A stretch of 64,000 nt of DNA from Vulcanimicrobiota bacterium (lineage in GTDB: Bacteria; Vulcanimicrobiota; Vulcanimicrobiia; Vulcanimicrobiales; Vulcanimicrobiaceae), in the NCBI GenBank assembly GCA_963833095.1, contig CAWHWQ010000002.1:1-64000 (forward strand), in the 5' to 3' direction. Under the pieces are notes generated by a model that was given only the letters and a program-made list of their open reading frames with translations, did not search any database and was not told the DNA's origin. The position numbers were made by a program, and so were the translations under genes. Positions 1 through 64,000 of the stretch are shown here, piece after piece (position 1 is the first letter of the stretch; every line of letters starts with the position of its first letter).

Positions 1-921
1 GGCTCGTGAGAATACCGAGGGCCGCAACCGCGTCTCGATTCTCATCGCCACGTCTAGCTCACTCGCTAGTTTTTCCTGAGTTACCGATGCGCGGTTCTTA
101 GCTTCGGAGGCGAAGCGCGCGACGTGACCGCCGACAACGGCGGGATCAAGGGTCGTCACATAGTCTCCGGCTTTTGAACCCTCGATGCTGCCTGCCGCAG
201 CACGCGTATCAGTGAGCATGTCACCACAAGCACGAGCTACCGGACTAGCGATCGAGAAGAAGAACTCCTCGAGTGACGCTCCCGCGTGGCTGGGATCGCG
301 TCTTTTTGCCGAGGAAAGTGTCATCACATCCTCTACCTTGGCGGTGAGCGTCGCCAGGGCATTCGCAAGAGCGGTGACCTTTTTATCAAGGATCCCGACG
401 GCAGAAGCCTCGTTATTGACGTTCATGATGCCGCTGATTTCGTTAAGGAGGCCTTTAGCCGGCTTCATCAGATCCGCCATCAAGGCTTGGCGAAGCACGA
501 GCATTGCCGGGCTTTTTTCCGATCGAGCTGACGGGACAACTCCCGACAAAAGCCATTTATTGCTTTAGTGAGCTTGCCGTCTTCGGCAAGGTAAGTCGTC
601 TCCAGCGCCTTAATTTGCTGCGCGTGATTTTCGCCTACGACCCCGAGACGGTCGACAACCGTTCTCGCAGCCGCGTCCATCTGATCTGTAAGATGCACAA
701 TTGCGGCTTCACTCCGCTGACTAATAAGGATGCGAAGGCCTATGTCAAGCGCACACTCGCACGTACCTAAGCGCGACTCCGCGGGAAGTTCGCGACATAC
801 TGAAATAGCAGCGGTTCTCGCACTTCAGTGTGGACACGAAAGGCCGTATGACTAAGTCGATTTTGGCCGTAAAGGCCAGAGCACCGTTGTCCGGCGTATG
901 AATGTCGATCCGATTCTTCAT
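1..921 (-). CDS. Coiled-coil protein with C-terminal PD-(D/E)XK-like motif (RmuC/DUF2130-like); runs off window, several apparent indels
   Basis: ATG at 921 behind GAGGAG. Joined frames read MKNRIDIH..EVREPLLFQY..ALDIGLRILISQ..HLTDQMDAAART..TYLAEDGKL..HAGASLEEFFF..SKAGDYV..RFASEAKNR..ELDVAM; GD...EAK resembles a nuclease-fold motif. Confidence 0.5.
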
Positions 922-926
922 CTTCT

Positions 927-1151
927 CCTCGGCAAATGTAGGCTTCAGTTGATAGAGGGAAGAGCGCCTCGGGACGCCCTGCTGAACAAAGCGATCACGA
1001 GTTGTTAGCGAAAGCGCTTCCCTCTTGGTTTTTCTGCCTTTGCCGAGGCATCCGCTGATCAAAATAGCGGCACTGTTACGGTTTGATCGTCAGTCCCGGC
1101 GCCCGTGTTTGCGAGACGCTCCACAGTGTCCGTTTGAGCTTCGGTCCTCAA
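927..1151 (-). promoter_or_regulatory. Structured 5' leader occluding the ribosome-binding site
   Basis: Nested inverted repeats 927-936/1039-1048 (CCTCGGCAAA/TTTGCCGAGG) and 954-962/1017-1025 (AGAGGGAAG/CTTCCCTCT); further hairpins at about 1052-1070 and 1132-1151. Confidence 0.45.
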
Positions 1152-1164
1152 ATGAGGTACGCGC

Positions 1165-1793
1165 TCATGGCTCAGCTAGCACATTGTCCGCAGTGCGCGC
1201 AACACGTTCTCGTCTCTGTTCGACAATGGCATCCACAATCGACCCCGTAACCTCATCCCACGAGATCTCCGTTTCCGATCCTAATCGACCGCGATCAAGG
1301 CCTGCATAGACCGCCTGTTTAACTGGCTGACGTAGATGTTGTCTTGCGGAGCCAATTTCTTCTCCACGACTTCAGTCAACGCACCCTGCCGCACTCGGAC
1401 GAGGAGGCGCAAGTTGTTCGGGTCGAGCGCGATGAGTCGAAGGACGTCGTCGACTGCTTTGCTTTGCACAGCGGTAGCGTTCTCCCATCGCACCACCGTC
1501 TTTTGACCAACGCCCAATGCCTCTTCTAGCTCCGTCTGCGAAAGCATCAGGGCCCGACGCAACGATTGTATTTCCTCACCGGTTAGCAGGCCCTCCGCGC
1601 GGCGCCGTGCATCAATGGCCCTTCTTGCGTGGACTCGACTCTGTTCATCAGTGAAGTACTCTTCGCCGCAGCTTTCGCACTTCATGAAACGGTCAGCCTT
1701 GATCGACAATAGCGTTCCATTAAGCAGAGCGGGGCGGTCCTCCACGACCTCGCGCGCCGTTCCAGTTTCACAATTAACGCATGGTTCGATCAT
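1165..1793 (-). CDS. mqsA: MqsA-family antitoxin (zinc ribbon + Xre HTH) with C-terminal extension
   Basis: CVNC...CESCGEEYF zinc ribbon, then LLTGEEIQSLRRALMLSQTELEEALGVGQKTVVRWE HTH. ORF stops at 1281 as given; a 1-nt shift extends it to the TGA at 1165. Confidence 0.8.
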
Positions 1794-2159
1794 AATATGT
1801 ATTCCGCTTAAAGCTAAGGATGAAGAGGAGTTTTGAAGATTCACCAGTTCCGACGACTTTTATTTTTACGTACACCTGCAAGCGTTGACTTGCGCGTCGT
1901 AGACGTCGAGTTCTCGCCAGGACGCTTATCCGAGTCGACGGTTTCAATAAACTGGCATTGGGAGCCGCCTAAGACCCGCGAGGGTCGTCCAATGACGTCC
2001 GGTGGATGGCCGAGGTCCAAACACCCGTCGAGGGCGACGCGAGTCACGCGTCGGGCTGAGGGATCGGCGGCAAGCTTCCGGACCTCCGCGGGGTCGTAGT
2101 ACGATTGGCCGGAATGGTTCAAGGGCGGGAAACTTCCGGCGATCGGATGGCGGTTCCAT
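1774..2159 (-). CDS. mqsR: MqsR-like mRNA interferase toxin (apparent indels)
   Basis: Joined frames give YDPAEVRKLA..FIETVDS..LDVYD..QVYVKIKV..LFILSFK, matching the MqsR pattern DVY..QVYLKI..IVSFK; lies directly upstream of and overlaps mqsA. Confidence 0.7.
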
Positions 2160-2164
2160 AGTCA

Positions 2165-2195
2165 GATGGTAGCAAATTGCTACCATCGCCGTCAA
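2165..2195 (-). promoter_or_regulatory. sigma70 promoter with overlapping palindromic operator (TA autoregulation); leaderless transcript likely
   Basis: TTGACG (2195-2190), 18-nt spacer, TACCAT (2171-2166), ATG 6 nt later; palindrome GATGGTAGCAA-A-TTGCTACCATC with perfect 11-bp arms at 2165-2187. Confidence 0.8.
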
Positions 2196-2355
2196 GGCCT
2201 GTGCCGGTGCTTGCTTGACTTGCTTGGCGTCGCGTTCGGGCGCTCAGCGCACCACGCAGCCTTTTCTTCGCGGAGCATGTTAGCGTTCTGGTCCCGCGCT
2301 CCGTCAGACGAGCGAGCAGAACTCAAACGTTCCGGCCGCACCCTAGGCAAGCTGC

Positions 2356-2734
2356 TCACGCTTCGTAGTCCGCGCACTCTGACTGCATTAACCGACGTGC
2401 CGCATGCAAAATCCGCATTCGTCTCTTCCGAAAAATTGTCGCGCAGCACATTGCCGGAGCCAGATCGCCAAGCGACGTGTTCGCGCCCTTGAACCACGGT
2501 TGCACGGCAAGAGGACCGCACGTTGCAGCGATCATGCTTGCGATACGATACGCAAAGCGCAGCCTGAGGCTCACGCTCCGGCCGGCGTTCGCCGGCAACC
2601 CACTGCGTTACACTTCGCTCGTTCTTTACGTTGCCAACGGTTCCGGTCACGACCACACCGGCAAGACCGACAAGTTTCTTCACGACGGTCCCAATCGGCA
2701 GTCGATAAGCGTCGATTTCGTGTGCGTCACTCAT
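2356..2734 (-). CDS. HTH / Xre-MbcA-ParS-like antitoxin-type protein (apparent indels)
   Basis: VVKKLVGLAG..NVKNERSVTQWVAGERRP..LRFAYRIASMI..VQPWFKGANTSLGDLAPA; the WF.G.N..L....P pattern is typical of the toxin-binding domain. Confidence 0.55.
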
Positions 2735-3167
2735 TGCTCGTCTCGCCGACACTCTACGCCTAATCGGATCCCCGCCCGGAATCAGTTCGTGGAGCGAGCG
2801 AACGAAGTCGTACATCGGGTCCGCGCCTTCCGTTCGCAAAACTTCAAGCATACTTCGATTGTCGAGGCCCGCGAGTTTCTCGCGGGCCACCGTTGCGAGG
2901 CGCTCGGCCTTGAAGATCCGGTTGAGGTAGATGGCGAGTTCGGCGACGCGATCAACATCGGCGGCGTAACGAATCGGTACCCCCACCGAAAGCCACTGCT
3001 CGATAGCCCGACGCCGCACACCAAAGAGTTGTCCGAGTTCTGCCGTGACAGCTGAAGACTTTTTGCACCGTAAACAGCGACCGTGCACCACGTCGGCGAA
3101 ACGCGCGCGCAAACGCCCGCGCCATCGCGTCCGGCGTAAGCCGAATGCGGAGCGCGGTGGCGCTCAA
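2735..3167 (-). CDS. HTH / Xre-MbcA-ParS-like antitoxin-type protein
   Basis: AELGQLFGVRRRAIEQWLSVGVP HTH followed by REKLAGLDNRSMLEVL; in frame with the downstream domain as sequenced, so boundaries are uncertain. Confidence 0.5.
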
Positions 3168-3171
3168 GTGT

Positions 3172-4510
3172 CTACGTCTTTGCATAAAGACTCTTTGGCT
3201 TAGTGAGGCTTGAGAGAGATCTGGCCAAGCCTCTTATTTCGGGATGCTTCAGGTTCAAGAGACGCGACATCAGTGCGGCGATATCGCGGCCGAACGGATC
3301 GTCTACGGCAGGCACGACCCGGACCCTCCCTCCCCTACGCCGCAACTCGAGCAACCCATCGTCTAGCAGATGGCGCACGGCGTTCTGTGCCTTCTGATAC
3401 CGAATTCCAAGAGCAGTAGCAAGTTGACCATAGGTAACGCTACCCGCGGCATGCACGAGCAGCAAACTTTGGCTTTTCCTATTTCTCTTGAACAACCATG
3501 GCTTTCGCGCTCCGGCTGCGTAGTTGATGCTTTTCTCGATCCCGCCATCGATCTGCACATTCCAAGTCGGAGCGTTAGAGAGCACAGCGATTTTTCGACC
3601 CAGCTCCGCGATCTCTTTAAACGCCGGATACGACGGGTCCAATGAGAACCAGCGCCATCTTCGCCCGTCCTGCGCAAACAATCGAACGAGCCCAATTCTC
3701 TGTAAGAGCCCAAGATCGCAATACACTGTGGCCTTGGTAAGACCGGTGGCCTTAATTAAATGGCTGTAGCTGCTAGGTCCGTTCGAGGCAAGAAGCGCGA
3801 TCAGCTTTGTTCTGGTTCGGGTTCCAAAAATGGTTGGCACTCGCTGGAATTGTACTTTCGGTTTAGGACTTGAAGCTTGCGCCAGCGACCCAATCTTCCG
3901 AAGTAACCGACAAAGCGCTCTGCACAGTTTCGTATTGCTATATTGGTATGTACCCTTCGATGCTTTGACAAGTCCATCTGCCAAAAGCCGTTCTACGACG
4001 GAATAAAAGTGGTTGCGATCGACGCCGGAACTCCGAATGATCTCTCCCGCCGTACAATGCTTGAGCATTGCCAACAGCACGGCCGTTCGTCCTTTGCTGC
4101 CGAATAGGGTGGCGAGTGCACCAGCCGGGCTTAACGCGTTTCCGGAGCTTGGGCGGTCGATGTGTGGACGCGAGAAGGATACGCGGTCTAGATACACTCG
4201 CAAGCGCTAGACAGAGCGCTCGTAGGTCCTTTGCCCAAGGGTGAGAGTCATTCAGAGATATGACTCTTCGCGTCCCTTTCTTCACGCTCGAGAGAACAAG
4301 CCCTGATCGCAGAAGCGGCCCCAGGAGCCTTTCGAATTTAGCGACCTCTGCGTTTCCCGCGCTCGCGCGAAGCTCGTAACTGTACATAGGCCCTGCAACT
4401 GCAAGCGTAGCGAGAACCCGTTCGCGCACCCCGCGACCGAATACCCACGGCATTCGGCACGATGAATCGCCCTCCTGAAGAACCTCGTATCGAATTTGCC
4501 CTCTCGGCAT
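3172..4510 (-). CDS. Protein with four tandem winged-helix domains (frameshift near 4200)
   Basis: Units begin PWVFGRGVRERVL, ATLFGSKGRTAVL, PTIFGTRTRTKLI and PWLFKRNRKSQSL, each followed by an HTH and L...GL[VL] wing; ORFs 3938-4510 and 3172-4203 joined. Confidence 0.65.
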
Positions 4511-4622
4511 CTGTCACCGCCTGGGAACTCACAACAATCCTGACTCTAGAATATTCAGCCGAATGCCACCAGTGCGACACAAAGATTTCGGATCAGCGCA
4601 AAATCCGTATGGCTCCATCTGT

Positions 4623-4690
4623 ATGACCCGACACGCATGTCGGGACACGCATGTCGGGACACGCATGTCGGGACACGCATGTCAGGTCAT
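4623..4690. repeat. Tandem 14-bp palindromic repeat x4
   Basis: GACACGCATGTCGG at 4630, 4644, 4658 and a partial copy at 4672; each holds GACA-N4-TGTC; array framed by ATGACC...GGTCAT. Confidence 0.95.
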
Positions 4691-4724
4691 CTGTGCGCTC
4701 GCGCGCCGAGCATGTTCCGCAATG

Positions 4725-4786
4725 TCCAAATTGGTCACGCTTCTCCAAATTGGTGACTCGTCTCCAAATTGGTGACTCGTCTCCAA
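4725..4786. repeat. Tandem 19-bp repeat x3 plus a partial copy
   Basis: TCCAAATTGGTCACGCTTC (4725), TCCAAATTGGTGACTCGTC (4744, 4763), TCCAA (4782); core CCAA-A-TTGG is palindromic. Confidence 0.95.
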
Positions 4787-4849
4787 GTCGTTCGCGCAAC
4801 GTCTAAAGTGTTGCAAAACTTGTGAAGACAGTCTAAACTGCATGTAATC

Positions 4850-5074
4850 GTGATTACCGACACTTCAAAGTGTTCAGCAGCCAGTGAAGAGCAGCAGCAC
4901 GCCGATAAGGATGCATTCCCACTCTCGGAAGCAGCTGCGCGGTTGGGGATCTCCCTGCGGGCGGCGCGGAATGCTGCGCGCAAGGGCGATCTCCCAGCAC
5001 TGCGCATCGGCCGGCGATTTTTCATCCTGCGCAAGCGCTTTGAAGAGCTAATCGGTAACACCAATAGAACATAG
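4850..5074 (+). CDS. Excisionase-like HTH DNA-binding protein
   Basis: FPLSEAAARLGISLRAARNAARKGDLPALRIGRRFFI is a typical Xis/HTH_17 pattern. Confidence 0.8.
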   Translation: MITDTSKCSAASEEQQHADKDAFPLSEAAARLGISLRAARNAARKGDLPALRIGRRFFILRKRFEELIGNTNRT

Positions 5075-5103
5075 CCCTCGGAATCCGGGGTCTTTTTCTT
5101 TTT
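5075..5103 (+). terminator. Probable intrinsic terminator
   Basis: GC hairpin CCCTCGGAATCCGGGG followed by TCTTTTTCTTTTT directly after the stop codon. Confidence 0.6.
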
Positions 5104-5150
5104 AGGAGATTTTTCAGGGAACCGAAGCAACTAGTCAATCGCATTTACCT

Positions 5151-5385
5151 CGGCCCGTCCTGAAATCAAGAAAGCCTCTGCGAGTGCAATCGCAACGGCT
5201 TTCAGGTGGGCCGGTACCGCGTCAACGCTAGTACGATGGGCGCGGAACTTCTAACCTGCTCTCAGGATACCATCCCGAGAGCTTGAGGGCAACATGTCCC
5301 TTCCGTATCGTTCAGCGTGCCTATGGCTGCACAACAGCAACGGGCACAAATCTCTTGAACTGGCTGGCGACGCTGGGACGGAGCC
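5151..5385 (+). ncRNA. Candidate structured RNA upstream of the transposase
   Basis: Stems 5151-5165/5200-5213, 5170-5176/5197-5203, 5258-5282, and nested 5302-5306/5378-5382, 5310-5314/5356-5360, 5317-5321/5343-5347. Confidence 0.35.
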
Positions 5386-5400
5386 GCGCGGTCTACACGG

Positions 5401-6959
5401 ATGAATCGCAGTAGCGGGGACCGCGAACGCAACAAGCCCGCTCACGCTATAGCGAGCACCAAGAGTGCGTCTGACTCCGATGCGCCAGAGATCGAGTTCC
5501 ATCGGCCTCGCGGCTGTTACACGAAGCTGCAGCGAGAAGGCCTTCAGCTTTCAGCATCAGCCGACATCCAACACTTAGCTGGCGGAACCTATACCATCGC
5601 CATACCCGGCGTCTTTACCTACGCGGTAGTCGTTCCCGAAGGCCGGTGCACATGCGATCGCTATCGTACAGCGCGGCCCAGGATTTGGTGTGAGCATGTT
5701 TGGGCGATATTCTATTTCCTCGATCCTCCGACCCAAGATGAATTCCAGATTCCAGAACATGGGGCGGCCCTTGCGCCGGCAATTGACGCTTCTCCGGAAA
5801 GAGGTATGTCAGCAGCGGCGTTGCGCGCAGTCGACTTAGCATCCATACCGATCGGCGGATGGACGAAGTTTAGGTCAGCATATGAAAAGGCGATTCAGGG
5901 TGAGTTCGGTGATGTTATGGATCTCTTCCTTATAGTTGTAAGGCAATACGCAGGAGATAGCCTTTGGAAACCCCCTGGCGAAGAAAAGCGCGGCCGACAC
6001 TCATATCCGCTGTGGCTCATGCTGTTTGCACACTTCTTGCACACCTTCAACAATCTGACGCTGCGCGGTACACAGGGCCTCCTTGTGTTCCTTGCGCGAG
6101 TGGGATACCTTGACGCTCACGCCACGCCGGCTTTTGCAGCCATAGGAGCATTCATTAGAAGCTCTTCTACGAGTCTGATCATCAATGACCTGATGTACCT
6201 GTTTGCATCCCCATTCAGAAGCAGAACGAAGCTACGCCTCGGCGCAGACGGCACCGGATGGAGTCAAGCAAGTACGGAGATCACCGTAAAGAGCACCGAG
6301 ACAAGAAAGAGGAAGCTAGAGAGCATGTTTGGTGGCGCACGGTATTCATCTCAGACGTCGATCAGCTCTTCGTAGTGAGCGCCTGGGTTACAAACGAGGA
6401 TATTGGGGAAGGGCGAATACTCAAAAGCCTACTACCCGGGCTCGTCGATCGCGGGTGGGAAATCGGACCGTTTCTTCTTGATGCCGGTTTTGATGACACG
6501 TTACTTCGCGATCAGCTGATCGAGATGGGCATTGAACCTTTTGTTCCCTACAGAGATGGCCGAGTCAATGCAATACCGCGAAAACACCGCAACAAGGTCA
6601 AGCATCCGGATAGGCTAGAGGAGTGTTTTCACGCGTTTAATCACTACGACGCTCAATTCAAGCCGGTGTTCCGATTTAGAGTCAAGGAAGAGTGCTGTAT
6701 TGCCTCTGTTAAGACGCGATTCTCGTCCTACGTTCGATCAGATTGCGAAGTCGGAGCGCGGAACGAGATCCTCATGATGTTCTGTTGTAATAATCTGCGA
6801 ATCCTAAATATTGGGCTTTCGGTCCTAGATGCGATCAAGAAGGCGGAATCACGCGCAGGCGACGGTCGCGCTCGCGCTATCGGATCTCGCTCGCGCGGGT
6901 TCCGCATCGCGCCGAACAATCAACTAAGCCTTATGGATCTGAACGTAGCTTCGCCATAA
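5401..6959 (+). mobile_element. DDE transposase (IS4/IS5-like fold) with N-terminal SWIM zinc finger; frameshift near 6260
   Basis: CTC..CEH SWIM motif; GADGTG (D1), LLDAGFD (D2), FRFRVKEE..VKTRF (E with R/K signature), RNEIL..CNNLR. Confidence 0.75.
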
Positions 6960-7058
6960 CGCGATCGATTAGTCCTGCGGTGGCGCGTGGCGCGACACGC
7001 CTGCGCCGTCTGCCACCGCCGCTTAAATCAGTACCGGCCGCGCTAGATGTTTCGCTTG

Positions 7059-7868
7059 CTATTTCTCCTTGCTCTTCCCTAAGTACGGAGATCCATCGAC
7101 GTTATAGATAGGCATGCCATCGGTGAGGTTCGTTTTACCGTCTAGACCCCGCAGCATTTCTCTCCATTTAGAAACATGCACAAGAGCCTCTTCCAACGAA
7201 CGCGTATGATGCCCCTCGGCAACGGCTAAGCCAATGATCGACATACCGCTTGCTGTCGAAATTCTCAAGTCTTTGTCACCAGGAGCGCGGGCTGCGATCA
7301 GATATCGTTGAGTCTCTTGTCGTATTTCGTTCTCGCAATCGGATCGTAGCTTGGAGATCTGCTCCCGTGCCAAGTCAAGGACCCGTTGCCCAAATCCAAC
7401 GGCCTCCTCACGTGTTGGAATCTTCCCCTTATGAATAACCTTATTGCGAAAGTTTACGTCCTTGATGGAAAGCAGCGAGGGAGCCTCGCCATAATGAGCT
7501 GACCATGAAGCGATGAAAGCCCCTAATTGCCTCTCAGAGAGGTCGTTCATGGGCTTCCAGGTCTCATCAAAGAGAGCCGGCTTGCCCGGTTGCATCTTCA
7601 GGAGCAACACGCGCATTGCGAACTCACAGAAGCGTTCAAGACAGGATGCAAATGAGGTTACTGCTTCCCTGTAGTATCCATCATTTATGGCGTTTGCCCC
7701 TATTTCGAAGAGCACCTCAAACTTCTGTGCCTGGAGGATCGTAACGGTTTTATGCCCTTTGGAACAGGTAAATTCATAGCGACCTGAATCCTGATAGCCA
7801 ACGAGTGTAAAGCCACTCGGCACCCCATCTTGTATCTGGCATTCCATGCACGGGATCATCAACAGCAT
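7059..7868 (-). CDS. Zinc-ribbon + HEPN-like protein
   Basis: CMEC...CSKGH N-terminus; GYYREAVTSFASCLERFCE helix; FRNKVIH (R-X4-H) motif. Confidence 0.6.
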   Translation of the reverse strand: MLLMIPCMECQIQDGVPSGFTLVGYQDSGRYEFTCSKGHKTVTILQAQKFEVLFEIGANAINDGYYREAVTSFASCLERFCEFAMRVLLLKMQPGKPALFDETWKPMNDLSERQLGAFIASWSAHYGEAPSLLSIKDVNFRNKVIHKGKIPTREEAVGFGQRVLDLAREQISKLRSDCENEIRQETQRYLIAARAPGDKDLRISTASGMSIIGLAVAEGHHTRSLEEALVHVSKWREMLRGLDGKTNLTDGMPIYNVDGSPYLGKSKEK

Positions 7869-7953
7869 AGAGGCTGCCTCATTCCATCAGATTTTGAACC
7901 AAACTGACCGCGACGGAAGTCCCGATTCGGCACCAGCGACAGTTCGCCGTTAT

Positions 7954-10095
7954 CTAGCGTTCAAGATTTTGAACCGAAAGCGCGGACAGAGCGGCATCGG
8001 TGACGAGGGTGGGGCCGATGCCGGCGCCCTTTCCTAATCGCGGATCGTCGAGGCGTAAATAGGCGCGCCATGAGCCGTCGTCGGATTTCTCTACGACGCC
8101 GGTGACCTTCTTGTTGGCACGCAGTTTCTCGATGTTGCGTGCAAGTAACCGCTGGTGTCGCGGAAGCATGCCCAAGGCTAGTAAACTGGCGGGAAGCCAT
8201 CCGGTGGGACGTTGCCGCTCGAGCTCGCACAGGAGCTCGGCGACTTCTTTGGGCAACTTGCAGGCTGGTGGCGGCCCTTCTTCACCGCGCCCTTTGGCAT
8301 TTTCGAAGGCATCGATGGTTCTGCTCGACGCGTCCATCAACACCGAGTCGAACCCGTCATACTCGGATGGGTCCAGCCGAAGGCCGTTCCGGACGTATCT
8401 TTCCAGATATGCCAACTCGTCAACGCTCTGCACTATCGGCATATTGATTATCTGCTTGCGCCGCTCGACGTATTCGATGAACTGCGCCGGCATCGTTAGT
8501 ACGTCAACGATGGTTTCCAGGTCGTCCACGGACACCGTCCACGCTGGCCGAGACGTCCGCTGCAAATATGTGCGAGCCGTATTCACGATGTGCCCCAACT
8601 GTTCAAGGGTCAGCGAGACGAGGTTGAACTTCAAATGTTCGCTGCGCCGGACCTCGACAGTCTCGGCAGCATTCTGGAATCGCGCGACTTGCGTGCTTTC
8701 GACATAGTCCATGGCGCGGTTGGTTTGGCGATGCGCCTTGAGCACCAACTCTTCGAGATCCGCCTGCACGCGGGATTCGACGCCGGCGCGCGCCGCTTCG
8801 GCGAAATCGCCGCTCTTCACTTCGACGAGAAAGACATGACCAGCGAAAACGACGAGGATATCTACGTCGCCTTCGAATCCCGATCCCTTGTACTTCATGT
8901 CGGCATAGACTTGAGCACCGGGCAGCGCCTTCGTGAACAGTTCTACTCCCCGCTTTACGGCGTACGCCGAACGGTGCCGCTGATACGATTCCCATTGCGG
9001 CGCACTTTTCAGCGTGCGTTCGAGCAACGATTGCAAGGAAGGCAGCAAGAGACTAGGACTCGGGAGCGCGTACGATCCTCCAAATTGAACGAGCGGCCTG
9101 TTCTTGAGCGGACTGAAGGCTTGTATCTGCCAGTAGTCGGTGAGTCCTGATCGATCTAGGGAAAACGCTCGGAGAATGCGCTGTACGGTATCGGCGGCCA
9201 AACCGGTTTCGGTGACGAGATCCTCGACGGCCGGAGCGATGGAATGTCCGGTGCGCGTCGATATCCATAGCAAGAGCGAAACTTGGAGATCGAAATCTCC
9301 ATGCGCGCCGTCGAATTGTTCGAAAAGCAGACGATGGCGCTCATCTGAAACGGGTCGGTTTTTTCTGATGTTGTGAAAGTCGCTGATGACCACGGCAACC
9401 TGCTCTTGGCCGGCCATCGCGACATCGCGTATGCGCTCGTCATATGCATCCTCCAGGACAAGAGCTTCGCCGGGAGTGAATCCGAGCGCGTTTCTTATTG
9501 CGTCCGAGAACGGCTGGAACAGCGCGCGCATCAGCGCCTTCTGTTGGTGATCGTAACGCTCGCCACGAACGCCTTGCTCGAATGCAAGAATGCTCGCAAG
9601 CGCGTCGCGAAACTCCAGATCGGGCGGCGTTGAGCCATCTGCAGGTAGTTCGGGAAGCACGTATTGGACTGCCGCCTGCATCTGCGCGTCAAGGGTGTCG
9701 ACGATTTCCTTCGCGGCATCCAGATCTACAACGGGCTCGATACCGTGGTCGCCCTGCTTCGCGAGGAGAAGAGCGAGGTGCTCGATGACCGCGTAGGACT
9801 GGGACATTTCCTTACCGGCAAGCTGCGGCGCGAGATGGTGAAGGTTGAAGACGAACCCAAGAACGGCGAGAGGGTCGAAGGGCTTGCCCAATTCCAAAAT
9901 CCGCTCGGAAGCGCATCGCATCTCACTAGGGACTGAGGCGCGCCAGTCAGCCAGCGCCTGCCGCATAGCCGCGAACTGGCCGGGGTCCGCCTTGTTGCGG
10001 AGACGGATATTCTTCCCTTGCTCGATGGCGATGGGGCCGTAGTTGAGTCGTGCGCGCGACTTGTTGGACTTTTTCTTCTTTCGTTTCTTGCTCAT
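7954..10095 (-). CDS. Large protein with PD-(D/E)XK (NERD-like) nuclease domain
   Basis: 713-aa ORF with GDVDILVVFAGHVFLVEVKS motif, basic N-terminus, and TATAAT at 10134-10129 upstream. Confidence 0.65.
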   Translation of the reverse strand: MSKKRKKKKSNKSRARLNYGPIAIEQGKNIRLRNKADPGQFAAMRQALADWRASVPSEMRCASERILELGKPFDPLAVLGFVFNLHHLAPQLAGKEMSQSYAVIEHLALLLAKQGDHGIEPVVDLDAAKEIVDTLDAQMQAAVQYVLPELPADGSTPPDLEFRDALASILAFEQGVRGERYDHQQKALMRALFQPFSDAIRNALGFTPGEALVLEDAYDERIRDVAMAGQEQVAVVISDFHNIRKNRPVSDERHRLLFEQFDGAHGDFDLQVSLLLWISTRTGHSIAPAVEDLVTETGLAADTVQRILRAFSLDRSGLTDYWQIQAFSPLKNRPLVQFGGSYALPSPSLLLPSLQSLLERTLKSAPQWESYQRHRSAYAVKRGVELFTKALPGAQVYADMKYKGSGFEGDVDILVVFAGHVFLVEVKSGDFAEAARAGVESRVQADLEELVLKAHRQTNRAMDYVESTQVARFQNAAETVEVRRSEHLKFNLVSLTLEQLGHIVNTARTYLQRTSRPAWTVSVDDLETIVDVLTMPAQFIEYVERRKQIINMPIVQSVDELAYLERYVRNGLRLDPSEYDGFDSVLMDASSRTIDAFENAKGRGEEGPPPACKLPKEVAELLCELERQRPTGWLPASLLALGMLPRHQRLLARNIEKLRANKKVTGVVEKSDDGSWRAYLRLDDPRLGKGAGIGPTLVTDAALSALSVQNLER

Positions 10096-10384
10096 CGAGT
10101 AGGGTCACAGCTGAGGACTTGCTTGGCTATTATACCCCACTCGGTTGCTTGCTAACGGATCGCGCGCCGGCCAACAGTCGTCGTAGCTCACCGGCCCGCA
10201 CTTTGTCATCGGTGCCTAGAACCGCCGTTCCCCTCGCGGGACCGCTAAGTAAGGCCCACCGTGCCACGTGCGCTTTTGGTCCGGGCGGCCGCGCGTCGCG
10301 GCAAACCACTTCTGGGTAGGGTAGCCCATTGTGCCACCCCTATGGCACGAATTCTGTTCAAACTGGTGGGATGAGGTGACCCGC

Positions 10385-10693
10385 ATGAAATTCGAAATCA
10401 AGGGCCTTGACCGCCTTCAACGCGAGCTTCGCGAAGCACAGGAAGCGCTAAAAGCACTAGATGGGCGGCTCGGCAGCATCAATTTCAATCCGCACGACCC
10501 TGACAGCGTCGGCGCGGCAATCTCCGAGGTCGGCACCATGATCGACGAGCGCGTTGCGCCCTGGCAGAGTAACGCACTCGTTCAGCGACTAGCGGCCGGC
10601 CTCAAAGAGCGCTACGCCGCCGGAATACGCGACCGCGCTCGGAAGGCACTCGAAGGCAGTCAGTGCGACGTGTCGCCGATCGGGGAGAAGTGA
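10385..10693 (+). CDS. Small helical hypothetical protein
   Basis: ATG behind GAGGTG; MKFEIKGLDRLQRELREAQEALKALDG..FNPHDPDS; first gene of a tightly packed + strand trio. Confidence 0.7.
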   Translation: MKFEIKGLDRLQRELREAQEALKALDGRLGSINFNPHDPDSVGAAISEVGTMIDERVAPWQSNALVQRLAAGLKERYAAGIRDRARKALEGSQCDVSPIGEK

Positions 10694-10697
10694 TGTT

Positions 10698-11431
10698 ATG
10701 TCACGATTCGTGCGCCTAGAGATCCACGATCCTTTCGTCACGCTCGCAACGACGCTTAGACGCTTACGGCCGGCAATCGAACGCGCCTACTACGCGGCGT
10801 TCGCTGCGTCGGATGCTGCGAACGCGGCACTCAAAGAATATCAGTGGGCAACCTTCGACGACTCGATGGTCCACGACCTCATCGGTGAGATGCTTCCGCG
10901 AATGGAACGAAGCGATGTCGATCCGGAGGTGCTCTACGCAGGTGCTATCGCTGAGGATAGCCATTGCGATATGCAGTCCACTATTGTCGTCCTGTTTGCC
11001 GACGACCTTCTGCAACGATTCGCATCGAAGGTGCTGGGGAAGAAGATCGGCCTCCACGGCTATGGCCCCCTTTACCGCGGCGTTCACTTGACATCGTTGC
11101 TGCGGGCCACGACGAACTGTGTCCGGCACGTCTCCGAGTGGAAGACTACCCATTCCCATACCGCGAGTTGAAAGATGCCGAGAGCAACGACGAGCGCAAA
11201 GCCATTCAAAGTATTCTTGTGCTGCAGCAAGCATACGGTCTCGGTAAACACGAGCGCGTTCGCGACTTCGTTTCATGGCATACGGCGTCACCATCGATGG
11301 CCTATACGGCACGCATCCGCCGGACTACCAACGCTTCGAGGACGCGCTCCTTGAAGGCGCTAGGGACATCGCGATCACAGCTGGACCGGAGGCAGAGGAG
11401 AGCCTGGCAAGAGTCCTCACGGCGAACCTAA
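10698..11431 (+). CDS. Hypothetical protein, possibly HEPN-like (apparent indels)
   Basis: ORF 10698-11171 continues in another frame to about 11431; contains LLRATTNCVRHVSEW. Confidence 0.5.
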
Positions 11432-11452
11432 CGCTGTGACGAACTAAGGACG

Positions 11453-12650
11453 ATGGCTAGCGACGCGCCTGAACTCGGTGCGGTGATCGACGCGCTGCGG
11501 CGACGCCGTAGCACGTGTATATACTGCGATCGCCCACCTGCGACGTGGGAACACATCGTGCCCGAAGCCGTCGGCGGTAAGCTCACGGCCTTCGTGCTAT
11601 GCGAGGTGCATCGACTGATCGAAGCTGATCACCGTTTCGCCGAGCGTTTTGCGCCGATGACGCATCTCTTGCAGGTGCAGCGCCAAGATGGTCGCGTTGG
11701 TGCGGCGATGATGCTCGAGAAGGCTGATGGCTCGGGCGGGCGCGGCTATTCGACGACGGGACTAATGGAGATCCCCACCGATGTGATCAAGGACGACGAA
11801 GGACGTTTCGTGCGCGTCATCGACGAGATTACGCGCGTTCCCGAAGATCCGCAAGCAGATCGCCGGGCAATCGGCCCGACCACGTGGAGCCTGCGGCGAT
11901 TTCCACTCGTGCCGGAAACGCCCGAACCTCGTGGCGGATTATGGGTTCGGCCCTCAAACGTGGCCCAGCATCGTGAAGATAGCGCTGCACTTTGTGGCGA
12001 GCTTCGAAACGGGCGACGAGCCGCCGCGCGAACTCGTCGATCGACTCCAAGCGAATCATTTACGGGCAACCATCCGTCCCGGACTGCGTTACCGTTACGG
12101 CGATCGAGGGACCATACTTTACGGCGGGGCTCGACAGTGCGCACGAGGTCGCATGCTTTGAGGGGGACGGTTACGCGTCGGTCGCGATTTCGCTTTTCGG
12201 CGTCTTTCGTTGCCTGGTACGCCTTGACGGCGTTCGATGTGCGCGAACACTACGCTACGTGCAACGCCTCGCGGGCGAAGCCACCGGCGCTAACGTCGGA
12301 GGATCTCGTTTACCTCCCGTGGCGACAGGCGAACGACGAGGAACAAGCGCAGTGGCTCGAGGGAGTCAGAGAACGGGTTACGGCGCTCATTGACCGTCGG
12401 ATCAACGTCTATTACGACAAGAAGGTGCGCGAAGCGCTCCCGAAAGCCTACGGGGAGTTTTCGCGGCACGCATTCGACCATAAGAGTCCGATCGAGGGCA
12501 TCTCGGTGTACCTGCGCGCGGAGCATCGAGCAGACGATTCCTAACCATGACGATCTGGAGATTGTTCTGCGCGAGGCGCTTGCAAAGCCGGACCTGCTCG
12601 ACAAGATCCTCAAAGATTCTGTGATCGTTGGGCGCGCAAAATTAAAATGA
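11453..12650 (+). CDS. HNH endonuclease domain protein (apparent indels)
   Basis: CIYC..TWEHIVPEAVGG..LCEVH N-terminal HNH-type motif; frames join through to the stop at 12650. Confidence 0.65.
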
Positions 12651-13874
12651 CGGCTTCTCGTGTCCGGGCCGCGGACCGAGCGGCCATTCGCCGGACTCAT
12701 CCGATTTCTGCTCGCGTAGGGCGTCCATCTCGTCCACCATCTTCTGTAGCTCCGGACCGATTTCGTCTTCAACTTCATCGAACGGGCGGCGATTCGCGGA
12801 TCGGCAATAAATTGGTCGCGAGGCACGTATCCGCGTGCCCATACGTCATTGATCGGCGAACCCGGCAGTTCGATTGGGTCTTGGCATACGCGTCGTAGTG
12901 CCGTTGCTTCTCTTCTTCGCTACGCCTCTCGGAGTCAGACCGCCACGCAACGCGAGTGCGAGATCTGCTTGCAATGCGTTTCCGGTCATAAACACGGAAT
13001 TCGACGTCACCGCTGGCCAAAGCCGTTGGTGGAGGATGTCGTTTGAAGCGAAACCGTGGCCGAACGGCACGTAGAAGAGGTATTGCAGATCGATCAGATT
13101 CGTCTCGCGCTGTGGGATGAGCTTCGCCCAGCGATGCGGCCACGAACGCAAGGAAAATGCGCGCGATGCTCGCCGCATAGGGCGCGTAGCGGGGAAACGT
13201 GACGCCGCGCCCGACGGCGTGCGCAATCGTGATCATTACGATCTCCGGCGGCACGATGCGAAGAAGGGCAAACAGCGCCGCTAAGAGAGCCGACAGCCGC
13301 TCCAGGTCGCGACTGCCGAGCAGCTCGTCGGTGCGTGCGATCGCCTCGTCGATGCTGCGCACGCGCCCGATGAATCTCTTCGTGAAGGCCACCCAGCCGG
13401 CGTTAAACCGCTCAATGTCGATTATGTCGATCTCGTCGCGCCATAGCTGCGCTTTCTCTGGTCTGAGACAGAAAACTCACCATTGGACCAGCGCTGCCGC
13501 CACAACTTCTGCTCAAGGGTTCCATCGTAGACAAGTTTACGGCCGTCGGGCGACGAGAAGACGTTTCGGGCGCCCATGTCAACCGGAATCTGCCCGTTCA
13601 TCGGAACGTGCTTCCCGAAAAGGCTCTCAAGCACGAGCTTGCGGTACGTTATTGGCGTCGTGAGGTGCATGCGACCCATGCGTCGAGCGAGGTCTCGTAC
13701 GCGTTGCTCGGCCGTGGATCGTTGCGAGCGCTTGGGCTTACTGTAGAGGTCGGCGATGATCTCCCGCGTGAGAGTTGGCACGCAGATCACATCAAAGGCG
13801 TGGCCCATCTCTTCAAGCTCCTCATGCGTGAGCGTTTGAATGACGGACTTATCGAAGACGACTGCGGGAAACAC
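12642..13874 (-). CDS. PIN-like domain protein (apparent indels)
   Basis: VVFDKSVIQ, TREIIADL, NLIDLQYLFYVPF and FASNDILH supply a PIN-like D/E/D/D set across joined frames. Confidence 0.5.
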
Positions 13875-13885
13875 TATCTAGTGGG

Positions 13886-15080
13886 TCATGTGGAGCGCTT
13901 TGATAACGGCCGGATAACATTGTCAACGTATTGCCGTGGGTCCGGCTTGCGAAAATAGTCCGGAACGTACGGCTCAGCGAGACCGACCAATTCGCTCGCG
14001 GCGAGGCCGAGGGCAGCACCAACAGCGGCTCCAGGCGCGCCACTAGCCGTATGGCCGATGAAGCCGCCTGCAGCAGCCGCTAGGGTACTCGCTCCCTCGC
14101 CCAGAGCGTCGAATATCGCGATGCGGGCTCGGCGATACCACGCGCCGTCATTTGGGTCTAGACCCTTGTCTAATGCGTTCACGAACTCCGCGCCGAGGGC
14201 CGGCCCATTCGTTGGATCGTCGTTCGCCCGCCATAGCCATTTCTGGAAAGCTCTTGTTGCAGGGTGCTTCCGGATTTCAATGCAAGTTGACTGGAGCGAC
14301 GACGTTCCTAAGGAGCAGCGTGCGCATCGACGGAACGCTGCCCTCAGCGTAGACAGATTCCGCTGCTACCGTAGCGGCAGCGCTCCGCGCAATATCGGCG
14401 GCGATTCTCTCTACAGCTTGCCAGGTTCCGTCCGTTTCGAAGATGTCGTATTCATTTTTTAGTACTACCGACGTCGCATAAAGATCACGTGCGGCTTGGC
14501 GAGCAGCATTGGTAACCCGAGTGTCGGTTGCGTTGATAAACGCGTCTTTGCCGGGGACGCGATCACCAAAGACGCCCCGGTCGGCGAACTGCATCGCAAC
14601 ATCGACAGCTTCTTCCGCACCCAATGCGTCGGTCGCCGTCGTTCGTTTAATGAATGCATCGATCAACTGCGCCTTCAATCCCTTATCCATACCCGGAAAG
14701 CAAATGGTGAGATCACGATCGGCGAGCGATCCCGGATCGCGCTGCGCGTTCACGGGGTCCGGCATTCCAAAAACGACGCTGCCTAATGAGCCAACGTCCG
14801 CGGTCCACACAACAAACTCCAGACCGCCGTCTTCGAGCAGTTGAAGTAGAGCCGGCGGCTGAAAGTAATCCAAAAGAATGGGAAGTATGAACGCCCGCCC
14901 GCTTGCCTTTACAGCGACTCTGGGTGAAATAACCAAGGCTTCCCCTAGAGCGGCAAGCTCTGGGAGATATTGGGGCCGCAGTTCTGAATATTCGATGCGA
15001 TTTGCGCGACCGATGAGACGTTCACTAAGATCGTCGAGGCCCGCAGTGTAAATGACGTCAGGTAGCGTTCGTTGCGCCAT
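13886..15080 (-). CDS. Hypothetical protein with C-terminal glycine-zipper hydrophobic hairpin (frameshift near 14280)
   Basis: ORFs 14277-15098 and 13886-14182 joined; ends AAAAGGFIGHTASGAPGAAVGAALGLAASELVG. Confidence 0.6.
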
Positions 15081-15086
15081 GCGCAT

Positions 15087-15115
15087 ATTATAGATCAATC
15101 TAAACGGCGAGGCAA
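15087..15115 (-). promoter_or_regulatory. sigma70 promoter, likely leaderless
   Basis: TTGCCT (15115-15110), 17-nt spacer, TATAAT (15092-15087), ATG at 15080. Confidence 0.7.
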
Positions 15116-15133
15116 AAAAGTTCGACGAACGGT

Positions 15134-15823
15134 TTACCCTCCACTTGTTCTCTCGTAGCGCCGGGCAAGCTCGACTGTTAGATCACGTAGGCGACGGCGG
15201 GGAAAGAACGGTGACTCTCCGGAAAGATCCATCTCCGCCAAAATGACAAGAGCCTCCGTTTCCTCGTCGAGACCGTGAACTCTTAGCCCTTGCGTAACGT
15301 CGGTGAGGATACTCATCACACGCGCCGACGCTTCGGCGCTCGCTGGGGCCTTCCGAATCAGTTCCGCCTTTGCCGTCATGCCAGCGAATGCTTTACGAAG
15401 AAGCTCAACGATGTGCGGGTTCGGATCATACGGCGGAGATCTCCACTTCTCCGTCTCAAGCCCGTACGCTTCGCTGATCGCAAGCGCCGCTGCGGCGGAT
15501 CGCCCAATGCCTTGTACGCAATTAATAAATAGCGTGTCGATTGCAGGCGCGACTCGGCGCACAAACCGTAGAATCCGATCAGCCTGTGAAGACGTCATCG
15601 GCGCAAAATATTGATCGACGCGCGAGACAACAGCATCACCTTCATCTTCAGGTATAGCATCATCAGCTCGGATGATGATCCGGCCCAAGTACGTCGGCCG
15701 ATGTTGCAATTTCGGCGCAGCCTTCTTCCACCGCGTGCCGACGAAGGAAATCACGGCAAACGGACGATCCGAGACGAATTCGCTTGCCGCAGCCCTGTCG
15801 CCGACGATAATCTGGCACAACAT
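15134..15823 (-). CDS. Protein-tyrosine/dual-specificity phosphatase-like protein
   Basis: INCVQGIGRSAA (CX5R) motif, acidic loop ADD, and PNP motif; extra C-terminal helical region. Confidence 0.75.
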   Translation of the reverse strand: MLCQIIVGDRAAASEFVSDRPFAVISFVGTRWKKAAPKLQHRPTYLGRIIIRADDAIPEDEGDAVVSRVDQYFAPMTSSQADRILRFVRRVAPAIDTLFINCVQGIGRSAAAALAISEAYGLETEKWRSPPYDPNPHIVELLRKAFAGMTAKAELIRKAPASAEASARVMSILTDVTQGLRVHGLDEETEALVILAEMDLSGESPFFPRRRLRDLTVELARRYERTSGG

Positions 15824-15930
15824 CTTATTCGGCCACCGTCTTCACTCGATTTACACCCAGACGGTATCACTCCTTGCCAGTGCCCGGAGCCTCCGACCCA
15901 AACAAATCGACGTTACAGAACCTTTCTGAC

Positions 15931-16004
15931 TGGCTGGGGCCGCAGTGTATCAGAAAACGCGGAGACGTATTTTAAATACGGTACTGGCCAATGTATTAAA
16001 TACA
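15931..16004. repeat. Probable island boundary: tRNA-3'-like 15-mer plus AT-rich palindromes
   Basis: Minus strand CTGCGGCCCCAGCCA (15931-15945); palindromes CGTATTT-T-AAATACG (15966-15980) and TGTATT-A-AATACA (15992-16004). Confidence 0.45.
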
Positions 16005-16044
16005 CCGTCCCCGGCGGACCCCCGCTTGTTCGCTGCGCCCCGCG

Positions 16045-19000
<2,956 letters not shown>

Positions 19001-19038
19001 AGCAGGCCCCGAATACGTCGCAAGCGCACGCTCCACCT

Positions 19039-19818
19039 ATGGAGCCGGCCGAACATCCGTACCAAGGCGTGCAGCGTGAACTGCGCGGCACTGCGTTCGC
19101 ATCGATCCGCTACGAACGCACGACCGCAAGCACCAACGATGATGCCGCCGCACTCCTTGGCGATCCGGCCGTTGCGGGCATGACCATTGTCGCCGAAGAG
19201 CAGACCAAAGGGATGGGACGCAGAGGCCGGTCCTGGACCGCATCGCCGGGCAGCTCGCTCCTTTTGACCACACTCCCGCCCGGACCCATGGCCGCAGCGA
19301 GCCTCTGGATCGTGCCGTTCGGGGTTGCGATCTGCGTGCGCCGCGCACTTCGCACGAACGCCGTTCGCAGCGAGCTTCATTGGCCCAACGATCTCCTCAC
19401 CGGCGGAAAAAAAATCGCCGGCATTCTGTGTGTCTCACGCGTCGTCGGCGACCGCGCATGGGTTGCCGCCGGCGTCGGCATCAACGTGCATCGCCCGCCG
19501 GGTGCCGACGAAGCAATCTCGCCCCCGCCCGCTTTCTGCGATGACGTCAATCCGGCGATCACCCGCGCCGCGTTGTTGCGCGATCTTCTTCTCAACTACG
19601 ACCTGTGGCGCGACATGCTCGAGATGCCGCAACGCATCGCGCGTCTGTGGGAGCGGATGGCCGGCCTCCCCAAGCGCTATCGCATCCTAAAGGATAGCGC
19701 CACGGAACCGATCGACGTCACCGCGATCGGTCTCGCTAACGGCGGCGGCTTGGTTGTGCGGCACGACGATGGCCGAAAGGAAACGATTGCGCTCGCCGAT
19801 GCGCGAGCGCTCCGCTAA
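19039..19818 (+). CDS. birA: Biotin--protein ligase (no N-terminal HTH)
   Basis: STND, AEEQTKGMGRRGRSW, WPNDL, KIAGIL, GVGIN. Confidence 0.93.
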   Translation: MEPAEHPYQGVQRELRGTAFASIRYERTTASTNDDAAALLGDPAVAGMTIVAEEQTKGMGRRGRSWTASPGSSLLLTTLPPGPMAAASLWIVPFGVAICVRRALRTNAVRSELHWPNDLLTGGKKIAGILCVSRVVGDRAWVAAGVGINVHRPPGADEAISPPPAFCDDVNPAITRAALLRDLLLNYDLWRDMLEMPQRIARLWERMAGLPKRYRILKDSATEPIDVTAIGLANGGGLVVRHDDGRKETIALADARALR

Positions 19819-19841
19819 CCCTTCGACAGGCTCAGGGTGAC
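19819..19841. repeat. Single REP-like unit between convergent genes
   Basis: CCCTTCGACAGGCTCAGGGTGAC shares TCGAC..GCTC.GG.TGAC with the arm at 61991-62026. Confidence 0.55.
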
Positions 19842-19845
19842 GGGG

Positions 19846-21366
19846 CTATTGCCCCATGGTCGCGTCGAAGAACCTATCGAGGTCGCCGTGGAATTTTTCG
19901 AGCGACGGAACGTGCAGATAGACCATGTGCCCGGATTCGTAGTAGCCGAAATGAACGTGCTCGCGCAGCGCTTGGGGCAATTCCAGATGCGAGAACGTCC
20001 ATTCGGCCGCGCCGAACGGCGTCGCCATATCGAAGTAGCCGGCGCCGACGAATACGCGCAGATGTGGATTTTGGATCATCGCCTGCTGGAGGTCGTTGCT
20101 CGTCGTCGGAGCGATCCACGGGAACGTTCCTTTGCGCGTGAAGTCCCAGAGCCCGAAGATATCGCCGGTGCATTCGTTGTACGTTTCCTCGCTCTTCCAG
20201 CCCAGATCGTTGCGCACGTAGCTGAGGAAACTGGCTTGAAAGCCGGGATCCGTTGCAGCATCGGCGGGATCATAGTCGGCCGAGTCGCCGAGCGGATCGA
20301 GATCGTAGCCGGTATAGCGGGCGTCGAGCCGCCCGGTCGACTGACCGGATTCGATCAGCAACTCTTTCTCAAAGCGCTGCGGCAACACGCGCAGGTCGGC
20401 TTTCTCGATGTACGCAGCGTTCAGCCCGATCAGGTGCGACAATTGGGTGGCAATCTGCACGAACTGCTGGTGCGAAAGCCGATCACCCTGTACCAGAGCG
20501 GTCGCGTACGCGCCGTTGGCAAACGCACGCGCTTCGCTCACGACGCTTTGCAGCGAGCCTTTGTTCGGCGAGTTCGAGTGATACCAATTGACCGCGGCTT
20601 CGGTCGGCAGGTACGTAACGTATGCGAGGTCGTTGCCCGGCCCCGGTGCGATCGTATCGAAGTCCAGCACCGACGAGAGCAAAATCACGCCGTTGAACGC
20701 CATCGAATCGTTGCTCTGCAGGTAGTTCACCAGCACGGCTGAGCGCGGCGTTCCGTAACTCTCACCGAGTAAGAATTTCGGCGAGTTCCAACGATCGTTG
20801 CGCGTGACGTATTGATAGATGAAGGCGCCAAAGGCGGCCGCGTCCTGATCGATGCCGTAGACGGTCTTGGGGTCGACCTTCGGCAACAGGCGGCTGTAGC
20901 CGGTACCGGGCGCGTCGATGAACACGAGGTCGGACTTGTCGAGCAAACTGTAGTCGTTGTTGACGAGCTGGTACGGCGGCCCAACGTTGTGCCCGGCGTT
21001 CGGGAACACCACCCGTCGCGGCCCGAGTGCGCCCATGTCGAGCGGGACGCTCGCGCAGCCGGGTCCGCCGTTATAGAGGAACGTGACCGGCCGGTGCACG
21101 GGGTCGGCGCCGTCTTGCGTGTACGCGATGTAAAAGATGCGAGCCTCGGGTGCGCCCTTATCCGATTTGATCTCGATCGTCCCTGCTGTCGCCGTGTAGG
21201 CGATCGTCTTGCCGCCGACGGTCACCTCGTGGTGCGTCGACACGCTGTCGGCTGCAGCGGGATGTTCGGGTGGGGCCGGTGCTTTGGGAGCGTCGGCCGC
21301 CTGGGCGATCGACGTTACGGTAAAGAGCGCGCAGAGCAGCGCGGAAGCAAAAACTCGCATGTGCAT
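19846..21366 (-). CDS. Secreted S10 serine carboxypeptidase
   Basis: Signal peptide, NGGPG, FIDAPGTGYS, GESYG, GHMVY. Confidence 0.93.
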   Translation of the reverse strand: MHMRVFASALLCALFTVTSIAQAADAPKAPAPPEHPAAADSVSTHHEVTVGGKTIAYTATAGTIEIKSDKGAPEARIFYIAYTQDGADPVHRPVTFLYNGGPGCASVPLDMGALGPRRVVFPNAGHNVGPPYQLVNNDYSLLDKSDLVFIDAPGTGYSRLLPKVDPKTVYGIDQDAAAFGAFIYQYVTRNDRWNSPKFLLGESYGTPRSAVLVNYLQSNDSMAFNGVILLSSVLDFDTIAPGPGNDLAYVTYLPTEAAVNWYHSNSPNKGSLQSVVSEARAFANGAYATALVQGDRLSHQQFVQIATQLSHLIGLNAAYIEKADLRVLPQRFEKELLIESGQSTGRLDARYTGYDLDPLGDSADYDPADAATDPGFQASFLSYVRNDLGWKSEETYNECTGDIFGLWDFTRKGTFPWIAPTTSNDLQQAMIQNPHLRVFVGAGYFDMATPFGAAEWTFSHLELPQALREHVHFGYYESGHMVYLHVPSLEKFHGDLDRFFDATMGQ

Positions 21367-21420
21367 ACGCGATGCATTGCGCCTTCTAGTGCAACGCCCT
21401 TCTTAGAAACGATCAAAAAT

Positions 21421-21636
21421 TTATTTGACGACGCCGCCGAGCGGGACGCCTGCACCAGAGATCGCAGACTTGGCTTGGGTTTCTGCGCCGCCGTCGATTG
21501 AAAGGCACAGGTTCGACGCCGTGTTCACGGTGGCGGGCTTGGGGATCATTTTTGCGGAAATTCCCGCGTCCTTCAGTGCCTTGGTAGCGATCATCGTGTC
21601 GGCGTTACTGCCGAAGAACAAAATCAAGTCAGCCAT
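21421..21636 (-). CDS. DUF3343-like small protein
   Basis: LILFF.S...I...KALK.AGI..KMIPKP....ASNLCL pattern. Confidence 0.65.
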   Translation of the reverse strand: MADLILFFGSNADTMIATKALKDAGISAKMIPKPATVNTASNLCLSIDGGAETQAKSAISGAGVPLGGVVK

Positions 21637-21649
21637 GACGCTGCGGCCC

Positions 21650-22987
21650 CTAGCCCGCCTCTCCGGTTACGAGTTGTGTCAGTGCCGCTGCGACTTCATT
21701 GAGCTCCGCCACGCGGTTCGACGCGTGTTGCATGCGGCTGCTCATCTCTTGCGACAGCGTGTCGATCACGATGATGTCGCTCTCTAGTTCTTGATTTACG
21801 GATTTGAGCTCGGCGAGTTTCGGTGACGGCGCGCTCTGGGCTGAAAGCTCGTCGATCAACTGACTGCTGCGCTCGACTGCCGCCTTGGTCATCGAGACGT
21901 GATCGCCCGAAACCTCGCTGCCCACGATAGCGACGCCGAGTTCCTTTGCGGCATCGCGTACCTGCTTGCTACGCCGCGCGAGGGTGTTTGAGAGAACCTG
22001 CACCACAGCCACGCCGAATGCAAGCGCGACGATCGCGGCGATCACACCCCAAATAACCACCGTCGTCGTCGTATGATTGATGATCGCGGTCAAATTCGCG
22101 AGCGGCGTGCCGTACCAGCGCGCGCCGATCACATGCTGCTGATCGTCGACGATCGGGTCGATGCGCACCAGATATTGCGTGCCGCCCTCCGTGTCGACGC
22201 CCGTGTAGGCGGTCCCGGTCGCGGCGACGCTTGCGGCCGGCTGTACCTGCTGATCGACGGTTCGCGTTCCATCCGGTTGCTGAATCGTGCTCGAAACGAT
22301 CGCATCGCCTTCGAGAATCGCCGAAGCACCGCCCAGCGCGGCGGTCGTCTGATCGACCAGATCGTAATAATGGTTGAGGAGGACGCCGCCCGAGATCGCT
22401 CCGATCGTGCGTTCGTTCTGATCGCTGATCGGAGCCGCCGCAACGATCGCAAGACCGCGATCGAGGTGCTCGGCTGCCGCCTTTCCGTCAACGCCGCGAA
22501 CATCCGTCTGGGCTTGCGGCGCGAGCCCCTCGCCCGCAAGCACACTCTGGTCGAGCAAAGCAGCCGTGCTAACCGTCTCGCCGGTGAGCGCGCGCGCGAT
22601 GAGCGGGTTGCTGTGTAGCGATCCGCGCTGCGCTCCATTTGCTCGCGCAATCACATTGCCGTTTGCGTCGACAACGGTGAGAAACGAGAGCCCCGAAGCG
22701 CGGGCGATGTTGGAAAGCTGGTCGGTCAGCGCGGCGACGTTGTGCGCCTGGAGGCTCTTGCGCAGCGCATCGCTGACCGCATCTTGCGCCACGAGCAGCC
22801 GAATTTGATCCTTACGTGAGTCCCAATACCCTTGGAATGCGCCGCCGCCGTTGGTCACTTGAGTCTGCCCCAGTTGGGTCAAGTCGTGCTGAAGCACGAC
22901 GCGCGTCGCGATGACGCTGACCAAGAAAAAGAATACGATCGCACCAACGATCGTTCCCAGAAGGCGTACGCGAAGACTCGCCCTCAT
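21650..22987 (-). CDS. Cache-domain membrane receptor with short cytoplasmic coiled coil and no output domain
   Basis: Two TM helices flank a Cache-like region ([29 protein letters not shown]); tail contains EVSGDHV..VIDTL. Confidence 0.8.
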
Positions 22988-24666
22988 GTAGTGACTCCCT
23001 CCGTCCCTGACTCACTCACTTTGTACTGCGCGAGACGCGAATCAATTCGACCGGCTAGATCATTCATTTGATCGACCGACTCCATCATGCGCTGCGCGGC
23101 ATCCGTGACTTCCTTATTAACGTAGGTAAGAACCTCGACCGACGAGGCATTTTGTTGCGAAATCGATGAAATATCCGAAAATGCTTTGCTGACGTCATCG
23201 GACTGCCGGGTCATCGACTGCGTCGCCTTCAGATTCAAGCTAACGGATTTGGTGATCTCTTCGATCTGGCGGATTACTTGGTACGAGTTGGCGCTCATGG
23301 CGCGAGTCACCGAGCTGATCTCGCCGATCTGCTGGTTGGCGGCGAGTACCGCGGAAACGATCTCTTGCAAGGCGCCCGAAGCGGAACTCGTGCTTCCCGT
23401 GCTCTCCTCAACGCGCTCGGTAAGGCGTTCCATCGCGCTTACGACTTCGAAAATGACGCCTTGAGTCGAACTGATGTGGCCGGCAATCTCTTTGGTCGCT
23501 TGCACGCTGCCGTCAGCCAGCTTGCGAATCTCGCTGGCGACGACAGCGAAACCACGTCCGTGCTCGCCGGCGCGGGCCGCTTCGATCGCAGCGTTGAGCG
23601 CGAGCAGATTCGTTTGTTCGGCGATGCGATCGATGACTTTGACGATGTCGCCGATTTGCTCGGAATTGTTGCCGAGCTGACCGATATCTTTGGCCAGATC
23701 GTTGATCGTCGTCCGAATCGTGTGCATGCCGTCGACGATCGTGCCGATCGCCGTGCCCCCGCGTTCCGCGGTTCGCGACGTCTCCGCCGTACTCGTCGAA
23801 AGCGAATCGACTTGCGCGGCAACTTCTTCAATCGAACTTGCCATGTTCGAAACTGCAAGCGCGGTCTCGTCCAGACTGCGCGTTTGTTCTTCAGCCGACG
23901 CGGCGATCGTCGAAATCGCCTCGGTGAGCACGACGACTTTCGAGGTCGCTTCTTCCACGATGCGCGATTGCTCTTGAATGCCTTCATCGAGCTGGCCCTG
24001 CGCGACCGCGGCGCCTTCGATGACGGCAAGCGCCGTCGACGCTGTTGTGCGCAGCTCAGCGCCGGCGTTGCCCAGGTTGCCGGCATTTCCATGGAGTTGA
24101 CGCAAGAACTCGCGCATCCCGAAGATGAGCTTGTTGAGCGCAATCGCGAGATCTTGAAGCTGTCCGTCACTGACCGCGATGTTTTTCGTGAAGTCTCCCT
24201 GCGAGACTTCACGAATTCCTGAAGCGAGCGCGGAGAGACTGGTGGACATCGCCGAACCATTTACCTCGCCACGCGGGAGCGCCGTGCGCGTCACCGGGCG
24301 GAACGCCAATTGGCCGGGAGCGATCTGATCGAGTTCCTCGATCGGTGAGATGTCTCCAAGGAAGAGCGCGCTGACGACCGCACCGCAGACTAAGACAAGC
24401 AGCGCCCCGATGAGCGGATCACCCGTCCCGTGCGCGCTGCGCGAGCCATAGTCGGCGACGGCCGCGAGCAAAGCCGCCGTAGCGCCGAGCGGGAATCCAG
24501 TGGCAGCGGCGACGAGCGCGACAACGACAACCAGCGGCGCTTCGATCGGGTAGGCCGATCCAAACCACGCGATGAGCGCACAGACGGCGACACCGAGAAC
24601 GGCCAGTCCCAGACGGGTCGGTAAACCGAACCGCGCCCGCAGACCGGCGAAGTAGGCAGAGATCAC
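22984..24666 (-). CDS. Methyl-accepting chemotaxis protein without an extracellular sensor domain
   Basis: Closely spaced N-terminal TM helices, HAMP-like segment, [37 protein letters not shown]. Confidence 0.95.
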
Positions 24667-24732
24667 GACGCTCCCTTCAGAACGGACCGGCGTTTTAGAA
24701 ATTGACGGTTGAAAACGCCGTGACCTTTAGCC

Positions 24733-26037
24733 CTAATTCCGGCTGGGGCGCGCGCCGGCGACCAATTCGTCGAGCGCACGGGCGACCTCGCTGAGGCGCT
24801 CGACGCTGGCGGCCGCGTCACGCATGCGGGTCGAGAGCTCCGCGGTGAGCGTATCGATCACCACGACGTCGTCCACTGCCCGATGGGCCAAATCGCGCAA
24901 ATGCTGCACTCGCGTCCCCTCAGCGGCCCCGTCGGTCACGATCGAGCGGATCTCTTCGAGCGTCTCGCGCGTCTTGACCACGTGGTCCCCGGAGACCTCG
25001 CCCCCGACCACGAGCACCTTGAGCTCTTGCGCCGACTCGTTGACCTCCTCGCTGCGAACCATGATGGCGCGACCGATGCGGGAGGCAGAATACGTCCCAG
25101 CAACGAGCGCAAAGAGCAGTCCGACCGCGCCCCAGAGCACGATTTGGCCAAGCGTGTGATTCACGACCGCATCGAACTGCGCGAACGGGATCGCGAACCA
25201 ATACGCACCGATCACGTTGCCGTCGTAGGCTGCCAGCGGAGCGATCATCACGTAGTAATCGACATTGTCAATTTTCTGCTCGCCGCTGAACGTGGCGCGT
25301 TTTTGCACCACCCCGGTGTTCGGAATCGCTAGTCCTGTCTGCTTGACGCCCTCTTTTGTCGAGAGCGAGGTCGCGACCAGCGATCCATTCACGGCGATTC
25401 CGGCCTGTCCGCCGGTCAAATGGCTCACGTCGTCGACGAACTTTGCCGTCGAGTCGAGAACTTGGCCGCCGTAGAGAACGCCGACGGCTACGCCGTTCAC
25501 GTTCACCGGTGAGGCCGTAACGATTGCAAGCGCCGGAGCGGCGGTCGACACGCCGAGCGCGGCCAAATCGCGCGAATCGAGCAACTCGGGCCCGCCGATC
25601 AAGCCGCCGGCGAGCGCGCTTGCAACGACGCCGTCTTTGGCGAGCGTGCCGGAGGCCGCACGGCTGCCGGCGAGCACCGCGCCCTTCGCGTCGGTAATCA
25701 CCACGAACGAGAGATTTCCCGAGATGGCCGTATCGGAAGCGCTCGAGCGCAGCGCCGTCAGATCGCGCTGCTGCAAAGCGCGCGCCAATGACGGCTGCGA
25801 GGCAGCTTGCAAAATCAACGTGCGGGTTTGTTCGACACGTGAAGCAACCGCGCCGGCCAGCGCATTCGATCCGGCCTCAACACTCTGCGCGGCGAGCGCC
25901 TTTACGTCGTTGCGTAGACCAAAATTGACGCCGGCCAGCAACAGCACGAAGGCCAGCACGAGAACGACGACCAGCGTCACGACCAATCGCGCGCGTAACC
26001 CCACCACCCAGCACCCCGCAACGAACGAACCAAGCAA
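24733..26037 (-). CDS. Cache-domain membrane receptor, paralog of 21650-22987 (start may be near 26007)
   Basis: Same architecture (LSFVVITDAKG, IGAYWFA) and same EVSGDHV..VIDTL..RM tail. Confidence 0.8.
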   Translation of the reverse strand: MLGSFVAGCWVVGLRARLVVTLVVVLVLAFVLLLAGVNFGLRNDVKALAAQSVEAGSNALAGAVASRVEQTRTLILQAASQPSLARALQQRDLTALRSSASDTAISGNLSFVVITDAKGAVLAGSRAASGTLAKDGVVASALAGGLIGGPELLDSRDLAALGVSTAAPALAIVTASPVNVNGVAVGVLYGGQVLDSTAKFVDDVSHLTGGQAGIAVNGSLVATSLSTKEGVKQTGLAIPNTGVVQKRATFSGEQKIDNVDYYVMIAPLAAYDGNVIGAYWFAIPFAQFDAVVNHTLGQIVLWGAVGLLFALVAGTYSASRIGRAIMVRSEEVNESAQELKVLVVGGEVSGDHVVKTRETLEEIRSIVTDGAAEGTRVQHLRDLAHRAVDDVVVIDTLTAELSTRMRDAAASVERLSEVARALDELVAGARPSRN

Positions 26038-26108
26038 ACGCTTACGAGCGTAGGGTCGCGAGGTAAAGGGGCTGCTAAGCTCGGCTTATCGCGAGTTTAA
26101 CGTGGTGT

Positions 26109-26651
26109 TCAGCGTTCGTTACGCGCGCGACTCATGCGTTTGTCGCACGTTTCGCAGAAATGCGACATTTTGTTGTCGGTCTCAAAAATCGAATTCGAAT
26201 AATACATCGCGCATCGCGCATTATAGCAGTGGCGTAAGCCGAACGCGTGCCCGAGCTCGTGCACGCACTCTTTGAGCGTGCGTTGAAACAAGGTATTGGC
26301 ATCGGACTCCTCGCCGTAGTATTCCGAGCGTAACCGGTGCAAGGATACGGCGGCAACGCCTTGTGTTTCGTCGGCATCGCCATAGATGAAGCGGTGCGAC
26401 GTTTTGTAGAGGTCGTACTCGGTTAGCGCCAGATACGGGCCCGCGCCGTCAGGGTGCGCTCGGCGAACGCGCGCGACCAAGGTCGAGAGAAAGAGTTGCC
26501 CGCGCGTCGCGTTGAGCGTACTGCGCGGAACCGCGAGGGCTCGCTCGATCTGCACCGTCGAAAGGAATCGTTCTTCTAAACACGGCGCAAGCCGGTCGAG
26601 AAAGGCGCCTTCCATGGCGTTGATCGGAACGATGCGGATACGCGACTCCAT
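26109..26651 (-). CDS. Archaemetzincin (M54) zinc metalloprotease
   Basis: KECVHELGHAFGLRHC..CAM..S..FCETC. Confidence 0.93.
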   Translation of the reverse strand: MESRIRIVPINAMEGAFLDRLAPCLEERFLSTVQIERALAVPRSTLNATRGQLFLSTLVARVRRAHPDGAGPYLALTEYDLYKTSHRFIYGDADETQGVAAVSLHRLRSEYYGEESDANTLFQRTLKECVHELGHAFGLRHCYNARCAMYYSNSIFETDNKMSHFCETCDKRMSRARNER

Positions 26652-26712
26652 CTTGAGGCGACGCGCTTCGACATCGCAGGTCTCGACACCGCTTGCAGCG
26701 CAAAGGCTTCTC

Positions 26713-27075
26713 ATGATCGTCGGAATCGGCATCGACCTTGCCGAGGTGGAACGCTATCGCTTCGACGAGCGCGCGCTGGCGTGGTTCGCGCGCAAAGTGT
26801 ACACCGAAGAAGAAATGGCCTACGCACTGCGCAAGCGCCACTGGCCCGAGCGTCTGGCCGGATTCTTCGCAGCGAAGGAAGCGGCGCGAAAAGCCTTCGG
26901 GCATGCCATCCCGTGGCGGCAAGTGGGTGTTTCGCACGAACGCAGCGGCAAACCGATCGTTCGTTTCTACGGCGCGGCTGAGCATCTGCCGGCCTCGCGC
27001 TCGCTCTCATCGATACACTTGACGATCACGCATTCGGCGACGACCGCTGCGGCCGTCGTCATACTAGAACGATGA
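26713..27075 (+). CDS. acpS: Holo-ACP synthase
   Basis: MIVGIGIDL, FAAKEAARKA, SGKP, LTITHS. Confidence 0.95.
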   Translation: MIVGIGIDLAEVERYRFDERALAWFARKVYTEEEMAYALRKRHWPERLAGFFAAKEAARKAFGHAIPWRQVGVSHERSGKPIVRFYGAAEHLPASRSLSSIHLTITHSATTAAAVVILER

Positions 27076-28597
27076 TCCGGGTTCTCACACCGGCAGAAAT
27101 GCGCGACGCCGACGCACAGGCCGGCGCCGTGACCGGCGACGTGACGCTGATGCGCGCGGCAGGTGCGGCGATCGCGCAGTACGTGCGGGGCTTGACGACC
27201 AGTGGTCGCGTCGTCGCGTTTGCCGGCCCCGGCAACAACGGCGGCGATGCCTACGCCGCGCTCGCTGCGCTCGAGCCCGCGTACGAACGAATCATCTACG
27301 GCGAACATGAGATCGCGGGCTCGGCGGCGCGAACCGACGCGCTGGCGATGGCGCGCGCAAAGGGCGTCGAACTGCGCCCGTTGCCGCAGGACGATCGAAG
27401 CGCGCGCGACGCTCTTACGGATGCTTTTGTTGGAATCGACGGGCTCTTTGGAACCGGCGCGCGCCTTCCAGTCGATCCGCGGTATCTTGCGGCCGTTCGC
27501 GCGCTCGACGCGCGAGAACATCACGTGCTGGCAATCGATGTTCCAAGCGGCGTCGATGCGCTCACCGGTGCCGTGCCGGGCGACGCGGTGCGCGCGAGCG
27601 CCACCATTGCGCTTGCCGCCATGAAGCCCGGACTCTTGTTCGAGCCCGCGCGCGCGTACGCGGGTGAACTGTGGATTGCCGACATCGGCATCGACGACGC
27701 GACGCTTGGCGCTCAGGCTAAGACCTTCGACGCGCTCGACAATGCCGCGTTTCTCGATCTGCTGCCGCACCGCGCGCGCGACGCCGACAAGCGCAGCGCC
27801 GGCGCGCCGTTGATCGTTGCCGGCTCGGCGCAATTTCCCGGCGCGGCCGTTCTATGCGCGCGCGGCTGCCGCCCGCGCCGGCGCAGGATACGTCACCGTC
27901 GCGACCGCGACCGACGCGGCACCGGTTCTGCGGGCGCACCTGATCGAGCAGGTCGTCGTCACCTTCTCGAGCACAGGCATCGAGACCGCGAGCGATGATC
28001 TGATCGACATCGCCGCGCGAAACGGTTCGGTCGGCATTGGCCCGGGGCTCGCGCTCGACGATTGGACCGGCGCGATGATTCGTGGGTTTGTGGAGCGCTG
28101 CACGCTCCCGATGGTCATCGACGCAAGCGCACTCTTTCATTTCGCTAAACACCTCGATGTGTTGCGCGGGAAGGCCTGCGTGCTTACGCCGCATGAGGGT
28201 GAGTTCGCGCGGCTCTCGGGGCGTGGAACGATTGCACCGGGTACGCGCGTCGAACGACTGCGCGAATTTACCGCAGCGTACGGGCATAACGACCCTGCTC
28301 AAAGGACCGGCTACACTGATCGACGACGGAACGATCGTGCACATCAATCCGACCGGATCGAGCGCGCTTGCGACAGCCGGCACCGGCGACGTGCTCACCG
28401 GCATCATCGCGACGTTGCTTGCGCAGGGGCTTGCGCCGGTCGACGCCGCGCGTGTCGGCGCCTATTGGCACGGTCTGGCCGCGCGCCGATGCGCCGCCGA
28501 ACGCGCCGTCGGCGTCGTTGCCGGTGATCTGCCTGAGTCGTTGGCGAGCGCGCTTCCGCAGCGCGCGCCGCCGGCCGCGCTGTTACGCTACGCTTGA
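27072..28597 (+). CDS. nnr: Bifunctional NAD(P)HX epimerase/dehydratase (two apparent indels)
   Basis: GPGNNGGD, DGLFGTG, IDVPSG, GPGL, LTPHEGEF, LATAGTGDVLTG across three frames. Confidence 0.92.
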
Positions 28598-28990
28598 GAA
28601 AGCGGTCAGCAAACGCTCTTCCACGCGGATGCGCTTGAGCAAGTTACTGACGAATGTTTCGAGCTCATCGCGAAACGCTTGCGTGAGCAACATTTGCGGG
28701 TCAGCGTGCCGCCATCGCGCCGCGAGCAACTCGAACTGCTGCGGAAACTGCTCTTGTTCCTCGAGCACGTGTTCCGCCAATCGCCGCACAAAATCGCTCG
28801 GATGCCGCATAAGCAACCGATATCCAACGGCAAGATCTATCGAGAGGTGCGCTTCTAAATTGCGCGTTAAACGGTAAAACGTCGATGCGATGAGCGTCGT
28901 ATCGCACTCATCGATGGCCCGAAACAGCGACGCCGCGTCGTCATGCAGTTGTGCGTGCCGGAGTAAGATTTCCGTTTGGCTGCCGACCAT
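28583..28990 (-). CDS. Hemerythrin-like helical protein
   Basis: H..L, LEAHLSID..Y..L, and RIRVEERLL pattern. Confidence 0.5.
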   Translation of the reverse strand: MVGSQTEILLRHAQLHDDAASLFRAIDECDTTLIASTFYRLTRNLEAHLSIDLAVGYRLLMRHPSDFVRRLAEHVLEEQEQFPQQFELLAARWRHADPQMLLTQAFRDELETFVSNLLKRIRVEERLLTAFSSVA

Positions 28991-29026
28991 GGTACATCCA
29001 CCCCCGTACTGACTGGTCAGGGGAGG

Positions 29027-31034
<2,008 letters not shown>

Positions 31035-31038
<4 letters not shown>

Positions 31039-31381
31039 GCTCGGGCGATGCCGATCTGGATCGGGTACCCGTCCGGATCGCTGATCACCGCGATGCGCCC
31101 GAACGCCTCATCGTAGGGATACTTGCAGAACGGGCACGCGCAGCGTGCGCGCAGTCGGCGACGAACCGGTCGACGTTGTCCACGGTGAAGCCGAGTTGCA
31201 GCGAACCCGGGCCGCACCGCCAGCAGTTCGCTCTCCGGATGCAATCCAAGCGTGACGCCGTCGGCCAGTTCGAACTCGACCCAATGCGGGCGAGCGATCG
31301 GTGAGCTGCTTGCAGGCCGATGCACGTCTTCGATAGAAAATCGCGCGAGCGCGCAAGATCGGAACAGACGAGCATCACCAT
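31035..31381 (-). CDS. VOC/glyoxalase family protein (apparent indels)
   Basis: [44 protein letters not shown]. Confidence 0.8.
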
Positions 31382-31397
31382 GGCAAACACCGATGGG

Positions 31398-34375
31398 TTA
31401 GGCTTCGACGGCGACCCGGTCGCCCTTCGCGAGATCGTCGAGGACGGCCAAATTTTCGCGTTCCATGCGTTCGAGCGCGATCTCGTCGGGCCGTGGTGGC
31501 CGACCGCGCGCTGGTCGTCGAGGACCGGCACGAGGTACTGCGCCGGTGTACGAGTCTTGGTTCGTGGCGAGTTCCTCCGGGCGTGCCGGTGGCGACGACT
31601 CGTGCCGCCGCGGTCGCCGCCTTCCGGGCCGAGATCGATCAGATAGTCGGCGGTCTTGATCACGTCGAGGTTGTGCTCGATCACGAGCACCGTGTTGCCG
31701 GTCTGCACGAGCCGCTGCAGGACCTCGAGCAGTTTGTGGATGTCGGCGAAATGCAGGCCGGTCGTCGGCTCGTCGAGCACGTAGAACGTGCGGCCGGTCG
31801 AGCGGCGCGACAGTTCGGTCGCGAGCTTGACGCGCTGCGCCTCGCCGCCGGAGAGCGTCGTCGCCGGCTGGCCCATCTTGATGTAGCCGAGGCCGACTTC
31901 GCAGATCGTCTTGAGCTTGTTGTGGATGCGCGGAATCGCGGCGAAGAACTCGTTGGCTTCGTCGACGCGCATCTCGAGCACGTCGGCGATCGTCTTGCCC
32001 TTGTACTTCACTTCGAGCGTCTGCGCGTTGTAGCGCTTGCCTTTGCAGACTTCGCACGGCACGTAGACGTCGGGCAGGAAGTGCATCTCGATCTTGATGA
32101 TGCCGTCGCCCTCGCACGCTTCGCAGCGGCCGCCCTTGACGTTGAACGAAAACCGGCCCGGCGTGTAGCCGCGCATCTTGGCTTCGGGCACCATCGAAAA
32201 CAGCTCGCGAATGATGATCGAACGTACCGGTGTAGGTCGCCGGATTGGAGCGCGGCGTGCGGCCGATCGGCGATTGATCGATCACGACCAGCTTGTCGAG
32301 CTGGCCTGCGCCCTTGACCGTGCCGTAGGTGCCGCCGGCGGGTTGGCCGTGCAGATGCTGGTTGAGCGCGCGCACCAGCACCTCGTTGACCAGCGACGAT
32401 TTGCCGCTGCCGCTCACGCCGGTGACGGCGCGAAAGCGCCGATCGGAAACGTCGACGTCGAGGCCGTTGATGTTGTTGGCCTTCGCGTTGCGCACTTCGA
32501 GCCAGCGCGCGCGGCTCGCGGCGGCGTCTTCGGAATCGGAATGAACTTGCGCCCCGAAAGATAGGCGCCGGTCTCGGATTCGGGATTGTCAAGGACTTCG
32601 TCGAGCGTGCCGACGGTGAGAATCTCGCCGCCTTCGGCGCCCGCGCCCGGGCCGATATCGACGACCACGTCGGCGGTGCGCATCGTATCCTCGTCGTGCT
32701 CGATGACGATCAGCGTGTTGCCGAGATCGCGCAGCGTTTTCAGCGTCGCCAGCAGCCGGTCGTTGTCGCGCTGGTGCAGCCCGATCGACGGCTCGTCGAG
32801 AATGTAGAGCACGCCGACCAGCGCGCTGCCGATCTGCGTCGCCAGGCGGATGCGCTGCGATTCGCCGCCCGAGAGCGTCGTCGCCGAGCGCGCGAGCGTG
32901 AGATAGTTCAGACCGACGTTGGTGAGGAAGCCGAGGCGCGCGCGGATCTCTTTGACGATTTGGTGCGCGATCTGCTCCTGGCGCGCGGTCAGCTCGAGCT
33001 CGCGGAAAAAGCTTCGGAGTTTTCGATCGACATCCGCGTCACCGCGTCGATGTTTTCGCCGCCGACCGTGACCGCCAGCGCTTCGGGTTTGAGGCGCGCG
33101 CCCTTGCAGGTCGGGCACGTCGATGCCGACATGAACTTCTCGATGTCTTCCTTGACGTAGTCGCTCGAGGTTTCGCTGTAACGGCGCTGCAGGTTGTTGA
33201 TGACGCCTTCGAACGACGCCTCTGTACTCCCACGTCTTGCCCGCGCGCGACGTATAGGCGAAATTCTGCTCGTTTTCGGTGCCGTAGAGGATCACGTCGA
33301 CGACGTCGTCCGAGAGATCCTCGATCGGCGTCGACATCTTCACGCGGTACTTGCGCAGCACGCGTTCGAGCTGCTGCAGGTAGTACGGATTCATCGACGG
33401 GAAACGGCCGCCGCCCAAACTCTTGCTCCACGGCACGATCGCGCCGTCCTCGATCGACTTGCTGCGGTCCGGAATCACCTTCCACGGATCGATCTCGATC
33501 TTTTCGCCCAGGCCGCTGCACGCCGGGCACGCGCCGTACGGCGAGTTGAACGAGAACAGGCGCGGCGCCAGCTCTTCGAACGAGAGCCCGCAGTGCACGC
33601 ACGCGAAGGCTTCGCTGAACGTCAGCTCGCGCCAGCTTTGTCTTCGCCCGCTTCGTCGAAGCACGGTGACGATGCCGGTCGAGAGGCGCAAGCGTCGTTT
33701 CGACCGAGTCGGTCAGCCGCTTGCGAATATCGGGCTTCATCACGAGGCGGTCGACGACGACTTCGATCGTGTGCTTGCGCTTCTTATCGAGCACGATCTT
33801 CTCGCGCAGTTCTTTGATCTCGCCGTCGACGCGCACGCGCGCGAAGCCCTCTTTGGCGACTTCCTCGAACAGCTTGGCGTACTCGCCCTTGCGGCCGCGA
33901 ACCAGCGGCGCGAGCAGCTGGATGCGCGTGCCTTCGGGCAGCTCCATAATCGCGTCGACGATCTGCTCGCTCGATTGCGAGCTGATCTCGCGACCGCAGT
34001 TGTAGCAATGCGGCGTGCCGACGCGCGCGAAGAGCAAGCGCAGGTAGTCGTAGATCTCGGTGACGGTACCGACCGTCGAGCGCGGATTGCGCGAGGTCGA
34101 CTTCTGATCGATCGAAATCGCCGGCGAAAGCCCCTCGATGTAATCGACGTCGGGCTTCTCCATCTGTCCCAGAAACTGCCGCGCGTACGACGAGAGCGAC
34201 TCGACGTAGCGGCGCTGCCCTTCGGCGTAAATCGTATCGAACGCGAGCGACGATTTCCCCGACCGGAAAGGCCGGTGACGACGATGAGCCGGTTGCGCGG
34301 CAGGGCGAGGTCGATGTTCTTGAGGTTGTGTTCGCGCGCGCCCTTGATGACGATGTGATCAAGACCGGCGGCCAT
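31398..34375 (-). CDS. uvrA: Excinuclease ABC subunit A (apparent indels)
   Basis: [57 protein letters not shown]. Confidence 0.97.
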
Positions 34376-34384
34376 ATAGCTCCC

Positions 34385-35068
34385 CTACAACTCCTTAGCC
34401 TGGTGGGTGAGTTTCAGGTACTCGCCGGCAATAACCAAGGAGGCGTACGAAACGACGACTTGCCCGATGAGCCCGGCCAAGAGCGCCCCGCCCAGCTCCG
34501 AGAACCGCCCCGCGAGCAAACCAAGCCAGCCCCCAAGCGCCGCGATCACCGCGATTAACCCGACCACCGCGAGGGTCGGCAGAGCGTTGGCGAGCGCCGT
34601 GGAAGCGGACTCGACGATCCCGGCGATTGGCGGTCGCTCCCCGATGACGACCGCGGCCATCGTGTAAATGAAGAACACGGCGTAAACGAGCAGCGTGACC
34701 CCGAAGGTTGTCGGCGCGAGCGCCGCCGCGCAAAATCCCATGACGAGCAGCAGCACCGCGGCTCCGGCAGCGGGCCAGAGCCGGTGGGCCAGAGCTTCCC
34801 ACCCGTCGCGCAAACTCGTGCGTTCGTGGCGCCAGGCGGCGCCCGCCATGCCGGTGGTATAGGCCAACTGCGCAAGCGAAATCGCCAGCGTAACCGTCAC
34901 CAGCAAGCCCACGAGTAACAGCTGGTCGGAGACTGCCTGCGTAGCAATCGAGGCAGCCGTCTGCAGTGCGCCCGCTACGATTCCCGGAACCAAAATCACC
35001 GGATTGCGCGCGAGCAGCACCCAGGCTCGCGCAAACGTGCTCTCCAGATCGCGCGCGCTTTGCGTCAT
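34385..35068 (-). CDS. Integral membrane hypothetical protein
   Basis: 227-aa ORF with several hydrophobic helices, inside the operon. Confidence 0.75.
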   Translation of the reverse strand: MTQSARDLESTFARAWVLLARNPVILVPGIVAGALQTAASIATQAVSDQLLLVGLLVTVTLAISLAQLAYTTGMAGAAWRHERTSLRDGWEALAHRLWPAAGAAVLLLVMGFCAAALAPTTFGVTLLVYAVFFIYTMAAVVIGERPPIAGIVESASTALANALPTLAVVGLIAVIAALGGWLGLLAGRFSELGGALLAGLIGQVVVSYASLVIAGEYLKLTHQAKEL

Positions 35069-35784
35069 GCCCGTTCCAGGGCGCCTAGCACTTCGTTGAT
35101 CGATGCGCAGGTCGCGTTCGGCGGCGGCGCGCCTTCGGGCACGCGCTCGTCACGGATATTCAGCCACACGGCATAGAGCCCAGCCTCAAGCGCGCCACGC
35201 ACATCGCGGTCGTAGCGGTCACCGACCATCGCGCTGCGCGCGGGCGCGGATCCCATCGTCGTGCAGGCATGCGCGAAGAGCAGCGGGTCGGGCTTGATCA
35301 TACCCACTTCATCGGCAATGAAGATTGCGTCGAAGAACTCACCGATCTGCAGCAGTTTGATTTTCTCGCGGTGCGTCTCGGAAAAGCCGTTGGTGAGAAT
35401 ACCCAAGCGCAGACCGCGTTCACGCAAGGCGCGCAGCAGTTCGATCGCGCCGGGGAAAACCGCAAAATACTTCTTCCGGTATTCGTTATAGGTCGCAGCG
35501 CTTCGTTGCGCGAGACTGCGATCGGCGATACCGACGCGTTCGAGTGCGGAGTTCCACATCATCTCCCGCAAGCCCGAGAGACGTGTGCGCAGTTGATCCG
35601 GCGTCAAGCGGTGCCAGAAACCTTCGGCTTCCGCGATGTAGGCGCGCTTGACCGCGAGCGCATCGACACCGCGCTCGAGCGCGATCTCGCGCGCGACCTC
35701 CTCGGCCGCACTTTGGAATGCGTAGGTATCGTCGTGCAACGTATCGTCCAAGTCGAACAAGACGACTTCCAGATGCCGGCTCAC
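35065..35784 (-). CDS. HAD-family hydrolase
   Basis: FDLDDTL, LTNG, KPDP, VGDRYDRDV. Confidence 0.93.
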   Translation of the reverse strand: MSRHLEVVLFDLDDTLHDDTYAFQSAAEEVAREIALERGVDALAVKRAYIAEAEGFWHRLTPDQLRTRLSGLREMMWNSALERVGIADRSLAQRSAATYNEYRKKYFAVFPGAIELLRALRERGLRLGILTNGFSETHREKIKLLQIGEFFDAIFIADEVGMIKPDPLLFAHACTTMGSAPARSAMVGDRYDRDVRGALEAGLYAVWLNIRDERVPEGAPPPNATCASINEVLGALERA

Positions 35785-35786
35785 GG

Positions 35787-36818
35787 TTAAAAGCGTACCC
35801 GAAATTCACGCTCGCCGAAAGCGGCAACGTCTGCAAGAATCGCCTCACCCTCGATCGCGGCGTCACCTTCCACCTCCCGCATCCGCGCGCCGCAGCGCAG
35901 CCGCATCGCTCGAGGTGCCCCGTCGACCTCGCGCACGCGCACGATAACGCCGTCGCCGTGCGCGTCCGGCCTGCAGGCCACGATTCGGATCGCCCGGTCG
36001 TCGCTCGTGAAAAGTCGCACGCGCGGTTCGTAGGCAAAGTCTTCGTAGGCTGCTTCAAGCGCCCCCAGAGAGACGCCGGGTTCAAACGGCGCAAAAGCCC
36101 ACGCAAGCTGCGCCTGACCGCCGTCGTGGAGCAGCGATACGCGAAGATGCATCCCACCCTTGCGCAGCGGCTGCGATGTCCAGCCCAGCGGATCGAGCGC
36201 AAAGAGCGCGAGGCCGGCGCGCTCATCGCTCAGCGCGGCAAAGTGTCGGTCTGCGCCATAACGCACCTCGCCGGCTTGGATCGCGACCCAGCTTTCGAGC
36301 GCGAGCGTTGCGCGCGACGTTTTCCAATCGACCGCGCAAGCGACGCGCACAAACGGTTCGCCGCGACGCACTTCGATCGACATCGTCGCGGGCGACGAAC
36401 CGGTCAAAAAGCGCACCTCGATACGATCGTCGTGCAATTGGAATCCCGTCGGGCGAACACGCAAGCGCCAGCCTTTGGGAAAATCACGATGAGCCGTTAG
36501 CAAGTTCGCCTGCGCGATTGGAACGCGCGTGCGCGGCGACGCAAGGTCGAGCAACGCCCCGCTTTGGTTGAACGACGCCTGCACCAGCCCGTTATCAAAG
36601 CGCACGTCGTCGCCGTCGCGCAGCGGACGGCTCGGCTCGGGCAGACGCATATTCGGAGCGCGCGGCAACATTGCGCTCGCGGCCTTATCGACGACGTCCA
36701 ACTGACCGTCCGCGAGCGCAGCACGTAGTCGATCGACGAGTTCGCGCGGACCGTGGACCGCGATACACCACGCGAGCTTTTCCTCGACGGCGGCGAGCTC
36801 ACGTGATGAGGGAGGCAC
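35787..36818 (-). CDS. Protein resembling only the C-terminal part of a GH38 alpha-mannosidase
   Basis: FDNGLVQASF, VDWK, LRVSLL, VIVRVRE, FGEREF pattern; GTG overlaps the upstream stop; no catalytic N-terminal domain visible. Confidence 0.55.
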   Translation of the reverse strand: MPPSSRELAAVEEKLAWCIAVHGPRELVDRLRAALADGQLDVVDKAASAMLPRAPNMRLPEPSRPLRDGDDVRFDNGLVQASFNQSGALLDLASPRTRVPIAQANLLTAHRDFPKGWRLRVRPTGFQLHDDRIEVRFLTGSSPATMSIEVRRGEPFVRVACAVDWKTSRATLALESWVAIQAGEVRYGADRHFAALSDERAGLALFALDPLGWTSQPLRKGGMHLRVSLLHDGGQAQLAWAFAPFEPGVSLGALEAAYEDFAYEPRVRLFTSDDRAIRIVACRPDAHGDGVIVRVREVDGAPRAMRLRCGARMREVEGDAAIEGEAILADVAAFGEREFRVRF

Positions 36819-37714
36819 TAAGAGATGGTGATACTCTGGCCCGGATGCATCACCGTCACCTTTGTCTGCGGTGATGTCTTGGCAACCGCGGCGGCAAACT
36901 GATCGCCGGCGTGGATGCCGAGCACCAGCGGATTGTGCGCGTAGTGCACGGGCACGGCGTGCGAGACACCGAAGGCCTTGCATGTCATCGCTGCATCGCT
37001 GGGTCCCATCGTAAAGGCGCCGTTCCCGGTGCAAACGACAGCAATCTGCGGCTTGTAGCGTTTGCCGAGGTCGTGCATATCACCGAAGTAGTCGGTGTCC
37101 CCGGAGGCGTAGACGCGCGTCGAGCCGATATCGAGGATGAATCCGGCCGGCGGATAGCCGAGCGCAGTCGAATGGATCGCGGGAACGAGCCACGCGTGGA
37201 TCGTGCCATGCGCCGTCTCGCCGCCGAAGTTCATGCCCGCCCCCTTATTCGCGACGAGCGTCGCCATGTCGAGGTTCGCCGCCTTGAATTTCGGCACGAG
37301 CCCAACGCGCATCAGATCGCTTTGGCCCGTCGTCATCACCGGTAAGCCGGCCGCGACCAGCGCAGGCAGCAGCTCGAAATAGTCGCCCATATGATCGCCG
37401 TGATCGTGGGTCAGCGCCACGAGCACGTATTGCGGGTTGCGCGATTTCAGATGGGCCGCATAGGCAGCCGCGCTTTGCAGCTCGGGCGGCTTCTCAATGC
37501 CGAATGCGGTCCAACCGGTATTGTTCCAGATCCAGGCATCGACCAGAACAATCGCACTGTCGTCGGGCGTGGAGAGCTCGTAGACGCCCCCGCCGAACCA
37601 GCGCATCTTCAGCTTTCCGCCGGGTGAGGCGGCCGCAGCGACTTCGCTCGATGTCGCAGCCCCAATTGCACCAGCGACCGCACTGGCGGCCAAAAAATCG
37701 CCCCGAGACACCAT
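36818..37714 (-). CDS. Tat-exported MBL-fold metallohydrolase
   Basis: MVSRGDFL signal-like start; THDHGDH, YASGDT, PVHY. Confidence 0.88.
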
Positions 37715-39766
37715 TATACGAGCTCCTTCAGCGCAGTGTTGAAGATCTTCGGCGCTTTGCCTTGGAAGAGCAGCGACTCGTTGCCGCCGATCTGCTCTGC
37801 GCAGTTCGATCAGCTCGTCGCGCAGCGCCGCGGCCTTCTCGAACTCGAGGTTGGCGGCATACTCGCGCATCTTCCTCTCGATGTCGGTGGCCATCCGCAT
37901 GCGCGACGTCGCGCGGGAGTCTTGTCCGACGCGACGGCGGCGGCGGTCTCCTCGGTGGCGCCGACCATGCTCGAGGATGTCGCGCACTTCCTTGCGGATG
38001 GACGCGGCTCGATGCCGTGCTCGAGGTTGTAGGCGACCTGCCGCTCGCGCCGGCGCTTGGTCTCGCCGAGCGCGCGCGCCATCGATTCGGTCACGACGTC
38101 GGCGTACATGATCACCTTGCCCTCGACGTTGCGCGCCGCGCGGCCGATCGTCTGGATCAGCGACGTGCCGCTGCGCAGATAGCCTTCCTTGTCGGCATCG
38201 AGGATGCCGACGAGCGAGACCTCGGGCAGGTCGAGGCCTTCGCGCAAGCAGATTGATGCCGACCAGCACGTCGAAGACGCCCATGCGCAAGTCGCGCAGG
38301 ATCGCGATGCGCTCGAGCGTCTCGACCTCGCTGTGCAGGTAGCGCACTTTGAGGCCGTTCTCGAGCAAGATAGTCGGTGAGGTCTTCGGCCATCTTCTTG
38401 GTGAGCGTCGTGACCAGCACGCGCTCGTTGCTGTCGGCGCGCTGGCGAATTTCTTCCATCAGATCGTCGACCTGATTGCGGGTCGGGCGCACCTCGACTT
38501 CCGGATCGACCAGGCCGGTCGGCCGAATGATCATCTCGACGATCTTGCGCGCTGCGACCGATCTCGTACGTGCCCGGCGTCGCCGAGACGTAGATGACTT
38601 GATTGATGTGCTCGTCGAACTCGTCGTAGGTGAGCGGGCGGTTGTCGAGCGCGCTCGGCAGGCGGAAGCCGTGCTCGACCAGCGATTTGCTTGCGCGAGC
38701 GGTCGCCGCCGTACATGCCGTGGACCTGCGGCATCGTGACGTGCGACTCGTCGACGAACAGCAGCCAGTCCTTCGGGAAGAAGTCGAGCAGACACCACGG
38801 CGTCGAGCCGGCTTCGCGCCCGGCCAGATGGCGCGAGTAGTTCTCGACGCCGTTGCAGTAGCCGACCTCGCGCAGCATGTCGAGATCGTAGCGCGTGCGC
38901 ATCTCCAGGCGCTGCGCTTCGAGCAGCTTGCCGTGCTCTTTGAAATACCTCAGCCGTTCGTCGAGCTCGATCTCGATCGCGTCGATCGCGCGCCGCAGCT
39001 TCTCGTCCGGCGTGATGAAGTGCTTGGCCGGGAAGATCAGTCAGCTCGTCCTTGCTCTCGACGTACTCGCCGGTGAGCAGGTTGACGACGTTGATCGCCT
39101 CGATCGTGATCGCCGAAGAACTCGATGCGATGCACCAGCTCTTCGTCGACGCCGACGAACTCGAGCATGTCGCCGCGCACGCGGAACGTTCCGCGCACGA
39201 GGTTGAGGTCGTTGCGGCGGTACTGCATGTCGATCAGCTTGCGCAGAAGCGCGTCGCGGTCGATCTCGTCGCCGACGTGGATCTTGGCCGACATCTCCAT
39301 GTAATCGGAGGGCGAACCCAAGCCGTAGATGCACGAGACCGAGGCGACGATCAAGCGTATCGGGCCGCGTCAGCAGCGATTGCGTCGCCGAATGGCGCAG
39401 GCGCTCGATCTCCTCGTTGATCGAGGAGTCTTTCTCGATGTAGGTGTCGGTCGAGGCGACGTACGCTTCGGGCTGATAGTAGTCGAAGTACGAGACGAAA
39501 TACTCGACCGCGTTGTTGGGAAAAAAGTCGCGGAACTCGGCGCACAGCTGGGCGGCGAGCGTCTTGTTGTGGCACAGCACCAGCGTCGGCTTTTGCACCA
39601 GCTCGACCACGCGCGCCATCGCCATGGTTTTGCCGCTCCCGGTGACGCCGAGCAGCGTCTGCGCGCGGTCGCCGCGCAGGACGCCTTCGGCCAGCGCGTC
39701 GGTCGCCTCGGGTTGGTCGCCGGCAAGCGGATACGGAGCGACGAGTTCGAAGCGTTGGGTGGCCAT
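37714..39766 (-). CDS. uvrB: Excinuclease ABC subunit B (apparent indels)
   Basis: [49 protein letters not shown]. Confidence 0.97.
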
Positions 39767-39877
39767 GGCGTTTCCTTTTGATGCCGAAATTAGGGGGCCG
39801 GGTTGCACCCTATGGGGGAGCGAGCCCAAGGCTCGCGAACTTTGCCCATCCGCCGGTAGCCCTGGAGAAGCACCCCG

Positions 39878-40914
39878 TTGAGCCACAATCCCCTGATTTT
39901 CAGCGGCAACTCGAACCCCGCGCTGGCCGAGGAAATCGCCAAGCGGCTAAAGATGCACGTGGGCAAGTCGTTGTCGACAAGTTCAAGAACGAAGAGACGC
40001 GCGTCGAGATCGGCGAGAACGTCCGCGGTTCGGAAGTCTTCGTCGTTCAGTCGATCTGCAAAGCGGCTGACGGTCGCATCGGCGTCAACGACGCGTTCAT
40101 GGAGTTGCTGCTGATGATCGACGCGCTGCGCCGCGCGTCGGCCGCCCGCATCACCGCCGTGATCCCTTACTACGGCTACGCCAAGCAAGACAAGAAGACC
40201 AAAGGCCGCGAGCCGATCTCGGCCAAGGTCGTCGCCAATCTGCTCAAGGTCAGCGGCGCCAAGCGTATCGTGACGATGGATCTGCACGCCGCGCAAATCC
40301 AAGGGTTCTTCGATATCCCGGTCGACAACCTCATGGCGATGCCGGTCCTGTGCAACTACTTGAAGGACAACAAGCTCTGTGAGGACCGCGTCGTCGTGGT
40401 CTCTCCGGACGCCGGCGGCGTGCACCGCGCCGAACTCTTCGCCAAGCGCCTGCAAAGCTCGCTGGCGATCGTCTTCAAGCGCCGTCCCGAGCCCGACGTC
40501 TCGGAAGTCACCGACATCGTCGGCGACGTGAAGGGGAAGATCGCGGTCGTCGTCGACGACATGATCTCGACCGGCGGCACGCTCGCGAAAGCCGCCGAAG
40601 CGATCAAAGCGCGCGGCGCAACGCAGGTCTACACCGTCGCTACGCACGGCATCTTCGCCGGCGACGCGATGCGCGTGCTCGAAGAATCGGAGATCGAGCG
40701 CGTGATCGTCACCAACACGATTCCGTTCGCGGTAGGCGAGAAGTACACGAAATTCGAGCAGCTCTCGATCGCCCAAACGTTCGCCGATACGATCAGCCGC
40801 ATCACCACCAATCGCTCGGTCTCGGCACTCTTCGATGGCGAGGAGGGAACGACTCAGCCGGAACCGGGTCCGGGCGAAACCGCCGCCGCGCTCATCGAAG
40901 CCGCTACCGCATAG
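39878..40914 (+). CDS. prs: Ribose-phosphate pyrophosphokinase (one apparent indel near 39970)
   Basis: [45 protein letters not shown]. Confidence 0.96.
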
Positions 40915-40959
40915 ACGATTCGGCCGCATCGTGCGGCTACAACTGGAGAAATTTGCTAC

Positions 40960-41616
40960 ATGTCTTCCAAAGAGTTGAACCTCCCCATCGAACACCGGAC
41001 CAAGACCGGCACTACAGGCGCGCAGGCGCTGCGACGCGAGGGAAAAATTCCGGGCGTCCTCTACGGGCACGGCAGCGAGCCGCTGCACGTCGCGTTCGAA
41101 GCAAAGATTTTTGACGATTTATTGCATCACGGCGCGCGTAACGGCGTCGTCACGCTCACGCTCAACGGGAAAAAGGCGGATACGGTGCTCGTGCGAGACG
41201 TCGCGCGCAATCCGGTTTCACGCAAAATCATGCACGTTGATTTGCAACGCGTCTCGGAACACGAGGCTGTGCGCACGACGATCCCGCTCGTGATGGTTGG
41301 TATCCCGCGCGGCGTGCGCGAATTTGGCGGCGTGATGGATGTGATCGTGCACGAAATCGAAGTCGAGGGCCCGGTCGATCAACTGCCCGACCATTTCGAG
41401 GTCGATGTCACGGATCTCGGGATTCATCAACACGTCGTAGCGTCCGACATCAAACTACCGCCGGGATTCAAGCTTCTCGAAGCCCCCGACATGCTCGTGG
41501 TCTCCGTTGAAGCATCGAAGACAGAAAAGGCTATCGAAGATGCTGCCTCCGGCGCAGCGGCTGAACAAGCCACGCCCGAAGTGATTGGCGGGACGCCCGA
41601 GAGCGAATCACAATAG
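40960..41616 (+). CDS. rplY: 50S ribosomal protein L25/Ctc
   Basis: LRREGKIPGVLYG, IMHVDLQRV, C-terminal beta domain. Confidence 0.96.
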   Translation: MSSKELNLPIEHRTKTGTTGAQALRREGKIPGVLYGHGSEPLHVAFEAKIFDDLLHHGARNGVVTLTLNGKKADTVLVRDVARNPVSRKIMHVDLQRVSEHEAVRTTIPLVMVGIPRGVREFGGVMDVIVHEIEVEGPVDQLPDHFEVDVTDLGIHQHVVASDIKLPPGFKLLEAPDMLVVSVEASKTEKAIEDAASGAAAEQATPEVIGGTPESESQ

Positions 41617-42200
41617 GCGAGCAAGAGGCACCCAAGCTCGTCGTCGGGCTGGGAAATCCGGGCGACGAATACAAGAGAACCCGGCACAATGCCGGGTTCA
41701 TGGTTGTCGACGAGGTCGCAGCGCGCTACGGTCTTTCGTCGTGGAAGACCAAGGACAGCGCGCGGCAGATCTTCGACTCGCGGCGGCGCGTCGTGCTGGT
41801 CGAGCCGACGTCGTTTATGAACCTCTCGGGCACGCCGGTGCGCCTGATTTCGTCGTGGTATCGCACACCGCCCGAGGGCGTGCTCGTCGTCGTCGACGAC
41901 ATGGATCTCCCATTCGGAAGCCTACGCATGCGGCCGTTCGGCGGTCATGGCGGACACAACGGCTTACGCTCGATCATCGCGACCATCGGAGATCGCTTCC
42001 CGCGTCTGCGCATCGGCGTCGGCCGCCCCGAACACGAATCGATCGATCACGTTCTCAGCCCCTTTAGCACACAAGAGCGCGAAGTGCTACCGCACATCAT
42101 CGGGGCTGCCGCCGACGGTGCGCAGCTCTGGCTCGATGACGGCCTCGAAGCCGCGATGCAGTTTGTGAACAATTGGGTACAAGGAGCCGATAACAAGTAA
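41613..42200 (+). CDS. pth: Peptidyl-tRNA hydrolase
   Basis: LVVGLGNPG..TRHNAGF, FMNLSG, GGHNGLRS, RLRIGVGRP; likely start is ATA at 41613. Confidence 0.95.
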   Translation: MGEQEAPKLVVGLGNPGDEYKRTRHNAGFMVVDEVAARYGLSSWKTKDSARQIFDSRRRVVLVEPTSFMNLSGTPVRLISSWYRTPPEGVLVVVDDMDLPFGSLRMRPFGGHGGHNGLRSIIATIGDRFPRLRIGVGRPEHESIDHVLSPFSTQEREVLPHIIGAAADGAQLWLDDGLEAAMQFVNNWVQGADNK

Positions 42201-42213
42201 CAACGACAGGGAG

Positions 42214-42888
42214 GTGAGCGCAGCGAGCGAGTTTAGCGGAAAAACCTTCGTGGTTCGCGTCGACGACGCGACCGCGAACGATGTCGACGCGACGCTGGTC
42301 GCCGATCTCCAGGTGCTCGCGCGGCAGCACGTGCGGCCGATCGTCGTTGCCCCCGACGCGCAAGCGGCGCGAGCGATCGTGCGCGCGATCAACCGGAGCG
42401 CCAACATCGCGCTTACCTTGTGCGGTTCGGACGCCGCGCTTCTCCCAAGCACGCCCAGCGGTATCGGTCACGTGCAGACCCGCATTCTGCACACGCTGAC
42501 CGGCGCTGGATTCATCCCTGTTGTCGAGCCGACTGCATTTGCGCTATTCGGCGAGGATGAGGTGGTATTGGCCGATGACGTCGCCGCTGCGATCGCGGCG
42601 GCAACCGAAGCGACGCGCGCGATTTTCTTTCACCGGGCCGGCGGCGTAAACGATCCGCAGACACACCAGTTGATCGACGAACTTACTCCCGCCGAGGCGC
42701 TCGAACTAGCCGGCGACCCGCGCGTTGACGCCGACTTGCGCAACGCGATGCGCGCCGCAGCTATCGGCGTGCGCGGCGGCATTCCGAAAGCGCAGATCGT
42801 CGACGGACGCGTCGCGCACGCTGCGCTCGTCGAACTGTTCACGACGCAGCACCTTGGCACGCAAGTAACCGGCGGACTTATTCTCTAG
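42214..42888 (+). CDS. Degenerate acetylglutamate kinase-like protein
   Basis: GKTFVV, GFIPVV, ADDVAAAIA and IVDGRVAHAALVELFT..GT retained; KxGG and HGGG loops absent. Confidence 0.7.
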   Translation: MSAASEFSGKTFVVRVDDATANDVDATLVADLQVLARQHVRPIVVAPDAQAARAIVRAINRSANIALTLCGSDAALLPSTPSGIGHVQTRILHTLTGAGFIPVVEPTAFALFGEDEVVLADDVAAAIAAATEATRAIFFHRAGGVNDPQTHQLIDELTPAEALELAGDPRVDADLRNAMRAAAIGVRGGIPKAQIVDGRVAHAALVELFTTQHLGTQVTGGLIL

Positions 42889-42904
42889 ACATCCGCATCG
42901 TGGG

Positions 42905-44116
42905 CTACTGCGGGCAGGTCGACGGAATGCCGTTGATCTCAAAGACGCGAGTTGACGCGTCGTCCACTCGCTGCCGGAAAAGGCGCGCGACGATATCCGG
43001 GCACACTTCGTTGAGCGATTCGTCAGTAGCGCGGATGACATTGCGCACCGCGGTCGCGCGATCGATCGGCAATGTCAACGCGTAGCGATCGGCGCTGCGA
43101 GCGACACCGCGCAACACCGCATTTTCCACCGGTACAGCTACGAGATACAGCACCCCTATGAGCGCGCCTACGACGGCGAAACGTGAGACCGGGTCGTCGT
43201 CGCGGCGAAAACCGATCCGATCGGCGATAGCAACGGCAATCGCCGCGCCGAAGATCAGTAGGAGAGCATCGGTCAGCGCGACTTTCCATTGTGACCCGCT
43301 CGCGATATAGCCAAGCTCGCGCGCAACGACGTATTGCAATTCGCGCGAGCTCGTCACCCCGACGATCACGTCGCCGATCACGATGCGCTGCGAACCGCCC
43401 AGTCCGCTGACGTATGCGGTGCCGACGTGCGACCGGCGCCGCACCAATTCGACGACGGGCACGCTCGAATGCGCGGAACTCTCAATTGCTCGCACGCTCG
43501 CTATGCTCAAAGGGGGCATCGGAACGATGCGTTCAATGAGCCCAGCCCCAAACGGAGCGAGATAGGTCAGGCCGAAGCTCGCAGCGAGTATCGCCGAGAT
43601 CGTGTACAGGTACCATTGATGCGTCCGATCGACTAACCAGAGTACCGCTGCCGTGACCAAACCGATGGCCACCATCCAGAGCAACGTAACCGCCAGCCAA
43701 TCCGCGCCCCACGCGCGCAGCAACTGATCGTTCTGACTCATCGCGCGCTCGACGCGATAGAGATAGAAGGCCGGTAACAGCGCCGAGACACGAATCACAA
43801 GACCGAGGGAGGCACCGAACGCGAAGCGGACGATCGTTTCGTTGCGAAAACGCCGCCGCAGGGCGTCACGCACCGCCGCGGCTCGACCCGAACGCCAATA
43901 GTAGGCGAGCGCGAAAGCCGGGAGCAGCACCGCCAAAAACCAGCCGGGCAAAAACCAATGGACAAAGCGCAGCGCGGCAACTTGGCGATCTGGATCGACC
44001 AGCTGCGCCGCCGACTGCGAGAGAAGCATGTGGCTCGTAAGAGCGTCCACCCGATGATCGATCGCGTTCGGCCGTAGGACGATTGCGCTGAGGACGGCAT
44101 GCGGGGCAAGAGTCAC
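42905..44116 (-). CDS. M48/Ste24-like membrane protein with degenerate zinc motif
   Basis: AYVSGLGGSQRIVIGD; VVARELGY where HELGH is expected; ADRYAL. Confidence 0.75.
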   Translation of the reverse strand: MTLAPHAVLSAIVLRPNAIDHRVDALTSHMLLSQSAAQLVDPDRQVAALRFVHWFLPGWFLAVLLPAFALAYYWRSGRAAAVRDALRRRFRNETIVRFAFGASLGLVIRVSALLPAFYLYRVERAMSQNDQLLRAWGADWLAVTLLWMVAIGLVTAAVLWLVDRTHQWYLYTISAILAASFGLTYLAPFGAGLIERIVPMPPLSIASVRAIESSAHSSVPVVELVRRRSHVGTAYVSGLGGSQRIVIGDVIVGVTSSRELQYVVARELGYIASGSQWKVALTDALLLIFGAAIAVAIADRIGFRRDDDPVSRFAVVGALIGVLYLVAVPVENAVLRGVARSADRYALTLPIDRATAVRNVIRATDESLNEVCPDIVARLFRQRVDDASTRVFEINGIPSTCPQ

Positions 44117-44131
44117 CCCTGCCTGTTCGCC

Positions 44132-45259
44132 TCAAACCACGGAATCGCTTCCTACGCGTCCCTCCCGAAAAACCGCAAAGGTCGCGCCATTGACCGCGAA
44201 CGAGACGCGATCTCGTCCCGCGCGTTTGCTGTGGTACATCGCCGCATCCGCGATTTCGAGCAACTCGTTCGCGTCACGCGCATCATGCGGAAAGCTCGCT
44301 ACGCCGACGCTTGCGGTGATCGTCATCGGTATCCCAAAGTCATAGCGGCGCACAGCTTCGCAGAAGGTCTGCGCGCGCTCGATCGCAACGGTCTTTTGCG
44401 CATCGTGCAGCAGCGCGCAGAACTCATCGCCGCCATTGCGGCCGGCCACGTCGACCTCGGGAACCCCCTGCATGCGCAACAGTTCAGCCATGCCTTGCAG
44501 CACCCCATCACCGGCCGCGTGCCCAAACGTGTCGTTCACGGATTTGAAGCGATCGGTATCGATAAACCATAGCGTCAAGACTGCGGCGGCCCCGAAGCGT
44601 GCGCGCGCGATCTCGCCACGCAAGCGGTTGCGAAAGGCGCGCGGCGTCAGCAATCCGGTCAAGCCGTCGTACGTCGCGTCGGCACGAGCGAGCTCACGCT
44701 CGAGCGCGATAACGTACGGCATTGCCGCGTGCTCGATCGTGCGGACGATGGTCTCCTCACCCATCAGTTCGTCGACGGCGGAGGATGAGGCATAGATGAC
44801 CGCGCGCAACCCGACGGCATCGGTCATGGGCACGGCAAGTGCGCAACGGTCCGTCGGCACGAGCACGCCGTCGGTTCCACTTGCGCGGTGACCAGCAAGC
44901 GCAGCCCGCGACGGCAAATAGTCGGAGGTGTCACGGCGCAGGCGCACGCCGGAATAATGTTCGACGCGTGCGCCGTCGGCATAGACACATTCGAGCTCTT
45001 CGCCGTTCGGCGTGAGCGCTAACACGGCATCGATCGCCGAATCGTGCTGCCGAATCACTTGCGCAAGCGCTTCGATCACCGCGTCGCTCGATCGCCGCGA
45101 GGCATCGAGCAAAATATGCAAGGCACCGAGCACGAATTCTTCTCGCTCGCGAACCACATCCACGTTGGAACGCTGCGCGCGCACCTCGGCATGCGCTTTG
45201 AACGCGACCGATCCGAGGATCGCGCATGTGAGGAAGGCGACGACGATCGCGATGGTCAT
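44132..45259 (-). CDS. Diguanylate cyclase with GAF-like domain
   Basis: DGLTGL, DTDRFKSVNDTFGHAAGD, GGDEF, ADAAMY. Confidence 0.95.
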   Translation of the reverse strand: MTIAIVVAFLTCAILGSVAFKAHAEVRAQRSNVDVVREREEFVLGALHILLDASRRSSDAVIEALAQVIRQHDSAIDAVLALTPNGEELECVYADGARVEHYSGVRLRRDTSDYLPSRAALAGHRASGTDGVLVPTDRCALAVPMTDAVGLRAVIYASSSAVDELMGEETIVRTIEHAAMPYVIALERELARADATYDGLTGLLTPRAFRNRLRGEIARARFGAAAVLTLWFIDTDRFKSVNDTFGHAAGDGVLQGMAELLRMQGVPEVDVAGRNGGDEFCALLHDAQKTVAIERAQTFCEAVRRYDFGIPMTITASVGVASFPHDARDANELLEIADAAMYHSKRAGRDRVSFAVNGATFAVFREGRVGSDSVV

Positions 45260-45319
45260 ACGGCTCTATCGGATGAGTGCCCTGCGCCTCTGAGAAGAGG
45301 ACCTCGCACGGCGTCGAAG

Positions 45320-46762
45320 GTGAGGATCGTGCTCGATCCCAAAGATTGGCCTGCCTTTCGCCTCTTCAGCCATGCCGCACTCGACGACGCGCTCGATTAT
45401 CTCGAGACGCTGCGCGAACGTCCGGCTTGGCAAGAGATGCCCGACGAGATCCAGGCACGCCTGAATGAACCCCTGCCCACCGAGCCGACGCCGCTCGATG
45501 ATGTGTACCGCACGTTCGTCGATTCGATCTTGCCGTACGCCAGCGGCAACACGCATCCGCGTTTCTTCGGCTGGGTGCAAGGCGCGGGTACGCCGACCGG
45601 CGTCATCGCCGAATTGCTCGCTGCGACGATGAACCCCAACGTCGGCGGGCGCAACCACGGCGCGGTGTTCGTCGAGCGCGCGGTGCTGCGCTGGTTCTGC
45701 GAGCTCTTCGGCTTGCCCCAGGCCGCGAGCGGCGTGCTGACCGTGGGTGCATCGGCAGCAAACCTCATCGCGGTGCTGGTGGCGCGCACGCGAGCGCTCG
45801 GCCCGCAAGTGCGCGAGCAGGGTGTCACGCGCGAAGGCGGCCGCTTGATCGGCTATGCGTCGTCGGCGACGCATAGCTGCGTACGACGCGCATTTGAAGT
45901 GAGTGGCCTTGGAAGTGGTTCGCTGCGCATCCTCCCGACCGATTCGTTGCATCGCGTCGATCCCGGTGCGCTTGCGCGCGCGGTCGCCGAAGACCGTGCC
46001 GCGGGAAATCGCCCGTTCATGCTGATCGGCAATGCGGGAACCGTCGACGTCGGCGCGATCGATGCGCTCGACGAGCTTGCAACGTTTGCGCAGCGCGAAG
46101 GGCTCTGGTATCACGTCGACGGCGCTCTCGGCGCACCGGCGATGCTGGCGCCCTCCCTTGCCTCGCGCTTTCGCGGCATCGAGGGTGCCGACTCGATCGC
46201 CTTCGACTTTCACAAATGGCTGCAAGTTCCGTACGACGCTGGCGCGCTGCTGGTGCGGGACGGGGAGTTGCATCGCGAGACCTTCGCCTCGACGCCGAGC
46301 TATCTCACGCGCATGCCTCGCGGACTCGCCAGCGCGCAGCCCTGGTTCACGGACTTTACCGTCGATCTCTCGCGCGGCTTTCGCGCGCTCAAGATTTGGT
46401 TCACGATCAAGGAGCACGGAGCGAAGGGCCTCGGTGCGGCGATCGAGGCCAACGTGCGCCAGGCGCGCCTGCTCGGCGACTTGATCGACGCCGACCGCGA
46501 CTTCGAACTGCTCGCGCCGGTGCAGTTAAACATCGTGTGCTTTCGCTTCCGCAGCGCCGACCTCGATGAACACGAACTCGACCGGTTCAACGACGAACTG
46601 GTGATTGCGCTGCAGGAGAGTGGTGAAGCAGTGGCCTCGTCGACGACGGTGGGCACGCATCGCGCCATTCGCATCTGCATCGTCAATCACCGCACAACCG
46701 AAGCAGATCTCGTCCAGACGCTCGACGCGATCAAGCGGATCGCGGTAACGATGAGGGTCTAA
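45320..46762 (+). CDS. Group II PLP-dependent amino acid decarboxylase
   Basis: HPRFFGWV, HVDGA, ADSIAFDFHKW, SRGFRALK, LNIVCFR. Confidence 0.93.
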   Translation: MRIVLDPKDWPAFRLFSHAALDDALDYLETLRERPAWQEMPDEIQARLNEPLPTEPTPLDDVYRTFVDSILPYASGNTHPRFFGWVQGAGTPTGVIAELLAATMNPNVGGRNHGAVFVERAVLRWFCELFGLPQAASGVLTVGASAANLIAVLVARTRALGPQVREQGVTREGGRLIGYASSATHSCVRRAFEVSGLGSGSLRILPTDSLHRVDPGALARAVAEDRAAGNRPFMLIGNAGTVDVGAIDALDELATFAQREGLWYHVDGALGAPAMLAPSLASRFRGIEGADSIAFDFHKWLQVPYDAGALLVRDGELHRETFASTPSYLTRMPRGLASAQPWFTDFTVDLSRGFRALKIWFTIKEHGAKGLGAAIEANVRQARLLGDLIDADRDFELLAPVQLNIVCFRFRSADLDEHELDRFNDELVIALQESGEAVASSTTVGTHRAIRICIVNHRTTEADLVQTLDAIKRIAVTMRV

Positions 46763-46945
46763 CGTCAGCCGAGGTGACTCTTCGAGCACCGGCACTAAAC
46801 CCACGTCGCACGCTGCGTGTGCGATGTCATGGGACTTTTTGCTCATAGCAGATTGAGAGGCGGCACCAATTCCGGTGGAGAACCCCAAAAGCAAACCGGC
46901 CGGTTTCTTTGCAACAACCGATATTGCAAGGAGCTACTAAAGGTG

Positions 46946-47737
46946 ATGTTCAAGCACATAACGTGGAAGATCTCTTCCATCGGCGTCGCATGCGCCATCA
47001 TGCTAGAAGCGTGTTCCTCGGGCGCTGCCGTGAACCCGAGTGCGCCAGCCGCCACAAGACCGCAACTTTGTCAATATGCTACAACCGGCACCGGGTGCGG
47101 CGGCGGCGGCGTCAACACAGCATCGATCACTGAACTCGTATCAGCGAACTGGAACTCAGCCACTAATTCCGGTACCGCTACCACGTCGAATTCCACAGGC
47201 CAGTCGCTGGCAACGGTAAACGGGAGCTACGCGGCCTCGTCGGCCTCATATAGCGCCACCGTTGGAAGTCAGACCCTTACCGTTCAGACGCTACGGCCCG
47301 ATCAAATACAGATCGGCGTCGTCAACCAATTGAGCGATGGCACCCTCTACGTCGATCCCACTACAAACATTGTAACAGCGAACGTTACAGGCACGAACGG
47401 CGTTAGCTATACCGTAACCGCGACGCCAAACAGCTCCTCAGCGACTGGCGGATTTATTCTTCAAGTTACCGGAAGCGATGGCACGAGCCTTTCTCAAACG
47501 GTGAGTGCTCCTAGCAGTTCCGCGCCCGACGAAAAGAGGCGCGATAATGGCTGCGCGGTCGCCGGCGACGCGGAAAGATATTTTGGTGGAGTAGCCGGCA
47601 TCGCGGGCGGTGTCGCCGTCATCTCCGTAGCGCTTGGTGCCGAACCCGTGGCTGCTATTGCTGCCGGCGTCTCGGGTATGACAGGCATGATTGCCGGGGT
47701 CGCGATGCTCGGTAGCTTTTTCCTGTGCCCGAGATAA
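46946..47737 (+). CDS. Lipoprotein with Ser/Thr-rich beta region and C-terminal Gly/Ala-rich hydrophobic module
   Basis: Lipobox-like LEAC; KRRD followed by C..FGGVAGIAGGVA..AAIAAGVSGMTGMIAGVA..C. Confidence 0.75.
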   Translation: MFKHITWKISSIGVACAIMLEACSSGAAVNPSAPAATRPQLCQYATTGTGCGGGGVNTASITELVSANWNSATNSGTATTSNSTGQSLATVNGSYAASSASYSATVGSQTLTVQTLRPDQIQIGVVNQLSDGTLYVDPTTNIVTANVTGTNGVSYTVTATPNSSSATGGFILQVTGSDGTSLSQTVSAPSSSAPDEKRRDNGCAVAGDAERYFGGVAGIAGGVAVISVALGAEPVAAIAAGVSGMTGMIAGVAMLGSFFLCPR

Positions 47738-47743
47738 TCTGAC

Positions 47744-47941
47744 TTGCTGCAGCGCATAAGTAAATCAATGCCCCCGTGGCTACTCCTTGTAGCAGCGGTT
47801 GGAGCAGCAATTGGGGCATTGACACCGTATCTTCAAACGGTGCCGGTTGAGAAGTGGGAATACGTTACCTCGATCGTAGGCGCGTTCGCGTCGATCATAC
47901 TTCTCGCCGCCTTTGTTTACCGCGTAGTCAAGCGTGAGTGA
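47744..47941 (+). CDS. Small two-TM protein (candidate immunity protein)
   Basis: 65 aa with two hydrophobic helices, starting 6 nt after the lipoprotein stop. Confidence 0.65.
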   Translation: MLQRISKSMPPWLLLVAAVGAAIGALTPYLQTVPVEKWEYVTSIVGAFASIILLAAFVYRVVKRE

Positions 47942-47951
47942 CTTGTAGGAA

Positions 47952-49295
47952 CTACTTCTTCGGGATTGGTTTGGCCGGATTGCCGGCGACGCGCTCACCG
48001 GGGGCTACGTCTTTCGTAATGACCGAACCCGCGCCGGTGAGCGCGTTGTCGCCGATCGTACGGGGCGCGACGATCGAGGTGTTCGAACCGATTGACACAT
48101 TCTTGCCGATCGTCGTGCGATTCTTGCGCTGGCCATCGAAGTTGCAGGTGATGGTCCCCGCGCCGATGTTCGTGTCCTCACCGATCGTCGAGTCGCCGAG
48201 ATAGGCGAGGTGCGCGGACTTCGCTCCCCTTGCCAGATGCGAGTTCTTGATCTCGACGAAGTTGCCGACGCGATTGTCGCCGTCGAGCTTCGCGTGACCG
48301 CGGATGTGCGCGAATGGCCCGACCTTGGAATCGTCGCCGACGTCACTTGCGACCACCACGCTCTCGCAAATCTCGACATCGTTGCCGATGCGTGAATCCG
48401 AGATGCGCGTGTTGGGTCCAATCGCGCAGTTCTCGCCGATCGTCGAAAGCAGTGAAATACTGGTGTTGGGATAAATGACGGTGTCGCGACCGATGACGAG
48501 TTCGGGCTCGAGATAGGTCGTCGCCGGATCGAGAATCGTCACGCCGTCGCGCATGTGCGCCGCAGCGATTCGGGCATTCATCTCGTGACGCGCCATCGCC
48601 AGCTCGACGCGATCGTTGATGCCGAGCGTCTGCAGATGATCCGTCACCACCACGGGCCGTACGCGCTTGCCTGCGTTCACGAAGTACCCCACCGTGTCGG
48701 TGAGATAATACTCCTGTTGCGCGTTGTCGTTCTTGAGCGCCGCGACCCCTTCGCGCAGTTCGCTCTCATCGAAAGCATAAATCCCGGCGTTCATCTCGTC
48801 GATCGCAAGCTCGTTGGCGTCGGCGTCGCGGGCCTCCACGATACACTGCACCTCGTCATCGCCGCCGCGCACGATGCGCCCGAAGTTCGACGGAAGCGGC
48901 ATCTTCACCGTGACCAGCGACATCACGGCCGGTTTGCCGCCGTCGAGCGCCGCAACGACCCGCGCGAAGATCTCGTCCGTGATCAGCGGCATATCGGCGT
49001 AGGCGATTACCACCCGCGACGCGGCCCGCTGCGGCGTTGCGTCAAGCGCGATCTTGACCGCGTGCCCCGTACCGAGTTGCTCGCTCTGCACCACGCCCTG
49101 CACGCCAAACTCGGCGATGCGCGCTTGCAACTCGTCGTTGGTTACGACCACGATATCGTCGATGCCGGCAGCACGCAGTTCCCGCAGCGTGTACCAGAGC
49201 ATCGGACGCCCGCAGAGTTCGTGCAGCACTTTGGGAATGCGGCTCTTCATGCGGGTGCCTTTTCCCGCGGCCAGGACAATCGCGCGCACGCTCAC
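47952..49295 (-). CDS. glmU: Bifunctional UDP-GlcNAc pyrophosphorylase/acetyltransferase
   Basis: LAAGKGTRMKS, QLGTGHAV, EYYLTD, GNFVEIK, hexapeptide repeats. Confidence 0.97.
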   Translation of the reverse strand: MSVRAIVLAAGKGTRMKSRIPKVLHELCGRPMLWYTLRELRAAGIDDIVVVTNDELQARIAEFGVQGVVQSEQLGTGHAVKIALDATPQRAASRVVIAYADMPLITDEIFARVVAALDGGKPAVMSLVTVKMPLPSNFGRIVRGGDDEVQCIVEARDADANELAIDEMNAGIYAFDESELREGVAALKNDNAQQEYYLTDTVGYFVNAGKRVRPVVVTDHLQTLGINDRVELAMARHEMNARIAAAHMRDGVTILDPATTYLEPELVIGRDTVIYPNTSISLLSTIGENCAIGPNTRISDSRIGNDVEICESVVVASDVGDDSKVGPFAHIRGHAKLDGDNRVGNFVEIKNSHLARGAKSAHLAYLGDSTIGEDTNIGAGTITCNFDGQRKNRTTIGKNVSIGSNTSIVAPRTIGDNALTGAGSVITKDVAPGERVAGNPAKPIPKK

Positions 49296-49296
49296 G

Positions 49297-50751
49297 CTAG
49301 TGCAGCGCCTCCAGAGCATTTTCGAGCCGGCGAATCGACTCTTGTTGCCCCAAGATTTCGACGTCGTCGAAGAGCGGCAGCGCCGTCGGGCTCCCGGTGA
49401 TCGCAATGTAGAACAGGCGGGCGACGTCTTTGAACTTCATATCTAGTGCCACCGCCGCACTCTTGAACTTTTCGCCGATCTCCGCCTGGTTCCAATGCGA
49501 GTTTTCGAGCGTGAGAAGTTCGTCGATGCTGCCGCGCAGTGCCAACCGTGCCTCGTCCTCGGACAGTTTGGGAAGCTCCAGATCGCGTCGCGCGATCTGC
49601 GGCCGGTTAACGAAAAAATCGATCGCCGGCCCGAAGTCGGTCAGCGTCTCGATGCGCGACATAGCAATCGATGCAATGTGCGCGCGCTGGGCCGGCTCGA
49701 TCCCCGGCGGCCACGCGAAACCAAAGTCGGCAAGGAGCTTTAGGAAGCTCGCGACGTCGCGATGGCGGATCCACTGACCGTTGAGCCAGGTCAACTTCGG
49801 GATGTCGAACACCGGGCCACCGAGTGCGATATGCTCCAGGTTGAAATCAGCCGCGATCTTTTCAAGCAGCGATGAGCCGATGAGCTGCGGATCGTCATTG
49901 CGCGAGTCGATCAGAATACCGAGAAAATTCATCAATGCGTCGGCCACATAGCCGCGCTCTCGGTAGTACAGGATACTGGTCGGATTCTTGCGCTTGCTCA
50001 GCTTCGAGCGGTCCGGATTGCGCAGCAGCGGCAAGTGGCACAACTGCGGGGGGTCCCATCCAAAGTACTGGTACAGCAGCAGGTGCTTGGGCGCCGAACT
50101 GATCCACTCTTCGCCGCGAATGACGTGCGTGATCTCCATCAAGTGGTCGTCGACGACGTTGGCCAGATGGTAGGTTGGAAATCCATCTGCCTTCATCAAG
50201 ACCTGCATGTCGACGGTCTTCCAGTCGACGGTGATCGTTCCGCGCAGCACATCCTCGAAGACGCAGGCTCCGGTATCCGGGACTCTGAGCCGAATGACGA
50301 ACGGTTCGCCGGCCGCTTCCCGGCGCGCGACTTCTTCTTGTGTGTAGGTCAAACACAAGCCGTCGTAATGCGGCGGCTGCTTGGCAGCGCGTTGCGCCTC
50401 GCGCATCTCTTCTAAACGCTCGGGTGTGCAAAAGCATTTGAAGGCGTGACCGTGGTCGAGCAGTTCGCGCGCATGGCGCGCATAGATTTCCGAACGCTCG
50501 CTCTGGCGATACGGCCCATGCGGACCGCCAAGATCGGGGCCTTCGCTCCAGGAGAGTCCGAGCCAGTGCAGCGAATCGAGGATCGCCTGCTCGCTCTCGC
50601 GCGTGCTGCGCACCTGGTCGGTATCCTCGATGCGCAGGATGAACTCGCCGCCGTTGTGTTTAGCAAACGCGTAGTTGACCAGCGCGACATACGCCGTGCC
50701 CACATGAGGATCGCCCGTCGGCGACGGCGCGACCCGAGTCCGAACGTTCAT
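49297..50751 (-). CDS. gltX: Glutamate--tRNA ligase
   Basis: APSPTGDPHVG, LRIEDTD, KLSKR. Confidence 0.97.
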   Translation of the reverse strand: MNVRTRVAPSPTGDPHVGTAYVALVNYAFAKHNGGEFILRIEDTDQVRSTRESEQAILDSLHWLGLSWSEGPDLGGPHGPYRQSERSEIYARHARELLDHGHAFKCFCTPERLEEMREAQRAAKQPPHYDGLCLTYTQEEVARREAAGEPFVIRLRVPDTGACVFEDVLRGTITVDWKTVDMQVLMKADGFPTYHLANVVDDHLMEITHVIRGEEWISSAPKHLLLYQYFGWDPPQLCHLPLLRNPDRSKLSKRKNPTSILYYRERGYVADALMNFLGILIDSRNDDPQLIGSSLLEKIAADFNLEHIALGGPVFDIPKLTWLNGQWIRHRDVASFLKLLADFGFAWPPGIEPAQRAHIASIAMSRIETLTDFGPAIDFFVNRPQIARRDLELPKLSEDEARLALRGSIDELLTLENSHWNQAEIGEKFKSAAVALDMKFKDVARLFYIAITGSPTALPLFDDVEILGQQESIRRLENALEALH

Positions 50752-51165
50752 TTAGACGAGTTCGCGGCGTTTGCCACACTCGGCTTGCACAAAATCGACG
50801 ATCTCTTGGAGCGGCGCTCCCGGCGTAAAGATTGCCTTCACCCCGAGTTTGCGCAACTCGTCGGCATCTTCGGGCGGGATCGTACCACCGCCGAAAAAGA
50901 CGACGTCGTCGGCGTCCTGGGCTTTGAGTTGTTCGAGCACGAGCGGAAAGAGCGTCATGTGCGCGCCCGAAAGAATCGAGAGGCCAATGCCGTCGGCGTC
51001 TTCTTGAATCGCGGTCTGCACGATCTGCTCGGGCGTCTGGAAGAGTCCCGTATAGATCACTTCCATGCCGGCATCGCGCAATGCGCGCGCGATCACCTTC
51101 GCTCCGCGGTCGTGCCCGTCGAGGCCCGCCTTAGCGACGATGACGCGTAGTGGTCGGTTCGCCAT
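50752..51165 (-). CDS. B12-binding small subunit of acyl-CoA mutase (IcmB/McmB-like)
   Basis: [24 protein letters not shown]. Confidence 0.93.
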
Positions 51166-51283
51166 GCTTTCCTTTGTCGTGTGTCTGCTCGCTCAGGCGC
51201 AGCGCCTCCTCGAGCTTGTTTTTGACTTCGGCAAGGGTCCGCTGCACGCGGCGGCGGTCCATCTCGTTATGAATCTTTAGCAT
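51131..51283 (-). CDS. Small coiled-coil hypothetical protein
   Basis: About 50-aa ORF starting just after the large-subunit stop and filling the gap. Confidence 0.4.
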
Positions 51284-51285
51284 CG

Positions 51286-52914
51286 TTAAAATACCGATCG
51301 CTCCGTGTAGCGTCCATAAACGCTGGCCATCGCTTCGACGATTTCGCCCTCGGTACAATACGCGTTGACGCAGTCAATGAGATGCGGCATCACGTTGTCA
51401 CCCTCGTTGCGGCACGCCTGTTGCAAACGCTCCAGCGTTTGTTGTGCGCGGTTGCCGTCGCGTGAGCTGCGTAGTTCCGCGAGCTGGCGGCTCTGCTCGC
51501 GCGCAACTTCCTCGGTGATTTTGAGGAGGTCGATCTGCATGCGCTCTTCGGGCCGTTCGAAATAGTTGACGCCGACGATGACGCGATCTTTCGACTCGAT
51601 CGAACGCTGGTAGCGGTAACTCGCCTCGGCGATTTCCTTTTGGAAGAAGCCCGCCTCGATCGCCTCGACCACGCCGCCGTAGCCTTCGATCTGCTCGAAG
51701 TAGGCTTCGGCCTCGCGCTCCATCTGATCGGTCAACGCTTCGACGAAGTACGACCCGCCCAGCGGATCGACGACGTTGGTCACGTTGGTTTCGTAGGCCA
51801 AAACTTGCTGTGTGCGTAGCGCAATCTCGACCGATTTTTCGGTCGGCAGCGCCAGCACTTCGTCCATCGAGTTGGTGTGCAGGGATTGCGTCCCGCCCAG
51901 TACCGCGGCCATCGCCTCATAGGCGACGCGCACGATGTTGTTCTCGGGCTGTTGCGCGGTAGCGCTGCAGCCGGCGGTCTGGGTGTGGAAGCGCAGCTGC
52001 CACGACTTGGGGTTCTTGGCACCGTAACGTTCGCGCATGCGCCGGGCGTAGATGCGACGCGCGGCGCGGAATTTGGCGATCTCTTCGAAGAAATCGATGT
52101 GCGAGTTGAAAAAGAAGGAGAGGCGCGGTGCGAACGCGTCGACGTCGAGTCCGCGCTCTATCGCCGCTTCCACATACGCGAAGCCGTCGGCGAGCGTGAA
52201 CGCGAGTTCTTGCGCCGCAGTCGACCCGGCTTCGCGAATATGATAGCCCGAGATCGAGATCGTGTTCCATTTTGGCATCTCGGCAGTGCAGAACTCGATC
52301 ATGTCGACGATCACGCGCATATGCGGACGCGGCGGAAAGATCCATTCTTTCTGCGCGATGTACTCTTTGAGGATGTCGGCTTGAATCGTGCCGCCGAGCA
52401 GCTTGCGCGAGATGCCTTTTTTCTCGGCCGCGGCGATGTATTGCGCGACCGCGATCGCAGCCGGACCGTTGATCGTCATCGAGGTCGTGATATCGGCCAT
52501 GTCGATGCCGTCAAAAAGCGTTTCCATATCGCGCAGTGAGTCGATCGCGACGCCGCACTTGCCGACCTCGCCGCGTGCCTGCGGCGCATCGGAGTCGTAC
52601 CCCATCAGCGTCGGCATGTCGAACGCGACCGAAAGACCGTGCTGGCCCTGGGCCAGCAAGAAATGGTAGCGTTCGTTGGTCTGCTTGGCATTGCCGAAAC
52701 CGGCGAATTGCCGCATCGTCCACAACCGGTCGCGATAGCCGTTGGGATGGATCCCTCGGGTATACGGATACTCGCCGGGCAGCGGTTCGACGCGCTCCAC
52801 GTCGTGGGGTTCGTAGACGGTCTTGAGCGGAACGTCCGAGATCGTACGGTCGACCGCGCCTGAGCCCGGGCCGGTCCGGCCCGCGGCCGCCGGCCGCTCG
52901 ATCATCTTTGCCAA
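51286..52914 (-). CDS. icmA: B12-dependent acyl-CoA mutase large subunit, isobutyryl-CoA mutase-type residues
   Basis: [40 protein letters not shown]. Confidence 0.8.
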
Positions 52915-53011
52915 GCTGGCTTTCCTCTAAAAGGTGGTAGACGAGAGCTATTCTCCCAAACCGGCTCCCGCCCCGCAAGGGCTCGAGTCAGGGGAGGCAA
53001 ACCGGCCCAGA

Positions 53012-53353
53012 ATGGTCAGCATCGTTCTGGTCGCCGCCCTTGCAGTAGCTTCGCCGTCGCTTTATGCGGGCTACCCGGCATTGGACTATCAATCGAAATC
53101 CGCGCCGGCGTTCGCTCGCGATCACCGTCATGAGATTGCCGAGACGCTTCGTCGGACAACGCCCGCGGACCGACGGCGGCTTCGTTACACGATGGCGCTA
53201 ACCGGTCGCGGCGACCAAAGAGTGTTCGTTATATTTCGCGATATCGAGCAACCCGCGGACACAACGCTGAGGCAGCTCTACGTCGTTCTGAATCTTCGCA
53301 ACGTGAACTACGATCCGTTCACGAACACCATCGTTGCCCAGCCGGCATTCTAG
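53012..53353 (+). CDS. Small secreted hypothetical protein
   Basis: Hydrophobic N-terminus MVSIVLVAALAVAS; fills the gap between convergent genes. Confidence 0.6.
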   Translation: MVSIVLVAALAVASPSLYAGYPALDYQSKSAPAFARDHRHEIAETLRRTTPADRRRLRYTMALTGRGDQRVFVIFRDIEQPADTTLRQLYVVLNLRNVNYDPFTNTIVAQPAF

Positions 53354-54160
53354 TTACGGCGTCGGTGTGGCGTCAAACAGACCTGCCAGTGGATCGGGGG
53401 CGCCCTCGCGGCGATGCTCGTCGTAGGCGCGCTGGTTGAAGAGCCAGTCGGGAAGCGAATCGGGGAACCGCATCTTCTCGACGTGCAGTTCACGATAGAA
53501 CGGCGGGTCTGAACCGCCCGGATGATAGATCGCGACCCAACTGCCGGCGATCAGATACGAACCAACCGGGACGAAATTGACCGTCAAATAGACCGTCGCT
53601 GAGGGAAAGTTGAAGTCGTGCGTGACGTAGTCGGCGCGCCGGACGTCGTGCGTCGTGGTATCGATCCACAGGTCGCGCAATGCGTGTTGCTCGGGATCGG
53701 ACGTCGGATCGAGCGCGATGTGGTACGTTTCGTGCCCGTCGATGTTGTCGACGCTTTGCACGCCGGCGCGATACACCGGTCGCGCGTACGCGTTCACGAC
53801 CGCGATCGTGCGAAGATCGGCGGCGAGACTCGTCGTCTCTTCCTGCTGCCCAGGCGGCGCCGTTGCGCCACGTGGCGCCGGCGTTGCATGCACGACAGCC
53901 TCGTGCAGCGTGATCGAGAGCGGCCCAACGAAAGCGCGATACACGCTAGCTTGCGGGAGCGAATCATTGTGAATCAGCTCAGCGTCGTTCATCATCTCGT
54001 CGGAGCCACGAAACGCGATGCGGTGCACGTCGCCGTTTTCGGTTGTCATGTACACGACGTACGGCGGCGTACCGTACGAGCGAATCCGCTCGTACGCTTG
54101 CTCAATGATGGCTTGCGCCGGTGGCGGGCTTGGCGGAGGACTGGGTGCGATCAACCCCAC
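53354..54160 (-). CDS. Hypothetical protein (LolA-like sorting fold possible)
   Basis: IDGHETYHIAL..LRDLWID pattern; overlaps the meaB stop. Confidence 0.6.
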   Translation of the reverse strand: MGLIAPSPPPSPPPAQAIIEQAYERIRSYGTPPYVVYMTTENGDVHRIAFRGSDEMMNDAELIHNDSLPQASVYRAFVGPLSITLHEAVVHATPAPRGATAPPGQQEETTSLAADLRTIAVVNAYARPVYRAGVQSVDNIDGHETYHIALDPTSDPEQHALRDLWIDTTTHDVRRADYVTHDFNFPSATVYLTVNFVPVGSYLIAGSWVAIYHPGGSDPPFYRELHVEKMRFPDSLPDWLFNQRAYDEHRREGAPDPLAGLFDATPTP

Positions 54161-55068
54161 CTCTGGAGCAAGGCTTCGGCGGCCGCGTATGGATCCAGCC
54201 CGATCGGCAAACGCTGGTCAAGATCGTCGTCGACGCGTTCCTGGAGTTTTCCGAGCACCAGTTGACGCACTTGATGCGCGAATGCCTCGCGGCGTTTGTT
54301 CTCGATTTCGCCGGTTTCGTCGAGATACGCGCGGTGCGATTCGATGGCGCGCCACAAGTCGTCGACGCCTTCGCCCGAAAGCGCCTGCGTCATCACCAGC
54401 GCCGGAACCCAGCCCTTGAATTCGAGCATCTCCATCATGCCCCGAATCTCGCGGCGCATCTGATTGGCCATTGGGTGATCGGCTTTGTTGACGACGAACA
54501 CGTCGGCTATTTCCATAATGCCGGCTTTGAGCACCTGAATGGAATCGCCGCTGCCCGGTTGCAGCGCAACCAACGTCGTTTGCGCAAGTTCGGCGATCTC
54601 GATTTCGCTTTGGCCAACGCCCACCGTCTCGATGAGGATCACTTCGAGTCCAAACGCGTCCATCAGCACGATTGTGTCGGCCGTCGCGCCCGACACACCG
54701 CCGAGGTGCCCGCGGCTTGCCATCGACCGGATAAAAACATCGGGATCGACGAAGTGCTCGGTGAGACGGATGCGATCGCCGAGCAATGCCCCGTGCGAGA
54801 AAGGCGAGCTCGGATCGACCGAGATTACGCCGACCGTCTTTCCCAGCGAGCGTGCTTTGCGCACCAGGGCCGAGGAAAGCGTCGATTTTCCAACGCCGGG
54901 TGGCCCGGTCAGCCCAATGGTCAACGCGCGGCCGGCTTGGGGATACACGTGCCGGATCAGTTCGGCGCCGCGTCCGCTTTCGGTCCACGAAATCGCGCGC
55001 GCCAAACCGCGCGGACGACGGGCGTCGAAGTCGCGCAGCACTGCATCTACATTCATCGAGGGTGCCAA
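54151..55068 (-). CDS. meaB: Mutase-associated GTPase chaperone
   Basis: GPPGVGKST, VDPSS, LLGDRIR, ETVGVGQSE, NKAD. Confidence 0.95.
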   Translation of the reverse strand: MAPSMNVDAVLRDFDARRPRGLARAISWTESGRGAELIRHVYPQAGRALTIGLTGPPGVGKSTLSSALVRKARSLGKTVGVISVDPSSPFSHGALLGDRIRLTEHFVDPDVFIRSMASRGHLGGVSGATADTIVLMDAFGLEVILIETVGVGQSEIEIAELAQTTLVALQPGSGDSIQVLKAGIMEIADVFVVNKADHPMANQMRREIRGMMEMLEFKGWVPALVMTQALSGEGVDDLWRAIESHRAYLDETGEIENKRREAFAHQVRQLVLGKLQERVDDDLDQRLPIGLDPYAAAEALLQRWG

Positions 55069-55130
55069 AGTACCGGGGGATTGCGGTGATCACCCGGGAT
55101 CACCCTCCCCGCCGTGGAAGAACGTATGCA

Positions 55131-56453
55131 ATGCTGCCTGCGGCGCTCCTGGCAACGTCGCTGGCGTTGACGCCCGCGCAATCGGCGAAGATCGATGCGG
55201 TGGTCGCGCAAGTGATGCAAACGAGCCATATTCGGGGGCTCTCCCTCGGTGTTGCCCGCAAGGGTCATGTCGTATTCTTACGTGGCTATGGCACACGCGA
55301 CTGCTCGGCCACCGCACGCGCCAATGCGTACACGGTTTTTCGCATCGGTTCGATTACCAAACAGTTCACGGCGGCGCTCGTGATGCAAGAAGCCGATCGC
55401 AGCGCACTCCCGCTCAACGCCGAACTCGACGGAATCACCGTCGTGGAACTGCTCTCGCAGACCAGTGGACTCGTCTCGTACACCGATCCGGGACAAACGT
55501 TGGACTCGGCCCTCAACGCCCCGCCGCAGTTTGCACCCGGCACGCAGTGGCAATACAGCAACAGCAACTACTATCTTCTGGGAACAGCGCTGCAATCGGT
55601 GACCAAAAAAAGTTTCGCCTCGCTCCTCGCCGAGCGCATCACCGGACCGTTGCACTTGACCTCGACCACCTTCTATCCGCCGCTGGAACGAAACGTGGCG
55701 CAGGGCTGCGTGTGGGACGGTTCGGGATGGACCATCGCACCCGATGGCCCCAACGATCAAGCCGACCTCGCGCTTAGCGCCGGCGCGATGAGCAGCAACG
55801 TTCCCGACTTACTCACGTGGCTATGGAATCTGTACGACGGCACCATTGTCACGCCCGATAGCTTCGATGCGATGACCACGTCGTGGACGCTCGCTGACGG
55901 AACGCCGACGAACTACGGCTTCGGTTTTTTCACCGACAAATGGTACGGCCTGCGTGTCGCGCAGCACACCGGGTACATCGACGGCTTTAGCGGCGATGAC
56001 GCGCTCGTGCTCGATGACGGCACGGGATTTGCAATCCTTTCCAACGCCGATCGCGTTTCGCTCGTACCGCTGGCGAAGAGCTTGGTCGAGATCGTCGAGC
56101 CGCTCAAGGATCGGTCGCTCGTGGCGACGTTCTCGCAGCCGGGCGTGTTCGAGGATCCGGCTGTCACCGCACTTGTGAAAACGATCGCCGCGCAATTTGC
56201 AACCGGCGAGGTCGATCGATCGCTACTCTCGCCCGGATTTTCGGCAATGCTCGATGAAAGCCGCCTGGGCGCGTATCAGCGCGCGCTGCAGCCGCTGGGG
56301 AAACTCGAGCAGGCTTTGTTCAATGAGTCGACGACCGTCGGCTCGGTGACGAGTGACGTTTACACCTTGATCTTCGCGCGCGGCCGTCTGATCATGACGT
56401 TGAGCCTGCGCAGCGGAAAGGTCGACGCGCTGACGCTGGAGAGCGGGCGCTAG
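55131..56453 (+). CDS. Beta-lactamase-like serine hydrolase
   Basis: SITK, YSN, HTG motifs. Confidence 0.9.
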   Translation: MLPAALLATSLALTPAQSAKIDAVVAQVMQTSHIRGLSLGVARKGHVVFLRGYGTRDCSATARANAYTVFRIGSITKQFTAALVMQEADRSALPLNAELDGITVVELLSQTSGLVSYTDPGQTLDSALNAPPQFAPGTQWQYSNSNYYLLGTALQSVTKKSFASLLAERITGPLHLTSTTFYPPLERNVAQGCVWDGSGWTIAPDGPNDQADLALSAGAMSSNVPDLLTWLWNLYDGTIVTPDSFDAMTTSWTLADGTPTNYGFGFFTDKWYGLRVAQHTGYIDGFSGDDALVLDDGTGFAILSNADRVSLVPLAKSLVEIVEPLKDRSLVATFSQPGVFEDPAVTALVKTIAAQFATGEVDRSLLSPGFSAMLDESRLGAYQRALQPLGKLEQALFNESTTVGSVTSDVYTLIFARGRLIMTLSLRSGKVDALTLESGR

Positions 56454-56456
56454 ACC

Positions 56457-57833
56457 ATGTTCCGCGCGATTACCGCGGCGTTGCTGATCGCGCAAGCGCT
56501 TATCATCCCGATGACCGGAGCGCGCACCCGCGGCATTCAAACCGAATCGCTCTTTCACACGCTGTTCCACGATTTTTTTCCTGAAGACGACGGCACGACC
56601 TACGTGCAGACCGGCGACATCCCGGCGATGTGGCTTCGCGATTCGTCGGCCCAAACAATCCCCTACGTGCGCTTCCAATCCGACTATCCACTGTTGCGAG
56701 CGCGCTTTGCCGGCGTAATCGAGCGCAATGCGCGCGCTATCGACAAGGACGTCTACGCCAACGCGTTTCAGGAAGACTATCACGCCTGGGAGCGCAAGTG
56801 GGAGGTCGATTCTATCGCGTGGCCGGTCGTGCTAACGCTGTCCTACTTCGACGCGACGCACGATCGCACGATTTTCACGCCGAACCTGCACGTAGCGCTG
56901 CGTCAAATCGTCTACACATATAATTGCGAAGAACACCATCGCGAATGCAGCCGATACGTCTATCCGTACCACGTGCCGACACGGCAAGAATTCGACGAGG
57001 GAACCGGCCTGATTTGGGGCGCGTTTCGGCCATCCGACGACCCGGTCGTGTACCGTTTCAACATTCCGCAGAACGTGCTCGCTGCCGTTGCCCTACGCGA
57101 CATCGTAAAACTAGCGCGCGTCGGGTACGGCGACGCGGAGCTGAGCGCGCGCGCACAGGCGTTGGAGGAGCGCATTGTCACGGGCATCCTGCGCTACGGC
57201 ATCTTTTTCAACGCGCAGCGCGGCGTCTGGATGTACGCCTACGAAACCGATGGGTACGGCAACTACAACGTCATGGACGACGCCAACCTTCCCGACCTCA
57301 CGGCGCTGCCCACCATCGATTGGTGCTCGGCCTACGATCCGACCTATCTCAATACGCGCACCTTTGCCTTGAGCATGGACAACCCGTGGTACTTTAGCGG
57401 CCGTTACGCCCAGGGACTCGGAAGCCCGCACACGCCGTACGGCTATGTTTGGCCGCTGGGCATCATCGCGCGCGCGATCACGTCGACCGACACGCGCGAG
57501 ATCACGAACAGCATCACGACGTTGGCCGAAACCGACAGCGAGAACGGCCTCATTCACGAGAGCTTCTATCCCGACGGATACTGGCGATTCACGCGTCAGG
57601 AGTTCGGATGGGCGAACGCGCTCTACGCCGAGCTGCTGTTTCGCACGATGGCGGGATACCCGGCGCTCGACCACGTTGCAGGCGACGGCGTGATGCTGCC
57701 CTTTCAGCGGCGCTCGCAGACACCGGTGCTGGTGTCGGAGATCGACCAGCTCGTAAATACCGCCGATATTGTGAGCGCGCTTGGGCGGCTACTCTATGAG
57801 GGACGCCAAGCCGCGATCAATCAGGCGCCATAG
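56457..57833 (+). CDS. Glycoside hydrolase family 125
   Basis: TGDIPAMWLRDS, ERKWEVDS, FRPSDD, MDDANLP, GSPHT, FGWAN. Confidence 0.93.
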   Translation: MFRAITAALLIAQALIIPMTGARTRGIQTESLFHTLFHDFFPEDDGTTYVQTGDIPAMWLRDSSAQTIPYVRFQSDYPLLRARFAGVIERNARAIDKDVYANAFQEDYHAWERKWEVDSIAWPVVLTLSYFDATHDRTIFTPNLHVALRQIVYTYNCEEHHRECSRYVYPYHVPTRQEFDEGTGLIWGAFRPSDDPVVYRFNIPQNVLAAVALRDIVKLARVGYGDAELSARAQALEERIVTGILRYGIFFNAQRGVWMYAYETDGYGNYNVMDDANLPDLTALPTIDWCSAYDPTYLNTRTFALSMDNPWYFSGRYAQGLGSPHTPYGYVWPLGIIARAITSTDTREITNSITTLAETDSENGLIHESFYPDGYWRFTRQEFGWANALYAELLFRTMAGYPALDHVAGDGVMLPFQRRSQTPVLVSEIDQLVNTADIVSALGRLLYEGRQAAINQAP

Positions 57834-58537
57834 CGTCGCTGGCGCTCGCCGTAGACCGTGAGCGCTTGCGTGAACGTCGTCTCGTCGAAATCGGGCCACA
57901 TCACCGGCAGCGTGAGGAGTTCGGTATAGGCAAGCTGGTAGAGCAAGAAGTTCGACACGCGGTGTTCGGCGCCGGTGCGAATCAACAGATCGGGATCGGG
58001 CGCATGCGGCGCGTACATTTGAGCGCGCAGCTTGGCTTCGTCGATGTCCTGCGGGGCGAGGCTTCCGGCGGCAACTTGAGCAGCGACCGCTTGCACCGCG
58101 CGCACGATCTCGCTGCGTCCGCTGTAATTGAGCGCGAGCGCAAGGGTAATGCGCGTGTTCGCTTTGGTTGCGTTCACTAAATCGCGCAGCGCCGAGCGCG
58201 CGGGCAACGCGAACGCATCCAACTCACCAATGATTTCGACACGCACGCCCTGGCGCAGGAGATCGGGCTTTTCGGTGCGCGCGCACGCTGCGTAGAGCCC
58301 CATCAACAGGCTCACCTCAGCCGATTCGCGCTGCCAATTCTCGGTCGAAAAGCCGTACGCGGTGACGCGACGCACGCCCGCTTGGGCGCCGGCCCGCACC
58401 GCTGCCCGAAGCGCGGACACCCCGCGGCGATACCCTTCAGCGATCGGCAAGCCTCGCTCGCGTGCCCACCGGCGATTGCCGTCCATGATGACGGCGACGT
58501 GCTGGGGAGCGGCTTCGGGAAGGCGGGCTTGCAACAT
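57821..58537 (-). CDS. uppS: Polyprenyl diphosphate synthase
   Basis: IMDGNRRWA, FSTENW, PDLLIRT, SNFLLYQ. Confidence 0.95.
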   Translation of the reverse strand: MLQARLPEAAPQHVAVIMDGNRRWARERGLPIAEGYRRGVSALRAAVRAGAQAGVRRVTAYGFSTENWQRESAEVSLLMGLYAACARTEKPDLLRQGVRVEIIGELDAFALPARSALRDLVNATKANTRITLALALNYSGRSEIVRAVQAVAAQVAAGSLAPQDIDEAKLRAQMYAPHAPDPDLLIRTGAEHRVSNFLLYQLAYTELLTLPVMWPDFDETTFTQALTVYGERQRRYGA

Positions 58538-58611
58538 ATTTCACTTTGTACCACAAAGTAATGCCGGCCCGCAAGAGCGCGCCCGCGCCTTCGCCAACTC
58601 ACCGCAGCACC

Positions 58612-61600
58612 ATGAGTCAAGGCTATTACCGGTACCCGACGATTTCGGGCGATCGCATCGTCTTCGTTTGCGAGGATGACCTTTGGAGCGTCGCCGCGAC
58701 CGGAGGGGTCGCGACGCGTTTAACGGTGAGCTTTGGCACCTGCGTGACACCGCGGCTCTCGCCTGACGGCAGCACGATCGCTTTCATTTCAAACGACGAC
58801 GGCAATCCGGAAGTCTACGTCATGCCGGCGGGCGGCGGCAAACCGCAGCGCTTGACCTTCCTCGGCTCGACCATCGCGCAAGTCGTCGGCTGGAGCGCCG
58901 ATGGACGCGACATTCATTTCGTCGCCAATCCGCGCGCCTGGTACGAAGGCGAGACGCGCCCGTTCGTGATTGCGCGGGACGGCGGCGAACCACGCGACCT
59001 GCACCTTGGACACGGGCGCGCGTTTTCCGCAGGCGCGAGTGGCGCACTCGTCCTCGGGCGCAACGCGGTCGATCCCGCGCGCTGGAAACGCTATCGTGGC
59101 GGCACGGCCGGCGAAGTTTGGATCGACCCCTCGAGTCGCGGCGATTTCGAGAAGCTCAAACTGCCCGACGGGAATCCCGCGTGGCCGATGTGGATCGGCG
59201 AGCGCATCTATTTTCTGGCCGACCATGAAGGCATCGGCAACATCTATTCGTGTGCGCTCGACGGTAGCGACGTGACGCGCCACTCGAATGAGAGCGAGTA
59301 CTATGCGCGCTTTCCGTCGACCGACGGCACGCGCATCGTCTATTCGAGCGGCGGCGCCATTAGTGTGATCGATCTTGCAGGCGACACCGCAACGCAACTC
59401 GAGATCGATGCGCCCTCGCCCGAACCGCAAACCGTGCGTCGTTTCGAACACGCCTCCGAAGGGCTCGAGCACTTCGCACCGAGTCCCGATGGGACGCGCC
59501 TCGCCTTCATCGCGCGCGGCCAAGCATTTACCATGCCGCTCTTCGAAGGCGCCGTGCTTCAGCATGGCGGCAGCAGTCGCGTGCGCACGCGGCTGACTGA
59601 GTGGCTCAAGGACGGCAAGCGCTTCGCCTGTGTGACCGACGGCAGCGGCTTCGAGCAGATCGCCGTGCAGCGCGCCGACGCTGCCGACGAAGCGAAGATC
59701 ATTACGTCGGGCGATATCGGCCGGGTCACCGAGCTGGCGGTCTCACCGGCAAGCGATATCATCGCGTTTGCGAATCATCGCCACGAGCTTTGTACGATCG
59801 ACCTCGACGACGGGAAGGTGCGGGTGATCGATACCAGCCCGGCCGACCGCGTCAGCGACCTCGCGTTTTCGCCCGACGGCCGCTACATCGCGTACGTGTG
59901 GTCGCCCACACGCGGCGCGTCGATCATTCGCGTGGCCAAGGTCCGCTCGGGCAAAGTGCACGATATTACCTCGCCGCTGCGCATCGACCACTCGCCGGCC
60001 TGGGATCCGCAGGGGAAATATCTCTATTTCATCTCCTCGCGCGACTTCCATCCGGTCTACGATGCGCTGCAATTCGACTTGAGCTTTCCGCAGGCGCAGC
60101 GGCCGTTCGTTGTGACGCTCCGTAGCGACGTGCCCTCGCCGTTTGTCCCGCTACCCCGGCCGATTCACCGCGACCACGACCACAATCACGATCACGACGA
60201 CGACAAGAAAGCCGAGAAACCCGAAGAACTGCGCATCGACATCGACTTCGACGAGATCGCCGGCCGCGTGCTCGGCTTCCCGGTCGAAGAGGGTGAGTAC
60301 GATCAACTCGTAGCCGTCAAAGGCCGCGTGCTCTACACGCGCTTTCCAGTCAAGGGCATTACGAATTCGCGAGATGACGACGAGGAAGCGTCGGGCGGCG
60401 GCACGCTGCTCGCCTACGATTTTGATACGCTGCGCCAAGGAACCGTCGCGAGCGACGTGAGCGAGGTCCGTCTCGGCACCGACGGGCGCACACTGTTGTA
60501 TCGCGCGCACGAGCGTTTGCGCGCGATCGATGCCACCGCCGATCTGGGTGACGACGAACCCGAAAAGCCGGCGAACGACACGGGGCGCAAAAGCGGCTGG
60601 ATCGATCTCGATCGGGCCAACGTCGAAATCGAGCCGCGCGACGAATGGGCGCAGATGTATCGTGAAGCGTGGCGTCTTCAAACGGAGCAGTTCTGGGTCG
60701 AAGACATGAGCGACATCGACTGGGATCGCGTCTACGACCGCTACAAAGCGATCCTGCCGCGCGTCCGCACGCGCACCGAACTCTCCGACGTAATCTGGGA
60801 GATGCAAGGCGAACTCGGCACCTCGCATGCCTACGAGTACGGCGGCGACCATCGCATCCCGCCGCAGTATCAGCGAGGCTTTTTCGGCGCGGATCTGGCC
60901 TGGGACGAAGATCGTTCGGGCTACCGGATTACGCGTATCTACCGCGGCGATTCATGGAATCGCAGCGAGGATTCGCCGCTCGCCGAGCCGGGTCTCGACA
61001 TCCACGAGGGCGACGTACTGGTCGCACTGGGGAATAAGCGGCTCTCACGCGAGGTCTCGCCCGATCGCTTGTTGGTCAATGGTGCGGGCAAAGACATCTC
61101 GGTGACGCTCCGCACCCGCAAAGACGAAGAGCGCACGGTGCTCGTCAAAGCGCTTGCCAACGAGTCGCTGCTGCGCTATCGCGCATGGGTCGAAGCCAAT
61201 CGCCGCTACGTTCACGAGAAAACCAACGGCCGCGTAGGCTACATTCACATTCCCGACATGGGACCGTGGGGCTTCGCCGAGTTCCACCGCGGCTATCTCA
61301 ACGAGTTCGACCGCAAAGGGCTCATCGTCGACGTGCGTTACAACCGCGGCGGGCACGTCTCACCACTCTTGCTTGAAAAGCTCGGGCGCAAACGCGTCGG
61401 CTACGATGTGCCGCGTTACGGAACGGCGATTCCCTATCCACCCGAGTCCGTGGCCGGCCCGATGATGGCGATCACCAATCAGTTTGCCGGATCCGACGGT
61501 GACATCTTCAGCCACTGTTTCAAGCTCTACAAGCTTGGGCCGCTGGTCGGCAAACGCACCTGGGGCGGCGTCATCGGCATCAATCCGTACCATCATCTGG

Positions 61601-61845
61601 TCGACGGCACGCTCACCACGCAGCCGGAATATTCGTTCTGGTTCTCCGACGTCGGCTGGAAAGTGGAGAACTACGGCACCGATCCCGACTACGACGTGGA
61701 CTATGCGCCGCAAGATTATCGCGACGCGCGTGATCCGCAGATGGATTTCGCGTTGCGCATGATGGATCGCGCGCTCGAGTACACAACGGAGTTACGCCCC
61801 GACCTCTCGACCCGCCCGTCGCTGCCGCTCCCGACGCTGGTGTAA
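58612..61845 (+). CDS. Tricorn protease (S41)
   Basis: Beta-propeller repeats, WKRYRGG, GELGTSH, DVRYNRGG, AGSDGD, KRTWGG. Confidence 0.95.
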   Translation: MSQGYYRYPTISGDRIVFVCEDDLWSVAATGGVATRLTVSFGTCVTPRLSPDGSTIAFISNDDGNPEVYVMPAGGGKPQRLTFLGSTIAQVVGWSADGRDIHFVANPRAWYEGETRPFVIARDGGEPRDLHLGHGRAFSAGASGALVLGRNAVDPARWKRYRGGTAGEVWIDPSSRGDFEKLKLPDGNPAWPMWIGERIYFLADHEGIGNIYSCALDGSDVTRHSNESEYYARFPSTDGTRIVYSSGGAISVIDLAGDTATQLEIDAPSPEPQTVRRFEHASEGLEHFAPSPDGTRLAFIARGQAFTMPLFEGAVLQHGGSSRVRTRLTEWLKDGKRFACVTDGSGFEQIAVQRADAADEAKIITSGDIGRVTELAVSPASDIIAFANHRHELCTIDLDDGKVRVIDTSPADRVSDLAFSPDGRYIAYVWSPTRGASIIRVAKVRSGKVHDITSPLRIDHSPAWDPQGKYLYFISSRDFHPVYDALQFDLSFPQAQRPFVVTLRSDVPSPFVPLPRPIHRDHDHNHDHDDDKKAEKPEELRIDIDFDEIAGRVLGFPVEEGEYDQLVAVKGRVLYTRFPVKGITNSRDDDEEASGGGTLLAYDFDTLRQGTVASDVSEVRLGTDGRTLLYRAHERLRAIDATADLGDDEPEKPANDTGRKSGWIDLDRANVEIEPRDEWAQMYREAWRLQTEQFWVEDMSDIDWDRVYDRYKAILPRVRTRTELSDVIWEMQGELGTSHAYEYGGDHRIPPQYQRGFFGADLAWDEDRSGYRITRIYRGDSWNRSEDSPLAEPGLDIHEGDVLVALGNKRLSREVSPDRLLVNGAGKDISVTLRTRKDEERTVLVKALANESLLRYRAWVEANRRYVHEKTNGRVGYIHIPDMGPWGFAEFHRGYLNEFDRKGLIVDVRYNRGGHVSPLLLEKLGRKRVGYDVPRYGTAIPYPPESVAGPMMAITNQFAGSDGDIFSHCFKLYKLGPLVGKRTWGGVIGINPYHHLVDGTLTTQPEYSFWFSDVGWKVENYGTDPDYDVDYAPQDYRDARDPQMDFALRMMDRALEYTTELRPDLSTRPSLPLPTLV

Positions 61846-61849
61846 GCCT

Positions 61850-62026
61850 TTGTCATCCCGAGCGTAGCTGCGAAGCAGCGTAGTCGAGGGAAGCGCCACC
61901 CACATGTTGCCCGCGAAGACGCTCCTCGCGGCACGTCGTGTGCCGCTCATGCTGCGCGAGAGCCTTCGCTTAGCAGCACGTGCGTGCCGGTCCCTCGACT
62001 TCGCTTCGCTATGCTCGGGATGACAA
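61850..62026. repeat. REP doublet / MITE-like inverted repeat
   Basis: TTGTCATCCCGAGCGTAGC..AGTCGAGGGA (61850-61891) is inverted with TCCCTCGACT..GCTATGCTCGGGATGACAA (61991-62026). Confidence 0.85.
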
Positions 62027-62130
62027 GAACATCAGCATTGTGCTACCGTCGGAGTGTTTGAGGTATCAGGTCCAACAGACACATCGAAGCGCGCGAGGCG
62101 TCGCAGTAATGCGACGCCTCGTTCTTTCTC

Positions 62131-64000
62131 TTAGCGTAAGTACTTGTCGAACCAGCCGACCGTGCGCGTCAGAATATCGATTTGATTCTTGGGCTGACGC
62201 GGGCCGTGGCCCTCGTCGGCGTACACGACAAGTTGCGAGGGCACGCCGAGTGTTTGCATGGCGTGATAGAACTCGAAGGCCTGCGGCGCCGGCACTTCTT
62301 CGTCACGCTCGCCTTGAAGGATCAGAATCGGCGTGTGCGAGTTCTTGATGAACGTGATCGGTGAACTCTTCGCGTAGACCGCGGGATCGTCGTAGACCGA
62401 GGCGCCGAAGAACGGGATCATCCACTGATCGATCTTGTTTTGGCCGTAGTACGACTGCCAGTTCACGATGCCGGCGCCGCCCACGATCGCCTTGAAGCGC
62501 GTCGTCTGCGTCTCGGCCCACATCGCCATATAACCGCCATAGCTCCATCCGAACAGTCCGAGGCGATTCGGATCGATCGGCGCAGTGGCAATCGCGGCGT
62601 CGAGGCCGGCGAGATCGTCGCGCCAATCGCCGTAGCCGAAGTCCTTGATATTTGCCCGCGTAAACCCTTCGCCTTGGCCGTAGCTGCCGCGCGGATTGGG
62701 CTCATACACGAAGTAGCCGCGCGCGGTAAGCGCCGCGACGAAGCGATAGTCATACGACGGCGTCCATTCCGACGACGGGCCGCCGTGAATGAGCGCGATC
62801 ATCGGATACTTCTTGGCCGGATCGTATTGCAGTGGATAAATCAGCCAGCCTTGCACGGTGTATGGATCGCTCTTCCACGTGAGCGAGACCGCTTTGCCGT
62901 AGAGCTTTGGCACGCCGGCGTTAGCTTTGGTCACCTGACGGAGACTTGTCGGTATTCCCGCCCAGATTTCGGACGGCGTTGCAAACGACGTGCGCACGAG
63001 CGCAATCTGCGAACCGTTCTTCGCGATCGTCAGGCTGCGTAACGATTCTTCTCCGGCAAGCAGCGTGGTCGTCGAACCGCTGCGCGGATCCAGGTCGAGC
63101 AGATGCAACGCGCCGAGCACATGAGCTACGAGGACGATCCGGTTGGCCTGAATCCAATGCAAATCGGCAACGTTGAAGTTCGCATCCGGCGTGACGTCGC
63201 GCGAATCGCCGGTCTTCGCGTTGACGACATAGACGTCGCCGCCAACCGGCCCGAAATCGCTCATCAGCCCGCCGACGATTGCGATCTGCGTACCGTCGGG
63301 CGACCATTGCGGATCGTTGATTTGAAATGTTGGCGCGAGCAAGTCGTGCATCGCACCGCCACTCGCGGGCACAGTCGCAAGTTTGGCCACCCACCAGTTG
63401 TTGTCGCCGTTACCGCGCGCATACGTGCAGGCGAAGCGCGCCGAATCCGGCGACCACGCGTATTCGTAGACGTAGTCGGCACTCGGCGTTACCAGCGTGA
63501 CGGCGCCGGTTGCGGCATCGACGGTCGCGATCTGCTGTTCATCGGTCACGGTGCCGATCACACCGACGTCGCGTGCGCCGGCTGCAAGCGCGCCGGCCAT
63601 GCGATGCGGATGCGCGATGTAGAGAAACGCGAGGTGCTTCCCGTCGGGCGACCAGGTGAGACGCTGCGGAAGGCCGCCGAGAGCCGCCAGAAGACGAACG
63701 TTCCTGCCGTTTGCGTCGGCAACGTACAAGGACGGGCGTTCTTTGGTGCGCGCGTCGGCAAGAAATGCGAGTCGCGTCCCGTCGGGCGACCACGCCGGAA
63801 AGGTCGCTTCGGCCGGTGACGCACCGGCGGCAATCAATTGCGTCCGCCGATGGGTAATGAGACTTTCGACCCATACGCTGTTGGCATGATGAAGCGTTTG
63901 TCCCCACGCGACGCGTGTGCCGTCCGGCGCGATCGCGACATTACTGTAATCGGTGAGATTCTCGGTGATGCGCAAGACATCGCGCATCGAGGGCGCGGCC
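62131..64000 (-). CDS. S9 prolyl oligopeptidase/acylaminoacyl peptidase, 5' end outside window
   Basis: HGGP, GWSYGG, GERD, EGHG; WSPDG propeller repeats. Confidence 0.95.
   Translation of the reverse strand, partial: AAPSMRDVLRITENLTDYSNVAIAPDGTRVAWGQTLHHANSVWVESLITHRRTQLIAAGASPAEATFPAWSPDGTRLAFLADARTKERPSLYVADANGRNVRLLAALGGLPQRLTWSPDGKHLAFLYIAHPHRMAGALAAGARDVGVIGTVTDEQQIATVDAATGAVTLVTPSADYVYEYAWSPDSARFACTYARGNGDNNWWVAKLATVPASGGAMHDLLAPTFQINDPQWSPDGTQIAIVGGLMSDFGPVGGDVYVVNAKTGDSRDVTPDANFNVADLHWIQANRIVLVAHVLGALHLLDLDPRSGSTTTLLAGEESLRSLTIAKNGSQIALVRTSFATPSEIWAGIPTSLRQVTKANAGVPKLYGKAVSLTWKSDPYTVQGWLIYPLQYDPAKKYPMIALIHGGPSSEWTPSYDYRFVAALTARGYFVYEPNPRGSYGQGEGFTRANIKDFGYGDWRDDLAGLDAAIATAPIDPNRLGLFGWSYGGYMAMWAETQTTRFKAIVGGAGIVNWQSYYGQNKIDQWMIPFFGASVYDDPAVYAKSSPITFIKNSHTPILILQGERDEEVPAPQAFEFYHAMQTLGVPSQLVVYADEGHGPRQPKNQIDILTRTVGWFDKYLR

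Follow-up and report, generated by a model that had tools for sequence, protein, structure and literature searches.

Transposases of the IS4/IS5 superfamily, for which Tn5/IS50 serves as the model, share an RNase-H-type DDE core (DDE_Tnp_1) and a Y/F-R-E-K signature. Tn7 inserts at attTn7, downstream of glmS. Proteins that combine SWIM and DDE_Tnp_1 domains, most commonly from Acidobacteriota, form clusters in the automatic catalogue of the ESM Atlas; in the portions of the literature available to us, no paper was found on a prokaryotic SWIM-bearing transposase of the IS4/IS5 type. DDE enzymes can also stand at the edge of cargo-bearing elements, as the available parts of two papers describe for TnGBS-type ICEs (PMC3942029, PMC4701971), where the enzyme belongs to a Mutator/IS256-related group and not to DDE_Tnp_1 (PMC3942029).

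The window analyzed here is a 64-kb stretch on contig C2 of a 2.8-Mb assembly that is 80.7% complete. All features that a first-pass annotation had listed are present at 3172-7040. A gene for four winged-helix (wHTH) units diverges from a small gene of the HTH_17 family, and a DDE transposase gene lies downstream on the HTH_17 strand. That annotation had proposed a DDE-driven element that moves the neighboring TA and defense genes. We consider that, on balance, region 3172-6959 is probably one copy of a lineage-restricted three-gene module, immobilized in a genomic island that it does not drive.

The transposase is encoded on the forward strand in two frames, 5401-6375 and 6258-6959. Comparison with three intact homologues joins them between GTGWS and SSKY, and one base is absent at about 6264 relative to these homologues. 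The N-terminal part (5401-6264) carries a SWIM-type CxCx11CxH motif (C83-x-C85-x11-C97-x-H99) at 5647-5697 and the first catalytic Asp (ADGTG) at 6244-6258. The C-terminal part (6264-6959) supplies the second Asp (LLDAGFDD, 6474-6497) and an F-x2-R-x3-E-x6-K signature (6669-6713). Identity of the window transposase is 61% to homologue P0002, the match that identifies the N-terminal part, 57% to P0003, and 90% to P0004. The catalytic D, D, and E with the Y/F-R-E-K signature (ADGTG, LLDAGFDD, FRFRVKEECCIASVK) are conserved in 25 aligned family members. The CxC...CxH finger is kept in most members of the family alignment and is degenerate in G325, G326, and G338.

Besides these alignments, the C-terminal frame matches the IS5-type model NF033579 (7.4e-12) and PF01609 (2.4e-4). 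For PF01609, this frame alone scores 21.3 bits and the intact P0002 52.4 bits, with a gathering cut-off of 23. For NF033579, the window frames score 24.4 and 45.3 bits and P0002 78.8 bits, all below the curated cut-off of 140. The locus differs from IS4/IS5 elements in that no NCBIfam IS family reaches its curated cut-off with the transposase (IS5_2 comes closest, at 78.8 versus 140 for P0002), and in having an additional N-terminal finger domain of ~200 amino acids and two accessory DNA-binding genes. The SWIM-fused DDE transposase of the first-pass annotation is borne out by the CxCx11CxH motif and the DDE signature, although PF04434 (SWIM) itself has no match in the window frame at its cut-off of 19.6 bits. 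On P0003, PF04434 reaches 12.9 bits (E 0.083), below the same cut-off. The nearest ESM Atlas clusters carry DDE_Tnp_1 and SWIM (the 17 nearest score ~0.97, with PF04434 on 61-85% of members), and they are a lead only for the SWIM assignment. They share the two-domain architecture, but their proteins are ~410-420 amino acids long and ~24-29% identical over the core. A PDB sequence search with the transposase gave no match, and only 524 of 1.84 billion representatives match the family at E<=1e-3, 15 of them at <=1e-30.

The four-wHTH gene also needs two reading frames, both on the reverse strand. Unit 1 (~4178-4459) lies in ORF 3938-4510, and units 2-4 lie in ORF 3172-4203 at about 3868-4122, 3565-3846, and 3232-3510. 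The former ORF extends, in another frame, across the beginning of the latter, and the frameshift zone is at ~4190-4215. Pfam matches in ORF 3172-4203 are TrmB (2e-15), MarR_2 (6.8e-9), and HVO_A0114 (4.5e-7). A winged-helix unit HMM built in the present analysis matches amino acids 29-113, 121-214, and 233-325 of this ORF and amino acids 19-112 of ORF 3938-4510, whose unit is likewise recovered by alignment with four-unit relatives. The AlphaFold model of the 3172-4203 protein (mean pLDDT 79.5) contains three H-H-H-beta-beta-H winged-helix units. Its best Foldseek matches are tandem-WH proteins or scaffolds and MarR/ArsR regulators, and a PDB sequence search returned only matches with E>0.09. 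The gene with four wHTH units is thus confirmed by Pfam, unit HMM, and model, in two frames of the assembly.

Both large genes are broken by one frameshift each. Because uvrA in the same window is also shattered, into at least three frames matching UvrA residues 20-58, 248-626, and 735-961, assembly error is a likelier cause of both frameshifts than decay, and such errors should not be read as pseudogenes. A public soil run, X1, contains 44% of the sampled words, in short contigs of low depth from a strain that is ~97% identical, and one of these contigs reads the transposase in frame across the frameshift site (GWSSSKY). The contigs, none of which covers 4674-5375, contain no joints or circular junctions and bear on neither excision nor the arrays.

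The HTH_17 gene (4850-5074, forward strand) encodes a small DNA-binding protein of 74 amino acids of the MerR/excisionase type (PF12728, 1e-8, 35.7 bits versus a cut-off of 27). It resembles excisionases, or RDFs, of the HTH_17 (MerR-like) type in being small and having one HTH_17 domain, and its orthologue in L050 has a weak match to Tn916 Xis (E 0.0025). However, the window protein scores 26.4 bits with the "excise" model TIGR01764, below the cut-off of 28.8; the Xis-like gene of the first-pass annotation is thus present, as an HTH_17 gene. Moreover, it is paired with a DDE transposase and not with a tyrosine or serine recombinase. Contig C2 has no recombinase of either type, the whole assembly has no serine recombinase, and the closest tyrosine recombinases lie on a different contig. 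Three other genomes (L048, L050, and L051) have orthologues that align with the window protein over the whole HTH and are encoded immediately upstream of the transposase. For this reason, gene order indicates that the HTH_17 gene goes with the transposase and not with the tyrosine integrases of contig C1 discussed below. Its product may be synthesized along with the transposase and serve as an accessory factor or regulator.

A terminator-like hairpin and T-run follow this gene at 5076-5100 on the forward strand, where the first-pass annotation had placed a terminator. In a consensus scan, the region has 6 sites of this kind versus 3.7 expected, and therefore the site is only suggestive. The leader between the HTH_17 and transposase genes is 326 nt long, and its positions 5100-5400 fold better than shuffles on both strands (z of -2.8 on the forward and -3.4 on the reverse strand). 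The structured RNA proposed earlier is thus stem-rich but not strand-specific, and no Rfam 15 covariance model matches the leader (5075-5400). The sole Rfam match in 3000-7300 is a sub-threshold sRNA at 3093-3297 (18.4 bits versus 138). A forward-strand segment at 5258-5303, delineated by alignment with the metagenome homologue L002, in which block 5269-5303 is conserved, comprises a hairpin, GCTCTCAGGAT-ACC-ATCCCGAGAGC, then GAGGG, and then the start codon (ATG) of a small upstream ORF. Translation of this ORF (5294-5404, forward strand) gives 36 codons, and its TGA overlaps the transposase ATG (ATGA). In L002, a 76-codon ORF occupies the corresponding place and ends at the transposase start. 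For the upstream ORF of G325 (149 amino acids, with its own CxC...CxH motif), no relative could be detected in L002, L017, or the window.

Two tandem arrays on the forward strand lie between the divergent genes. The first (4630-4685) has 3.9 copies of the 14-bp unit GACACGCATGTCGG (TRF, 100% matches, score 108), and the second (4725-4786) has 3.3 copies of the 19-bp unit TCCAAATTGGTGACTCGTC (TRF, 93% matches, score 103). With up to 2 mismatches, the 14-bp motif has 5 matches versus 1.23 expected, and neither motif occurs elsewhere in the window or in the assembly. Both arrays seen by the first-pass annotation are therefore real, but they are not conserved, being missing from the control regions of seven of eight relatives. 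The one exception, L035, is explained by an IS21 insertion: the repeats clustered between its transposase and wHTH genes form one end of an IS21-type element inserted there. The four-wHTH protein may act as a repressor of the divergent control region, with the four 14-bp and three 19-bp repeats as operators of this protein or of the HTH_17 protein. The period of the 19-bp array is shared with the 18-19-nt spacing of subterminal repeats in relatives, and no more than that. The array was rejected as a transposon end of this kind, as a weight matrix made from those repeats did not pick it and gave top matches in the window at shuffle level.

Gene order was compared by using phmmer over 23 fetched transposase loci, the window included. 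Tabulating neighbors, as the first-pass annotation had suggested, shows that a multi-wHTH gene and the transposase gene diverge in 10 loci (the window, L032, L033, L035, L039, L042, L048, L050, L051, and L052), and that an HTH_17 gene lies immediately upstream on the transposase strand in 4 (the window, L048, L050, and L051). This order recurs in related soil bacteria, in other genomes of the window's bacterial family, and indicates that the trio is a recurrent module and not a chance neighborhood. Multi-wHTH genes are found without the transposase in six loci with enough flank (L034, L037, L040, L041, L044, and L045). In L032, L041, and L044, they adjoin a common conserved flank, which suggests vertical descent. 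The transposase family was found in 35 of the 296 genomes sampled from the bacterial family of the window and in none of 105 that represent 20 further families of the phylum, and extra transposase fragments occur in G334, G325, and G305. Back-translated patterns of P0002 and of alignment A2 had no match in species-representative genome contigs, and a metagenome scan yielded no more than two short loci, both belonging to the same element, with 253 nt upstream.

Transposon ends can be recognized in some relatives. In 11 loci, ssb is convergent with the transposase and lies 260-340 nt from its stop codon. A tip, CTG[AT]CTC[AC]C, lies 2 nt after the ssb stop in seven of nine occupied loci aligned; it is missing from the empty locus L058 and is present with a transposase relic in L061. 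On the transposase side, one clade of relatives carries a Tn5-like tip, CTGTCTCAC, and subterminal repeats spaced 18-19 nt. The tip (CTGTCTCAC or CTGACTCAC) begins in a way that we take to be like Tn5 end sequences. Two ends are seen only in L019, where tips at 1671 and 11073 are 9.4 kb apart and the right end recurs as a second, 18/19-nt copy 12 nt outside the left tip. This element has neither a multi-wHTH gene nor the HTH_17 gene, and thus these two genes are only candidate members of the transposon. Because of the ssb-side tip and the subterminal repeats, the family appears to be, or to have been, a site-specific transposon. Its transposase would cut and join at such ends, with the finger domain reading the subterminal repeats.

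The window transposase is only ~25% identical to this ssb clade, and the window copy is off the ssb site. As the first-pass annotation had noted, no terminal inverted repeats surround the transposase or the trio. The window also has no tip, no GTGAAAT-type repeat cluster, and no second copy; a tip scan of positions 1-20000 gave one chance-level match, inside an ORF (~0.5 expected per 18 kb). The nearer relatives L002, L016, and L017 likewise have no ends that could be found. The alignment of occupied with empty loci that had been proposed thus located ends for the ssb clade but none for the window, and no target-site duplication is clear at the candidate ends of L019 or L033.

Other candidate ends were rejected. 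Single matches to the tip pattern in L050 (10639), L033 (164), L039 (16580), L052 (5174), and the window (12361) are at chance level, with ~0.5 expected per locus. The L050 site is partly conserved in L048. A 26-nt inverted repeat around the G305 pair (L033, 6700-6725/10607-10632) is 81% complementary, which is no better than regional pairs, and has no duplication or second copy. Searches with blastn-short for a left end by using each right end returned noise.

It is possible, and we propose it tentatively, that the trio represents an undescribed, lineage-restricted DDE transposon family with insertion at ssb and a two-protein switch. Its SWIM and IS4/IS5-type transposase would insert site-specifically 2 nt downstream of ssb, much as Tn7 does at glmS. 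The switch would pair a co-transcribed HTH_17 factor of Xis-like type with a divergent repressor that has four winged helices and recognizes operators in tandem arrays, and the window copy would be an off-site member that retains the complete switch. Like Tn7-type elements, those of the relatives end at a constant distance behind the stop codon of a conserved housekeeping gene, and the abutting ends in L019 reflect repeated insertion at one site. They differ from Tn7 in having no TnsA/B/C/D-like genes, a transposase of another family, and ssb instead of glmS as target, and the window copy is not at ssb. The fixed insertion site and passenger genes of the relatives also depart from IS4/IS5 elements, as does a window copy that has neither ends nor a second copy.

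Some of the same observations could mean that the module is a domesticated, vertically inherited host cassette that is no longer mobile in the near lineage. The wHTH and HTH_17 proteins would then aim a transposase-derived protein, for example, in regulated DNA cleavage or rearrangement, or in regulation of a defense island. Every genome examined has a single full copy, and both large genes seem to be under purifying selection (dN/dS: transposase, 0.06-0.33; wHTH gene, 0.12-0.20; rough values, as dS is saturated), which equally favors the module reading. The rpsF-ssb neighborhood is kept in at least seven genera with nucleotide identities like those of flanking genes, and the family, besides being rare, has no plasmid relatives that could be found. 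We nevertheless regard domestication as doubtful. Occurrence is patchy in one genus, in which the ssb flank is present in 32 of 44 genomes and the transposase beside it in a minority, and relics and extra fragments exist. Moreover, conserved Tn5-like tips, subterminal repeats, and the abutting ends in L019 are traces of insertion for which a host gene has no need.

By synteny with the closest relative, the window adjoins the end of contig C1. This end encodes a two-domain HTH_17 protein and two tyrosine integrases, of which one has an arm-binding domain. The variable island in which these integrases and the trio lie is at least 44 kb long and runs off the contig. Since these integrases reside in the same island, the TA and defense genes need no DDE driver. 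The first-pass annotation had named, as grounds for abandoning its model, a canonical integrase just left of the window that accounts for Xis and the island. This is largely the case here, although the HTH_17 gene itself goes with the transposase. No tRNA lies in C1:915-952.6 kb or in the window, and a search for att-like direct repeats shared by C1:923-926 kb and C2:15.5-16.2 kb gave none.

This setting makes quite unlikely the original model, in which the trio belongs to a regulated DDE integrative element with ends further out and flanking TA and defense genes as cargo. The model has a precedent in the cargo-edge DDE enzymes of the TnGBS-type ICEs, as far as the accessible text describes them. 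The proposal is upheld in part, in that the module recurs and relatives have the anatomy of a site-specific transposon. Also in its favor, relatives can carry passengers (7 kb between the tips in L019), and the window module lies among ORFan and defense-like genes in a low-GC island. Yet positions 1-20000 hold no tips beyond chance, the transposase is single-copy in the assembly, and the island continues into C1 with its integrases and two-domain HTH_17 protein. The locus also differs from TnGBS in that no conjugation genes were found here: in window positions 1-16000 and the C1 end, a Pfam scan of ORFs of at least 70 amino acids gave no match to relaxase, coupling protein, or type IV secretion families, and most ORFs of 1-16 kb have no Pfam match at all. 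Given a copy that is off the ssb site, single, and without ends, in an island that bears integrases, the window trio is probably an immobilized passenger and resident of the island rather than its driver.

Two further explanations fare worse. The 14- and 19-bp direct repeats that adjoin a multi-winged-helix gene presumably resemble Rep/iteron origins, which would make the four-wHTH protein an iteron-binding initiator of an integrated plasmid-like element. This is highly improbable, as there is no Rep-family match in Pfam or NCBIfam, no Rep initiator is among the Foldseek matches listed, and relatives that retain the wHTH gene lack the arrays. That unrelated genes came together by chance in a genomic junkyard is hardly credible, for although the island is an ORFan mosaic and HTH genes are common, the arrangement of the genes is repeated, in order and orientation, where the transposases of relatives are just ~25% identical.

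For the passenger that we favor, the window copy is probably inert, and ordinary integrases adjoin it in the island. If the module works as proposed, it would be a DDE transposon under a circuit of repressor and Xis-like factor, a form of control that usually accompanies integrases. Its relatives would then be a new case of insertion directed to a housekeeping gene, here just behind ssb. Such ssb-directed elements may help explain how islands build up at hot spots, and they would be candidate tools for site-specific insertion.

The region at 3172-7040 of the window contains the features described in the first-pass annotation: four winged-helix (wHTH) units, two repeat arrays, an HTH_17 gene, a terminator-like hairpin and a SWIM-type DDE transposase. 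The wHTH protein is encoded on the minus strand by two overlapping frames (3938-4510 and 3172-4203) that together hold four winged-helix units of ~92 amino acids; a unit profile built for this analysis detects one of them in the first frame and the other three in the second. Pfam matches to these frames are to TrmB, MarR_2 and HVO_A0114-type domains. Modelled with AlphaFold, the 343-aa frame folds into three units of the form H-H-H-beta-beta-H, at a mean pLDDT of 79.5. The folds it matches best are those of tandem-winged-helix proteins (TFIIIC tauB, RPC62, SarS, SelB and ScpB) and MarR/ArsR repressors, and no plasmid Rep initiator is among the fold matches listed. The 340-nt spacer between the wHTH gene and the divergent HTH_17 gene carries a perfect 14-bp array of 3.9 copies and a 19-bp array of 3.3 copies. 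Neither array recurs elsewhere in the window or the assembly, and neither is conserved in relatives.

The gene beyond the spacer, on the plus strand, had been annotated as excisionase-like. It does encode a 74-aa HTH_17 protein, but its score lies under the cut-off of the "excise" model. A hairpin scan places the terminator-like hairpin after this gene, on the same strand. The structured RNA leader proposed to follow, of 326 nt, folds about three standard deviations better than shuffled sequences, but does so on both strands alike, and has no match to an Rfam family. The leader includes a near-perfect hairpin (5258-5282, plus strand) and an upstream ORF of 36 codons, also on the plus strand, whose stop codon overlaps the ATG of the transposase. 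The metagenomic locus L002, the sole homologous locus that reaches the leader, retains the right arm of this hairpin, the sequence GAGGG and the first codons of the ORF.

The transposase has the motifs C-x-C-x11-C-x-H (5647-5697), ADGTG, LLDAGFDD and F-x2-R-x3-E-x6-K. Its motifs place it in the IS4/IS5 superfamily, with a score under every curated IS-family cut-off. The combination of SWIM and DDE_Tnp_1 domains has already been catalogued automatically, mostly in Acidobacteriota. The gene is single-copy in the assembly and its close relatives are few: 4 were found among 5.8 billion clustered proteins, and a search of 1.84 billion representatives produced 524 relatives at E≤1e-3 and 15 at E≤1e-30. 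No plasmid relatives were found. In a sample of the phylum, the transposase is present in 35 of 296 genomes from the window's own family and in 0 of 105 from 20 other families. In one relative (G107, L032 9026-10369), the SWIM and DDE parts occupy separate ORFs, split near residue 200, and the homologue P0004 begins at this same point. By analogy with IS1 or IS3, a natural two-ORF form comprising a finger protein and a core is possible.

In the window, the transposase occupies two frames, which join at GTGWS|SSKY, with one base fewer than in the intact homologues P0002, P0003 and P0004. Of these homologues, P0004 (90% identical) is encoded on a 31-kb contig and P0003 on one of 12.9 kb. Programmed frameshifting is not our reading, because inspection by eye revealed no slippery heptamer at the break, which lies five residues beyond the first catalytic Asp. 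Other genes in the window are also interrupted. The uvrA gene (31085-34375, minus strand) is divided among at least three frames matching UvrA residues 20-58, 248-626 and 735-961, with E-values down to 1e-136. The YjeF_N and carbohydrate-kinase halves of an NAD(P)HX repair protein (27072-28597, plus strand) are separate ORFs, the second of which covers only profile positions 143-238; this split is probably another frameshift. Moreover, a public soil read run (X1) that holds a strain ~97% identical yields a low-depth contig over the transposase break, which reads GGA TGG AGC TCG AGC AAG TAC (GWSSSKY) in frame. Because uvrA and the NAD(P)HX repair gene are split too, and because the soil contig preserves the transposase frame, assembly error is a more likely cause of the frameshifts than real mutation. 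Indel errors seem frequent in this assembly, and therefore its other "pseudogenes" should be distrusted.

To determine how regularly these genes occur together, we scanned 23 transposase loci from relatives and metagenomic data. A multi-unit wHTH gene is divergent from the transposase in 10 of the 23, with gaps of 0.5-5.9 kb. One such gap, of 2.8 kb in L035 (G166), is due to insertion of an IS21-type element (5960-8401) that encodes an IstA-like protein with rve and Mu-transposase C-terminal domains, and IstB, and that has AAAATGTACCACC repeats. Eight loci (L016-L020 and L054-L056) lack a multi-wHTH gene within the DNA read, and five (L002, L021, L047, L049 and L053) are too short to judge. 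These counts are unchanged when L049, from the unpublished genome G228, is left out. In L048, L050 and L051, the gene immediately upstream of the transposase, and on its strand, is an HTH_17 gene whose whole domain aligns with that of the window. The transposases of these three loci are only about 25% identical to that of the window; thus, gene order and orientation are conserved across deep divergence. A strict unit is argued against by six sufficiently flanked loci (L034, L037, L040, L041, L044 and L045) in which multi-wHTH genes occur without the transposase. In L032, L041 and L044 the multi-wHTH gene adjoins a common flank, and among these only L032 has the transposase.

The first-pass annotation had proposed that the DDE enzyme moves the flanking toxin-antitoxin and defence genes. 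The window comprises the first 64 kb of contig C2 in an assembly of 8 contigs (2.8 Mb, 80.7% complete). Positions 1 to about 16,000 form an island (52-60% G+C) in which most ORFs are unassignable, and core genes (DUF2252, enolase, NDK and others) begin at 16,045 with 60-65% G+C. The window has no tRNA genes. Three tyrosine-recombinase matches were found in the whole assembly, and no serine recombinase. Two of the three lie in island-like DNA near the right end of another contig, C1, at a distance of 8-13 kb. This end (C1:933000-952594) encodes two tyrosine integrases of 370 and 463 aa, the longer with an Arm-DNA-bind_4 domain. Also encoded there are a fragment of a type I restriction R subunit, an antitoxin of the Xre/MbcA/ParS type and a protein of 242 aa in which the HTH_17 domain occurs twice. 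In G015, the closest relative (87% nucleotide identity), only about 7 kb separates DUF2252 from DNA syntenic with C1:907-924 kb. G014 has the same join, but 291 nt of the C1 end also lie between the two parts. Because synteny in both genomes joins DUF2252 to C1 DNA, the right end of C1 most likely adjoins the first base of the window. The island would therefore span at least 44 kb (28.7 kb of C1 and 16.0 kb of the window's contig), and, with two tyrosine integrases, it requires no DDE driver for its toxin-antitoxin and defence-like genes.

Several other genes deserve mention. An MqsA-type antitoxin gene (PF15731, 9.4e-12) and a 93-aa ORF directly upstream that has no Pfam match (1281-2122, minus strand) are likely an MqsR/MqsA-like pair. 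A 713-aa ORF (7954-10095, minus strand) weakly matches the GapS1 anti-phage protein (E 9e-4, far under the cut-off). A 363-aa ORF (11453-12544, plus strand) combines an HNH_5-like motif at its N terminus with an oddly Arg/Ser-rich middle; a similar HNH-like gene adjoins a four-wHTH gene in G197. A transposase fragment belonging to the window's clade occurs in G028 (L056 7281-8023) beside enolase, about 1 kb beyond tRNA-Met and tRNA-Glu, whereas the window island adjoins enolase and DUF2252 without a tRNA.

Signs of mobility are found in the clade whose transposases lie beside ssb. In 11 loci, representing at least seven genera, the transposase and the ssb gene of the rpsF-ssb operon converge, with 260-340 nt between them. 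Alignment of nine occupied loci after the ssb stop codon reveals an end sequence, or tip, of CTG(T/A)CTCAC two bases past the stop in seven, followed by two to four repeats of the GTGAAAT type at a spacing of 18-19 nt and a terminator hairpin; in the other two, the tip is degenerate. Loci with such an end after ssb are L048, L050, L051, L063, L019, L052, L053, L047 and L061. At the empty G307 locus, tip, repeats and terminator hairpin are all missing after ssb, and G346 has the tip and a 90-nt transposase relic. In G263 (L019), a second, inverted tip is present at a distance of 9.4 kb, and the enclosed genes encode an ECF sigma factor, a regulator of the ArsR type and a hydrolase; the end sequence of this type, with both tips, is CTGTCTCAC. 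An 18/19-nt copy of the right end occurs 12 nt outside the left tip (L019 1640-1710), and the intervening 12 nt resemble native post-ssb sequence, which suggests a tandem, second insertion at one target. Of 44 genomes of genus g77, 32 have the ssb flank, and the transposase was found beside it in only a minority. Extra transposase fragments occur in G334, G325 and G305.

The regulated DDE element that had been proposed is partly supported, by the recurring gene order and by the transposon-like ssb clade, but the window copy has no recognisable ends. As had been noted, no bracketing inverted repeat is present in the window, nor is a tip or a GTGAAAT-type repeat cluster, and the 19-bp array is not picked out by a weight matrix built from the repeats in relatives. 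No ends were found in the nearer relatives L002, L016 and L017, and the downstream flank of the L002 transposase differs from that of the window. A 54-nt hairpin-forming block (L016 13028-13081, L017 12846-12899), 87% conserved between G325 and G326, is located about 1.3 kb upstream of their transposase operon in otherwise diverged DNA. Likewise, no left end was found within the 18-20 kb read at loci carrying wHTH or HTH_17 genes. The transposon reading would therefore reach the window copy by homology only.

The tip in relatives presumably resembles Tn5 ends, and we take the targeting of ssb to resemble that of Tn7. In the texts reached by a full-text literature search, we found no paper on an element of this kind that is accompanied by wHTH and Xis-like genes or directed to ssb. 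Purifying selection acts on the genes (dN/dS of 0.06-0.33), although dS is saturated. We conclude that the ssb clade is a site-specific transposon or was one until recently, and this ssb-directed element family looks undescribed.
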